Both the position numbers and the translations under genes were made by a program. Below, one piece after another: positions 1 to 42,746 of a stretch of DNA of 42,746 nucleotides (its first letter is position 1; each line of letters opens with the position of its first letter). The stretch lies in NCBI GenBank assembly GCA_016235675.1, contig JACRJN010000162.1, positions 1 to 42,746 on the forward strand. Direction: 5' to 3'. The notes beneath the pieces are model-generated. The model did not search any database. It was not told the origin of the DNA and worked only from the letters and a program-made list of their open reading frames with translations. Origin of the DNA: Candidatus Schekmanbacteria bacterium. Lineage in GTDB: Bacteria; SZUA-182.

Positions 1-128
1 CCTTCAGGGCTGAACTTCAGGGCGTTAGCCCTGCAATTATGACTCTCAATACTTTCGGCGCGTTCCATACGAACATACCTTTTTTTGCAGCCCTAAGGGG
101 CTGAAAATACGTGGCTGAAGCCACGGGA
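1..128. repeat. family B' element (hairpin gtggctgaagccac; gggctg/cagccc motifs)
   Basis: Tandem with a second copy at 232-318. Confidence 0.7.
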
Positions 129-231
129 CTACGTTTTTAAATATATAAATATCTATCTTTAGGTGAACACTCTCTGATTTGCATGGCAAAGCCATGCAAT
201 AACGACTCACAACTGGTTAAATCTTCTCAAG

Positions 232-318
232 TTAATTCACACCTTTCGGACTGAACATGCCTTTTATCTCAGCCTAAGGCTGAAAATGCGTGGCTAAAGC
301 CACGGGACTACATTTTTT
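232..318. repeat. family B' element copy
   Basis: cagcctaaggctgaaaatgcgtggctaaagccacgggactacatttttt matches 88-128. Confidence 0.7.
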
Positions 319-336
319 ATGTCGAACTCAGGTTAA

Positions 337-648
337 CTAAATGGCTTTGATCCTTAGAGGTACGGTTTGTTCTTCTGTTTCGTCTGTTTCTTCTTCATCG
401 GTTTCATCTTCTAAAAGCGTTCCGTTTTCTCGCAGCTTATCCAATCGGTCAAGCAATTCCTTTTCCCTGGCATCGAATTCTTCTTCGGTAATCTGCTTGG
501 TTTCCAGCATCATGTAAAGCTCGTTTAGCCGGACGGTGATGTTGCCCGCCTCCTGGGCAAGCTCCTGTGCCGCCGCATCATGTATATTGCGAAAAACCCA
601 GAAAAGACTGCGGGTCGGAAATAATAGAATGTCGTCAATAAGAAACAT
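337..648 (-). CDS. gvpG: gas vesicle protein GvpG-like
   Basis: 103 aa. The N-terminus MFLIDDILLFP..LFWVF and the size resemble the GvpG family. It is the last gene of the minus-strand gvp cluster, directly downstream of a gvpF/L homolog. Confidence 0.55.
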   Translation of the reverse strand: MFLIDDILLFPTRSLFWVFRNIHDAAAQELAQEAGNITVRLNELYMMLETKQITEEEFDAREKELLDRLDKLRENGTLLEDETDEEETDETEEQTVPLRIKAI

Positions 649-666
649 TTAACCCCTCATCTAATC

Positions 667-784
667 CCAATACTGTTCACTTAACGTAGCGCAGACCTTC
701 AGGTGTCTGCTCCTTCGTTCCCGCCAAAGCTACCCCATAAGCAGGGCTAGAAGCCCTGCGCTACGTCTTAAGTGAACGGTATTG
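667..784. repeat. MITE/REP-like palindromic element, family A (caatactgttcacttaacgtagcgcag...ctgcgctacgtcttaagtgaacggtattg)
   Basis: ~118 bp element with ~27 bp terminal inverted repeats. A near-identical copy lies at 17886-18001. Confidence 0.85.
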
Positions 785-787
785 CAT

Positions 788-1534
788 CTAAACCTTAAGG
801 TCTATTTCAACAAAGTTGTGCGGCGCCCAGGGGCCGTTATAGTCAAAGGCAAAGTTATCGTCAAACAACCCGGCGGCCTTAAAAACGCCGGCCTCAAAAT
901 CACTCTGGGCATTTTTGGCAATCAAACAGGCCAGATTCATTATCTGATGTTCGTTATGCGGCGGATTGCGTTTAATTTCAAAACAGAGAGGATTCAATAT
1001 CTCTTCCACCATGCCGGTAAAGAATAGCCTGTCTTCTTCAAGAATACGGGCAAACATCTGTCCCAATTCGATTTTCTCTCCCTGGGAAGGTTCGCGGTTA
1101 ACCCCAAAAACCCGGTCGCGTTCAGAACGCATTTCAGGATGAGTCTGCACAAAATAATCAAAAAGGTTAGGGGCGTCCAAACTAACGCGCAACCCCATTT
1201 CCACTTTGTTTTCAACCCGTTTAAGCTGAGCCAGGAAAACCCCCTGGTTCAAAGAAAGAATTTTCAAAATCCCGTCAGAGCTGTCTGCAATGACGCCAAA
1301 AGACATGGGCAAAACAGTGCCTTGCGCCATTAAACGTTTGAGGACTTCCTGATGGGCGGCGATATTGCGCCGTTCCGGACGTATCTTCTGGTTGGGAACA
1401 TCGCTCACCAGGGCGGCCATTTTCCCGTCGGAAACGCTGTAAACATCGCTGCCGTTAATACCAAAAGCGCCATATGTGCGCCCTTTAGCTTCGGCTACAA
1501 TACAATACAAGTATCTTCCTGCATTTTTTCCCAT
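788..1534 (-). CDS. gvpF: gas vesicle protein GvpF/GvpL family
   Basis: 248 aa. N-terminal YLYCIV motif and C-terminal GPWAPHNF motif are typical of GvpF/L. It is a paralog of the ORFs at 5614-6309 and 6315-7112. Confidence 0.8.
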   Translation of the reverse strand: MGKNAGRYLYCIVAEAKGRTYGAFGINGSDVYSVSDGKMAALVSDVPNQKIRPERRNIAAHQEVLKRLMAQGTVLPMSFGVIADSSDGILKILSLNQGVFLAQLKRVENKVEMGLRVSLDAPNLFDYFVQTHPEMRSERDRVFGVNREPSQGEKIELGQMFARILEEDRLFFTGMVEEILNPLCFEIKRNPPHNEHQIMNLACLIAKNAQSDFEAGVFKAAGLFDDNFAFDYNGPWAPHNFVEIDLKV

Positions 1535-1627
1535 GTGAATTACATCCTGACTGGATGACCTAAAATGTTTGGTGCAGCCATGTCCTGTATCATAACGTTG
1601 CTGACCGATTTTAGCTGACCTGGTTAG

Positions 1628-1825
1628 TTATAAAGTATGCTCAAAGGCTTCTTCAACCGATAGGCGTGGCATAATCTTTACGAAGTTGACCGATTTTAAG
1701 TGTCCCTGCTCGGTACAGATCTCCAGGAGTGCACTGCAAGCAAAGCACTTGACCTGACCTTTATAATCCTCATAAAGATCATCCAGGTCTACATTGTGTC
1801 CGCAAGAAAGACAGTTGATTTTCAT
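1628..1825 (-). CDS. small zinc-ribbon protein (CxxC...CxxC), hypothetical
   Basis: 65 aa with two CxxC pairs (CLSCGHN, CFAC). A good RBS (aaggagaataacag) precedes the ATG. Embedded in the gvp cluster. Confidence 0.4.
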   Translation of the reverse strand: MKINCLSCGHNVDLDDLYEDYKGQVKCFACSALLEICTEQGHLKSVNFVKIMPRLSVEEAFEHTL

Positions 1826-1878
1826 CTGTTATTCTCCTTTTCTTTTCCGGGGCGGCTCACCCCCTATGTGCATATGCC

Positions 1879-1988
1879 CTAACTTAAACGTAGCGCAGGG
1901 CTTTAGCCCTGCCAGCAGCCGCAACGTTTGTGCCCAATCCGGGGCAGACCTAAAGGTCTGCGCTACAGATAAATGCCTTAAGTTAGCG
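1879..1988. repeat. palindromic element, family A' (ctaacttaaacgtagcgcagggctttagccctgc...cagacctaaaggtctgcgctac...gccttaagttagcg)
   Basis: Copies at 19028-19140 and a partial copy at 32431-32514. Confidence 0.85.
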
Positions 1989-1998
1989 CCTATGCCCC

Positions 1999-2367
1999 CT
2001 ATGCGATACCCTGCCCCTTGCAGGTAGTACAGTAAAATATCCCCGCTTCACCCGTTCCTTTACAGGCAGGACAAGTGCCGGCCTCCTGGGACACGGACAC
2101 TACCCCCACTCCTTTGCAGGCCAGACAGCTTAAATCGCCGCCTTCACGCCCTGTACCGAAACACTTCCGGCAGGTAACCACCGGTGGGTTGACCTTGATT
2201 TGGCCACTGGCGCCGCAGATGGGACAGCGGCTCATGTTCCCGTATTTCGGGTCGACTCCAGTGCCCTTGTAGTAAGCGCAGGTTACTGAATCTACAAAGC
2301 GCTTGTCCCGTATGCGTCTTCCCTTTAGTTTACCTGATTTGGCCAGTACTTCCTGGGCATATTCCAT
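1999..2367 (-). CDS. DnaJ CR-type zinc-finger protein (CxxCxGxG repeats), no J domain
   Basis: 122 aa with five full CxxCxGxG repeats plus one degenerate repeat. Paralog of 3977-4360. Located inside the gas-vesicle cluster. Confidence 0.6.
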   Translation of the reverse strand: MEYAQEVLAKSGKLKGRRIRDKRFVDSVTCAYYKGTGVDPKYGNMSRCPICGASGQIKVNPPVVTCRKCFGTGREGGDLSCLACKGVGVVSVSQEAGTCPACKGTGEAGIFYCTTCKGQGIA

Positions 2368-2370
2368 CGG

Positions 2371-2589
2371 TTACCTCGCTTTCGTCGGTTGGCTGCACTC
2401 CAGGTGTTCACCCCATTGCCGGGCAAGCCGAATGCGCTGCTGCTCCCGGTTGGCCAGTCTGGCTTCCTCCCGATACATTCTCATACCATCCCAATGGGAG
2501 GTGGCTATACCGGTAGCTGTCCTGCACGAACGAAAGCTTTCGATGTTTCGGCTGCTGCGACAGTGAGCCATACTCTTCAAAGTAAGCAT
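2371..2589 (-). CDS. possible small Arg-rich ORF filling the gap between two gvp-cluster genes
   Basis: Sits in a 240 bp gap inside an otherwise tightly packed operon. Start placed at the internal Met (MLTLK). No recognisable motif. Confidence 0.15.
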   Translation of the reverse strand: MLTLKSMAHCRSSRNIESFRSCRTATGIATSHWDGMRMYREEARLANREQQRIRLARQWGEHLECSQPTKAR

Positions 2590-2611
2590 TGGTGTTTTCC
2601 TTAAAATGATA

Positions 2612-2938
2612 TTAGTACTTAATCTTGATGCCACCCGTATTTAAGCGAGGCTGAGGCATTATGACCGGAACATCGGATGGATTAGCGTCTTTTTGCTTGG
2701 CTAACACCTTCAATAGTCTGGCCTTTTGAACCTCGATTTCTTGAAAGCGGGCATCTATATTCTTCACTCGCTGTAGGGCGCTTTCTTTTTCCTTGCCCCG
2801 CCGAACCTTCTCCAGTTCCAGGTAGCTAAGCTTAAGATGTGTTCTATAGGGAGTGGCTTCCTGATCGACCCTGCCAGAATGAGTACGGATGTCCTGTAGT
2901 CCCCGTATATTTTGTATGTTAGTTCTGGGGATAGCCAT
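2612..2938 (-). CDS. hypothetical coiled-coil protein in gvp cluster
   Basis: 108 aa, basic with a charged helical stretch. Begins 12 nt downstream of the gvpN stop on the same strand. No family recognised. Confidence 0.4.
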   Translation of the reverse strand: MAIPRTNIQNIRGLQDIRTHSGRVDQEATPYRTHLKLSYLELEKVRRGKEKESALQRVKNIDARFQEIEVQKARLLKVLAKQKDANPSDVPVIMPQPRLNTGGIKIKY

Positions 2939-2950
2939 AGCTTGCTCCGG

Positions 2951-3973
2951 TTATATGCAGGCTGGTTGCGCTGCTTGGTTTGTTTTTTGTGGCTTGGGTG
3001 ATTTGCCGATGTTAGCGACATTTGGCTTACAACTTTGCTGGATTATCTCGTTTATCTTTTGCAACATTAACGACTTACCATCGTGGGTAACCTTGGCTGT
3101 GTTCATGCTGAGAACATCATGGCAGACCCGCTGGAAGATGGGATCGTTCCGCTGGGCATGTCCCCCCAGGTGGGTCAGAATCCTGCCGATGGCAATACAG
3201 GCGCGGATGGTTGGATGGTGGTTGTTCACCCCGAAGTCGCGCAGTTTACTTACCACATCTACGACAACCTCCGCCTCTGACCTTGGAAGGCCCGATTTGG
3301 CCATAGTAATCTCAATCCCCGTTTCCTGATCATAGTGGCCAAGCTGGATGGTAATAAGCCGGTCCATCAAGGCATCCTGGGTTTTATGCACCCCGGCATA
3401 TTCCTCCGGATTGGAGGTGAAAATAGCCCTGAACTTCGGATGAACTTGCAAATAACCCTCTCCCAGGCGGCGCAGCTTCGGCAAATTGAGAATCTTCTCC
3501 TCCAGCACACTCAACAACACATTATTGGCTTCCGGCCGCGAACGGGTAAACTCGTCATAGATAACTGTGTCCCCATTCTGACAGGCCATGGTAAGCCGAT
3601 TGTCCACCCACAGACTCTTCATTTCCTCTTCGGTTTTCAGTACCGAGTGGATGAAATTATCGATGAGTTTATGCTTGCGATAACCGGCATCGCGACCCAC
3701 CAGATCGGAACTGCCGAACTCATCATCCCCATGGATGAGGGTTACCGGCCGGCCGCGTTTGGCGGCCACATGAAAGGCCAGAGTAGTTTTTCCCGTGCCT
3801 GCCGGTCCGGCAAAGTGTACCGGATAGCCCACCTCGAGATAAGCCAGGGCACGCTCTGTTATCTCCTGGATATAAGGCGTGTTGACAAACTCCTCGCCGG
3901 CCTCGGGGGTAATGTTGTCAGCGTTGGGCTGGATTCTTTCCATGGACGTATTCTTTAAGTTTTGGCTATTCAT
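2951..3973 (-). CDS. gvpN: gas vesicle protein GvpN (AAA+ MoxR-like ATPase)
   Basis: Walker A motif GPAGTGKTT and overall GvpN/CbbQ-like sequence. Its ATG lies 3 nt after the stop of the upstream zinc-finger gene. Has a C-terminal extension of roughly 60 aa. Confidence 0.85.
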   Translation of the reverse strand: MNSQNLKNTSMERIQPNADNITPEAGEEFVNTPYIQEITERALAYLEVGYPVHFAGPAGTGKTTLAFHVAAKRGRPVTLIHGDDEFGSSDLVGRDAGYRKHKLIDNFIHSVLKTEEEMKSLWVDNRLTMACQNGDTVIYDEFTRSRPEANNVLLSVLEEKILNLPKLRRLGEGYLQVHPKFRAIFTSNPEEYAGVHKTQDALMDRLITIQLGHYDQETGIEITMAKSGLPRSEAEVVVDVVSKLRDFGVNNHHPTIRACIAIGRILTHLGGHAQRNDPIFQRVCHDVLSMNTAKVTHDGKSLMLQKINEIIQQSCKPNVANIGKSPKPQKTNQAAQPACI

Positions 3974-3976
3974 TGA

Positions 3977-4360
3977 TTATTTACCCCTTTCAGATTCATT
4001 GTTACCGGTAATCCTTCCCCGACCATGACATTTAAGACAAGCCATAGCCATAGCCGAGCTATCGTCCCCCGTCCCCCGGCACTCCGGACAGATAACAGTT
4101 GGTTCGGGCAGCGCGGACACAACACCCTTACCATTGCAAACGTTACAGGTAAAGGTCTTAATGGCTCCCGTGCCGCGGCAGTGCGCGCAGGCCTCATAAG
4201 GCACCTGTACCTGCACTAAGCCCTTGCCATTGCAAACGCAACAGTTGGAAAGCGATGACATAACATCGAAGGGGTCTTTCCCCTTGCCTTTACAAAAAGC
4301 ACAACTAACCTGTAACATCTTTGGCTTCTTTTTTCTTTTTCCGATTAGCGCCTCAGGCAT
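3977..4360 (-). CDS. DnaJ CR-type zinc-finger protein (6x CxxCxGxG), no J domain
   Basis: 127 aa with six CxxCxGxG motifs (CAFCKGKG, CVCNGKG, CAHCRGTG, CNVCNGKG, CPECRGTG, CLKCHGRG), enough for three predicted Zn centres. Lys-rich N-terminus. Translationally coupled to gvpN. Confidence 0.6.
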   Translation of the reverse strand: MPEALIGKRKKKPKMLQVSCAFCKGKGKDPFDVMSSLSNCCVCNGKGLVQVQVPYEACAHCRGTGAIKTFTCNVCNGKGVVSALPEPTVICPECRGTGDDSSAMAMACLKCHGRGRITGNNESERGK

Positions 4361-4408
4361 ATCCTATCCCCTTTTGCCGGTATTATAAAATCGCTACCAA
4401 ACGTTAAA

Positions 4409-4456
4409 GGAGTAGAGACTTTAGTCCCGTAAAAACGAGGCTAAAGCCTCTACTCC
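4409..4456 (-). terminator. long imperfect hairpin between the gvpA module and the zf-gvpN module; possible intra-cluster attenuator
   Basis: ggagtagagactttagtcccg...cgaggctaaagcctctactcc forms a stem of about 18 of 21 bp, flanked by T-rich sequence on both strands. Confidence 0.3.
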
Positions 4457-4527
4457 ATTCTTATTCTTTGATTGCGGAATGGTATTATACTTAATGAGTT
4501 CATAATTTGCGATTTATTATTCAGCAA

Positions 4528-4778
4528 AATTTCAACCTGTATGTTTGCCGTAAAAGTAAAAACCCCGGACTCCATTATTCGTGCCGCTTTTGTGCGGGCG
4601 TTGCCCGCATCACAGGCAGGATGCCTGTGCTACCGGTACGGGCTGCGCCCGCTATTATTTGGTAGCACAGGCATCCTGCCTGTGTTTGGGTTGAGGAACG
4701 AAACTCAAGATTCCCTCGTTCGGTTTTATGTCTCTGTTCCAATTTTTGAAATCACAATTTATGAGCTTTAAAAGTATA
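4528..4778. repeat. left copy of a ~250 bp inverted repeat flanking the gvpA-gvpF-gvpL-hsp20 module
   Basis: Near-identical to the reverse complement of 8140-8405. Contains ggtagcacaggcatcctgcctgtg hairpins. The ORF-track peptides 4472-4771(+) and 8149-8376(-) share the C-terminus ...RNETQDSLVRFYVSVPIFEITIYEL, which is the signature of the inverted repeat. Confidence 0.85.
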
Positions 4779-4780
4779 TG

Positions 4781-5011
4781 TCAAGCAGCTTTGCTTTTAC
4801 CAAAGAAGGCCTGGTAACCACCGGCCATATCAGCACGGACATCAGCCAACATCCCGGAGACATTTTTGCTTCTCTCGGTATTGGCGTTTTGGAAATCGGC
4901 TCGCATCTTAGCCACATTATGCTGTATATCGGCAACAAATGCCTTACGCCCTTCATGTCCAGCTATGATTTCATCGTGTAATCGGTTCATATCATCAGTT
5001 AGATGTCCCAT
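4781..5011 (-). CDS. small helical protein with two ~17-aa repeats, directly downstream of gvpA
   Basis: 76 aa. AFVADIQHNVAKMRADF and GMLADVRADMAGGYQAF align as internal repeats. The position just after gvpA is analogous to gvpC. Confidence 0.4.
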   Translation of the reverse strand: MGHLTDDMNRLHDEIIAGHEGRKAFVADIQHNVAKMRADFQNANTERSKNVSGMLADVRADMAGGYQAFFGKSKAA

Positions 5012-5124
5012 TTTTCTGCTCCTTATTTTCTTAGCCCCCCAAAGAAAGAGTTACCCGGATTCCCTGCCGGGAAAGGTCATTTCTAACCTCTCCCGGCATT
5101 AAGAATCTATAAAATTTGGTTCCG

Positions 5125-5343
5125 TTACGCAGGCATTGCAGCGCTTGCGGTCAAACCGATAGCTTCGGCATACTTCAGATAGGTTTCAACCGAGGCGATA
5201 ACCACTCTGGCTTCAATGGAGAGTAATTCGATTCCCACCAACGAAACTTTCACCCAGGCATCAATTACGATACCTTTGTCCAAGATACGATCAATAACTT
5301 CAGCCAAGCTCGAAGAATCTGTCGACTTTTGAATCTTAGCCAT
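5125..5343 (-). CDS. gvpA: gas vesicle structural protein GvpA
   Basis: 72 aa. [55 protein letters not shown] is near-identical to canonical GvpA. A gggagg RBS is present. Confidence 0.95.
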
Positions 5344-5613
5344 GATGAATACACCTCCCTTTTTTAGGAATTAGGAATTATCGTCAGCGCTGACTTTTTG
5401 TTTTAACATGGTCTGTTTGCCATGTCATTGCAATGCCCATATGTAATGCCAGTATTATGCCATTTTTAGCATGTTTTAGTCATGATGATTTTCAGTGTGT
5501 TTATAAACAACTAGTTAGCTAAATAATTGTAACTTTAATATCCCCCACCAATCAATGTCTGCCACTTGGGATAATATGTAATAATTCCCACACATATATG
5601 GTAATGGATACCC

Positions 5614-6309
5614 CTATATCTGGACAAAATTGTAGGGGGGCCAGGGGCCGCTTAAAAGCAGTTCTCCTGATGCTTGTAGTTTGATTTGGCGGGCAGCGTG
5701 ACAAAACCGCTCAACAGAATTTCCGGGCACCAGAAAATAAAGGGAAATTATCCGTTTATCTTCTGACACACAAAACTCTTGTTTGCTATGCACAAAAAAT
5801 TCGCTCAATTTATGGCAAACCGTTTTCACCAGCAGGTCCCGTTCATGGGCCAGCGGCTCTTCCTGTTGATAGTGTTGCCTCTTGGCAGCCAGGTATGCGT
5901 GTCCGGAACTATAGGTTGTCTCCGAACGTGGATTTTCCTTCTTCACACGGGGGGCATTAGGCAGAAGGAGGCGTATTCCCATTTCCTCGCAACCTGTTAG
6001 TTTTTGGATCAGGGATTTGAATTGTTCGGAATGCGCTTCCAGGAAACGAACAACCTGGGCCTCTTGCGCGAACAATGAACCGTAACGCATCGGTATTACC
6101 GCCCGGTTGTTATGAAAGTAGGTAACCACTTGATTGTAAGCGCAAATCCTTGGTATATCGGGGATCGCTTCCTGAGAATTAATTTGGGATACAGCCGCGC
6201 TTAAACCGCCATGGGCTATATAGAAGACAGGTTCTCCTCCCACCCCCAAAACAGCAGCTTTCCCTGGTTCATCCAGAGTGGAGAAAACACAATACAATAG
6301 ATAATTCAT
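5614..6309 (-). CDS. gvpF: gas vesicle protein GvpF/GvpL family
   Basis: 231 aa. LLYCVF at the N-terminus and the C-terminal SGPWPPYNF motif. Confidence 0.8.
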   Translation of the reverse strand: MNYLLYCVFSTLDEPGKAAVLGVGGEPVFYIAHGGLSAAVSQINSQEAIPDIPRICAYNQVVTYFHNNRAVIPMRYGSLFAQEAQVVRFLEAHSEQFKSLIQKLTGCEEMGIRLLLPNAPRVKKENPRSETTYSSGHAYLAAKRQHYQQEEPLAHERDLLVKTVCHKLSEFFVHSKQEFCVSEDKRIISLYFLVPGNSVERFCHAARQIKLQASGELLLSGPWPPYNFVQI

Positions 6310-6314
6310 ATATT

Positions 6315-7112
6315 TTAAACAGGCATAAGGGAAGCGGAAAAGCTATATGGAGGCCATGGCCCGGAATATTCCAGCGCTATACCCCATTGATTATACTCGG
6401 TATTTAGTTTTTTTATGCACTCACAAAAGTCCATTACCCGGTCTTTCGGAACTAAAAATGCCCAATTCAGCGCCATATCCGTATCTTTGCCGGTTACTTC
6501 GCGGGAAAGCACTTTGCGCTCACAAAAATCCGCCGCATACCCGGACAGATCGGCAGCCAGTTTTTTAGCGCGCTCTTTTAGCCAATGGTTTAATTCCGCA
6601 TCTAAACTGTTTTTTATGCGCTGCTCCTCAAAATAGCGCTTCCCTGGCGCTAATGCAGCCAACTTTTCCCTGTTCTGACTAACCAACAAGGCAAAGAGTT
6701 TTTCTTTGGCCGCCGTTTTATCCAGAAAACCCTTTAGCGACCATTCCTCTTTATCCCGCATTTTTTCCAGAAAGGATAAAATTGCGGGATAGCGTTCTTC
6801 CAATAGTCGGTATAATTTTTCCCGCGCAGAAAAAATAGTGCCAAAGCGCGCCGGGAACAGGGGGGAATGAGCCATTATCTGTTCAAGCACCAATTCATGA
6901 CGGCAAGCCCGGGGAGCCACCCAGTTTAAATCCTGTAATTTAGCCTGTGCCTCCTCGCTGCAAAAATCTTCCAGGCAGACCGTACCTGCCACAGCAACAA
7001 TGTCTTTAACTCTATGTAATATCAGAGGCATTTGCTCTTCCAATCCCGTGCCTTCAAGGTCGGGCAGCAGATCGGAATAGGCAATGCCAAATAAATAGAT
7101 GCCGTTTTGCAT
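6315..7112 (-). CDS. gvpL: gas vesicle protein GvpL/GvpF family
   Basis: C-terminal YSGPWPPYSF motif. The start is moved to the Met of MQNGIYLFGIA because the longer ORF's N-terminus (through 7151) runs into a palindromic repeat at 7120-7207. Confidence 0.75.
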   Translation of the reverse strand: MQNGIYLFGIAYSDLLPDLEGTGLEEQMPLILHRVKDIVAVAGTVCLEDFCSEEAQAKLQDLNWVAPRACRHELVLEQIMAHSPLFPARFGTIFSAREKLYRLLEERYPAILSFLEKMRDKEEWSLKGFLDKTAAKEKLFALLVSQNREKLAALAPGKRYFEEQRIKNSLDAELNHWLKERAKKLAADLSGYAADFCERKVLSREVTGKDTDMALNWAFLVPKDRVMDFCECIKKLNTEYNQWGIALEYSGPWPPYSFSASLMPV

Positions 7113-7119
7113 ATTTTTT

Positions 7120-7207
7120 GATGTTTCGGTGTGTTTCACGCCGAAACCCATAAGGGGGTAACGTTACCCCTTGTTAGTTTCGGCGTGAGGACACGCCGAA
7201 ACATCAG
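7120..7207. repeat. family C triple hairpin (tttcgg[cg]gtg..cac[cg]ccgaaac / gggtaacgttaccc)
   Basis: Copies at 8406-8450, 8508-8529, 9580-9606, 32372-32430 and 32519-32576. Confidence 0.8.
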
Positions 7208-7265
7208 AAGCGTAGTTTCAAGCTTTTTACTCATCCCTCCTCCTTCCGACTTCATCCTGGTGTTT

Positions 7266-7772
7266 TTACTTGTTACACTTAATCTTCGCAATCCCGTTTT
7301 TGCAGGAGACACTTATTTTATCCTCTGTGAAATTCCCCGGCAGGAGTATTTCCTTGCGATACTTTACCTCGCTGTTTTCAGCGTAAATAGTTAGAATATC
7401 ATCCTTAACGCTAAGCCGGATATTTTTGGTCTGTATTCCGGGCATCTCAGCCACCACCAAGACATGATCCTCTTCTTCAAAAACATCCACAATCGGTTCG
7501 CGCACCTCACGAACGATTGATTCACCGCTCGTTTTATCCTTGCGAATATTTCCGAAAGGCTCAACTTTAATCCCGTTTCCCTGCAAGCCGGTTTTAATCG
7601 AAAAACCGAAAACACCCTTAATCGGATTGCACTTTTTATCCTCCAAATTAATTTCACTAACCCTGGAAAAGGCTTCCCCCTTTTCTGCCAGATCGCCAAG
7701 CGCTTCCACCAAATCCGTAAGCCCTTTTAAAATCCCTCCGGCTGGATTTTGCTGTTTTTTCTTCTTAGGCAT
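7266..7772 (-). CDS. Hsp20/alpha-crystallin family protein (gas-vesicle-associated small heat shock protein)
   Basis: The alpha-crystallin domain signature VFEEEDHVLVVAEMPG...LTIYAENS. A gaggagg RBS is present. It is the first gene of the minus-strand cluster. Confidence 0.75.
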   Translation of the reverse strand: MPKKKKQQNPAGGILKGLTDLVEALGDLAEKGEAFSRVSEINLEDKKCNPIKGVFGFSIKTGLQGNGIKVEPFGNIRKDKTSGESIVREVREPIVDVFEEEDHVLVVAEMPGIQTKNIRLSVKDDILTIYAENSEVKYRKEILLPGNFTEDKISVSCKNGIAKIKCNK

Positions 7773-8139
7773 TATCGTTACCTCCTCATCCCTGAGCTAA
7801 CTTATTGACAATCTCCATAATAAGAGTTCTGGAATATTTTTTACACATAGAGGGGTTGGTATGCTTTTTTTGTGCCGCTATAATAAGAAGCTTAACCGGT
7901 AGTAATCCATTTTTCAACCTAAAAGTTACTTTAGTGCCATATAGTGTACTGCACAGGGCAAAAAGACTGGTCGGGAATTTCGGCAATTATTTTTACCGTT
8001 GATGCGGCAGGGGTGGGGAATCCCATTAAACTCGACTAGTACAGCGTCTATTTAGTTTTGACTGGTTGCGCTTATTTTGCATTCCAAATAAAATGGACGA
8101 CGTACTAGTACACGATTTTATAAATAACTAAGATTATTT

Positions 8140-8405
8140 TTTATACTTTTAAAGCTCATAAATTGTGATTTCAAAAATTGGAACAGAGACATAAAAACGA
8201 ACGAGGGAATCCTGGGTTTCGTTCCTCAACCCAAACACAGGCAGGATGCCTGTGCTACCAAGAAAAGACACAGGCAGGACGCCTGTGCTACCAAATAAAA
8301 GCGGGCGCAGCCCGTACCGGTAGCACAGGCATCCTGCCTGTGATGCGGGCAACGCCCGCACAAAAGCGGCACACATAATGGAATCCGGGGGTTTTTACTT
8401 TCCTG
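8140..8405. repeat. right copy of the ~250 bp inverted repeat (with a 33 bp internal duplication)
   Basis: Reverse complement of 4528-4778. Nested inside a larger element bounded by 23 bp terminal inverted repeats at 8108-8133 and 8660-8685. Confidence 0.85.
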
Positions 8406-8529
8406 GATGTTTCGGGTGTGTTCCACACCGAAACCCTAAAGGGCGGCGTGCCGATTGGCAAGGCTCAGGCTGTGGTTGAGATAAGTTCGTTCCCCTTGCC
8501 TGTTTCGGCTTGGAACAAGCCGAAACATC
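8406..8529. repeat. family C hairpins (two copies)
   Basis: gatgtttcgggtgtgttccacaccgaaac and cctgtttcggcttggaacaagccgaaacatc. Confidence 0.75.
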
Positions 8530-8566
8530 AATTTTATCAATCATTGCGTAAGGTGAGTTTTTAAGT

Positions 8567-8632
8567 GTCATTGCGAGCGGAACGAAGCAATCTAAAGTTC
8601 GTGCGTCTGAGATTGCTTCGGCGAGAAGGCTG
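8567..8632. repeat. family D element (gtcattgcgag...gaagcaatct...agattgcttcg)
   Basis: Copies at 27837-27908, 32288-32369 and a diverged copy at 42259-42350. Confidence 0.75.
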
Positions 8633-8686
8633 CTGAGCTATGACAGAATAAACTCAGTTAGTTATAAAATCGTGTACTAGTGTGTA

Positions 8687-8726
8687 AGGTGGACTGATTT
8701 GTCAAGACCAGTCCACCTTATTTTCT
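8687..8726 (+). terminator. orphan rho-independent-terminator-like hairpin
   Basis: aggtggactg-(12 nt loop)-cagtccacct followed by tattttctctc. No plus-strand gene lies upstream of it. Confidence 0.3.
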
Positions 8727-8841
8727 CTCAAGTTTAAATTTTATCATTTTCGTCTTAGAACATTTCTATTTTGGTAAAAGAGGACATTATTACTTTGACA
8801 TGACGGAAATGATTTTTAATTTTAGCTTGTCGTTTTTTGTA

Positions 8842-8870
8842 TTGACAAAAGTAAAACGACATCTTATAAT
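8842..8870 (+). promoter_or_regulatory. consensus sigma70 promoter (TTGACA-17-TATAAT) upstream of nuoE
   Basis: ttgaca at 8842-8847 and tataat at 8865-8870 with a 17 nt spacer, about 240 nt upstream of the nuoE ATG (9113). Confidence 0.55.
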
Positions 8871-8898
8871 CTAAATATCTTTCTAATATGTTGTATAT

Positions 8899-8922
8899 AA
8901 ACAAGTTATAGTTAACTTGTTT
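8899..8922 (+). promoter_or_regulatory. 10-4-10 perfect palindrome (aaacaagtta tagt taacttgttt), candidate operator in the nuoE leader
   Basis: Perfect inverted arms read directly from the sequence, about 30-50 nt downstream of the predicted -10. Confidence 0.4.
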
Positions 8923-9112
8923 GCTTTCCGGTTCCTGGTGGATATTCCGTTAGTCTCTGTTTTTAAACTCTGTTCTAATTTATATTCAATTTCAAAAATA
9001 CCGCTCTCCGTCGGAGAAACTGTATCGCAACACAGCCTCAGAGCGGACATATCATAAACTATTCAAAACTCAAAACTCAAGAACCTGAAACCCTGACCGT
9101 GGTTCAAATGTT

Positions 9113-9577
9113 ATGAATATTCCCCAACCTTTATGGCAGGAAATCGAACAAATAATTGTGTCTTATCCGCAGCCGCAAGGAGCGGTGCTGCCGGCGTTAC
9201 ACAAAATTCAGGAGCGGATGGGCTACCTGGCTGAGGAGGCTTTAGCTCAGATAGCCGGACATCTGCGGATACCGCAAGTGGATTTGTTCGAAATCGCCAC
9301 CTTTTATACCCTGCTTTACACCAGACCGCACGGTGACAACATAATACTGGTTTGTAACAATATCTCCTGTTATATCCTGGATTCGGAAACTATTCTTTCG
9401 ACACTTGAAGACGAACTAAAGATTAAAGCGGGCAATACCACCGCAGACAACAAGTTCACCCTCCAGGCCGTTTCCTGTCTGGGGGCTTGCGACGGAGGGC
9501 CGGTGATGTTGATAAACGACCAACTTTACCCCCATTTGACCGGTGACAAAATCAGACGGATTTTAAAGGAATATTAA
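9113..9577 (+). CDS. nuoE: NADH dehydrogenase subunit E-like (NuoE/HoxE/FdsG, 2Fe-2S thioredoxin-like)
   Basis: Cys motif C..ISC...SCLGACDGGP typical of NuoE. Confidence 0.85.
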   Translation: MNIPQPLWQEIEQIIVSYPQPQGAVLPALHKIQERMGYLAEEALAQIAGHLRIPQVDLFEIATFYTLLYTRPHGDNIILVCNNISCYILDSETILSTLEDELKIKAGNTTADNKFTLQAVSCLGACDGGPVMLINDQLYPHLTGDKIRRILKEY

Positions 9578-9579
9578 GG

Positions 9580-9606
9580 TGTTTCGGTTTGGGGACAAGC
9601 CGAAAC
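9580..9606. repeat. family C hairpin inserted in the nuoE-nuoF intergenic region
   Basis: tgtttcggtttggggacaagccgaaaca. Confidence 0.75.
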
Positions 9607-9652
9607 AAAAACAAAATTACCCATTCCCCATTCCCCATTATCAATTTAATTC

Positions 9653-10960
9653 GTGGAGCATACCTTGCCGCAAACACGGGTCTTACTAAAAAATATCGGT
9701 ACCCCCGATTCCGAAACCCTGGACGGTTATCTGAAGAACGGGGGATACCAGGCGCTAAAAAAAGCCGTGAGTGATTTGACGCCTGAGGAAATAGTGGATT
9801 CGGTAAAACGCTCCGGATTGCGGGGACGGGGCGGAGCCGGATTTCCCGCCGGGATGAAATGGCAGTTCTGTGCCTCAGACCAAGCCTGCCCCAAATACGT
9901 AATCTGTAACGCCGACGAGGGAGAGCCGGGCACCTTCAAAGATCGCATCCTGCTGGAAGAAGACCCGCACGCGGTTCTGGAAGGCATGGCTTTGGCCGGT
10001 TACGCCATCGGGGCCAATCAGGGCTATGTTTACATCCGCGGCGAATATTATAAGGGGGCGCTTTCCCTGGAAAAGGCCGTCACTGAGGCCAATCAGCACC
10101 ATTACCTGGGGCAAAAAATATACGGAACTGATTTTGATTTCAATATCCAGGTTTTCCGGGGGGCGGGGGCTTACATCTGCGGTGAAGAAACGGCGCTTTT
10201 AGACTCTCTGGAAGGCAAGGCGGGACGCTCGCGGATTAAACCGCCTTACCCGGTAAATCAGGGTTTATGGGGCAAACCGACTTGCGTCAACAACGTCGAG
10301 ACCTTAACCAACATTCCCTGGGTTGTCAATAAGGGTGTCGATTGGTATCGCAAGTTCGGGACGGAAGAAAGCCCCGGCACTAAAATCTACTCCTTAAGCG
10401 GTCACGTCAACCACCCCGGCAACTACGAACTGCCGATGGGAGCTACCTTACGGGAGCTTATTTACGAATACGGCGGCGGTATCCGCCAGGGCCGACGGTT
10501 AAAAGCGGTTATGCCCGGAGGGGCTTCCAGCGCCTGTCTGACCGAAAAATCGCTGGATGTCAAAATGGATTTCCATAGCTTAGCGGCTGCCGGTTCCATG
10601 CTGGGGTCGGGAGCGGTCATCGTGATGGATGAAAATACCTGTATGGTGGGCGCGGCACATAATGTAGCCGCTTTTTTCGAGCACGAATCCTGCGGGCGCT
10701 GCACCCCCTGCCGTGAAGGCACCCATTGGATCAAACGGATTCTGGAACGGGTTAAGAATTTTGAGGCTAAAAGCGTAGCGGAAATAGATTTAATCGCCGA
10801 CCTGGGACAGAATATGAGGCTGGGAGCTTTTTGTCCCCTCGGCATGGGAGCACCCAGCGCGGCATTGAGTATAATTCAGCATTTCCGGGATGAGTTTGAA
10901 ACGCACGTTAAGGAAAAGCGGTGTCCGGTAAATATCCCTGCCGTAGTGCCAGGGCTTTAG
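9653..10960 (+). CDS. nuoF: NADH dehydrogenase subunit F-like (NuoF/HoxF/FdsB, FMN/NAD-binding, 4Fe-4S)
   Basis: GLRGRGGAGFPAGMKW motif, Gly-rich NADH-binding site, and C-terminal ESCGRCTPCREG 4Fe-4S motif. Confidence 0.9.
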   Translation: MEHTLPQTRVLLKNIGTPDSETLDGYLKNGGYQALKKAVSDLTPEEIVDSVKRSGLRGRGGAGFPAGMKWQFCASDQACPKYVICNADEGEPGTFKDRILLEEDPHAVLEGMALAGYAIGANQGYVYIRGEYYKGALSLEKAVTEANQHHYLGQKIYGTDFDFNIQVFRGAGAYICGEETALLDSLEGKAGRSRIKPPYPVNQGLWGKPTCVNNVETLTNIPWVVNKGVDWYRKFGTEESPGTKIYSLSGHVNHPGNYELPMGATLRELIYEYGGGIRQGRRLKAVMPGGASSACLTEKSLDVKMDFHSLAAAGSMLGSGAVIVMDENTCMVGAAHNVAAFFEHESCGRCTPCREGTHWIKRILERVKNFEAKSVAEIDLIADLGQNMRLGAFCPLGMGAPSAALSIIQHFRDEFETHVKEKRCPVNIPAVVPGL

Positions 10961-10995
10961 CCCTGGAAATTCAGCCCTAAAGGGCTGAGGCTACG
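10941..10995. repeat. family B palindromic element (ccgtagtgccagggctttagccctggaaattcagccctaaagggctg..ctacg)
   Basis: Copy at 34551-34607. Sits between nuoF and the nuoG-like gene. Confidence 0.8.
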
Positions 10996-11031
10996 TTTTT
11001 ATATTGCCGATTCCCCAACAATGAGGAATAA

Positions 11032-13473
11032 ATGGTCAACTTAGTAATTGACGGCATCAGAGCGGAGGCCCAGGAGCACGAAACAATTTTGGGTGTGGCA
11101 AAGCGCCTGGGGATCACGGTACCCACCTTATGCTACCACGCCAAACTGGGAGCGTTCGGCGCCTGCCGCATCTGCCTGGTGGAAGTGCAGCCCGGCAACC
11201 GCTTGGTGGCCTCCTGTATCACCAAAGTTCTCAATAATATGGTGGTCAAGAGCGACAGCCGTATGGCAGCCGATGCCCGCAAGACTAATCTGGAATTGCT
11301 GTTAGCACGCCATCCTCCCGATTGTCTGGTGTGCGAAAAAGGCGGGGAATGCGAATTGCAGAACGTGGCCTTTCATATCGGCAGCCGGGGGCTTTCCGCC
11401 GAAGGGAAAAACCGGATTGTGGACATTTTCGGGGTTCAACCCCTGGACGTTTCCATCAACGATACCCGCACCATTATCGAACGTGATTTGAATAAGTGCA
11501 TTTTGTGCAAACGCTGTATCCGGGTTTGTCACGAGGTGCAGGGCGTGGGAGCGATAAACTTTGCCAAACGCGGCTACAAAATGGAAATGGGGGCGTTTTT
11601 CGGCAGAGCGCTGGATTGCGAATTCTGTGGGCAATGCGTGGATATTTGTCCGGTCGGCGCCCTGGTTAATAAGGTCAATAAGTACAAGGCGCGCGCCTGG
11701 CAATTGACGCGCACCAAAAGCGTCTGCTCCTATTGCGGCTGCGGCTGCACCTTGTTTTTGAACGATAACAACGGTTTTTTGACCAAAATCAGCTCAAACA
11801 ATGCGGTCGGCCTCAATCAGGGGAATTTATGCGCCCGCGGACGGTATGGCTTTGACTTCGTAACCAGCCCGGAGCGCCTGAAGGCTCCCTTAATCAGGGA
11901 AAACGGAAAATTCCGGGAGACCAGTTGGGAAGAAGCCCTGAATCTGACCGCCGCAAAGCTAAAGGAAATTAAACAGAAATCCGGCGCAGGCAGCATTGCC
12001 GCCCTGGGTTCAACCCGCTGTACCAACGAAGAGAATTATTTGTTGCAAAAGCTGATGCGCGCGGCCATCGGTACCCCGCATCTGGACAGTTCCGCCGGTT
12101 TGGAACATGCTCCGGCCATGAAATCCCTGGCCGCGGCTTTCGGACTTCCGGCCGCCACTAATTCCATCGCCGACCTTCATCAGGCTGAAACTATTCTGGT
12201 GATGGAGGCCAACATTACGGTAAATCACCCCATTATCGGTCTGAAAATCAAAGCCGCGGTGCGCAAAGGCACATCCCGCCTGATAGTAATTGAAACCGGC
12301 CCGACCAAACTGGGCGCTTTCGCCGCTTTAACCTTACAGCCTCAAGCCGGTACGGAAGTAGCCCTGTTAAATGGCATCGCCCATGTTTTGCTGGAGGAAG
12401 GACTTATCGATCAAAACTTTGTCGCCGCTAAAACGGAAGGATTCGAAAAGCTGAAAACACTTTTAAGGGATTATTCCCCGCATGACGCGGAAAAAATCAG
12501 CGGCGTTCCCGCGGAAAAGATCAAGGCTGCCGCCCAATTATACGGACAAGCCAAACCCGCCGCGATCTTGTTCGGAGCGCAGTTAAGCCAGCAGGCACAA
12601 GGAGCGGATGCGGTAAGCGCTTTGATTAATATGGCGCTGCTGTGCGGCAATATCGGGGTGGCCGGAGGAGGCGTAAATCCGCTGCGAACGCAAAACAATG
12701 TTCAGGGCAGTGGCGATATGGGAATGCTGCCGGATTATTTGCCCGGTTATCAACCGGTAAGCAACCAAAACGCCCGCCAGGTTCTTGAGAATTTGTGGGA
12801 AGCCAAATTACCGGAAAGCGCAGGGTGGAATATGGAGGGCATCTTTTCCGCAGTAGAAAAAGGTTCCATCAGAGCGATGTACATCATGGGAGAAAATCCG
12901 GTAATGGCCGCGCCTTATCCGGATAAAATCAGGGCGGATTTGGGCAAACTGGAATTTTTGGTCGTACAGGATCTTTTCCTGAGCGAAACCGCTCAGTTGG
13001 CGGACGTGGTGCTGCCCGGAGTCAGCTTTGCGGAAAAGGACGGGACTTTTACCAATACCGAGCGCAGGATTCAGAGAATTCGTCAGTCGATTGCACCGCT
13101 TGAGGGATGTATGCCGGACTGGCAGATTCTGATCGAGATCGGCAAGCGCTTGGGATATAATATGCCGTCTTATCATTCACCCTCGCAGATAATGGATGAA
13201 ATCGCTAAGATCAATCCGTATTATGCGGGAATAAACTATCCCCGCCTGGAAAATGAGGGTTTGCAATGGCCGTGTAAGGCCGTTGACGATCCCGGCGCAC
13301 CAGTGTTGTACCGCGAAGGTTTCCCGGCCGGCAAAGCCAGGCTGCTGGCGGTTAAGTATCGGGCGGCCTCAGTAGAGGAAAAAGCCTATCCTTATCTGGT
13401 AACCGCCGGTAAATATCATTCCGGAACTATGAGCCGCTTCTCCCGCGCGCTCCTTGAAATCAGGATGGCTTGA
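11032..13473 (+). CDS. NuoG-like / formate dehydrogenase alpha-like molybdopterin oxidoreductase (N-terminal 2Fe-2S, 4Fe-4S clusters, MopB domain)
   Basis: N-terminal 2Fe-2S (CYHAKLGAFGACRIC), His-Cys cluster (HPPDCLVCEKGGEC), two 4Fe-4S motifs (CILCKRCIRVC, CEFCGQCVDICP) and the MopB motif CSYCGCGC. No in-frame stop that would suggest selenocysteine. Confidence 0.8.
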   Translation: MVNLVIDGIRAEAQEHETILGVAKRLGITVPTLCYHAKLGAFGACRICLVEVQPGNRLVASCITKVLNNMVVKSDSRMAADARKTNLELLLARHPPDCLVCEKGGECELQNVAFHIGSRGLSAEGKNRIVDIFGVQPLDVSINDTRTIIERDLNKCILCKRCIRVCHEVQGVGAINFAKRGYKMEMGAFFGRALDCEFCGQCVDICPVGALVNKVNKYKARAWQLTRTKSVCSYCGCGCTLFLNDNNGFLTKISSNNAVGLNQGNLCARGRYGFDFVTSPERLKAPLIRENGKFRETSWEEALNLTAAKLKEIKQKSGAGSIAALGSTRCTNEENYLLQKLMRAAIGTPHLDSSAGLEHAPAMKSLAAAFGLPAATNSIADLHQAETILVMEANITVNHPIIGLKIKAAVRKGTSRLIVIETGPTKLGAFAALTLQPQAGTEVALLNGIAHVLLEEGLIDQNFVAAKTEGFEKLKTLLRDYSPHDAEKISGVPAEKIKAAAQLYGQAKPAAILFGAQLSQQAQGADAVSALINMALLCGNIGVAGGGVNPLRTQNNVQGSGDMGMLPDYLPGYQPVSNQNARQVLENLWEAKLPESAGWNMEGIFSAVEKGSIRAMYIMGENPVMAAPYPDKIRADLGKLEFLVVQDLFLSETAQLADVVLPGVSFAEKDGTFTNTERRIQRIRQSIAPLEGCMPDWQILIEIGKRLGYNMPSYHSPSQIMDEIAKINPYYAGINYPRLENEGLQWPCKAVDDPGAPVLYREGFPAGKARLLAVKYRAASVEEKAYPYLVTAGKYHSGTMSRFSRALLEIRMA

Positions 13474-13476
13474 CAA

Positions 13477-13944
13477 ATGTTAAGTTGCTATGACTTAAAT
13501 TGTTTTCCCTTGTTTGACGGTGTCGATGAACATGCCTTGTCGTTATTGGCGCGCTATGCTGATTTTAAACGCTTCCGCGCCGGGGAAACTATTTTCACGG
13601 AAGGCGAAAAAACGGGGGCGCTGTGTCTGATTAAGGAAGGCTCCGTCAAGGTCTCCCGCCTGATCAGGGGGGGAGAGAGTCAAAACTTGGGCATTTTGGA
13701 AAAAGGCATGTACGTCGGAGCGGTTTCTTTGATCGACGAGAAGGCTCATTCGGCGTCGGTAATCGCGGTAAACGACGTCGTTACCGTTCAGATCGACTGT
13801 CAGGGATTCAGGGAGTTGGCGCAAACCGACCCGGCCGCGGCCACTAAAATCATGCGGGCGATAACCGCTTCGCTTTGCTCCTATCTGCGCAAGATGGACG
13901 CTAAATTTATCGACATGGTACAGTATGTAGCACAGGCGAAGTAG
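13477..13944 (+). CDS. cyclic-nucleotide-binding (CAP_ED) domain protein, no effector domain
   Basis: 155 aa with cNMP-binding fold motifs (FRAGETIFTEGE, GMYVGAVSLI). No HTH domain. Starts 4 nt after the nuoG-like stop. Confidence 0.7.
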   Translation: MLSCYDLNCFPLFDGVDEHALSLLARYADFKRFRAGETIFTEGEKTGALCLIKEGSVKVSRLIRGGESQNLGILEKGMYVGAVSLIDEKAHSASVIAVNDVVTVQIDCQGFRELAQTDPAAATKIMRAITASLCSYLRKMDAKFIDMVQYVAQAK

Positions 13945-13971
13945 CCGACAACACCTAATGCGAGCAAATCT

Positions 13972-14451
13972 ATGGTAACGTTTGAAGACATAAAAAATGT
14001 CCCTCTGTTTGCCGGACTGGATGAGCAGGCATTGGCAGCGCTTGCCCCAAAGCTGCAATTGCTCCGGCTTCCCAAGGGAACGTTTCTCTATAATCAAAAT
14101 ACGGTGGAACCTACCTTATACATTATTAAAGAGGGAGTGGTGCGCCTGACTACAGGGGATACCGGCAAGGGGGCACCCCAAACTGTCGGAATCCTGCGAT
14201 CGCCGGAATTTTTGGGAGAACTCTCCCTGATAGATGGTCAAGCCCCGGTAACCGCCGCAGAGGTTATAAAAGAAGCGCAGATTATCGTGTTGAGAAAACC
14301 GGATTTTGAAACTTTTTTAGAGGCTAATCCTCCGGCAGGCTATTCTATTTATCTGCTATTAGCCAAAGAGATTTGCGCAAGGCTTAGAAAACTTAATGAT
14401 GAGTTTATCGACATGACCAAGTTTGTGTGGGAAATGAGCGCTAAGATTTAA
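13972..14451 (+). CDS. cyclic-nucleotide-binding (CAP_ED) domain protein, paralog
   Basis: 159 aa (LPKGTFLYNQ, FLGELSLIDGQAPVTA). Tandem paralog of the preceding gene. Confidence 0.7.
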   Translation: MVTFEDIKNVPLFAGLDEQALAALAPKLQLLRLPKGTFLYNQNTVEPTLYIIKEGVVRLTTGDTGKGAPQTVGILRSPEFLGELSLIDGQAPVTAAEVIKEAQIIVLRKPDFETFLEANPPAGYSIYLLLAKEICARLRKLNDEFIDMTKFVWEMSAKI

Positions 14452-14462
14452 GGGATTTAGTG

Positions 14463-15296
14463 TTAACCCACAGACACCTCAATCTGTCCGGAAAATACCG
14501 TCACCGCCGGGCCGCGCATATAGACGCGGTTATCCTGCTTGCTCCAATGGATAAACAATGGCCCGCCGGGCAGATTCACCGTAACCTTTCGCTGGGTTTT
14601 ACCACGCAAAACGGACGCTACCACCGAGGCGCAGGCGCCGGTACCGCAGGCGGGGGTTTCGCCGGAACCGCGCTCCCATACCCGCATTTTGAGTTCATGC
14701 TCATTGATGATTTCGATGAACTCGACATTCGTCCGTTGCGGGAACAAGGGATGATTTTCTATTAAGGAACCGTAACGGGTAACGGGAAAATCCCTTACGT
14801 TTTCCACAAAAATCACGCAATGCGGGTTGCCCATGGAAACGCAGGTAACAGGAAACGTTTTATCCGCTACCGGCAACAAATGATCGATAACAAGTCCTGA
14901 TAAATCTACCGGGATTTTTCCCGCCTCCAAAACCGGCTCTCCCATATCTACTTCCACCTCATCACCGATCAGCCGCGGCTTGATAATTCCGGCATGAGTT
15001 TCTATGACCAATTCGGTTTTGTCGCTCAAACCTTGTTCCTGGATATAGCGCGCCAGACAGCGGATACCGTTGCCACACATCTGCACCTGACTTCCGTCGG
15101 CGTTATAAATCAGCATGGTGAAATCGGCAATCGCCGATTCTTTCAAGATCAAAAGCTGATCGGCACCAATCCCCAGGCGCCGGTCGCAAAGATGCTGAGA
15201 AAGCTTAACCATATCCCGGGCTAAAGTTTTCCCCCGCCCGTCCAGCACCACGAAATCATTGCCCAAGCCCTGCATTTTTACAAACGATAACTGCAA
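14463..15296 (-). CDS. dapF: diaminopimelate epimerase
   Basis: MQLSFVKMQGLGNDFVVLDGR at the N-terminus, plus conserved Cys residues. Confidence 0.9.
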   Translation of the reverse strand: MQLSFVKMQGLGNDFVVLDGRGKTLARDMVKLSQHLCDRRLGIGADQLLILKESAIADFTMLIYNADGSQVQMCGNGIRCLARYIQEQGLSDKTELVIETHAGIIKPRLIGDEVEVDMGEPVLEAGKIPVDLSGLVIDHLLPVADKTFPVTCVSMGNPHCVIFVENVRDFPVTRYGSLIENHPLFPQRTNVEFIEIINEHELKMRVWERGSGETPACGTGACASVVASVLRGKTQRKVTVNLPGGPLFIHWSKQDNRVYMRGPAVTVFSGQIEVSVG

Positions 15297-15358
15297 GTGG
15301 TAACTCCTTCTGGTAGATATTTTTCATATCAAGAACCGATACTCTAAATTGACTGGTA

Positions 15359-15766
15359 TCATTTAACAGCGATTATCATTTTTGCCCATTCTATAGCCTG
15401 GCGGGCTATTTCCAATGCTTTGTGAACCTCAGTGTCCTGAAAAGTTTCCCAATGGCCGGGATACCGGGTTTCTACCGCATATGGGGTTAGGTCTGCCGCC
15501 TCATTTGCCCACTCAGGCAGTTGAAGTCCTGCATGTTGGACAATTTCAATCAGGGTTTCTATGTCATGGACAGGTGGAAAGGGAATCTTGTTATACAGCA
15601 TAAACATTTTCAAAACCTTCTCCACTGCCTGTTGTGCATGAAAGCAAACCTGCGCTGCAAGAACCTCTTCCGATTTCAAGCCGAGACGGGCGAAAGCTAA
15701 ATCGCTTTGGGCATGATTAAGCCATTCTTGGGGCGAACCTGCGGGAAACTTAGGCGGCTTTTTCAT
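15359..15766 (-). CDS. HEPN domain protein (toxin of HEPN/MNT pair)
   Basis: 135 aa helical protein. Overlaps the MNT gene by 17 nt. Carries an R-x(n)-H motif (ETRYPGH). Confidence 0.6.
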   Translation of the reverse strand: MKKPPKFPAGSPQEWLNHAQSDLAFARLGLKSEEVLAAQVCFHAQQAVEKVLKMFMLYNKIPFPPVHDIETLIEIVQHAGLQLPEWANEAADLTPYAVETRYPGHWETFQDTEVHKALEIARQAIEWAKMIIAVK

Positions 15767-16109
15767 AAACGGTTTTACCTTCTTTTAAGGCCGAATTATA
15801 AATTAATCCAGGGGTATCTGCCAGATTGTGTAAATCGCTCCGGCGAACGACTATAATGTCCATAGGCATTAAAATCCCTCTCAACGCCCGCCGGACACGC
15901 AACCCTTCCCGACGGCAGTTGCTCACACTGTCAGCTACCACCACCAGAATATCCAGATCGCTATTTATCCCTATTTGTTTGCGCACATATGAACCAAAGA
16001 GAATTACTGAAACCGGCTTGATAATCATCACGATTCTTTTGATTGCAGCCTGGACTTTATCTTCCGTAATTTCCCAGATTTCCATATTTTGCCTCTTTAT
16101 AGCGAACAA
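15750..16109 (-). CDS. nucleotidyltransferase (MNT) domain protein, antitoxin partner of HEPN
   Basis: GSYVRKQIGINSDLDILVV, the classic minimal NTase motif. Confidence 0.8.
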   Translation of the reverse strand: MFAIKRQNMEIWEITEDKVQAAIKRIVMIIKPVSVILFGSYVRKQIGINSDLDILVVVADSVSNCRREGLRVRRALRGILMPMDIIVVRRSDLHNLADTPGLIYNSALKEGKTVYEKAA

Positions 16110-16126
16110 TACGATATTGTAAAAAT

Positions 16127-16498
16127 CTATCCCTCCAAAACCACCTGGGCTATGGCATACTCGCTGTCATGGGAAATACTGAGATGGATTTTGCATCCTG
16201 CGGGCAAATGCTGTAAGGCTTGATCGTGACAGACAATTTGGGGTGCGGTGAAACCGGTGGATGAGACTTCAATGTCGCGCCAGTCAATCCCCTGCCCTAT
16301 TCCCTTCCCCAGAGCCTTGAGCATAGCTTCTTTGGCGGCGAAGCGGGCGGCAAGATAGGGATAAGGGTTTTTATGCCGGTAGGCGTAGTCAATTTCCGCA
16401 GAGGTAAAAACCCGCGGTAAAAATTTCTCCCCCCAACGCTTGACAATATCCTCCACGCGCCTGATGTTGACCAAATCCACGCCGATGCCTTTAATCAT
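16127..16498 (-). CDS. acpS: holo-[acyl-carrier-protein] synthase
   Basis: MIKGIGVDLVNIRRVE at the N-terminus and the expected size. Confidence 0.85.
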   Translation of the reverse strand: MIKGIGVDLVNIRRVEDIVKRWGEKFLPRVFTSAEIDYAYRHKNPYPYLAARFAAKEAMLKALGKGIGQGIDWRDIEVSSTGFTAPQIVCHDQALQHLPAGCKIHLSISHDSEYAIAQVVLEG

Positions 16499-17226
16499 TG
16501 CTTGCTGCCTGCCTCTTTAATCAAATCCGCCATTTGCCTAACCGCCCGTTCGATACCGACAAAAGCGGCGCGGGCGATAATACTATGACCGATGTTCAAT
16601 TCGTTCATAAAAGGAATGGCGGCAATCGGTTGCACGTTACGATAATTTAAATCATGACCGGCGTTTACAACTAATCCCATTTCCCCAGTTGCCTGCCCGG
16701 CCTGAACAATCTTATTCAATTCTTCCGCTTGACGGGAAGATTGTTTGGCTGCGGCATAAATACCAGTGTGGAATTCGATAAAATCGGCTCTGCAAGCTTG
16801 AGCTGCCCTGACTTGCCTGCTATCCGGGTCGATAAAAATACCCGGAGAGACTCCCGCGCTTTTTAGTGCGGCGCATACCCTTTCCAATTCATCCTGAGCC
16901 GCTAAAATATTTAAACCGCCCTCGGTCGTTACCTCCTGAGGTTTCTCCGGCACCAGCGTTACGGTATCCGGCTTTATCTCGCAAGCTATCTTTACCATCT
17001 CCTCGGTGGCGGCCATCTCCAGATTGAGTTTGGTTTTAACCATCCGCCGCAATAAACGCACATCCTCATCCTGGATATGACGGCGGTCTGACCGCAAATG
17101 CACGGTAATACTTTCCGCTCCCGCCATCTCGGCGATTAGCGCCGCGGTGACCGGATCAGGCTCGATCGCCTTGCGCGACTGCCGGATATTGGCAATATGA
17201 TCAACGTTTACACCTAGTTTAGACAT
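16495..17226 (-). CDS. pdxJ: pyridoxine 5'-phosphate synthase
   Basis: VNVDHIANIRQSR motif and TIM-barrel-like length. Overlaps acpS by 4 nt. Confidence 0.9.
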   Translation of the reverse strand: MSKLGVNVDHIANIRQSRKAIEPDPVTAALIAEMAGAESITVHLRSDRRHIQDEDVRLLRRMVKTKLNLEMAATEEMVKIACEIKPDTVTLVPEKPQEVTTEGGLNILAAQDELERVCAALKSAGVSPGIFIDPDSRQVRAAQACRADFIEFHTGIYAAAKQSSRQAEELNKIVQAGQATGEMGLVVNAGHDLNYRNVQPIAAIPFMNELNIGHSIIARAAFVGIERAVRQMADLIKEAGSKQ

Positions 17227-17687
17227 TAATCTTCCCCCATTTTATAAACAAAAGCGCTTTCATCGCAATCCGGAAATTTGACGCACTTTACGCAGTCCGC
17301 CCAAACCTTGTGGGGCAGTTGAGATTTATCGATCGGCACAAAACCGACGGCGGTGAAAAACTGTCCGCGGTAAGTCAGGACAAAGATGCTTTTGATCCCG
17401 TATTCTTTGGCTTCTTTAATCTTGTCTTCCACAAGCTGATGACCGATGCCCTGATTCATATGCTCCACCTGTACGGCCAAAGAGCGAAGCTCCCCCAGAT
17501 TTTCCCAGCAAAAATGCAGGGCGCAGGTAGCGATTATTTCACCATCTTTTTCTGCAACCGAAAATTCCCGCAGCCCTTCATAAATATCGTGCAATGACAA
17601 AGGCAGCATCTTGCCCTTTTGGGCATAGCTGTTGACCAAATGCTGAATTTTCTTGACATCCCCCATTTGTGCCGGACGGATAAGCAT
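17226..17687 (-). CDS. GNAT family N-acetyltransferase (short ArgA-like)
   Basis: Acetyl-CoA binding motif QGIGHQLV and overall GNAT pattern. Confidence 0.65.
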   Translation of the reverse strand: MLIRPAQMGDVKKIQHLVNSYAQKGKMLPLSLHDIYEGLREFSVAEKDGEIIATCALHFCWENLGELRSLAVQVEHMNQGIGHQLVEDKIKEAKEYGIKSIFVLTYRGQFFTAVGFVPIDKSQLPHKVWADCVKCVKFPDCDESAFVYKMGED

Positions 17688-17885
17688 TAATTACCTCTTG
17701 TTAAAAGAAGTCAGGAGACAGGAGTCAGAATAATAGATTAATTTATTCTGACTTCTGTCTCCTGTATTTTCAGATACTGGTATGTGGGGACTTACTACCC
17801 TAAGTCCCCACATATACAGGCTTACACCTGTACCGTTTAGGTTTGCTTATAAATAAAACAAACCCAAACACACCACCCCTAAATC

Positions 17886-18001
17886 CAATACTGGTCACTT
17901 AACGTAGCGCAGACCTTTAGGTCTGCTCCTTCGTTCCCGCCAAAGCCCCACCCCGAAAGCAGGGCTAAAGCCCTGCGCTACGTCTTAAGTAAACAGTATT
18001 G
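17886..18001. repeat. family A element copy
   Basis: About 95% identical to 667-784. Confidence 0.85.
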
Positions 18002-18184
18002 CCCCTAAATCTATAGCTCATTTTAGCAAAGATGGTAGATTAAATCAATAATTGATATTATTTATTTGTTTTTTCAGCGGCACTAAATTATAATCGGCAG
18101 GCGTAATTTTAAAAAGTATATATACTCAAGAGGTTATAATACAAAACTAACTATCCGATTGGCTTCTTTCAAACAAGGGTTATC

Positions 18185-19009
18185 ATGCTCTGGATTCCCA
18201 TGGTCATATCAGCCGCGGTTCTAAACGCCCTCTGGACGGCGTTAAGTCAAAAACATTTGACCGACATGTCGTCCTTTAATTTCACTCTGTTGCTCAGAGG
18301 ACTTACCACCATCTTCTTTTTCCCCTTCTTCCTGCTGGATCTGAAATGGCCGCTTTCCCTGACATTTTGGCTGGCCGCTGGCGGTGCGGGATTACTGGAG
18401 GTTGTGCGCATCGGCTATCTGGCCTACGGAATTCGATCGGACTACTATTCCACTTACGCCATTTACAATACCGCCCCCCTGTTTACCCTGATGATGGTGC
18501 CTTTTATTTTGCCGGAGAAGATTTCTCTTTTACTTTGGCTGGGAGTAAGCTGTATCGTAATCGGGGCTTTTATTTTTTACGGGATGGGAAAACTCTCCAT
18601 ACCTGGTTTAATCTGTGCCATCACTTCTTCACTGAGCGCCGTTTTGAGTAAAATCGCACTCAATGAAAGCCCGGCGATATTCTTTATTTTCGTGTCGTTC
18701 GCTATCGGTGTGTTTAGTATGCTTTTTTTTGCCCGGACAATCCAAAAAAGGGACTTGCACTTTTTATGGCATTGGCCTATAGTTAATAAGCTATTACCTC
18801 TGGCTTTTTTTTCGGCATTGGCAACCGCATTATATTATATGGCATTGGATTTGGCTCCGGTCAGCAAGGTGCAGCCCTTGGTACGGGCGAATCTGCTTTT
18901 CGGATTCATCTTCAGCTATTTTTTGTTGAAAGAAAAGGATAACTGGCAAAAAAAGCTTTTCGCCGGTGGCGTGATATTTATCGGTTGTATTCTGATTGGT
19001 TTGGCCTAA
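18185..19009 (+). CDS. polytopic membrane protein, DMT/EamA-like (putative)
   Basis: 274 aa with about 9-10 hydrophobic helices. No soluble domain. Confidence 0.45.
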   Translation: MLWIPMVISAAVLNALWTALSQKHLTDMSSFNFTLLLRGLTTIFFFPFFLLDLKWPLSLTFWLAAGGAGLLEVVRIGYLAYGIRSDYYSTYAIYNTAPLFTLMMVPFILPEKISLLLWLGVSCIVIGAFIFYGMGKLSIPGLICAITSSLSAVLSKIALNESPAIFFIFVSFAIGVFSMLFFARTIQKRDLHFLWHWPIVNKLLPLAFFSALATALYYMALDLAPVSKVQPLVRANLLFGFIFSYFLLKEKDNWQKKLFAGGVIFIGCILIGLA

Positions 19010-19027
19010 AGCATGGGGCGTATAAGC

Positions 19028-19140
19028 GCTAACTTAAACGTAGCGCAGGGCTTTAGCCCTGCTTTCTGACACACATCAAACCCGGTAGCCGGTAGCAGAC
19101 CTAAAGGTCTGCGCTACATTTAAATGCCTTAAGTTAGCGC
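19028..19140. repeat. family A' element copy
   Basis: Matches 1879-1988 and 32431-32514. Confidence 0.85.
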
Positions 19141-19162
19141 TTATGCGCATGAGGCGTAAGTC

Positions 19163-19957
19163 ATGAAAATTGAAGCAGTGAAACCACTTAATAACTTTTT
19201 GGAATATTTAGGAGAAAGGTTTACTTCCTTCATAGAAGAAACCGGGAATATTACCCTTCTTTTCATTGAAACCCTAAAATGGTGCCTCCGCCCGCCCTTC
19301 CGTCTTAAACATGTTGTTGATCAAATGGAGGAAGTGGGGGTTAATTCACTGCCGGTAGTTTTGATCACCGCCACTTTTACCGGGATGGTACTGGCTCTGC
19401 AAAGTTATACCGGCTTCCAGCGCTTTAATGCCGAATCTTTAGTGGGAACGGTAGTCGCGCTCTCCATGACCAGGGAATTGGGGCCGGTTTTGACCGGATT
19501 GATTGTTGCCGGCCGCGCCGGTTCCGCCATGGCTGCTGAACTGGGCACCATGCGGGTGACGGAGCAAATCGACGCCCTGTCGACTCTGGCGGTCAATCCT
19601 ATTCATTATTTGATCGTTCCCAGACTGGTGGCTTCCTTTATCATGATTCCGACGCTGGTTATCATCTCCGATGTCGTCGGCATCTTAGGCGGCTACGCGG
19701 TCAGCGTTCGCCTTTTGGGAGCCAATCCGGTTATTTACATGAAACGGACTATCAACCACCTGGAATTAAACGATATTTATACCGGCTTACTCAAAGCGGC
19801 GGTATTCGGAGCAATTATCGCTCTCATCGGCTGCTATAAAGGCTTTTACACCAGCGGCGGAGCGGAAGGCGTAGGCAAGGCCACTACCGGCTCGGTAGTA
19901 ATTTCCTCCATGTTGATTTTGATTTGCGATTATATTTTGACCGCTTTGTTGTTTTGA
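19163..19957 (+). CDS. mlaE: MlaE/YrbE family ABC transporter permease
   Basis: Conserved MlaE core (STLAVNPIHYLIVPRLVA...GGAEGVGKATT). Confidence 0.75.
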   Translation: MKIEAVKPLNNFLEYLGERFTSFIEETGNITLLFIETLKWCLRPPFRLKHVVDQMEEVGVNSLPVVLITATFTGMVLALQSYTGFQRFNAESLVGTVVALSMTRELGPVLTGLIVAGRAGSAMAAELGTMRVTEQIDALSTLAVNPIHYLIVPRLVASFIMIPTLVIISDVVGILGGYAVSVRLLGANPVIYMKRTINHLELNDIYTGLLKAAVFGAIIALIGCYKGFYTSGGAEGVGKATTGSVVISSMLILICDYILTALLF

Positions 19958-19966
19958 GATAAACAA

Positions 19967-20281
19967 ATGAAATGGTTTAAGGATATTCATAAACGGCGGA
20001 TCAGGCTAACCGATGAGCGGCAAGAACATTTCCAGATTTGCCATCCGGAAATGCCGGGGCAAAATGATAATATACAAAAAACCTTAATTGAGCCGGATAT
20101 TGTTGTAAAATCCAAAACTGATGTAACTATTGAAATGTTCTATCGTTTTTTCAATAATACACCGGTCGGCGCTAAATATTTATGCGTTATAGTAAAAATA
20201 TCTGGTAAAGACTTCTTTATTGTAACGGCATATTTTACAGATACGATAAAAAGGGGTGAAGTCTTATGGCAAAAAACGTAG
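19967..20281 (+). CDS. DUF4258-like putative toxin
   Basis: 104 aa. Overlaps the downstream DUF2283 gene by 16 nt. Confidence 0.4.
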   Translation: MKWFKDIHKRRIRLTDERQEHFQICHPEMPGQNDNIQKTLIEPDIVVKSKTDVTIEMFYRFFNNTPVGAKYLCVIVKISGKDFFIVTAYFTDTIKRGEVLWQKT

Positions 20282-20481
20282 AGATTTGGTACGACAAGGA
20301 GGGCGACTACCTTGAAGTGCTATTTGAACGCAAAGCCGGTTATTTTAAAGCAACCGACAATGACGCGGTAATGGAAAAGGTTGACCATGAGGGGAACATG
20401 ATCGGTTTCTCCATCCTTAAGATTAGTGCATTAAAAAAGCAGAAGCCCTTATCGGTCAGCTTGGAAAGTAAGGCGGCTTAA
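20266..20481 (+). CDS. DUF2283 family protein (putative antitoxin)
   Basis: YDKEGDYLEVLF...DHEGNMIGFSIL, typical of DUF2283. Confidence 0.55.
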   Translation: MAKNVEIWYDKEGDYLEVLFERKAGYFKATDNDAVMEKVDHEGNMIGFSILKISALKKQKPLSVSLESKAA

Positions 20482-20556
20482 TGTTTTCGTGCTTTTCGTG
20501 TAATTCGTGGCTAAAATATTTTTTCCCCATAACCTCATAGAGGAGGAAGAAATTAT

Positions 20557-21195
20557 ATGAAACATATCCGGCTTGTAATGCTGGGATTAGTCCTGGCCCT
20601 CCCGCTTTCCTTGTCGGCGGCTGAAGAAGAACACAATGCTGCACCCGCCCAGGAACATCATGCGGCAGCGCATGAGCAAACACATGAATCAACGGCTGAA
20701 CAGCATACCGGCGGCGAAACTGCCTCCCATGAAGCGGAACAATCCAGGCATGGCACCGAACATGCGGCTCCGGCAGCAGAACACGGCACGGCTCAGCATG
20801 GGCAAGCACAGGGCGGACATGAAACCGGTCAGGGCAAACATAGTGCCGGTCACGATGAACACGGCGGCGGGCATGGGGCGGGGCACGCAGAGCATGTCTA
20901 TACCGCAACCACTACCGATTTTGTGGGGACCCTGGCCTTAGGTTTTATTGCCACAATCCTGATGGCCCTGGCTATCGGCATTCGCCATGAAAACAAAAAG
21001 CACGCTCATCACGGCGGACACGGCGATAGCGATGGACATGACGGACACGACAAGGGTCATGATGACAGCCATGGCAAGCATGGACACGATGACAAAAAAC
21101 ATGAAGGTCATGATTTCCATGGCAACGGACACAGCCAAGGTCACGAAAAAGAGCACGACAAAAAACACGGCGGGCAGGAACATCCCGGACATTAG
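20557..21195 (+). CDS. histidine-rich membrane-anchored protein (signal peptide, His/Glu-rich ectodomain, one TM helix, His/Asp/Gly/Lys-rich tail)
   Basis: RBS aggagg. Signal peptide, TM segment FVGTLALGFIATILMALAIGI, and tails with (H-G/D/K)n runs. The minus-strand ORFs over the same span are Met/Val-rich compositional artefacts. Confidence 0.6.
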   Translation: MKHIRLVMLGLVLALPLSLSAAEEEHNAAPAQEHHAAAHEQTHESTAEQHTGGETASHEAEQSRHGTEHAAPAAEHGTAQHGQAQGGHETGQGKHSAGHDEHGGGHGAGHAEHVYTATTTDFVGTLALGFIATILMALAIGIRHENKKHAHHGGHGDSDGHDGHDKGHDDSHGKHGHDDKKHEGHDFHGNGHSQGHEKEHDKKHGGQEHPGH

Positions 21196-21214
21196 GGACT
21201 TAGAAGATATTGAC

Positions 21215-21300
21215 ATACCCCCCCACCCTAACCCTCCCCCGCAAGGGGGGAGGGAATTTATCCCCCTCCCCCTTGATGGGGGAGGGACAGGGTGGGGGTG
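21215..21300. repeat. G/C-homopolymer palindromic hairpin (family G)
   Basis: cccccaccctaaccctcccccgcaaggggggagggaa...ccccctcccccttgatgggggagggacagggtgggggtg. A related ccctaaccctctcccggagggagaggg lies at 25915-25950. Confidence 0.7.
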
Positions 21301-21357
21301 ATTATCACGATCCAGAAACCGTATATTTTAAAATTCCAAGTCCATTAGAAGGATGCA

Positions 21358-22878
21358 ATGAACCAGCAAGACAATATGCAAACCAAAGACTACTGGCGCG
21401 GACGTCTAAGCGGCAAAATGCCTGAAAACGTCCTCAATTTTATCAGCAGCTTAAATGAAGATGCACGGTTGGTGGAAATCGATATAGATGTGGTACAGGC
21501 TCACAACCTGATGCTTTACAGGCAAAACATCATTAGTAAAGAAGATGCCGCCAAAATCATGGACGGACTGGAAAAAGCCCGCAGCGCCTGGCAATCCGGC
21601 CAATTGAAACTAGCCAATTATATCGACATACATCCTTTGGTGGAAAGCTATCTCATGGATAGCTACGGGGTGGAAATCGGGGGCAAAAGTCATTTAGGCA
21701 AAAGCCGCAACGATCAGGTGATGGCGGATGTGCGAATCTATTTACGCAACGCCACCCTGGAAACTTCAGAATTGTTAGCCGATTTTTGCGATATTCTGCT
21801 TAATTTAGCTCAGGCACACACCCAAACCCTGATGCCCGGCTATACCCACACTCAGCAAGCCCAGGTAATCACTCTGGCGCACTATCTTCTTTCCTACAGC
21901 GGCGCCTTCCAGCGGGATATGGAACGACTGGAGCAATGCTATTCCCGGATCAACCTCAATCCCCTGGGAGCTTGCGCTCTGGCTGGTACTTCCTTGCCCT
22001 TAGATCGAAATTACACCAGCGAATTACTGGGCTTCGACGATGTCTTGGAAAACAGCATCGACGCTATTTCCAACCGGGATTTTGCCGTAGAGCTGGCGGG
22101 ACATTTGGCCAATCTGATGGCGACTTTGAGCCGTATGGCCAACGATTTGATCCTCTGGTCAAGCTATGAATTCGCCATGGTGGAACTGGCCGATGAATTG
22201 ACCGACATCAGCAGTGCCATGCCGCAAAAGAAAAACCCCTGCCCGCTGGAAATGCTGCGGGGAAAAACCGGGACGGTCTACGGCAATCTGATGCAACTGC
22301 TTACCATGCTCCATGCCACACCTACCGGTTACAATAAAGATTTGCAGGAAACTAAGCCCCCGCTCTGGCAGGCTTTGGACACGGTTCAAGCCTCTTTAAG
22401 GGTTTTGTGTCAGGTATGGAACAACATCACCATCAAAAAAGAGCGCATGTATCAACTGGTCTGCGAAAATCAAATCACCGCCCTGGATTTGGCGGAATTA
22501 TTGGTAAGATCGGGACTGGCCTTCCGGCAGGCGCATTTTCTGGTCGGTCAACTGGTAAGGGAATGTTCCAGGCAGGGAAAGGCCGCCTGGCAGAATCTTA
22601 ACGTAAAGCAGGTAAACGATACCGCCCAAACAGTTGCAGGCAAAACCCTGGAATTGAACCAGGAAGAATTGAGCGCCGCCATCAATCCGGCGCAAAGCGT
22701 AGCCAGCCGCTCAGTAATCGGCGGCCCGGCGGAAATCCAGACCAAGGCCGCCTTGATAAAACAACGGCAAAAATTATCCGAACAGCGTCAAAAGGCTGAA
22801 GATAAAAGAGCGAAGCTGAAGTCAACTCATGAGAATTTAAAAATGTCGGTAAGGGATTTACAGATAAATCCAGCTTAA
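21358..22878 (+). CDS. argH: argininosuccinate lyase
   Basis: Fumarate-lyase signature SSAMPQKKNP. Has a roughly 50 aa charged C-terminal extension. Confidence 0.9.
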   Translation: MNQQDNMQTKDYWRGRLSGKMPENVLNFISSLNEDARLVEIDIDVVQAHNLMLYRQNIISKEDAAKIMDGLEKARSAWQSGQLKLANYIDIHPLVESYLMDSYGVEIGGKSHLGKSRNDQVMADVRIYLRNATLETSELLADFCDILLNLAQAHTQTLMPGYTHTQQAQVITLAHYLLSYSGAFQRDMERLEQCYSRINLNPLGACALAGTSLPLDRNYTSELLGFDDVLENSIDAISNRDFAVELAGHLANLMATLSRMANDLILWSSYEFAMVELADELTDISSAMPQKKNPCPLEMLRGKTGTVYGNLMQLLTMLHATPTGYNKDLQETKPPLWQALDTVQASLRVLCQVWNNITIKKERMYQLVCENQITALDLAELLVRSGLAFRQAHFLVGQLVRECSRQGKAAWQNLNVKQVNDTAQTVAGKTLELNQEELSAAINPAQSVASRSVIGGPAEIQTKAALIKQRQKLSEQRQKAEDKRAKLKSTHENLKMSVRDLQINPA

Positions 22879-22885
22879 CCTTCTT

Positions 22886-24145
22886 CTACCACCCAATATC
22901 CAGCGAAGCGATGACTGACTGATCCTTTAAGTTTTTCACCTCGAAGGATTGCTTGTAGCCTAAGCTTGCCTTGATTTTCTTGGTAAAGTAATAAGTAAAC
23001 TGTCCTAAGGCAACAGTTTGATATTTATAATCGGATTCCACATCGGATTGTAACTGATGCACCCTGAACACCTCTCCCCTTAAACTCAATTTGTCAGGAA
23101 CAATCTGCCCTACAAAACCAAGTGAAGGGACTAAATCCTGCTCCACCGGCAGATTATTGATGGCCTCAGATACCCATTGCAGTTCTTCCGGCACCAATCC
23201 GGCAGGGATTTCCTTTTTCAATGCCTGATACATAATGCCTGCACTTACGCTGAATCTGGGGTCAAAGGCGTAGGAGTATTTTAGCCCGATACCGCCCCCG
23301 TATTCAAAATACCCGCCCCCGTCGGGAAACAGGGCTGACTTGATGTAAGTGGCGTTAGCGGTCAGGTTAACGATCCACTCCACTAGGTATTTGCGGCCAT
23401 AAGCTCTGAATTTGTAAAAGGGCAGGATGGAAAGATACTTGAAGTCGGATTCCAACTCATCCTCTACCGTTAATTGCCGATAGGGAAGGGCTATCCCCAA
23501 AGAATGTTTGCTGTCCTCCCCAAACTTATGTTCGTAATTGAACATCCCGCTGCTGCCGTTAGCCTTATCTTTATTTTTCCCGACCGTCATATAATCATAT
23601 TGCCCGCTGACCACTATATCTTTATTGGTAACCGGCATAAACAACATTTGTGAATTACTGGACGAAGCGGTCGGCGCCGGACTGATATTGGTAAAAAGCT
23701 GCTGGATGTTATAGCCGGTATTGGTCGAACCGGTTATGCTGCTTTCCGGGGAAGCGCCGAAAACAATGGTCAGCAGGGTGTCTTTATTGTCTTTAGCCCA
23801 ATCCACCAAAGCGGTTTTGCTCCCCGAAAAGACAAGGGTCTTGCCGGCGCCCGTAAGGGTCAAGTCAACCGTGTCCGTATCGCCGAAATTATTGGCAATT
23901 CCGTCCACGTTTGTAATAGTAAAGGTCAATGTCCCATTATAGGCCGAAGCGGTTACCGGTGTCCCGTCCACAATTTCATTACCGGGGGAAAGCTTTTGCA
24001 GAATTTCTTCCCAGCCTCCTGCCCTGGCTTTGGTTGGATTGATTGCCGACAACAAAAAGATTCCGCATAACAGTGCCCGACCGACGTGCTTCTTCATAAA
24101 GCTCCCTTCTGCAACTACACCATGGGTTGCTTGTAATACATCCAC
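22886..24145 (-). CDS. secreted protein, probable outer-membrane beta-barrel
   Basis: Signal peptide. The C-terminal half is rich in alternating hydrophobic/aromatic residues and ends ...SLDIGW with an aromatic residue. Confidence 0.45.
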   Translation of the reverse strand: MDVLQATHGVVAEGSFMKKHVGRALLCGIFLLSAINPTKARAGGWEEILQKLSPGNEIVDGTPVTASAYNGTLTFTITNVDGIANNFGDTDTVDLTLTGAGKTLVFSGSKTALVDWAKDNKDTLLTIVFGASPESSITGSTNTGYNIQQLFTNISPAPTASSSNSQMLFMPVTNKDIVVSGQYDYMTVGKNKDKANGSSGMFNYEHKFGEDSKHSLGIALPYRQLTVEDELESDFKYLSILPFYKFRAYGRKYLVEWIVNLTANATYIKSALFPDGGGYFEYGGGIGLKYSYAFDPRFSVSAGIMYQALKKEIPAGLVPEELQWVSEAINNLPVEQDLVPSLGFVGQIVPDKLSLRGEVFRVHQLQSDVESDYKYQTVALGQFTYYFTKKIKASLGYKQSFEVKNLKDQSVIASLDIGW

Positions 24146-24204
24146 GGCAATTCGCTACTAAAAACTTAAAACTAACGATTTCAATTATTCTGACTTCCGG
24201 ACTT

Positions 24205-24849
24205 CTAATTATCCCGCAAACTTATCTGAGAACTCTCCATAACCACCCCGCGAAAGCTGCGGCGGTGAATCGGGCAGGGGCCGTGCTTTTCCAGGGCGGC
24301 CAGATGTTCGCTGGTGCCGTATCCCTTGTGGGAGGCAAAATTATAGCGGGGATATAAATTGTGCATCTGTTCCATCCAATGATCACGGGCAACCTTGGCG
24401 ATAATCGAGGCGGCGGCGATGGAGAGGCTTAAGGTATCGCCCTTTTTGATACCCTTCTGAGGGATGCTCAACTTGGGGATAGTCAAGGCATCGACCAATA
24501 AAAAATTGGGGCAGACGGAAAGATCGGCTACCGCTTGCTGCATGGCGCAATAAGTGGCCTGTAAAATATTAATTTCATCGATGATGTTTTCCGGTATCAT
24601 GCCGATGCCGATGCTGAGGGCGTGTTCCCGGATAAGATGATAGTAATGTTCGCGTTTTTGCGGGGTTAATTGCTTGGAATCGTTGATCCCCGAAAACTTT
24701 TTGTAATCCTTCGATCCTTCCAAATCAGGAGGCCAGATAACGGCGGCGGCCACCACCGGGCCTGCCAGCGGCCCCCGCCCGGCTTCATCAATTCCGGCAA
24801 TTAAATTAAACCCCGCCGCATAAGCGTCATGCTCATATCTCAACACCAC
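24205..24849 (-). CDS. rnhB: ribonuclease HII
   Basis: IAGIDEAGRGPLAGPVV motif. Confidence 0.9.
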   Translation of the reverse strand: MVLRYEHDAYAAGFNLIAGIDEAGRGPLAGPVVAAAVIWPPDLEGSKDYKKFSGINDSKQLTPQKREHYYHLIREHALSIGIGMIPENIIDEINILQATYCAMQQAVADLSVCPNFLLVDALTIPKLSIPQKGIKKGDTLSLSIAAASIIAKVARDHWMEQMHNLYPRYNFASHKGYGTSEHLAALEKHGPCPIHRRSFRGVVMESSQISLRDN

Positions 24850-24959
24850 CCACCTCCTTGCTTTGGATTGATTAAGAATATATCCGTAAATAACTTTTCC
24901 CTCTTTGGCAAAGAGGGGTTGGGGAGATTTTCAAATTGAATCTAACCTTAAGTAATTAT

Positions 24960-25166
24960 TCAAACACGACATATTGTCAAAAGATTAAATTCTTTATGGA
25001 AATTACAATTTGTTCCCTGCATCCGTTTTATATCCAAATTCGAGGTATAAGGATTGATTGACAATATTCTCAGCATTGAGAAGATTTTAACCTGAAATTT
25101 TTCTTCCAAACCTAAAATATCTTTTTCAACCCTCTTGGGAACAATTACTTTATAGGGCATTAGCAC
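24960..25166 (-). CDS. RelE/ParE-like toxin (putative)
   Basis: 68 aa. Overlaps the upstream small acidic ORF. Confidence 0.3.
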   Translation of the reverse strand: MLMPYKVIVPKRVEKDILGLEEKFQVKIFSMLRILSINPYTSNLDIKRMQGTNCNFHKEFNLLTICRV

Positions 25167-25342
25167 TTGGCCTTTCGCTCTAATTCCTCCAGAGTAATAT
25201 AATTCCCTTCCTGTATTTCCTTGCGGGCAAGCTCTATATCCTGTAAATCCTCCTCCGTATAATCCAACGCTTCTTGCAACAAAGTTTGGTCGAGAACCTG
25301 AAGCTCCTGATCAATCTTATTGATAATGGCTTGTTTATTCAT
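25160..25342 (-). CDS. small acidic antitoxin-like protein
   Basis: 60 aa helical, acidic. Overlaps the downstream toxin-like ORF. Confidence 0.3.
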   Translation of the reverse strand: MNKQAIINKIDQELQVLDQTLLQEALDYTEEDLQDIELARKEIQEGNYITLEELERKAKC

Positions 25343-25362
25343 AATCAGTTCTTTCCAAACAT

Positions 25363-25755
25363 TTATTCCGCTTGAGCGGTTGCTTTGGCGGCGGACGTTG
25401 CTACGCCATACAGATTCTTAGCCCGTACCTGGGCGGCCTTACCCTTTTTGCCGCGCAGATAATAGAGGCAGGCGCGGCGGACGTTGCCTTCACGCACCAT
25501 ATCGATTTTGTCCACGATGGGCGAGTTGATGGGGAAAATACGCTCGACGCCTACGCCGTAGGACACCTTACGTACGGTAAAGGTCTCTTTCAACCCCCGG
25601 CCGCGGCGGCGCATAACAATCCCTTCATAAACCTGGATTCTGGATTTATCGCCTTCTTTAATCTTCACGTGTACTTTAACAATATCCCCACTTCTGAAAT
25701 TGAGGACATTCTTCCTGGCAAGACTTTGCTCAAGATTTTCTATCACCATGCTCAT
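25363..25755 (-). CDS. rplS: 50S ribosomal protein L19
   Basis: [16 protein letters not shown]...RIQVYEGIV. Confidence 0.9.
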
Positions 25756-25789
25756 CTGAAAATTCTCCTTCGACGTTATTCAATTAAGC

Positions 25790-25960
25790 TCCTTCTCCCC
25801 CTGGAAGAAGGTTGGGATGAGGGTACAAATTAGGCTTGAGGCCTGAATAGTGAGACTTGAGGAAATACCATTTCCCCCTCATCCCTCAAGCCTCAGGTCT
25901 CAAGCCTATTTTAAGGTACCCTCACCCTAACCCTCTCCCGGAGGGAGAGGGAATATACGC
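25790..25960. repeat. cluster of family G hairpins between rplS and trmD
   Basis: gggatgagggt...ccccctcatccc and ccctaaccctctcccggagggagagggaat palindromes. Confidence 0.6.
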
Positions 25961-26694
25961 TACTTATTCTCTCCTTGAATTCGGGCAAGCATTTCCCGGT
26001 CTTCTTCGTTTAATAAACATTTTCCCAAAAGCTCCGGCCTGCGTAACCAGGTGCGTTTTAACGCCTGATAGCGCCGGAAAAGCTGAATTTGCTCATGATT
26101 TCCCCCCATCAAAACCTGGGGAACCTCCATCCCTCTGAAATTGGCGGGGCGCGTGTAGTGGGGGTAATCCAACAACCCGTGGTAAAACGAGTCTTCCGCC
26201 GCCGACTGATCATCCCCTAAAACGCCGGGAATCAGCCGAACCGCGGCTTCCAGCAATATCAGCGCCGGCAGTTCCCCACCGTTTAAAACGTAATCGCCGA
26301 TGGAAATTTCCTCGGTAGCCAAATGCTGCGCAACCCGCTCGTCCACACCCTCATAACGTCCGCAAATTAAAAGCAGATTAGCACACGCCGCCAAATCTTT
26401 AGCCTTTTTCTGATCAAAAAGCTCACCCTGCGGACTTAAAAGAATAATCCGCTCCACCGGACGCTGCGCTAAAACCGCTTCTACCGCGGCAAATACCGGT
26501 TCCGGTTTGAACACCATCCCCGGCCCGCCCCCGTAAGGGGCATCATCCACCTGCCGGTGTTTATCCTTGGTATAATCCCGGATATTATGCACCTGATAAC
26601 TGAACAACCCCTTTTCCTGTGCCTTCAAAAGGATGCTCTGGTTTAAAACCGAAGCGAAAAGGGAAGGGAATATAGTCAATATATCGCAATGCAT
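25960..26694 (-). CDS. trmD: tRNA (guanine37-N1)-methyltransferase
   Basis: MHCDILTIFP at the N-terminus and the SPQGE motif. Confidence 0.9.
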   Translation of the reverse strand: MHCDILTIFPSLFASVLNQSILLKAQEKGLFSYQVHNIRDYTKDKHRQVDDAPYGGGPGMVFKPEPVFAAVEAVLAQRPVERIILLSPQGELFDQKKAKDLAACANLLLICGRYEGVDERVAQHLATEEISIGDYVLNGGELPALILLEAAVRLIPGVLGDDQSAAEDSFYHGLLDYPHYTRPANFRGMEVPQVLMGGNHEQIQLFRRYQALKRTWLRRPELLGKCLLNEEDREMLARIQGENK

Positions 26695-26700
26695 TTAAGT

Positions 26701-27216
26701 TTAGTCTAATCCTTCCAGAAGGTTTATAATCAAGCGCTTATTCTCTAAATCCACCTGAAGGATTACATCCTTGATTGCGGGCAACAGATATTCTTTTCCA
26801 TGATCCTTGACTACATAGACATCATTACTGCCAGTGGAGAAAATATCCTCCACTTTCCCCAAATGCCGGGCTTCTTGAGTATAGACATCCAGGCCGATAA
26901 TCTGGAAATAAAAATAGCTGCCGGGGGCAAGCCGGATCAAATCCTCAGATTTGACCGCCAGCTCCGAACCGGCCAGCGTCCCGGCTGTATCGACGGTATC
27001 ATAACCGGCAAGTTTCACAATCACCCGCCTTTTATGATACCAGACCTTTTCCAACTCACATAATTGGGTCGTCCCATCCCGTCTTTGCACATAAACAAAT
27101 TTCAAGCGCTCAAATCTGCCGGGGTCTGCGGTCAGCGGTTCGAGCTGCAACTCACCTTTGATCCCCTGGCATTTGACGATTTTACCGACCACCACCAAAT
27201 CAATATTGCCGCGCAA
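26701..27216 (-). CDS. rimM: ribosome maturation factor RimM
   Basis: Conserved operon position and the expected size. Confidence 0.8.
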   Translation of the reverse strand: MRGNIDLVVVGKIVKCQGIKGELQLEPLTADPGRFERLKFVYVQRRDGTTQLCELEKVWYHKRRVIVKLAGYDTVDTAGTLAGSELAVKSEDLIRLAPGSYFYFQIIGLDVYTQEARHLGKVEDIFSTGSNDVYVVKDHGKEYLLPAIKDVILQVDLENKRLIINLLEGLD

Positions 27217-27447
27217 CTATTCTAAAATCTCCAAAACCGCACGTTTGCGTATCTTAGTCGCCGCCGCATTGAGAATGGTACGCATCGCCCTGGCTGTACG
27301 TCCCTGTTTCCCGATGACCTTCCCCAAATCCTCTTTCGCCACCTTTAACTCAATCACCGTGGTCTTCTCACCGTCAATTTCATTTACAGATACCTCCTGG
27401 GGTAAATCAACCAAAGATCGGGCAATATGTTCAATCAACGCTTTCAT
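27217..27447 (-). CDS. KH-domain RNA-binding protein
   Basis: [13 protein letters not shown] motif. Lies between rpsP and rimM. Confidence 0.75.
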
Positions 27448-27517
27448 GCGCCTGTACCTCCCGGTTCCAAATTAAGAGTTGTTCATAACAGCCGGAGTAA
27501 TTTATCAGTAATAACTT

Positions 27518-27763
27518 TTACTGAAGTTGAGCCGCTTTAGCCAGCAACTGCCGAACAGTCTGAGTAGGCTGCGCCCCTTTTTGCAACCATTCATCAGCTT
27601 TAGCTTTATCGATAGTGACTGCCGCCGGATCGGTCTGCGGATTATAAGTCCCGACGCAATCCAGATAACTGCTGCCGCGGGCCTTACGGGAATCAATCAC
27701 GACAATCCGATAAAAAGGATTCTTATGGCTACCCTTACGAGCCAGACGAATTTTAACTGCCAA
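27518..27763 (-). CDS. rpsP: 30S ribosomal protein S16
   Basis: MAVKIRLARKGSHKNPFYRIVV. Confidence 0.9.
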   Translation of the reverse strand: MAVKIRLARKGSHKNPFYRIVVIDSRKARGSSYLDCVGTYNPQTDPAAVTIDKAKADEWLQKGAQPTQTVRQLLAKAAQLQ

Positions 27764-27790
27764 GAAATCACCTCCTAGATTAGTATTATT

Positions 27791-27948
27791 TTAGCCACGA
27801 ATTTCACGAAAATTCACGAATTATTTTTTTAAATTCGTCATTGCGGGCGAAGCAAAGCAATCTTTACACGTACGTCCGGAGATTGCTTCGCTTCGCTCGC
27901 AATGACATTTTCTTTCTTTCGTGCCTTTTCGTGTAATTCGTGGCCACC
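27791..27948. repeat. MITE-like element: family D core flanked by inverted cacgaat/attcgtg-rich arms
   Basis: Arms ttagccacgaatttcacgaaaattcacgaa and ttcgtgccttttcgtgtaattcgtggcc. A solo arm occurs at 20485-20512. Confidence 0.7.
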
Positions 27949-27951
27949 CTC

Positions 27952-29286
27952 TTACGAAAAGACCGGTAAGCGGAAACCCTTACCCTTCTTTTTCGCCATC
28001 TGACCGCGCATCTGCTTCATCAACTGCGACGTTTGCGTAAATTGCTTGAGCAGGCGGTTGACCTCCTGAATGCTGGTGCCGCTGCCTGCGGCGATCCTTT
28101 TGCGCCGGGAGCCTGAGATAATCTTATGATTGCGGCGCTCCTCCAGCGTCATGGAATTGATAATCGCCTCGATGTGCTTTAAATCCTTTTCCTGGGGCTG
28201 CACCCCTTGCAGCTTTTTAAAAGGCCCGATCTGGGGAAACATCTCGAAAATCTGTTCCAGCGGCCCCAACTTTTTAATCTGCTGCAACTGCTTTTGGAAA
28301 TCATCCAGGGTAAAATCCTCCTCCCGCAGCTTGCGCGCCATTTCCAACGCTTTTTCCTGGGAGAATGTAGTCTCGACACGCTCTACCAGGGAGACTATAT
28401 CGCCCATGCCTAATATTCTGGAAGCCATCCGTTCAGGGTGGAAAGGCTCCAGGGCGTCCAGCTTTTCCCCTACCCCGATAAACTTGATCGGCTTCTGGAT
28501 GGTTTCTTTGATGGATAAAGCCGCCCCGCCGCGGGCATCCCCATCCATCTTGGTCAAAATCACGCCGTCGATCCCGACGGCATTATGGAAATTCCGGGCG
28601 ACATTGACCGCTTCCTGTCCGGTCATGGCATCGGCTGCCAATAAAATCTCATGCGGGGCGATAAAACGCTTTATATCTTTCAGTTCCTGCAACAGGTCTT
28701 CATCGATATGCAAACGCCCTGCCGTATCGACGATAATGACATCCTGCTCGTTTTCTTGCGCAAAACCGCGGGCTTGCTTGCAAACGCCGACCGCATCCGT
28801 TTCGGCGCTGTAACAGGTCAGATTCAATTGACGGCAGAGGGTTTTCAACTGCTCCACCGCCGCCGGACGCCGCACATCCGCCGCTACCAGCAAAGGGTTA
28901 TGCCCATTTTTGCGCAGCATCAACCCTAATTTACCACAGGTGGTGGTCTTGCCGCAACCCTGTAATCCCACCAGCATAATAACCGTCGGGGGATTAGGCA
29001 GCAGCGTCAGGCGTCCTTGATTCTGCCCCATCAGGGCTACCAGCTCTTCATGAACGATCTTGACCAGCTTTTGACCGGGGGTGATACTCTCCAAAACCTC
29101 CTGCCCTACCGCCCGTTCCTGCACCCGCTGGACAAAATTCTTGACGACTTTAAAATTGACATCGGCCTCCAAAAGGGCTAACCGCACCTCCCGCAGGCTT
29201 TCCTGTATATTTTCTTCAGTCAACCGTCCCTGCCCGCGTAATTTCTTCACTACGGATTGTAAACGGTTGCTTAATTGTTCAAACAA
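27952..29286 (-). CDS. ffh: signal recognition particle protein Ffh
   Basis: GLQGCGKTT Walker A motif, DTAGR motif, and a Met-rich C-terminal M domain. Confidence 0.95.
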   Translation of the reverse strand: MFEQLSNRLQSVVKKLRGQGRLTEENIQESLREVRLALLEADVNFKVVKNFVQRVQERAVGQEVLESITPGQKLVKIVHEELVALMGQNQGRLTLLPNPPTVIMLVGLQGCGKTTTCGKLGLMLRKNGHNPLLVAADVRRPAAVEQLKTLCRQLNLTCYSAETDAVGVCKQARGFAQENEQDVIIVDTAGRLHIDEDLLQELKDIKRFIAPHEILLAADAMTGQEAVNVARNFHNAVGIDGVILTKMDGDARGGAALSIKETIQKPIKFIGVGEKLDALEPFHPERMASRILGMGDIVSLVERVETTFSQEKALEMARKLREEDFTLDDFQKQLQQIKKLGPLEQIFEMFPQIGPFKKLQGVQPQEKDLKHIEAIINSMTLEERRNHKIISGSRRKRIAAGSGTSIQEVNRLLKQFTQTSQLMKQMRGQMAKKKGKGFRLPVFS

Positions 29287-29401
29287 AGGATAATCTCTCC
29301 TTATTATAACCTAATAAGCTTAAGTATTTTAATTTAAAAGCCTTTTCGTGTCAAGAAAATTCCTAACTTTGTCGTAACCCTTCACTGAAGGATTACCAAG
29401 T

Positions 29402-29599
29402 GAGGTAGTTGCAAAAGTCCCCCGAAGTGTCATTCCCGCAACGATTCCCCGTTTTCACGAGGACAAGTTTGAGCGGGAATCTGGTTTTATCCCCGATAAC
29501 TTCATTCGGGGATGACTGCTTGAAAAACCATATCCGTCCCCGAAGTTTTTATCGGGAATAAAAACGTTCGGGGATGACAGATACTTTTGCAACTACCTC
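29402..29599. repeat. MITE family F with 17 bp terminal inverted repeats (gaggtagttgcaaaagt / acttttgcaactacctc)
   Basis: Internal motifs atcgggaatctggtttt and cattcggggatgacag. Copies at 36345-36470 and 37912-38048. Confidence 0.8.
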
Positions 29600-29625
29600 A
29601 AGTGTCAAGCCAAAATAGCCATGTT

Positions 29626-32217
29626 CTACAACCACCACTTCCGCAAGCCGATTTCCACCACAAAAATAACTAAAGCCAGCCCCAGCAAATATTGCCAGAC
29701 GGGGGTGAAATGGGCGGTTTTTTCCGGGGCGGACATCAGGATTTGATTGCTTTTGGGGTTGAACTCCCCGCCGCTGACCTTGGCCACCCGGCGCAATAAT
29801 TGTTCATTGGGGGTGAATTTAAGATGCTCTCCCAAAAACGGCGGGATGACGATGGCGCGGGTAAAGCGGGTGACGGTCGAATTTGCCACCTTTTCCCGCA
29901 AACTGATGATAAAACGCCCGATCGTCTCCGTGCGAATAATCCCGCGATATTTACCCAGGCTGATGCGCTCCAGCGCTACATGCTGTTCTTTACCGCCGGA
30001 GGGAGCGGCATAAACCGCTAATTCTCCCTGGGGGGCGTTCTTTTCCGCGATATTGACGGTAAGCTGTGCTCCTTCCGGGATGCGCTGCACCTGGATCTTC
30101 GCCCAATCGGCGTCTTCCTGTCGCAGCATATAGCGTACCGCCTGCACCCAGAATTTGCTGAAGCTGTTCCAGCTTATCCATTGGGTCGCCCAGCGGGGAA
30201 CGACGTCCGAGGTATAGGCGATGGTTACGCCGAATCCGTAACGGTGATGCGCCAGAACCGGATCGCTGAACCCCCTGGCCTTGGAGACCAATACCATATT
30301 GGCCGCCGGCTTGGGTTTAGTCACCATATAACCTTTGAGAGGCGGCAACTGAGCCGCATCGATTCCGGTAATTATCGGGCTGGAGGACGCGACTTCCGGG
30401 GTGAAAGGCTTTTCGATAAACGGGGTTTTGGATATGGCATCCTCCAAATCCGTGACGAATAATTCCGGCAGTTTCTGCATGTCATCCGGCTGATGAAATA
30501 AACCCCGCCCCTCACGGGCGATATTGGTCAAAAGCTTGGCATCAGCCTCCTGCCCCAAGGCCAGGGTAGAGATGGTTATCCCGGCGGCGGAGATTTTGCG
30601 CGCCAATTGTTCGAAGCTTTTATCTTTATAGGTGCGCCCGTCGCTCAAGATCAGAATGTGTTTGATTTGTACCGGAGCCTGTGCCGAAGCTGAGCTTGCA
30701 TTTTGCAGTAAATCGTAGGCGTGTTCTATGGCTGGATAAAGATTGGTGCCCCCTTTGCGCGCCGCAAGCATCCCGATTTTGGTGGTCATATCATCCCGAT
30801 TGCCCCACAACATGCGAAAACCGGTCACATCCTCATATTTGGAATCGAATAAAACCAGCCCCAGCATATCGCTGTCCCGCAATTCCTTCATAATCCGGAC
30901 CGTGGCTTTTCGGGCCATATCCATCTTCATCCCCTCCATACTGGAAGAGCGGTCGATCAACACCACCAGCATCACCTGTTTGAATTTATAGGAGACGTTC
31001 TGATCCATATTGACCGGCAGAATTTCCTCCAGCGGGGTCTTATAATAACCGCCGGAACTGAAGCTTTCTTCCCCGCCCAGCATCATGAACCCGCCGCCTA
31101 AGTCGGAAACGTAGCGCTTGATCATATTCATCTGGGCCAGGCTGACCGCTTGGCGCGGGACATTGTTAAAAATCACCCCGGCATAAGTGCCGAGTTTGGT
31201 ATAATCCTGGGGGAATTGATTCGCGGTCGCGACCTCCACTTCCAGGCCGTTACTGCTTAAAACCTGGGCTAAAAATTCGCTCTCGCCGCTTTTGCCTTCC
31301 ACACACAGCACCTTGGGTAGATCGCCGATGACGGTTACCGCCCCCATCGTCTCATTATTTTGCTGGTTGGTGTCATCTTCAGCGCTGACTTTTGCCGTGT
31401 AAAAAACCGGGCCGACGTTGTTTATTACCTGAATCCATTTATGAACGTTCAGACCGGGCAGCAGATCGGTGGGATCGCTGACTACCTCTTTATCCTCGAT
31501 GTATAACCGGATAACGGTGTTGACCCCATTCAGATTCAGGTTGTTGATGTTGACTTTGACCTCGAAAGCCTCACCTTTCTTTACCTCCGAGGGCAGACTC
31601 ATTTCCTCCATCACGATTTCCCTGGTTTCGGCTACCGGCGGGATGATGGGATAGATGGGCAAACCCCGCCCTCCGGCGGTACGCGCCGCCGCTACTAAAT
31701 TCCCGACGTTTTCGTTGCCGTCGCTTAATAAAATGATGCGGTTGGTATCTTTGACGGAGGCCATGGATACAATCGATTCGATCCCGGCGGCCAGATTGCT
31801 GAAATCCGGATTGGGGGTTTTGGCGGGCGGGTTTTTCAGAAAATCCTCCAATTTATCCGGATCGGACAACTCCAGGACGGTTTTGGTCTCGCGTCCACAC
31901 AGCGCTACGCTGACTTTAGCCCCGCCGGGCAGGGAATTTCCGGTACGAACCATATAATCCTTAAACCATTGCTTTTGGCGCGCCGTGATACTGTTGGAAA
32001 TATCCCAGACCCAGAAAAAATTCATATTTCCCATCCGCCCCAGGGAAATCTCCAGTCCGGCCAAAGCCAGAATCAATAAAATCCAAATCAGAGTCCGCAA
32101 GCCGTTGAAGGTGTAATACTGAGAGGGGCGGAAATAGTCCCGTCCCTTTCTGGAGATAAACCAGCTAAGGGGGATCAGTATTAGTAATATCAGGTAATAT
32201 GGGTATAATATTCTCAT
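29626..32217 (-). CDS. large membrane protein with N-terminal double-TM anchor, two VWA-like domains and a C-terminal TM helix (BatA/BatB-like)
   Basis: VWA motifs VLIDRSSSM and ILILSDG, plus hydrophobic segments at the N- and C-termini. Confidence 0.55.
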   Translation of the reverse strand: MRILYPYYLILLILIPLSWFISRKGRDYFRPSQYYTFNGLRTLIWILLILALAGLEISLGRMGNMNFFWVWDISNSITARQKQWFKDYMVRTGNSLPGGAKVSVALCGRETKTVLELSDPDKLEDFLKNPPAKTPNPDFSNLAAGIESIVSMASVKDTNRIILLSDGNENVGNLVAAARTAGGRGLPIYPIIPPVAETREIVMEEMSLPSEVKKGEAFEVKVNINNLNLNGVNTVIRLYIEDKEVVSDPTDLLPGLNVHKWIQVINNVGPVFYTAKVSAEDDTNQQNNETMGAVTVIGDLPKVLCVEGKSGESEFLAQVLSSNGLEVEVATANQFPQDYTKLGTYAGVIFNNVPRQAVSLAQMNMIKRYVSDLGGGFMMLGGEESFSSGGYYKTPLEEILPVNMDQNVSYKFKQVMLVVLIDRSSSMEGMKMDMARKATVRIMKELRDSDMLGLVLFDSKYEDVTGFRMLWGNRDDMTTKIGMLAARKGGTNLYPAIEHAYDLLQNASSASAQAPVQIKHILILSDGRTYKDKSFEQLARKISAAGITISTLALGQEADAKLLTNIAREGRGLFHQPDDMQKLPELFVTDLEDAISKTPFIEKPFTPEVASSSPIITGIDAAQLPPLKGYMVTKPKPAANMVLVSKARGFSDPVLAHHRYGFGVTIAYTSDVVPRWATQWISWNSFSKFWVQAVRYMLRQEDADWAKIQVQRIPEGAQLTVNIAEKNAPQGELAVYAAPSGGKEQHVALERISLGKYRGIIRTETIGRFIISLREKVANSTVTRFTRAIVIPPFLGEHLKFTPNEQLLRRVAKVSGGEFNPKSNQILMSAPEKTAHFTPVWQYLLGLALVIFVVEIGLRKWWL

Positions 32218-32287
32218 TGGTTTTTGTTATTTAATATGAATAATTGTAGGGGCGGGGTTTCCCCCAATGCTGTTGATTTAAGGAATT

Positions 32288-32369
32288 GTCATTGCGAGGC
32301 AGTCTTATCGCCGAAGCAATCTCCAACCGCTCGATACCAGAGATTGCTTCGCTTAAGCTCGCAATGACA
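32288..32369. repeat. family D element copy
   Basis: gtcattgcgagg...agattgcttcgcttaagctcgcaatgac. Confidence 0.8.
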
Positions 32370-32371
32370 TT

Positions 32372-32430
32372 TGATGTTTCGGGTGTGTCCTCACACCGAA
32401 ACCGTAAAGGGGTAACGTTCCCCTTTGAAG
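32372..32430. repeat. family C element copy
   Basis: tgatgtttcgggtgtgtcctcacaccgaaaccgtaaaggggtaacgttcccctttgaag. Confidence 0.8.
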
Positions 32431-32514
32431 CCCTGCTTTCGGACACTCACCAAACCCGGTAGCCGGTAGCAGACCTAAAGGTCTGCGCTACATATAAATG
32501 CCTTAAGTTAGCGC
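32431..32514. repeat. family A' partial copy
   Basis: caaacccggtagccggtagcagacctaaaggtctgcgctacatataaatgccttaagttagcgc matches 19080-19140. Confidence 0.8.
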
Positions 32515-32518
32515 ATAT

Positions 32519-32576
32519 GCCGTAAAGGGGTAACGTTCCCCTTTGAAGTTTCGGCGTGGGGACACGCCAACACCCC
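32519..32576. repeat. family C element copy
   Basis: ccgtaaaggggtaacgttcccctttgaagtttcggcgtggggacacgcc. Confidence 0.8.
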
Positions 32577-32579
32577 AGA

Positions 32580-34442
32580 TCATGCTTTAAAATACAACCA
32601 CCATTCCGCCAACAAACAAACCATTCCCGCCAACAGGAGAAAACGCCATAATTCGTAAGGGGTTTTATTCGGCCCTCCCGGTTTTTTCTTGGCCGCTGCC
32701 GCCGCTTTATCTTGGATCGGCCTGCCGTGAGATTCCAGATTCGCCTCATCTTCGGCCAATAAATTAGCCACAAAGCTATAGTTATTGATGCTCCCCTGTG
32801 CGTCTTCCGCCCGCACCTGATAAACCCCGATATAACCGGTTTTATCGTAATTAAATACCTTTTTACCCGGATGAAAAATCTCTTTTTCGTTTCTGGGGTT
32901 GATGACGGTAACTTCTTTTAAAACCTGAGGGAATTTGAGGGTATAGGGTTCGCCGGTTTTGATTCGGTCTCCCTTATATTCTGCCGAGGCCAGCCAGTCG
33001 ATGCTGTTTAACAGCAGGATAATGGCGCGCAAGTCCTGATTTTCGGTAAAAAGCATGGGCATCAAATCGAAATTGAAAACTAACTGGCGGAAACCGTCCT
33101 CCTCCCCCCAAAAGGCCAGGGGGAACTGGGAAGTCCCGATCAATAAATTCCCCCATTCGGGCAGGCGGGTGTCCATGGCTTCTTTTATTATCAATTTGTC
33201 CAGGAAATCCAAATATTTGAGCGTGGGATGCTCCCGATCCCAATCCAGAATATTGGGCGCTGATACCGGCTCTTCCATGGTTTTCCACAACTCATGTCCG
33301 TTTGGTGCGCAAATAAAGATGGAATCGATGGGTAAAAGCCGGGTGGGTGCCGATTGATGGAAAATGGCCAGCCGATAATCGGGCAGCAATTCCGGACTAA
33401 ATTCCTCCGGTCTGATACGCCGGAAATGGATTCTTCCGGTGGCCTGCGCCAAACGGGCAAAGTCCTGCTCCGCCTGATCGCTGGGGGTCACCAGCAATAC
33501 CGGATAGCTGCCGCCCTCCTCTAATTTCAGGTAGGCGACATTATCGAGGGAAAGAACGTCGTCTGCCTCCAGTTCGGCCTTGAGAATACCGCGGGTATTT
33601 CTGATTTTAAGCGGATAATTTTGATAAGCGTTGGGGGCTAAAGTCATTTGCGTGCGGTGGATTGATTCATCGTTCAGCCAAACGTTCAACCAGGTTTTCT
33701 TTTCCCTGGGGCTGAAATTGGCTACCCGGATAAAGGCCGTCCGTTCTTCTCCCGCATAAATTCCCCGATAACAGTCCAGCCCGGTAATCGCCAGATTATC
33801 GCCGTCGTCATTTACATCTATATGGGTTAAATTTTTAGCTAAGGTATCATCTTCGCTGACCCATTCGCGGTTGTCGCTTAATAAAAACACCCTGCCGCCC
33901 GGATAATCCCGCAACAGGGAGTGCGCCATTCCCATCCCGGCCTGGGTATTCGTCCGCTCTTCTTTAGGCTGGATGGCTTGAATGGTTTTGACCAGTTCCG
34001 GTTTTTCGGTGTTAAAATCGGCCAAACGTTTGGCGTCTCCCGCCACCTCGATTAAAGCCGTGCGCAGATTGGGGCCGGATTGGTTCACCAGTTCCAGCGC
34101 CTTCTCCTTGGCGATTTCCAGGCTGCTGCGTCCGTCTTTATGGACAGCCGCCATGCTAGCCGAAGAATCGATAATGATTACCTGATACTCGACATCCACA
34201 TTGCGCAGCCAAAAGGTACGCGTTAGCGCCAGCGTACCCAAAAGCACCATTAGTAATTGGAGCACCATTTGCCAGTCGATCCGAAATTTTTGCGCTTCGA
34301 AGGTCTGATCTATGGAAAGATAACGCCAGGGGATGATGCTGGACACATGCAGGACGTGCTTTTTCTCACGCCAAAGGTAAAACCAGATGATCGGCGCAAG
34401 CAACGAGGCGAAAACAAATCCCCAGGGATTGAAAAAACCCAA
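32580..34442 (-). CDS. BatA-like VWA membrane protein (N-terminal double-TM, VWA, C-terminal TM)
   Basis: VIIIDSSASMAA and LLSDN VWA motifs, plus hydrophobic segments at the N- and C-termini. Confidence 0.55.
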   Translation of the reverse strand: MGFFNPWGFVFASLLAPIIWFYLWREKKHVLHVSSIIPWRYLSIDQTFEAQKFRIDWQMVLQLLMVLLGTLALTRTFWLRNVDVEYQVIIIDSSASMAAVHKDGRSSLEIAKEKALELVNQSGPNLRTALIEVAGDAKRLADFNTEKPELVKTIQAIQPKEERTNTQAGMGMAHSLLRDYPGGRVFLLSDNREWVSEDDTLAKNLTHIDVNDDGDNLAITGLDCYRGIYAGEERTAFIRVANFSPREKKTWLNVWLNDESIHRTQMTLAPNAYQNYPLKIRNTRGILKAELEADDVLSLDNVAYLKLEEGGSYPVLLVTPSDQAEQDFARLAQATGRIHFRRIRPEEFSPELLPDYRLAIFHQSAPTRLLPIDSIFICAPNGHELWKTMEEPVSAPNILDWDREHPTLKYLDFLDKLIIKEAMDTRLPEWGNLLIGTSQFPLAFWGEEDGFRQLVFNFDLMPMLFTENQDLRAIILLLNSIDWLASAEYKGDRIKTGEPYTLKFPQVLKEVTVINPRNEKEIFHPGKKVFNYDKTGYIGVYQVRAEDAQGSINNYSFVANLLAEDEANLESHGRPIQDKAAAAAKKKPGGPNKTPYELWRFLLLAGMVCLLAEWWLYFKA

Positions 34443-34550
34443 AGTAGATACTCCTGTCGATTTTATGGGCGCAGTTTTGTAGGGTGGGCTGTGCCCACCA
34501 AATTTGCCGGCCTGACATTATTTATACCGGTCAAATAGCAACCAGGAATA

Positions 34551-34607
34551 GCCGTAGTGCCAGGGCTTCAGCCCTGGAAATTCAGCCCTAAAGGGCTGGT
34601 ACTACGG
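34551..34607. repeat. family B palindromic element copy
   Basis: Near-identical to 10941-10995. Confidence 0.8.
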
Positions 34608-34656
34608 AATTCGCGAATTCTATTTTCAATTAATATGCAGCTTTACTTTACCGCTG

Positions 34657-36309
34657 TCAACAAATTTCCGCAGATATAAACCGCTTATATTGCATTAACA
34701 GTCCGGCTTGCAACTCCGGACTCTGTAAATGCTGCCAGGGAAGTGTTTCGCTAGGTGAGCGCAGGCGGTATGGATAAAAATCCATATTAATGGATTTTAA
34801 GGCACAAGCCCAATTGCCGTCCGAATTATGGGCGGTGAGTAATATTTTGCCCAAACGCCGGTCGCCGCGGGAAAGTAACCCTTGCAGGGCGGCCTGGCGG
34901 GGCGATTCACCGATGATTTTGATATTGCCTTCCCGCTTTAATGCCTTTCGGATAAAGAGCTGTTTAGCCTTCAGCGTTTTTTCCCTTTCCATGGGCAGCC
35001 ATTGCAAGGGGGTGTGGGGTTTAGGCACGAAGCAGGAAAGGCTTAAGATTATATCCCCCATTTTGCCTCTGGCGCGGGCATATTTTAAAAAGATTTCTTT
35101 TGCCTGTAAAGCCATAGCGATAATTGCCGCTAAATCCTCTGGATTTTCCGTAGGTAATCCCAGCATAAAATAGAGTTTTAAATTCAGAAAGCCGATTTGC
35201 GCCGCCGCATCAATGGTTTTAAACAGGGTTTCATCGCTGATGCGCTTATTCAGCAGATAGCGTAACCGCTGCGAACCCGCTTCCGGGGCTAAGGTAATGG
35301 TGCGCTGTCCGGTTTGGAAAAGAGTTTGCAGTAAATCGGTCGAAAGGGAATCGGCGCGTAGCGATGAGATGCTGACGGGTGTCGAACCTTCCGCTAATTT
35401 CCGGCAAATCCCGGTCAAATGGGGATAATCGGTGGCCGCCGCACCTAAAAGGCCGACCTTTTTGCCCAATTTTTGAGCCTGTTCCGCCATAACAAGCACC
35501 CGTTCCAGGCGGCGGACGCGGTAAGGTTGATACAGAGCCCCCAGCAGACAAAAACGGCAGCCGTGCGTACAGCCGCGGGATAGTTCGATCAAACAGGTAT
35601 CGGCAAATTCCGTATGCGGGGTAAATATTTGAGACGCGCCCCAGACTTCATCCAGGTTGCGGACTGCCCGGGTTTGTAAAGGATAGGGCACGCCCGGATC
35701 AGGGGTTATTTGGGTAATGTTCCCCTCGGAAGAATATTCGATATGATAGAATTGCGGCACATAGATTCCGGGAATTTGGGCTAGGCGATATAAAAGCGTC
35801 TGTTTATCGGCTCCGGCCTTGCGCCCTTCCCGGTAGGCGTCCATCAATTCATCCAACAACCCTTCCGCTTCCCCTAACACGAAAAGGTCGACAAAATCGG
35901 CCAGTGGTTCGGGATTCATGAAGGCGCAGATGCCGCCGACAATTATCAGGGGGTCATCGGCGCTGCGCTGGTTTTTTTCCGGTGCGATTCTGCCCGATTT
36001 GAGCAGCTTCAAAACATTTAAATAGTCCAATTCATATGAAAGGGAGATGGCGATAATATCGAAGCGGTTTAGGGGATGGCCGGATTCCAGGGCAAGAGGA
36101 GAGACGTTTTCATCCGGCAGGCAGAAGCGTTCACAGAGGGTATCCGCTCGAAGATTGAGCAACCGGTAAACCAATTGCCAGCCCAGATTGGACATGGCGA
36201 CATAATAACTATTGGGATAGATTAGAGCGACCTTGATTTCGGCGGTAACCTTGTGGACGACGCCTTCTTCCGCAGAAAAGGTAATATCATTTTCCTGATG
36301 AATTGTCAC
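34657..36309 (-). CDS. B12-binding-domain radical SAM protein (uncharacterised family)
   Basis: CTHGCRFC (Cx3Cx2C) motif, preceded by a Rossmann-like N-terminal domain. Confidence 0.7.
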   Translation of the reverse strand: MTIHQENDITFSAEEGVVHKVTAEIKVALIYPNSYYVAMSNLGWQLVYRLLNLRADTLCERFCLPDENVSPLALESGHPLNRFDIIAISLSYELDYLNVLKLLKSGRIAPEKNQRSADDPLIIVGGICAFMNPEPLADFVDLFVLGEAEGLLDELMDAYREGRKAGADKQTLLYRLAQIPGIYVPQFYHIEYSSEGNITQITPDPGVPYPLQTRAVRNLDEVWGASQIFTPHTEFADTCLIELSRGCTHGCRFCLLGALYQPYRVRRLERVLVMAEQAQKLGKKVGLLGAAATDYPHLTGICRKLAEGSTPVSISSLRADSLSTDLLQTLFQTGQRTITLAPEAGSQRLRYLLNKRISDETLFKTIDAAAQIGFLNLKLYFMLGLPTENPEDLAAIIAMALQAKEIFLKYARARGKMGDIILSLSCFVPKPHTPLQWLPMEREKTLKAKQLFIRKALKREGNIKIIGESPRQAALQGLLSRGDRRLGKILLTAHNSDGNWACALKSINMDFYPYRLRSPSETLPWQHLQSPELQAGLLMQYKRFISAEIC

Positions 36310-36344
36310 AAATATGGCCTATAGCTTTAAGAACTGTGTAGCAA

Positions 36345-36470
36345 CTCCCATTTTGTCAGTCCCGAGTGCCGTTATCGGGAATCTGGTTTTTTTAAATCAA
36401 ATCAAATCAACACCAGATCCCCGATAAAGGCATTCGGGGATGACAGTGTGTCTTATCAACTACAATATGA
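36345..36470. repeat. MITE family F copy
   Basis: gttatcgggaatctggttttttt...cattcggggatgacagtgtgtcttatcaactac. Confidence 0.75.
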
Positions 36471-36492
36471 GGTAAAACGCGGCATGGAAATT

Positions 36493-37431
36493 TCAGTTCC
36501 CGGCTGGAGCGGGTATTTCCAGCGTCATTCCTAAGGTCTGATAGATATATTTATCGCCGAATTTTTCCTTCAGGATCGGCTCGGCATCAAGGGTGCAATG
36601 AGTGGGAATAATTTTCTGAACGCCTGCGGCCAATAACTCGTCGGCAATCTTGCGGTAATCCTCATCGCGGTAATAAGTCATCTGGGGGATATTTTCCACC
36701 CTGCCGTCCGGCATTTTTACCGCTTTGCCGGGGCGCAAAAGACGGGTGCCTCCGGCAATCAGCCAGACCCTTTTTTCGCCGGTTGACTCGATGCTCTTTT
36801 TCATGATGTTGACGATTCGGGGATGACCGCAGCCCTGAAGGATAACCAATCCGTCCTTGGTTTTAACGATAATGTGTACCTCTTGCAGCCCCATCGGGCC
36901 GCCTTCAAAACGCGGGCTTTGCAGGCTCATGACCAAAATATTCGGGGTCAGGGCGATCAGGTCCGGTACGTTGATAAAATTTTGTGCCCATTCGCCTTTT
37001 CCCAGCCCCTCGGCCACCACTTCCGTGGTATAAACCGGCAGAGATGGTTTGGCGCGCAGCAAATAGCCGATGCCATCCACCATTTCCCAATGATGGTGGG
37101 AGATAACCACCGCATCCAAGCTTTGCGGGTCGATTTTTAGGGCTTCCATGTTGTTACGCAAAACATTCTCATCCCCCCCGGCGTTGAAAAGAATCCGGCG
37201 TCCGTCATACTCCAGTAAAATCACCAATCCCCAGGCCGGTTGACAAGTTTTCACCAGCAATTCCCGGTCCCCGTATAAAAATGTGATGCGGGGCGAACCG
37301 GTGTTTGTGCCTTTAGCCATAACCGGCTTTGTGCCTGTTGCCGCCGGTTGAGCGGTCGGAGTGTTTTGGGCGATGATTTCAGAGGAACAAGCCATGAAAA
37401 AACAACAGAGTAAAATCAAGAGCTTGCGCAT
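36493..37431 (-). CDS. MBL-fold metallo-hydrolase, secreted/lipoprotein (putative)
   Basis: Signal peptide with Cys. An HHH-x-E..D metal motif sits in an MBL-like context. Confidence 0.45.
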   Translation of the reverse strand: MRKLLILLCCFFMACSSEIIAQNTPTAQPAATGTKPVMAKGTNTGSPRITFLYGDRELLVKTCQPAWGLVILLEYDGRRILFNAGGDENVLRNNMEALKIDPQSLDAVVISHHHWEMVDGIGYLLRAKPSLPVYTTEVVAEGLGKGEWAQNFINVPDLIALTPNILVMSLQSPRFEGGPMGLQEVHIIVKTKDGLVILQGCGHPRIVNIMKKSIESTGEKRVWLIAGGTRLLRPGKAVKMPDGRVENIPQMTYYRDEDYRKIADELLAAGVQKIIPTHCTLDAEPILKEKFGDKYIYQTLGMTLEIPAPAGN

Positions 37432-37443
37432 AATGGGTTTCCT

Positions 37444-37812
37444 TTATTCGATGAAATTAAACGCATCGGAAATTAATTCAATCTTCCGCAAACTGCCGTT
37501 ATTACTCAATAATACCGCAATTACATCGAAACGGCAATCCTGATTAGTGATTTGATGTTCATTAAGATAAGTTAAGGCGGTTTGCGACATTTTTTTCTGT
37601 TTGCTGATAGTTACCGCCGCCTGCGGTGTTCCGAATCCGTTGCCGCAGCGGGTCTTTACTTCTACAAAGACCAGTACCGAACCAGATTGAGCGATTAGAT
37701 CGATTTCTCCCCACCGGCAATGGTAATTTGTTTGCAAAACCTGGTAGCCGTTATTTTTCAGCCAAGCCAGGGCGAAGGTTTCTCCCAGTTTTCCGGTTTG
37801 CAGATGTTGCAT
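37444..37812 (-). CDS. yraN: YraN family endonuclease (UPF0102)
   Basis: GETFALAWLKNNGYQVLQTNYHCRWGEIDLIA. The start is set at the Met of MQHLQTG because the longer ORF's N-terminus lies in a repeat. Confidence 0.7.
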   Translation of the reverse strand: MQHLQTGKLGETFALAWLKNNGYQVLQTNYHCRWGEIDLIAQSGSVLVFVEVKTRCGNGFGTPQAAVTISKQKKMSQTALTYLNEHQITNQDCRFDVIAVLLSNNGSLRKIELISDAFNFIE

Positions 37813-37831
37813 GATTATTGACCCTGTATTT

Positions 37832-38107
37832 GGTAGCACAGGCATCTTGCCTGTGATGTAGGCAACGCCCACACAAAAACGGCACAATTCCTGGAAGTTG
37901 TCAGTTAATATCGTTTTCTAGTTGTCATTCCCAAATGGTGTTATCGGGAATCTGGTTTAACTGCTTGAAAAACCATATCCGTCCCCGAAGTCTTTATCGG
38001 GGATAAAAGCATTCGGGGATGACAGTGTGTCTTATCAACTAGAAAACGATATAAATCGAAAGCTTCCGTGCTATGCCACAACACACAGGCAGGATGCCTG
38101 TGCTACC
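37832..38107. repeat. fragment of the gvp-flanking inverted-repeat family, interrupted by a family F MITE (37912-38048, terminal repeats cgttttctagttg / caactagaaaacg)
   Basis: tggtagcacaggcatcttgcctgtgatgtaggcaacgcccacacaaaaacggcac matches the inverted-repeat interior. cacaggcaggatgcctgtgctacc reappears at 38084-38107. Confidence 0.7.
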
Positions 38108-38532
38108 AAACTAAATAACTCCCGCTCTTTCGCCTCCATAACCGCCGCCTCATGATCCTTGATATGGTCATAGCCCAGCAAATGCAATAAGCCGTGGATC
38201 AACAGGATAATCAATTCCCGTTCCAACGGGTGCCCGGCTGCGTCGGCCTGTCGGCCTGCGGTGGGAATGCTGACAACAATATCTCCTAACAGCCCGCCAT
38301 TTATGGCATCAGGCGTCATTCCTTCCTGCTGTGGGAAAGATAAAACATCGGTCGGGGCGTCTTTTTGCCGGTATTGAAGATTTAGTTTACGAATATAGGC
38401 ATCGTCCGCCAAAAGAACGCTTACTTCGACATCCGTTTTTCCCAGATGCTTTAATAAGTTACGCAGAACCTGCTTTAAGCGGTTGGTTTGAATCTTTTGC
38501 TGCTTTTGCTTATTTCTAATATAGACGGGCAC
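38071..38532 (-). CDS. ybeY: rRNA maturation RNase YbeY
   Basis: HGLLHLLGYDH zinc-binding motif. Confidence 0.85.
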   Translation of the reverse strand: MPVYIRNKQKQQKIQTNRLKQVLRNLLKHLGKTDVEVSVLLADDAYIRKLNLQYRQKDAPTDVLSFPQQEGMTPDAINGGLLGDIVVSIPTAGRQADAAGHPLERELIILLIHGLLHLLGYDHIKDHEAAVMEAKERELFSLVAQASCLCVVA

Positions 38533-40844
38533 GTCGGTTCCTGTTTTTCCGGTTTATCCGGACGGGGATATTCAATCCGGGAATGATAAATGCTGGTTAG
38601 AATGCGGGCGAAGGCCATCATGATTTCGCTCAAATTTTTCAGGGTAAGATCGCACTCATCCAGTTGTCCGGTATTGTATATATCGTGAATTGTCCGATGC
38701 GCTAATTCTTCCATTTTTTGCGGAGTAGGGTTTTGAACACTGCGGGAAGCAGCCTCTAAAACATCGGCCAGCATGATAATCCCGCTCTCTTTGGTTTGCG
38801 GCTTGGGGCCGGGATAGGAATAATCATCCTCTTTTACAATATGCAGATGGGCATTTTCTTGTTGCTTAGCCTTTTGATAAAAATATTGAATCAAGCTGGT
38901 GCCGTGATGTTGCTGAATTATATCAATAAGTAATGGAGGGAGTTTATATTCCCGCGCCAGTTCCAGACCTTCCTTGATATGGGAAACTATGATTAAATTG
39001 CTCATGCTGGGGGTGAGCTTAAGATGCTTATTTTCCTGATCGATCTGGTTTTCGATATAGTATTCCGCCTTGGAGATTTTGCCGATGTCATGGTAATAGG
39101 CCGCGATTCTGACCAGTAAGGGATTGGCGCCGACAGCCTCGGCGGCAGCCTCCGCTAAGGTGCCGACTACAATGCTGTGTTGATAGGTCCCCGGAGCTTC
39201 CAAGGCCAGGCGCTTGAGCAGGGGTTGATTCATATCGGAAAGTTCCAGCAGGCGAATATCGGTTGTTACCTTAAAGATCATTTCCAATAAGGGAACAAGC
39301 GCTGAAGCCAGTGTTGCCACCAGCACCCCCCCGACTATACCGCCCAAACAATCATGCAAAAATTCGGGAGTCAGGGATTTGCCTTGCATTAAGCTGACAG
39401 GCACGATTATCAAGACATTGGCTGCGGAGATTTTTAGTCCGACCTTCAAAAGAGCGGTACGCTGCTTGATGTGGGTTATTCCGAAAACCGCCGCGATACT
39501 GCCGATGGCCGCCGGGAAGAAAAATATGAATTTGTTTCCCATTTGAATGGCGGCTAAAATCCCCACTAAAAATGAATAGATCATGCCGAACTGTGCATCC
39601 GCTAAAATCGCCACCAGCAATCCGCCCAAGGCGAAGGGAACAGCGTAGGAATAAGCCGATACGCTGATGTCCGGGGTAGAGCTGGAAAGGGCGTTGGAGA
39701 TAAAGATAAAAAACCGGGTTAAGGAAAAAGTGATTAATAGAATTACTAAAAAAAGGTAAATATTGGTCGGATTGCTTACGATTTTGGGACGAAAGATTTT
39801 TAAATATTGGTACATTAATAATAACAATACCGAGATTAGCAAAAATGCGCCGATAAAAAAGGTGTGTTGTTTGTGCAGTTGCGCCAACATGGTAAGGGCG
39901 TTTAATCTAAGCACCTGATCTTCCCGGACGCGTTCCCCTTCACGAACAATCATTTCTCCCTTTTTTATTTGGAAATAAACCGGTTTAACGCTCAGCATCA
40001 CATCTGCTTTACTTTTTTCCGTGGCGCTTTTATTGAAAAACAGGTTGGGGGCTACCGCTAATTGGGCGATCTCCACTGCCGCCCGCTGGCTTTTGTCATC
40101 GGCTTTGAAAATTTGGGGAGCGATTTGTGCAATTTTTTGTTTAACGTCGTCAACATCTCTGATACCGGATGTATCTTGAACCACGGTTACTCTGCTATCC
40201 TTGATATTTCGTTTAATAATTCCCTGATTTTTTTCTGCCGACAACAATTCCTTGTTATCTACGATTTCATCAACCATTACCAGTCTGATAGATCTTTTTG
40301 CCGCTTCTTTTATTGGAGTGTCGAAAAGGGGGTTTTGCAAAACCAGAAAAGTTTCCAAGGAAACCGGCAATACATCTTTACTTTTTAAATTATTCCATTG
40401 TTTTTCCGCATCGGATATTTTTTCTTCGGATAAATTGGTTTTAGTGTGGAATAAATCCTCTATTTTGTTTATCGCCTGTTCTGCGTTTTGTTCAAAATCA
40501 AAAATAGGCAACACCTGAGTCAGGGCTTCATTCTGTCGTTTACGGGTGGAAAATTCATCCTCCACCGAAAAATCCGCCGGCGCTTTAATATCCACCTGGC
40601 TAATATCCCCCACCGATAAAGTAAAACTGGGTATCAATAAAGCTGGAGAAAGAAGAAAGGCCAAAACAAGCGCGGTGATTAGCCCCAAACAGACCAGTAT
40701 TGGTTTATTGCCATATTTGGAAAGGAAATCTTCTGCCGATGGGAATGTTATCTTAGATAAATTCATTAATTTTTTAACCTTGAATAAATTGGAGCCGGGA
40801 CTATGTCGCCATGTAGTTACCTGATTCATCAGGTACAACCCCAA
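38475..40844 (-). CDS. pgpH: 7TM-receptor / HD-domain phosphohydrolase (PgpH-like c-di-AMP phosphodiesterase)
   Basis: Extracellular domain, 7 TM helices, and an HD domain (HSIVVG...YYHDIGK). Adjacent to ybeY, as is typical. Confidence 0.8.
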   Translation of the reverse strand: MGLYLMNQVTTWRHSPGSNLFKVKKLMNLSKITFPSAEDFLSKYGNKPILVCLGLITALVLAFLLSPALLIPSFTLSVGDISQVDIKAPADFSVEDEFSTRKRQNEALTQVLPIFDFEQNAEQAINKIEDLFHTKTNLSEEKISDAEKQWNNLKSKDVLPVSLETFLVLQNPLFDTPIKEAAKRSIRLVMVDEIVDNKELLSAEKNQGIIKRNIKDSRVTVVQDTSGIRDVDDVKQKIAQIAPQIFKADDKSQRAAVEIAQLAVAPNLFFNKSATEKSKADVMLSVKPVYFQIKKGEMIVREGERVREDQVLRLNALTMLAQLHKQHTFFIGAFLLISVLLLLMYQYLKIFRPKIVSNPTNIYLFLVILLITFSLTRFFIFISNALSSSTPDISVSAYSYAVPFALGGLLVAILADAQFGMIYSFLVGILAAIQMGNKFIFFFPAAIGSIAAVFGITHIKQRTALLKVGLKISAANVLIIVPVSLMQGKSLTPEFLHDCLGGIVGGVLVATLASALVPLLEMIFKVTTDIRLLELSDMNQPLLKRLALEAPGTYQHSIVVGTLAEAAAEAVGANPLLVRIAAYYHDIGKISKAEYYIENQIDQENKHLKLTPSMSNLIIVSHIKEGLELAREYKLPPLLIDIIQQHHGTSLIQYFYQKAKQQENAHLHIVKEDDYSYPGPKPQTKESGIIMLADVLEAASRSVQNPTPQKMEELAHRTIHDIYNTGQLDECDLTLKNLSEIMMAFARILTSIYHSRIEYPRPDKPEKQEPTCPSILEISKSSKRFKPTA

Positions 40845-40884
40845 TGCTGTTGACTTAAGAGTCAGAAACGTACTATGGAGTTGA

Positions 40885-40990
40885 AATTAATATGAAAATC
40901 TCCCCCAACTCCTCTTTGCCAAAGAGGGGAGTTACTTCACTTTCCCCCATAAGCTCCGGGGGACTGAGGGGGATTTTATAATTGCAACAT
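40885..40990. repeat. family G hairpins (cctctttgccaaagagggg; gggggattttata)
   Basis: Related copies at 24885-24925 and 42644-42734. Confidence 0.6.
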
Positions 40991-41084
40991 TCCTTACGTC
41001 AACAGCATTGAGGTACCGCCCATGGTACCCGATAAATCGGGTAACTACATTGACCGGGGGGTAGGCTGTTTTATAAAAGAAAAA

Positions 41085-41119
41085 GGCTAAAAGACCTTCT
41101 TTCCGAAGATCTTTTAGCC
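41085..41119 (-). terminator. rho-independent terminator of the LysM gene
   Basis: ggctaaaagaccttc/gaagatcttttagcc stem, followed on the minus strand by tttttctttt. Confidence 0.6.
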
Positions 41120-41152
41120 AAAAAGTACCACACAAATCACTTTTGTGTTTGA

Positions 41153-42115
41153 TTATTTCCCGTCATATAAAGACCATGGGCCGCGATTTTGAGCAAAACG
41201 TTTCGCTTTAGCCACTTCATCCGTGGTGGCCTGTTTATTTATTTTAAATTCCTGTCTGGGAAAAATCAAATCCGGGTCTTTAATTTGATCACGATTAGCT
41301 TGATAAATCAAGGGCCATTGGAACGGATCATTGTAAGCAGCATCACTTTCCGAGATTCTCCAAAGGCATTCTCCCTTTTCAACCGTATGGGTTCTGGCAG
41401 CCAGTGCAGCGGCTAGTGCAGCAGCTTCTTCCGCCGCTTTGCGCCTGGCTTCCTCTTCCACTCTCAATCTGGCGGTTTCTTCTTCGGCTCTGCGTTTAGC
41501 GGCTTCCTCTTCCGCCCTTTGTCTGGCGAGAAGAACCTCTTCCGCCGCTTTGCGTCTGGAGTCTTCTTCCGCCCGCAATCTTGACATATTAGTCAGATTT
41601 TTAGCAAAAGTTATCGCTTCTCTGCCTTTTTTAATCACATCTAAATATTTCTCGGCTTGATAATCGGCTTCCATCTCACCTAATGTCCGGGCTACTTTAT
41701 TTTTATCCTCGGCGAAATAGCGATCGGCACCGGCGCTTTCCGCTTCTTTCAGAGCGGCTTTCAATTGGTTGATGATGTCTTCCGCTTCAACCTTTGCCCT
41801 TTGTTTTGCACTTATTGCATGATCTCTTGCGGCATTGGATAAGGTGGTACTCTCCAAAGCGGCTTTACGCGCCTCTTCATATTCCTTGCTTTCCAATTCA
41901 GCGCGAGCCTGCGCCAATCTTTCTTCGGCGCTTTTATACTCGTCTGGCACATACAAATCCGCTTCCGCCAGTTTTGCCGCAGCTAATGCCGCTTCAGCAT
42001 CCGCCATTTCTTTGGTCGGCGGCTTGGAACATCCGGCGGCAACAATTACAATGAATAAAAGGCTCAAGATACCATTCAAGTAAAAACCTTTATCCCTTTT
42101 GAACATATCGGACAC
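41153..42115 (-). CDS. membrane-anchored coiled-coil protein with C-terminal LysM domain
   Basis: N-terminal TM helix, Ala/Glu/Arg-rich helical repeats, and a C-terminal LysM (HTVEKGECLWRIS...IFPRQEFKI). Confidence 0.6.
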   Translation of the reverse strand: MSDMFKRDKGFYLNGILSLLFIVIVAAGCSKPPTKEMADAEAALAAAKLAEADLYVPDEYKSAEERLAQARAELESKEYEEARKAALESTTLSNAARDHAISAKQRAKVEAEDIINQLKAALKEAESAGADRYFAEDKNKVARTLGEMEADYQAEKYLDVIKKGREAITFAKNLTNMSRLRAEEDSRRKAAEEVLLARQRAEEEAAKRRAEEETARLRVEEEARRKAAEEAAALAAALAARTHTVEKGECLWRISESDAAYNDPFQWPLIYQANRDQIKDPDLIFPRQEFKINKQATTDEVAKAKRFAQNRGPWSLYDGK

Positions 42116-42258
42116 CTCCCCCAGCTAGATGAAAAAACTTTATATATAAAACTTTATATGAAACTATTAATATCACCCACATTTTAAATTTACCATTAAC
42201 CGGATTATTTGTCAAGAAATATCAGTAACCCAAACAGGGCGGCACTGTTGCAAAAAAA

Positions 42259-42350
42259 TTGGTCGGGTAGCAATAGGGAGACCCCAAAGTGTGATTGCTT
42301 CGCTCCGCTCGCAATCACACTTTGGGGTCTCCCTATTGCTACGCGACCAA
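42259..42350. repeat. 40 bp-arm near-perfect palindrome (ttggtcgggtagcaatagggagaccccaaagtgtgattgc / rc) with a family D-like core
   Basis: Arms read directly, with one mismatch in 40 bp. Confidence 0.8.
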
Positions 42351-42643
42351 AAAACTTTAAGATTACCCCCCCTATGTCTTCCTCTGTTTCCCCCAATTTT
42401 TCTTGCAACATAACCCCGCGAAAAGGCTACTATCTTCTCTGGACAAACACGGATTTCTCCACAAGGAAGGAGCTGGTACAGGGGCCTGCTATATACTATC
42501 CTCAAAAAAGTGAGGCGAAAAATAAACGGGTCAAAACGGGTCACGGCCATGACCCGATTATTTATAAGTAGCGGCAAACAGATTAGCATAATTCACTAAC
42601 GGGAGGTAAGCCTTCAGTGAAGGGGGGAAAGGGTGTTTGCAAT

Positions 42644-42734
42644 TATAAAATCCCCCCCGCCCCCCTTTTCCAAAGGGGGGAAACCATAATCTCCCCCTTT
42701 GGAAAAGGGGGATTAAGGGGGATTTTATAATTTT
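42644..42734. repeat. family G element bounded by tataaaatccccc / gggggattttata
   Basis: Inverted termini read directly. Confidence 0.6.
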
Positions 42735-42746
42735 CCCCACCTTTCA

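Follow-up and report, generated by a model that had tools for sequence, protein, structure and literature searches.

The gas-vesicle (gvp) gene cluster next to one end of a Candidatus Schekmanbacteria contig raises the question why gvpJ, gvpM and gvpK are missing from it and which role its accessory genes play. The first-pass annotation had considered that the cluster might be partial or that assembly might follow a divergent route, with the accessory genes occupying operonic positions instead of J and K. The window analyzed here represents the whole record of a complete NCBI MAG contig of 42,746 bp, and its edge 336 nt beyond gvpG is the contig end. Our data make it very probable that this contig harbors the larger part of an ordinary gvp cluster of the two-operon type, which lost J/K to the contig end and does not represent a divergent pathway.

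Gene content and contig limits

The genes named in the first-pass annotation were found at their proposed places on the minus strand and most of their families were confirmed by Pfam/NCBIfam profiles (Table 1); the gene calls were correct, only orf72 had been overlooked. The minus-strand order starts with hsp20, the first cluster gene on the contig, which directly adjoins gvpL, and continues with gvpF2, gvpA, rep76, a repeat element, ZnF1, gvpN, hyp108, orf72, ZnF2, zr65, gvpF1 and gvpG. The GvpN translation shows the Walker A motif GPAGTGKT. NCBI lists GvpG, GvpF1, zr65, ZnF2, hyp108, GvpN, rep76 and GvpA among the contig proteins MBI5789438-MBI5789447, labeled Candidatus Schekmanbacteria.

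Table 1. Features of the gvp cluster and its surroundings in the window.
Feature	Position	Strand	Evidence or remark
gvpG	337..648	-	PF05120, 57.4 bits, E 1.7e-15; MBI5789438.1, NCBI name GvpG; last gene before contig end
gvpF1 (GvpF/L family)	788..1534	-	PF06386, 212 bits
zr65, 65-aa Cys4 zinc ribbon	1628..1825	-	weak Pfam matches only
ZnF2, stand-alone DnaJ-type CXXCXGXG zinc finger	1999..2367	-	PF00684, 35.5 bits vs cut-off 32.7
orf72, conserved 72-aa gene between hyp108 and ZnF2	2371..2589	-	tblastn with L139:8972-9190, 52% identity, E 1e-16
hyp108	2612..2938	-	directly after gvpN; gvpV position in Serratia
gvpN (AAA+ ATPase)	2951..3973	-	TIGR02640, 347 bits vs cut-off 267; PF07728, 62.7 bits
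ZnF1, stand-alone DnaJ-type zinc finger, six CXXC(XGXG) motifs	3977..4360	-	PF00684, 40 bits (cut-off 32.7); anti-TRAP PF15777, 40 bits
Hairpin-rich intergenic element, copy A, about 220 nt	4558..4778		95-98% identical to inverted copy 8142-8395
rep76, short GvpC-like protein, 76 residues	4781..5011	-	homologues directly after gvpA in 79/82 relatives
gvpA	5125..5343	-	PF00741, 63 bits; NF006874, 137 bits
Sigma-54-type -24/-12 promoter-like site TGGCATAATACTGGCA	5447..5462	-	consensus match; starts 119 nt upstream of gvpA ATG
gvpF2 (GvpF/L family)	5614..6309	-	PF06386, 153 bits
gvpL-like (GvpF/L family)	6315..7151	-	PF06386, 170 bits
hsp20, small heat-shock protein	7266..7772	-	PF00011, 31.5 bits; NF041800, 120.6 bits, under cut-off 140
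Hairpin-rich element, copy B, inverted, beyond hsp20	8142..8395		one extra 33-nt hairpin unit

The reported absence of gvpJ/K/M from positions 337-7772 could be extended to the whole 42.7 kb by tblastn. Searches for GvpJ/M with the GvpA of the window and GvpJ-like proteins of relatives matched only gvpA, the sole GvpA-type locus in 42,746 bases, and the GvpK proteins of relatives revealed no GvpK in the 42.7 kb. At the left end, positions 1-336 contain no ORF crossing the contig limit, and repeat DNA is found at both contig ends. The exact look-up of four window proteins in the searchable DNA collections returned no contig, the closest sequences there showing 66% (GvpF1) or 78% (GvpN) identity, and among 5.8 billion proteins no GvpF1 relative exceeded 66% identity. 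The Ffh protein of the window is 100% identical to MBI5789477.1 and is also present on a 1.5-kb Logan contig.

Position of gvpJ and gvpK in related clusters

For comparison, loci with this gene order were collected, 80 from genomes and 57 from metagenomes (about 140 loci from several phyla). Of 77 related loci reaching 3 kb or more past gvpG, 76 carry gvpK there together with two GvpJ-like genes, one before and one after it. Since J/K genes never occur inside the hsp20-to-gvpG stretch of related loci, a stretch without them, as at positions 337-7772, is what this cluster type normally shows. The distance from the gvpG stop to the start of the first J-like gene is at most 336 nt in only 52 of 99 loci and reaches up to 2.6 kb in the others. 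The identity of the downstream genes of relatives is confirmed by Pfam (GvpK 115 bits, Gas_vesicle 60-64 bits), and independent gene calls for two of the closest GvpF1 relatives (65% and 63% identity) gave the succession GvpG, ArsA, Gas_vesicle, GvpK and Gas_vesicle. The two-domain ArsA-like ATPase is an optional component between gvpG and the J-K-J module, an ArsA-like gene being found downstream of gvpG in 42 loci. Hence, J and K are most likely missing because the contig stops just before the place where the relatives keep them, and the proposal of a partial cluster was right, although for the trivial reason that the contig ends. We infer that a different contig from this genome carries the J-K-J module, which, judging from the two closest relatives, is probably preceded by an ArsA-like gene. 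The assembly break probably occurred inside the hairpin repeats, which fill intergenic DNA contig-wide, far beyond the gvp cluster.

This cluster type is widespread in bacteria and has already been described, the layout of the contig matching the published proteobacterial two-operon type of Serratia and Desulfomonile tiedjei. The backbone common with Serratia sp. ATCC 39006 (PMC4982088) comprises hsp20, two GvpF/L, gvpA, a repeat protein, gvpN, a small protein, gvpF and gvpG, i.e. three GvpF/L paralogues in both cases, and the relatives of the contig add gvrA-, gvrB- and gvrC-type regulators as well as the J-like, K, J-like tail at matching positions. In contrast to Serratia, the contig ends before the A2-K-A3 part, has no sigma-54 activator, CDC48-type ATPase, histidine kinase or response regulator, and adds two DnaJ-type zinc-finger proteins, a zinc ribbon and orf72, which are not listed for Serratia. 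By position only, hyp108 corresponds to GvpV, hsp20 to GvpH and the CDC48-type gene of relatives to GvpZ. D. tiedjei has its operons in the reverse order (PMC4982088), and its hsp20-first order is shared by the contig.

The cyanobacterial gvp clusters likewise have gvpA followed by a 33-residue-repeat protein and gvpN, and their gene set includes GvpF, GvpG, GvpJ and GvpK. ArsA and Hsp20 genes in gvp clusters had been reported earlier, and an ArsA homologue is associated with the Anabaena/Nostoc cluster (PMC2963123). However, cyanobacterial clusters possess single L/F copies and no hsp20 (PMC2963123), whereas the contig has hsp20 and three paralogues, and their gene order is unlike that of the contig. 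The p-vac region of Halobacterium salinarum (gvpACNO/gvpDEFGHIJKLM) has GvpA, GvpN, GvpF/L and GvpG in common with the contig, and the GvpJ/M type and GvpK with its relatives, but its organization and accessory genes differ, and the ORFs tested on the contig gave no Pfam match to the GvpD/E regulator, GvpO or GvpI.

Accessory genes

If assembly followed a divergent pathway, the role of GvpJ/M and GvpK would fall to the zinc-finger proteins, the zinc ribbon, hyp108 and orf72. Such a view could refer to the absence of J/K from the contig and to the fact that hyp108, orf72 and the GvpC-like protein are covered by no Pfam or NCBIfam family, hence the statement that the accessory genes are not named Gvp components was largely right. 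However, the zinc fingers, the zinc ribbon, hyp108 and the GvpC-like gene recur in relatives carrying J and K, with 76 of 77 loci having J-like genes and GvpK downstream of gvpG; accordingly, the accessory genes are no substitute for J/K, and the claim that they take J/K positions was wrong. The possibility that the hypothetical ORFs are divergent versions of GvpJ/K/O found no backing either, since the accessory ORFs matched neither PF00741, PF05121 nor a GvpO model, even when E values up to 1 were admitted. A replacement of GvpJ/M and GvpK is therefore regarded as extremely improbable.

The hyp108 gene comes after gvpN in 79 of 80 genome loci, and a profile search collected 1613 homologues, which lack Pfam domains and informative names throughout. 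One long helix is predicted for residues 29-83, and N- and C-terminal motifs are conserved. Its interpretation as GvpK was rejected by hhalign profile comparison (probability 0.1%), and the predicted single helix speaks against a GvpA-like fold. The gene orf72 exists in 50 of 99 relatives. The "small repeat protein" of the first-pass annotation indeed belongs to a repeat family and could be specified as a short member of the 33-residue-repeat, GvpC-like family: the best period was most often 33 residues (40 long homologues), and 66 residues in 5 more. Compared with cyanobacterial GvpC, rep76 is only 76 residues long and matches neither PF01304 (Gas_vesicle_C) nor any NCBIfam model.

The stretch from hyp108 to gvpF1 includes the zinc ribbon gene zr65 in 71 of 99 relatives, and the cysteines C5, C8, C27 and C30 of the protein never vary among 23 homologues. 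In 54 of 82 relatives the GvpC-like gene and gvpN enclose a zinc-finger gene, and 14 of 99 have one at the ZnF2 position; ZnF2 shares 65% identity with L139:9194-9559. In ZnF1, eleven cysteines are invariant and one nearly so (23 homologues). Its 127-aa ORF differs from the public gene call, and the Met at 4318 may be the true start. Like anti-TRAP and plant BSD2 (PF00684 without J domain), ZnF1 and ZnF2 consist almost wholly of CXXCXGXG motifs, and they match the models of both proteins and exceed the PF00684 cut-off. Whereas DnaJ has four motifs, they contain six, i.e. three predicted Zn sites, all six being complete in ZnF1 and one degenerate in ZnF2, and in contrast to anti-TRAP and BSD2 their genes are fixed in the gvp operon.

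Taking the knowledge on the protein families as a guide, GvpA would build the ribbed shell, which the GvpC-like 33-residue-repeat protein would stiffen from outside. GvpF/L (three copies), GvpG, the GvpJ-like proteins and GvpK would form the nucleation and assembly machinery, and the GvpN ATPase together with its small coiled-coil partner hyp108 would drive the growth from bicone to cylinder. It might be possible that Hsp20 and the DnaJ-type proteins ZnF1 and ZnF2 serve the shell proteins, which are very hydrophobic, as ATP-independent holdases.

Regulators, promoter-like site and repeat elements

In addition to J and K, the 42.7 kb contain no CDC48-type ATPase, sigma-54 activator, histidine kinase, response regulator or ArsA. 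The CDC48-type gene is situated between hsp20 and gvpL in 56 of 57 relatives, with a fragment in the 57th, and the sigma-54 activator gene is present in 40 of 40. These absences, the first two concerning near-universal genes, would also fit a lineage that truly lost gvpJ/gvpK, the CDC48-type ATPase and the regulators, leaving a vesicle-less relict or a cluster dependent on scattered genes; repeat elements within the cluster and the existence of a truncated remnant relative without J/K (L051) point in the same direction. However, the reading frames of all 13 protein-coding cluster genes are uninterrupted, and the gvp ORFs are intact and of normal length compared with relatives. Ten of the 13 genes are 50-93% identical to the related locus L001 (gvpF2 reaches 41%, ZnF2 has no counterpart, and orf72 was left out). 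Moreover, gvpA retains a promoter-like site of the relatives' kind, the hairpin repeats are not specific to the cluster, and the absence of J/K coincides exactly with the contig end, where the relatives carry these genes. Decay is thus rather unlikely; nevertheless, the cluster is atypical in other ways, and further loss is conceivable.

Of 93 relatives, 44 have a comparable sigma-54-type site upstream of gvpA, in most cases at a distance of 76-131 nt from the ATG, whereas the reverse-complement control gave 1 of 93. By its match to the consensus, the site on the contig may be the working gvpA promoter. Transcription of gvpA would then probably start from a sigma-54 promoter dependent on an NtrC-type activator, whose gene would lie elsewhere in the genome. 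The sigma-54-like promoter is kept although the contig carries no sigma-54 activator.

The "250 bp inverted repeat" described earlier is real as a repeat, but corresponds to the hairpin-rich element of about 220 nt, whose inverted partner lies beyond hsp20. Where the contig carries copy A, the relatives have the GvpC-like gene and ZnF1 adjacent. The inverted copies, 95-98% identical, lie on either side of the segment that runs from the GvpC-like gene to hsp20. They might have led to a mis-join or collapse during assembly, in which the genes for the CDC48-type ATPase and the regulators dropped out of the contig; the location of both contig ends in repeats would fit this view. This assembly artefact is very unlikely, because the CDC48-type gene is expected between hsp20 and gvpL, which puts it within the flanked segment, away from the repeat copies, and order and strand match the relatives throughout. 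Copy A contains perfect hairpin arms of 24 nt, and a partial third copy of the element is found at 37832-37895.

Core gas-vesicle genes and the contig border

The minus strand at 337-7772 does carry the genes listed in the first-pass annotation, with clear Pfam and NCBIfam matches for GvpG, the three GvpF/L proteins, GvpN, GvpA and Hsp20 (see the table of features); a conserved 72-aa gene, orf72, had been omitted. The shell protein of the gas-vesicle core set is represented by GvpA, and its assembly proteins by three PF06386 proteins (GvpF/L) and one PF05120 protein (GvpG), while the GvpN translation carries the Walker A and B motifs GPAGTGKT and VIYDEF. The public record already names GvpA, GvpN, GvpG and GvpF/L; the NCBI proteins of the contig comprise GvpG, GvpF1, the zinc ribbon, ZnF2, hyp108 (the 108-aa ORF after gvpN), GvpN, the GvpC-like protein and GvpA, with accessions within MBI5789438-MBI5789447, of which the lowest among those listed belongs to GvpG.

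Features of the gas-vesicle cluster and its surroundings
Feature	Position	Strand	Characteristics
gvpG	337-648	minus	PF05120, 57 bits
gvpF1 (GvpF/L gene)	788-1534	minus	PF06386, 212 bits
zr65	1628-1825	minus	65-aa ORF; four Cys invariant in 23 homologues
ZnF2	1999-2367	minus	almost all DnaJ-type CXXCXGXG motifs; PF00684, 35.5 bits
orf72	2371-2589	minus	72 aa; between hyp108 and ZnF2
gvpN (AAA+)	2951-3973	minus	equivalog HMM TIGR02640, 347 bits (cut-off 266.8)
ZnF1	3977-4360	minus	almost all DnaJ-type CXXCXGXG motifs; PF00684, 40 bits
Repeat copy A	4558-4778		hairpin-rich repeated element, about 220 nt
gvpA	5125-5343	minus	PF00741, 63 bits; NF006874, 137 bits (cut-off 100)
Sigma-54-type -24/-12 site	5447-5462		TGGCATAATACTGGCA; starts 119 nt upstream of the gvpA ATG
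gvpF2 (GvpF/L gene)	5614-6309	minus	PF06386, 153 bits
gvpL-like (GvpF/L gene)	6315-7151	minus	PF06386, 170 bits
Spacer between gvpL and hsp20	7152-7265		114 nt
hsp20	7266-7772	minus	clear Pfam/NCBIfam match
Repeat copy B	8142-8395		inverted, 95-98% identical to copy A; one extra 33-nt hairpin unit
Nuo-like and cNMP-binding genes	9113-13473	plus	NuoE-like, NuoF-like, NuoG/formate-dehydrogenase-like, then two cNMP-binding proteins
Third repeat copy	37832-37895		fragment
REP-like repeat spacers	1-336, 649-787, 1826-1998, 7152-7265, 7773-9112		short GC-rich hairpins

The earlier statement that gvpJ, gvpK and gvpM are not visible holds across all 42,746 bases. Searches by tblastn with the window GvpA and two J-like proteins from relatives returned gvpA alone, i.e. 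no second PF00741 gene of the J/M/S type, and two GvpK proteins from relatives gave no tblastn match at E up to 1. None of the cluster ORFs matched the GvpK family PF05121 in Pfam or, at E up to 1, the Pfam model of GvpO, and permissive E-values with Pfam and NCBIfam revealed no hidden J, K or O among the hypothetical ORFs. The idea that these ORFs might be divergent GvpJ, GvpK or GvpO hence found no support; for hyp108 an identity as divergent GvpK was ruled out by profile comparison (hhalign probability 0.1%).

The window represents the complete contig, therefore the record has no sequence left of coordinate 1. Past gvpG only 336 nt remain, in which no ORF runs off the left end; they consist of short GC-rich hairpin repeats of the same kind as those filling the intergenic spacers of the genome. 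The right end likewise lies within repeat DNA, and the most economical explanation would be that the assembly broke at repeats. Exact-sequence look-ups of GvpN, GvpF1, PdxJ and GvpG found no matching contig, and Ffh was present on one 1.5-kb Logan contig of SRR12113407 only. The closest sequences reached at most 78% identity to the window GvpN in genome contigs and at most 62% to GvpF1 in the metagenome scan, and no GvpF1 relative above 66% identity occurred among 5.8 billion proteins.

Gene order in related loci and the place of gvpJ and gvpK

Scanning one genome per species with GvpN yielded 80 loci (64-78% identity) in MAGs labelled Desulfomonile, Desulfobaccales, Acidobacteriota, Verrucomicrobiota, Phycisphaerae and others, and a GvpF1 scan of metagenomes added 57 further loci; the cluster type also occurs in MAGs labelled Thermodesulfobacteriota and, with the window, in Schekmanbacteria. 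The comparison with related clusters, which had been proposed as a check, revealed a very constant gene order. It starts with a sigma-54 NtrC-type activator, hsp20, a CDC48-type AAA ATPase, gvpL and gvpF, often followed by a PAS histidine kinase and a response regulator, before gvpA, a 33-residue-repeat protein, ZnF1, gvpN and hyp108. After hyp108 come orf72, ZnF2 and the zinc ribbon, all optional, then gvpF and gvpG, and the tail is formed by two GvpJ-like genes with gvpK between them, preceded optionally by a two-domain ArsA-like ATPase (past gvpG in 42 loci). Pfam scores support the downstream genes (GvpK 115 bits, Gas_vesicle 60-64 bits), and the CDC48-type ATPase (TIGR01243, 887 bits), ArsA and the NtrC-type activator were recognised as well. 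The same tail of GvpG, ArsA, Gas_vesicle, GvpK and Gas_vesicle was found by independent gene calls beside two close GvpF1 relatives (65% and 63% identity) from the search of 5.8 billion proteins.

Among the loci reaching at least 3 kb beyond gvpG, 76 of 77 carry both a J-like gene and gvpK in that stretch. Measured from the gvpG stop, the first J-like gene begins within 336 nt in no more than 52 of 99 loci; in the others the distance reaches up to 2.6 kb. No related locus has gvpJ or gvpK between hsp20 and gvpG, hence their absence from 337-7772 is the rule for this cluster type, and their expected place is just past the contig end. We consider it likely that an ordinary cluster has been cut by the contig end and that the J-like genes and gvpK lie elsewhere in the genome. 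Of the two readings offered before, a partial cluster or a divergent assembly pathway, the first is thus correct only in the sense that the contig ends, while the second is not supported, as the accessory genes recur in relatives that do possess gvpJ and gvpK. An assembly pathway independent of GvpJ and GvpK, to which the empty searches across the contig would also correspond, appears the least probable of all explanations. Scarcely more credible is the strong version, i.e. a Schekmanbacteria genome truly devoid of GvpJ/M and GvpK that builds vesicles or a related shell from GvpA, three GvpF/L, GvpG, GvpN, hyp108, orf72, two three-zinc DnaJ-type finger proteins and the zinc ribbon, without a CDC48-type ATPase or local Gvr regulators; if true, it would represent a minimal, J/K-independent assembly route. 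As originally posed, the missing gvpJ/K/M genes are of little import, because the contig end is the best explanation.

Only one relative, L051 (the Acidobacteriaceae MAG contig CAVYDK010000014.1), lacks J/K although its sequence continues for over 3 kb past gvpG. Besides gvpN, hyp108, gvpF1 and gvpG it contains only an ArsA-like gene that is truncated; it has no gvpA upstream and looks like a remnant cluster. On the JGI contig Ga0315280_10002711 (28,349 bp; loci L139 and L140) the first 8,210 nt equal the last 8,210 nt with 99.96% identity, therefore it is either tandemly duplicated or a circle of about 20.1 kb. It holds little besides a complete gvp cluster, the regulators of this cluster and an Avd-like gene (PF05635/PF22296), and might represent a gas-vesicle module that is mobile or carried on a plasmid. 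Another close relative (L141:5942-7551, JGI contig Ga0315314_1000990) has two genes inserted between the GvpC-like gene and gvpN, one for an actin-like protein of the Volactin family (PF25216, 284 bits) and one for a TPR protein.

The layout matches the two-operon gvp cluster of Serratia, with the operon order inverted as in Desulfomonile tiedjei and Psychromonas (PMC4982088). The window order gvpA, 33-residue-repeat protein, (ZnF1), gvpN, hyp108, (orf72, ZnF2, zr65), gvpF1, gvpG corresponds to gvpA, gvpC, gvpN, gvpV, gvpF1, gvpG of Serratia and D. tiedjei, whereby the assignment of GvpC and GvpV equivalents draws on position and repeat structure and not on a sequence match. Thus hyp108 agrees with GvpV in its small size and its place right after gvpN, an equivalence by position only, as are those of hsp20 with GvpH and of the CDC48-type ATPase with GvpZ. 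Like the two-operon type, the window has hsp20 and two GvpF/L genes beside it, whereas the sigma-54 activator, the CDC48-type ATPase, the kinase and the response regulator are missing. In the two-operon type gvpA2, gvpK and gvpA3 come after gvpG, a stretch of which the contig covers no more than 336 nt. This is a gas-vesicle cluster of a known proteobacterial type in a candidate phylum. Essential genes in Serratia comprise A1, A2, A3, K, F1-F3, G and those of the three Gvr regulators; vesicle formation in mutants of gvpN or gvpV halts at the bicone stage (PMC4982088). ArsA homologues and Hsp20 within gvp clusters were reported in 2010 (PMC2963123).

With regard to function, GvpA would form the shell, with the short GvpC-like protein on its outside. 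The three GvpF/L proteins and GvpG, together with off-contig GvpJ-like proteins and GvpK, would nucleate and assemble the shell, and GvpN with hyp108 would convert bicones into cylinders. Family knowledge suggests that Hsp20 and the zinc-finger proteins might serve the hydrophobic shell proteins as holdases.

Small accessory genes

Accessory genes had been thought to occupy the places of gvpJ and gvpK; judged from gene order, they do not substitute for these genes but recur across the cluster family.

Recurrence of accessory genes in related loci
Gene	Interval	Relatives
GvpC-like gene	between gvpA and gvpN	79/82
Zinc-finger gene, ZnF1 position	between gvpA and gvpN	54/82
Zinc ribbon	between hyp108 and gvpF1	71/99
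orf72	between hyp108 and gvpF1	50/99
Zinc-finger gene, ZnF2 position	between hyp108 and gvpF1	14/99

The gene hyp108 directly follows gvpN in 79 of 80 genome loci. Its profile found 1613 homologues, none of which has a Pfam domain or an informative name, and AlphaFold predicts a single long helix spanning residues 29-83; the motifs at the termini are conserved. No Pfam family was found for orf72, which is 52% identical to L139:8972-9190.

DnaJ (Hsp40) combines a J domain with a zinc-finger domain of four CXXCXGXG motifs. Both ZnF1 and ZnF2 lack the J domain and comprise the zinc-finger domain only, in which six CXXC-type motifs occur; an identity as DnaJ was thereby ruled out, and their sequences characterise them as stand-alone zinc-finger proteins. 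In ZnF1, eleven cysteines are invariant and one nearly so, and these conserved residues in six CXXC motifs suggest three zinc sites as compared to two in DnaJ. The smaller zr65 is a Cys4 zinc ribbon, as its invariant cysteines show. The literature searched contained no paper about DnaJ-type zinc-finger proteins encoded in gvp clusters.

A period of 33 residues is a hallmark of GvpC. The "small repeat protein" described initially does belong to a repeat family, more precisely one with 33-residue repeats: among long GvpC-like homologues the best period was most commonly 33 residues (n=40) and 66 residues in 5 more, while the window protein with 76 aa is too short to show a period. As in 79 of 82 relatives, its gene directly follows gvpA. 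It has neither a PF01304 or NCBIfam match nor a PDB relative, and the long members lack a Pfam GvpC match.

Collectively, the comparison reveals a widespread gvp cluster type with recurrent unstudied small genes, namely hyp108, two stand-alone DnaJ-type zinc-finger proteins, the zinc ribbon and orf72. As candidate chaperones of assembly, they may be relevant to the heterologous expression of gas vesicles.

Missing regulatory genes and repeats

In the window, hsp20 directly adjoins gvpL. A CDC48-type ATPase of 700 aa is encoded between them in 56 of 57 relatives and as a fragment in the 57th, the sigma-54 activator precedes hsp20 in 40 of 40 relatives, and a histidine kinase occupies the gvpF2-gvpA position in 41 of 66. 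The contig encodes neither the activator nor the ATPase, the kinase or the response regulator of the cluster; upstream of hsp20 lie 1.3 kb of repeat-rich non-coding DNA and then housekeeping genes on the other strand. By tblastn, no remnants of the ATPase or activator genes were detected at 7152-7265 and 7773-9112. Such losses would fit a really partial or decaying cluster; we regard genuine decay as rather unlikely, and the ordinary cluster cut by the contig end as the preferred reading. The contig represents a natural variant without the CDC48-type ATPase beside hsp20, which hints that this ATPase is dispensable or encoded elsewhere.

The gvpA gene keeps a sigma-54-type promoter-like site. 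Strict pattern scanning of the window gave chance-level counts, and only the position-specific comparison is informative: comparable sites upstream of gvpA occur in 44 of 93 relatives versus 1 of 93 in the reverse-complement control. Transcription of gvpA is probably sigma-54 dependent, and its activator is probably encoded elsewhere.

The 250-bp inverted repeat noted before exists, but its nature is different. It is an element of about 220 nt (copy A) with an inverted partner (copy B), the copies spanning 220-253 nt, and both bracket a 3.4-kb segment with the GvpC-like gene, gvpA, gvpF2, gvpL and hsp20. This arrangement could permit inversion of the segment, and attenuation after gvpA-gvpC or assembly trouble may be further effects. 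Mis-assembly at the two copies might likewise have removed the CDC48-type ATPase and regulator genes from the contig; gene order and strand otherwise agree with the relatives, and we judge this explanation very unlikely.

Families of short GC-rich, REP-like hairpin repeats, for example GCAGGGCTTTAGCCCTGC, CACAGGCAGGATGCCTGTG and CGTGGCTAAAGCCACG, pack the intergenic DNA of the contig, including spacers inside the gvp operon and both contig ends. Genes of a NuoE/NuoF/NuoG type lie beside the cluster, and the rest of the contig encodes housekeeping functions (dapF, pdxJ, argH, rnhB, trmD, ffh); with such neighbours the gvp cluster is chromosomal.

Follow-up and report, generated by a model that had tools for sequence, protein, structure and literature searches.

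Two long inverted repeats enclose part of the gas-vesicle gene cluster of a Candidatus Schekmanbacteria MAG, which raises the question whether the enclosed genes form an invertible cassette or whether the repeats came to lie there in a more ordinary way. The original prediction, made on the same contig, had proposed a candidate on/off or operon-rewiring switch. We analysed the whole 42.7-kb contig (hereafter the window), which comes from a short-read metagenome bin.

Inverted repeats around the gas-vesicle block

A repeat search of the window returned two inverted pairs, 4558-4685/8268-8395 (128 nt, 95%) and 4659-4778/8142-8261 (120 nt, 98%), and global alignment set the limits of the two arms at 4553-4778 and 8142-8401. 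The predicted inverted repeats of about 250 bp are thus real, being reverse complements over 226 and 260 nt, but the outer limits given for them (4528 and 8405) were up to 25 nt too wide, as 4528-4552 is unrepeated. Indels aside, the arms are about 97% identical; they differ by seven substitutions, a 1-nt indel and 33 additional nt inserted in the right arm (8262-8294), and share exact blocks of 73 (the longest), 54 and 46 nt. The arms and the enclosed genes are as follows:

4553-4778, plus strand: left arm IR-L, 226 nt (repeat search, blast, alignment)
8142-8401, minus strand: right arm IR-R, 260 nt, reverse complement of IR-L (repeat search, blast, alignment)
4779-8141, minus strand: enclosed segment, 3363 nt, five genes and 369 nt upstream of hsp20
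7266-7772, minus strand: hsp20 (Pfam HSP20)
6315-7151, minus strand: gvpL/F, matching GvpL/GvpF family proteins (PF06386)
5614-6309, minus strand: gvpF (Pfam GvpL_GvpF)
5125-5343, minus strand: gvpA (Pfam Gas_vesicle)
4781-5011, minus strand: small 76-aa ORF, from the ORF list

The predicted content of the segment, a small gene, gvpA, two gvpF/L genes and hsp20, was confirmed, and the 76-aa ORF had no Pfam match. The arms are also exactly intergenic, as had been claimed: IR-L is located in a gap of 420 nt that extends from the stop of the small ORF (4781) to the start of a zinc-finger gene (4360), with the inner end of the arm 2 nt short of the stop codon, and IR-R is located in the 1340 nt that separate the divergent genes hsp20 (minus) and nuoE (plus).

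The cluster is assembled in the order hsp20-gvpL-gvpF-gvpA-...-gvpN-...-gvpF-gvpG, all on one strand. Relatives with about 50% identical GvpL have a collinear, one-strand gvp order that matches the assembled orientation, which is the ancestral one, and their gvp clusters contain no inverted repeat of at least 40 nt. Among the 40 ORFs of the contig scanned against Pfam there was no recombinase, invertase or transposase, which bears out the statement that no recombinase lies between the repeats and extends it to the rest of the window.

Terminal inverted repeats are absent from the arms, whose outer end (AAAGTAAAAACCCC) is not the reverse complement of their inner end (GCTTTAAAAGTATA). Target-site duplications are absent too, as the flanks gccgta|...|tgtcaa of IR-L and tccagg|...|aaaaat of IR-R contain no direct repeat. 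Both absences are compatible with Y1-type mobility without proving it. The only ORFs within the arms are read-throughs of palindromes (75-99 aa), and the 75-aa one had no match among 5.8 billion proteins. A composite transposon was rejected, since the arms encode no transposase.

REP units in the arms and across the window

The arms are built around a 24-nt unit, G-GTAG-CACAGGCA-TCC-TGCCTGTG, in which a 5' GTAG is followed by a hairpin with an 8-bp stem. Five copies lie in the arms and two at 37832-38107, and since these seven sites compare with 0.00 in shuffled sequences, chance is excluded as the source of the repeat. A REP is defined by a conserved 5' GTAG at the base of a short palindromic hairpin (PMC3479197), and a REPIN by two inverted REPs that together with a spacer form a single long hairpin (PMC3337134). 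The arm units have the former structure and the doublet 4611-4634/4661-4684 has the latter; its two REPs are 100% complementary, its 26-nt spacer contains a small hairpin of its own (CGGGC-TGC-GCCCG), and its 24-bp stem appears in the minimum-energy fold. The repeat features are:

4611-4684, no strand: REPIN core of IR-L, inverted REPs at 4611-4634 (minus) and 4661-4684 (plus)
4594-4608, plus strand: second hairpin, GCGGGC-GTT-GCCCGC, adjoining the REP
8236-8342, no strand: REP triplet core of IR-R, 8236-8259 (minus), 8269-8292 (minus) and 8319-8342 (plus)
8262-8294, minus strand: 33-nt insertion in IR-R, an extra tandem REP (GGTAGCACAGGCGTCCTGCCTGTG and linker), from alignment
37832-38107, no strand: related 276-nt element, inverted 24-nt REPs at 37832-37855 (plus) and 38084-38107 (minus)
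8104-8138 and 8647-8681, no strand: separate 35-nt inverted repeat, 91%, enclosing IR-R and more hairpins

The 33-bp duplication that had been noticed inside the right copy is this insertion, and the REP unit that it adds (8269-8292) has one mismatch to the 24-mer. Together, the REP and the second hairpin form a unit of about 55 nt that recurs at 37832-37886 (alignment, blast). The element at 37832-38107, between ybeY and a UPF0102 gene, had been taken for a third copy of the arm; this is correct for its ends (about 55-65 nt of REP and second hairpin, and 24-28 nt of REP), but inside it consists of sequence from other repeat families. Similarly, the dispersed repeat family is shown for the REP core and not for the whole arm, since the roughly 135 nt of non-REP arm sequence (an inner part of about 95 nt and an outer part of 40 nt) are present in two copies only in the contig (blast). 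These parts had no match in the public collections searched, and the metagenome scans yielded no second copy of the locus. The separate 35-nt repeat has ACTAGT at both of its outer ends.

GTAG followed by a perfect hairpin was found at 21 sites in the 42.7 kb, compared to 0.52 in shuffled sequences, and 18 of the 21 are intergenic in a window of which only about 18% is non-coding. In this one contig the hairpins are thus numerous and extragenic, mostly arranged as inverted doublets, and found in around half of the larger gaps between genes, five of them within the gvp cluster. Several other hairpin-based mosaic families of 50-155 nt also occur, mostly as direct pairs and with identities of 63-95% as compared to about 97% for the arms.

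Outside this contig, GTDB genomes of many phyla contain the exact 24-mer in at least 82 stretches, whose flanks are unrelated. A RAYT match (tblastn) lay about 25-400 nt from the 24-mer in seven of the 82 loci, all in other genomes, and Pfam confirmed Y1_Tnp in two of the seven (L019 and L031); no RAYT gene was found among the ORFs of the window. A RAYT domain was also seen in frame inside carB in Chthoniobacterales. This domain and the identity of the REP 24-mer across phyla may merit more attention than the cassette idea.

The arms are probably two copies of a REP-based, lineage-specific mosaic intergenic repeat, which are only incidentally inverted relative to each other. REPINs are non-autonomous, and their spread is attributed to a single-copy Y1 (RAYT) transposase that works in trans on single-stranded hairpins, a route that we infer for this repeat as well, and local duplication and recombination may elaborate them further. 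REP units would have filled many of the intergenic gaps of this genome, five gvp gaps among them, and two near-identical copies would in this way have come to flank the hsp20-gvpL-gvpF-gvpA-small gene block. With hairpins in around half of the larger gaps, the flanking copies need no special explanation, and an inverted rather than direct arrangement of two copies is a one-in-two outcome.

Inversion, RNA-level and assembly alternatives

A RecA-dependent crossover that inverts 4779-8141 at a meaningful rate and produces buoyant and non-buoyant or re-wired subpopulations is unlikely. In principle, the arms do qualify as a substrate for homologous recombination, as originally proposed, with their exact blocks only 3.4 kb apart and an identity above that of the other families, as if they were exchanging sequence. 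However, mismatches and indels depress recombination in mismatch-repair-proficient cells, and the seven mismatches and two indels should do so here if the host is proficient. Moreover, the block takes its own upstream region (7773-8141) along, so that inversion would not obviously silence gvpA, and the ancestral orientation is the only one seen. No alternative junction is present in the independent Logan contigs retrieved for the same sequencing run, because none crosses an arm (L083, L084 and L091 of run SRR12113407 all stop before the arms). With the arms as REP mosaics, occasional RecA-dependent inversion or gene conversion is physically possible, given their length and similarity, as a side effect and not as a programmed event, and inversion would be rare; their high identity may be a sign of gene conversion that still goes on between them, in which case they do recombine. 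If confirmed, inversion would constitute a new route to buoyancy heterogeneity.

A role of the arms in RNA is a separate matter. As minus-strand RNA, IR-L folds with -100.8 kcal/mol (z = -7.6), and the fold energy of IR-R is -116.3 kcal/mol (z = -7.8). REPs are described as affecting mRNA stability and termination (PMC3479197, PMC3337134), and the folds and consensus scans suggest that the left copy probably forms an RNA hairpin between gvpA and the small gene on one side and the downstream accessory genes on the other. This copy would be transcribed immediately downstream of the gvpA/small-ORF message, and its 24-bp stem, like REPs elsewhere, would stabilise the 3' end and form a partial barrier, and would uncouple the abundant structural-gene mRNA from the zinc-finger gene, gvpN and other accessory genes. 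From the outside in, hairpin and T-run sites of both arms could damp read-through into the block. Terminator-like sites were predicted at 4639-4651 (plus), 8314-8302 (minus) and 8288-8268 (minus), and at one position outside the arms:

4437-4450, minus strand: terminator-like hairpin and T run, GAGGCTTTAGCCTC GTTTTTACGG, part of another palindromic repeat located between the zinc-finger gene and IR-L

Upstream of IR-R, the minus strand has promoter-like sites at 8848-8819 and 9080-9051. The promoter and terminator counts, 13 against 9.2 and 14 against 6.4 in shuffled sequences, are a modest excess, and the T runs are weak.

That the inverted arrangement itself was selected as an insulator or RNA-processing device appears rather improbable. 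As an insulator, the terminator-like sites of the arms, all three of which point inward, would keep outside transcription on either strand from entering the gvpA block. As a processing device, the arms, which by construction are fully complementary on one strand, would pair within a long primary transcript into a stem of about 226 bp that RNase III cuts as it does the stems that flank rRNA, freeing a discrete hsp20-gvpA message. The inward-pointing sites and the promoter-like sites upstream of IR-R are in favour of a selected device. The two versions conflict, however, since working inward terminators would exclude IR-R from the operon transcript. The weak T runs and modest site counts also argue against a selected device, and the arrangement is not kept in relatives.

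A single inverted segmental duplication, in which a segment was copied once across the block, for instance by template switching at REP hairpins during replication, would produce an identical picture and would mean that the whole arm is not a mobile element. The presence of the non-REP parts twice in the contig and nowhere in the collections searched agrees with such an event, as does the lack of terminal inverted repeats and target-site duplications, but distant copies of other REP-centred mosaics in the contig have flanks of 50-150 nt in common, which suggests that composite units spread as blocks. We regard the single duplication as improbable.

It is very unlikely that the arms make the hsp20-gvpL-gvpF-gvpA-small gene block a reversible or mobilisable cassette, flipped by recombination between the arms or excised and moved by a RAYT, which could use the same-strand REP pairs 4661 plus/8319 plus or 4611 minus/8236 minus. 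If true, an uncultured phylum would show heritable heterogeneity in buoyancy, and a phase-variable operon organised by REPINs would be on record for the first time. The dedicated on/off cassette of the original prediction is unsupported in view of the REP mosaic arms, the missing recombinase, the ancestral orientation and the relatives without repeats, and we found no sign of a programmed DNA-flipping switch at the arms.

From fimS, hin and the Bacteroides invertons, short inverted repeats of tens of bp would be expected, whereas the arms are REP mosaics of 226 and 260 nt; no dedicated invertase is encoded by the 40 ORFs of the 42.7-kb contig, and related gvp clusters have no such repeats. A programmed inverton, with a site-specific recombinase from elsewhere in the genome acting on sites within the arms, is thus highly improbable, although the remaining genome lies outside this contig and trans-acting invertases are known, for example Mpi of Bacteroides, which is cited in PMC11602134. 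Finally, a mis-join over a collapsed repeat that renders the orientation or the second arm unreal is hardly credible for all that the bin is a short-read one and the retrieved Logan contigs do not span the arms, since seven differences, two indels and at most 73 shared exact nt allow longer k-mers or read pairs to resolve the arms, L083 matches 7177-8131 at 100%, and the gene order is the same as in relatives.

Comparison with known repeat systems

Invertons such as fimS, hin and the Bacteroides promoters (PMC11602134, 10.1101/2023.03.11.532203) resemble this locus in that inverted repeats bracket a segment beside genes for a trait in which heterogeneity within the population could be of advantage. 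They have a dedicated invertase and short repeats and usually invert a promoter of a few hundred bp, whereas here repeats of 226-260 nt enclose a 3.4-kb segment of five genes, the contig encodes no invertase, and one orientation is documented. Correia, RUP and cyanobacterial MITEs are likewise short, non-coding, structured, multi-copy and intergenic, and can supply terminators or promoters; a MITE was rejected because the arms have neither terminal inverted repeats nor target-site duplications.

Flipping through general or dedicated recombination is known for large inverted repeats such as the plastid IR, the yeast 2-micron FRT repeats and copies of IS elements or rRNA genes in bacterial chromosomes. 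These also place hundreds of bp around a unique segment, with a potential for isomerisation and gene conversion, but they are either longer and identical or served by a recombinase of their own, whereas the present arms are short and about 3% diverged, with two indels. In Halobacterium and Microcystis, IS insertions destabilise gvp regions. There, too, repeats or mobile DNA lie in a gvp cluster and buoyancy may be heritably lost or changed, but autonomous IS elements insert or delete, as opposed to an inversion between non-coding repeats.

The REP/REPIN-RAYT systems and BIME mosaics of Enterobacteria and Pseudomonas (PMC3479197, PMC3337134, PMC3116915) share with the arms a GTAG followed by a short GC-rich hairpin, an extragenic position often directly past stop codons, many copies, inverted doublets that form one long hairpin with their spacer, tandem or alternating arrays with variable linkers, and the lack of terminal inverted repeats and target duplications; in other genomes, the arm 24-mer also lies near RAYT-like (Y1 transposase) sequences. 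The host here is Candidatus Schekmanbacteria, the duplicated unit of 226-260 nt, with about 135 nt of non-REP sequence, is far longer than a REPIN, and the one contig examined is without a RAYT. REPIN-RAYT systems are described as mostly vertically inherited in 10.1101/2022.05.22.493013, whereas the arm 24-mer is identical across many phyla.

If the ordinary reading of the arms as REP-based mosaics holds, its value is mainly descriptive, namely a dense REP/REPIN-type population in almost all gaps of a Schekmanbacteria gas-vesicle cluster. Therefore, long inverted repeats that flank an operon in such genomes should not be taken for switches without read-level evidence, and the arm locus is likely a weak point for assembly and rearrangement. 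In conclusion, the Schekmanbacteria repeat is an ordinary case of an already known type of repeat in a little-studied phylum.

The gas-vesicle cluster and the arms of its inverted repeat

The gas-vesicle cluster lies at the left end of the contig with all of its genes on the minus strand, and the ordinary chromosomal genes of the same contig include nuoEFG-like genes, dapF, pdxJ, argH, rnhB, trmD, rimM, ffh and ybeY (Pfam, 40 ORFs).

Genes of the gas-vesicle cluster and arms of the inverted repeat, from right to left (arms by global alignment)
8142-8401, right arm (IR-R), 260 nt
7266-7772, minus, hsp20
6315-7151, minus, gvpL/F
5614-6309, minus, gvpF
5125-5343, minus, gvpA
4781-5011, minus, small ORF of 76 aa, no Pfam match
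4553-4778, left arm (IR-L), 226 nt
3977-4360, minus, DnaJ-type zinc-finger protein
2951-3973, minus, gvpN-like AAA_5 ATPase
2612-2938, minus, ORF of 108 aa
1999-2367, minus, second zinc-finger protein
788-1534, minus, second gvpF
337-648, minus, gvpG

Both zinc-finger proteins carry DnaJ-type CXXCXGXG repeats (Pfam DnaJ_CXXCXGXG, Anti-TRAP), and one is encoded directly upstream of gvpN; unannotated small ORFs occupied comparable positions in the gvp clusters of the two relatives inspected. Between housekeeping genes, a HEPN gene and a neighbouring nucleotidyltransferase gene of the MNT type (15359-16109, minus) probably form a toxin-antitoxin module.

Repeat search and global alignment established that the inverted repeat around the gvp block is real, and both arms were found where the original prediction had placed them, but its outer limits were slightly too wide. 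The arms enclose 3363 nt; IR-L ends 2 nt short of the small ORF's stop codon, and IR-R sits 369 nt upstream of hsp20. They differ by seven substitutions, one 1-nt indel and a 33-nt insertion in IR-R (8262-8294), and have exact blocks of 73, 54, 46, 14, 10 and 8 nt in common. Read from outside to inside, each arm starts with a unique stretch of about 40 nt and a small hairpin (GCGGGC-GTT-GCCCGC). Next come a 24-nt unit (CACAGGCAGGATGCCTGTGCTACC) and its inverted counterpart (GGTAGCACAGGCATCCTGCCTGTG), separated by a 26-nt spacer that itself contains a hairpin; the innermost part is AT-rich, about 95 nt long and likewise unique. The 24-nt unit corresponds to a REP, with the tetranucleotide GTAG in front of a hairpin of 8-bp stem and 3-nt loop, and the two inverted units (a REPIN) pair into a 24-bp stem; the 33-nt insertion of IR-R is one additional REP. 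Folding of the arms was far stronger than that of shuffled sequences (z = -7.6 and -7.8).

No Rfam family matched at gathering thresholds anywhere in the window, and permissive scans of both arm regions returned only sub-threshold chance matches (miRNA and snoRNA models; Chlorobi-1 and Chloroflexi-1 at 15 bits). Likewise, no match to the arm was found among PLSDB plasmids in distant mode, nor did a 75-aa ORF from within the arm, used in place of a DNA probe, match any of 5.8 billion proteins. A small ORF starting within the arm (MSLFQFLKSQFMSFKSI...) was dismissed on inspection, having no ribosome-binding site and a C-terminus that differs between the arms.

A REP/REPIN-like repeat population

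A script that required a perfect hairpin (7 bp or longer) no more than 5 nt after a GTAG identified 21 sites in the window compared to 0.52 in shuffles (examples: 741-764, 1890-1966, 10943-10994, 17904-17981, 19040-19117, 32469-32491, and 34479-34577). Eighteen of the 21 scored as intergenic, the non-coding share of the window being about 18%, and two of the three coding-scored sites fall in generously drawn ends of approximate ORFs. The sites occur mostly as inverted doublets, with stem subfamilies GCGCAGGGC, GCGCAGACC, GCACAGGCA, and GTGCCAGGGC. Five gaps of the gvp cluster contain hairpin repeats, four of them GTAG-hairpins (649-787, 1535-1998, 4361-4780, and 7773-9112) and the fifth (7152-7265) other palindromic hairpins instead (inverted pairs I9 and I10). 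Further hairpin-based mosaics of 50-155 nt recur across the contig, mostly as direct pairs (D1, D2, D4, D9, and D11). REP/REPIN-like repeats are thus densely distributed in this contig of a Schekmanbacteria MAG, and among its many REP-based mosaics no pair is longer or better preserved than the arms. Their core is not peculiar to the gvp locus, and a pair has a one-in-two chance of lying inverted instead of direct.

The element at 37832-38107, previously regarded as a fragmentary third copy of the arm, has REP-containing ends in common with the arms and nothing beyond those ends. It is 276 nt long and lies between ybeY and a UPF0102 gene; its ends are two inverted copies of the 24-nt REP, the right one overlapping the final codons of the ybeY ORF, and its interior contains 57-75-nt repeats also present at 29506-29580 and 36423-36479.

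When one genome per GTDB species was scanned with two degenerate positions allowed, the REP 24-mer GGTAGCACAGGC(A/G)TC(C/T)TGCCTGTG matched exactly in at least 82 stretches, compared to a chance expectation that we estimate at about 0.02 in about 6x10^11 bases. Among the matches listed, the hosts were Verrucomicrobiota (many Chthoniobacterales), Cyanobacteria, Aquificaceae, Planctomycetota, Desulfobaccales, Nitrospirota, Parcubacteria and others, the flanks were unrelated, several copies occurred per genome, and neighbouring hairpins often finished in CTAC. A tblastn search with an E. coli RAYT sequence (a Y1-type transposase thought to spread REPs) gave RAYT-like matches about 25-400 nt from the 24-mer in seven of the 82 loci listed, and in two of these seven (L019 and L031) a Y1_Tnp domain scored above the gathering threshold (Pfam). 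In other genomes, the 24-mer therefore has the character of a REP linked to transposases of the RAYT type. A literature search for the hairpin sequence found no paper.

In five Verrucomicrobiota MAGs, three of them labelled Chthoniobacterales or Candidatus Udaeobacter, an uninterrupted carB ORF (carbamoyl-phosphate synthase large subunit, 1314-1339 aa) has about 250 aa inserted in frame that resemble a RAYT-type Y1 transposase.

carB ORFs with the insertion
L019, 2773-6759, plus
L031, 2267-6211, minus
L039, 1142-5161, minus
L062, 152-4105, minus
L079, 1181-5185, plus

In L019 and L031 the insertion carries Y1_Tnp (PF01797) and splits the oligomerisation domain CPSase_L_D3 (Pfam). It is flanked by REP hairpins that are themselves translated (GSTGILPVGQTGVSPV ... 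TGETPAGPTGKMPVLP), and our literature search found no report of a RAYT-in-carB insertion.

Invertibility of the gas-vesicle block

A classical MITE or a composite transposon is excluded, since neither terminal inverted repeats nor target duplications were found at the arms by global alignment, and the arms have no transposase; this is compatible with Y1-type mobility or a one-off inverted duplication. The original prediction had noted that no recombinase lies between the arms, and this extends to the entire 42,746-nt contig, which encodes no recombinase, invertase, transposase or RAYT (Pfam, 40 ORFs).

It had further proposed that recombination between the arms could make the block an invertible on/off cassette, for which we found nothing testable in favour and several indirect lines against a programmed switch. 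The next-best homologues of GvpL/F (6315-7151) among 5.8 billion proteins were just 54% identical, and therefore no close relative was available. In relatives whose GvpL is about 50% identical, the genes run along one strand in the order hsp20/gvpH, gvpL, (gvpF), gvpA, ..., gvpN, ..., gvpF, gvpG, which argues that the assembled orientation is the ancestral one, and no inverted repeats of at least 40 nt were seen in their gvp clusters. Moreover, the segment between the arms carries its own upstream region, and inversion would therefore not obviously silence gvpA.

Seeking independent assemblies across the arms, we recovered Logan contigs of the same sequencing run (SRR12113407) by exact-protein look-ups. 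These gave only three short contigs, none crossing an arm: L083, an exact match to 8131..7177, and L084 (8647..9907) and L091 (6612..5273), both placed by exact protein match and arithmetic. An arm-specific 26-mer had no match in JGI metagenomes, and no other copy of the locus was found there. Homologous inversion of the block, or gene conversion between its two arms, may occur at a low frequency.

A separate 35-nt inverted repeat (8104-8138 and 8647-8681; 91% complementary, first 20 nt identical) lies between the divergent genes hsp20 and nuoE and surrounds a 508-nt segment containing two hairpins besides IR-R. ACTAGT is present at both of its outer ends, and GTACTAGT occurs four times (three sites, including 8035-8042), all within 8035-8681, compared to 0.26 expected. 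The geometry would fit an inverton, paired operator sites, or a MITE of 578 bp whose target duplication is CTAG. A 20-mer of this repeat had no match in JGI metagenomes. L083 and L084 end inside its arms (8131 and 8647), but reading this as orientation heterogeneity was judged unsafe: the mismatches are not where the branch points were predicted, and the remaining ends (9907, 6612, and 5273, the latter two by arithmetic) fall in plain coding sequence, so that the break points are uninformative.

Putative RNA-level roles of the arms

IR-L lies directly 3' of the small ORF on the minus strand, the sense strand of the operon, and the gvpA/small-ORF message would carry its 24-bp REPIN stem on the 3' side. 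Between IR-L and the zinc-finger gene there is another palindromic repeat, in which a hairpin and T run (4450-4437) resemble a terminator. Consensus scans detected hairpin and T-run sites in both arms when read from outside to inside, which could damp incoming transcription.

Sigma-54 promoter motifs were not enriched in the window (18 sites compared to 22.8 expected). One sigma-54-like motif, TGGCATAATACTGGCA (5447-5462, minus), about 100 nt upstream of gvpA, has GG and GC correctly spaced and two mismatches to the consensus; a sigma-54 activator gene lies just upstream of hsp20 in the related gvp clusters L085-L090 and is absent from this contig. A perfect sigma-70 consensus promoter (TTGACA-17-TATAAT, 12/12) is located at 8842-8870 (plus), about 240 nt upstream of nuoE.

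Folds and consensus scans are the basis for these putative RNA-level roles of the arms. Because both stabilisation of the mRNA upstream and termination of transcription are documented for REPs (PMC3479197), IR-L may decouple the accessory genes from the abundant mRNA of the structural genes. In conclusion, the arms are a REP/REPIN-type mosaic repeat, of a known kind, in an under-studied phylum.
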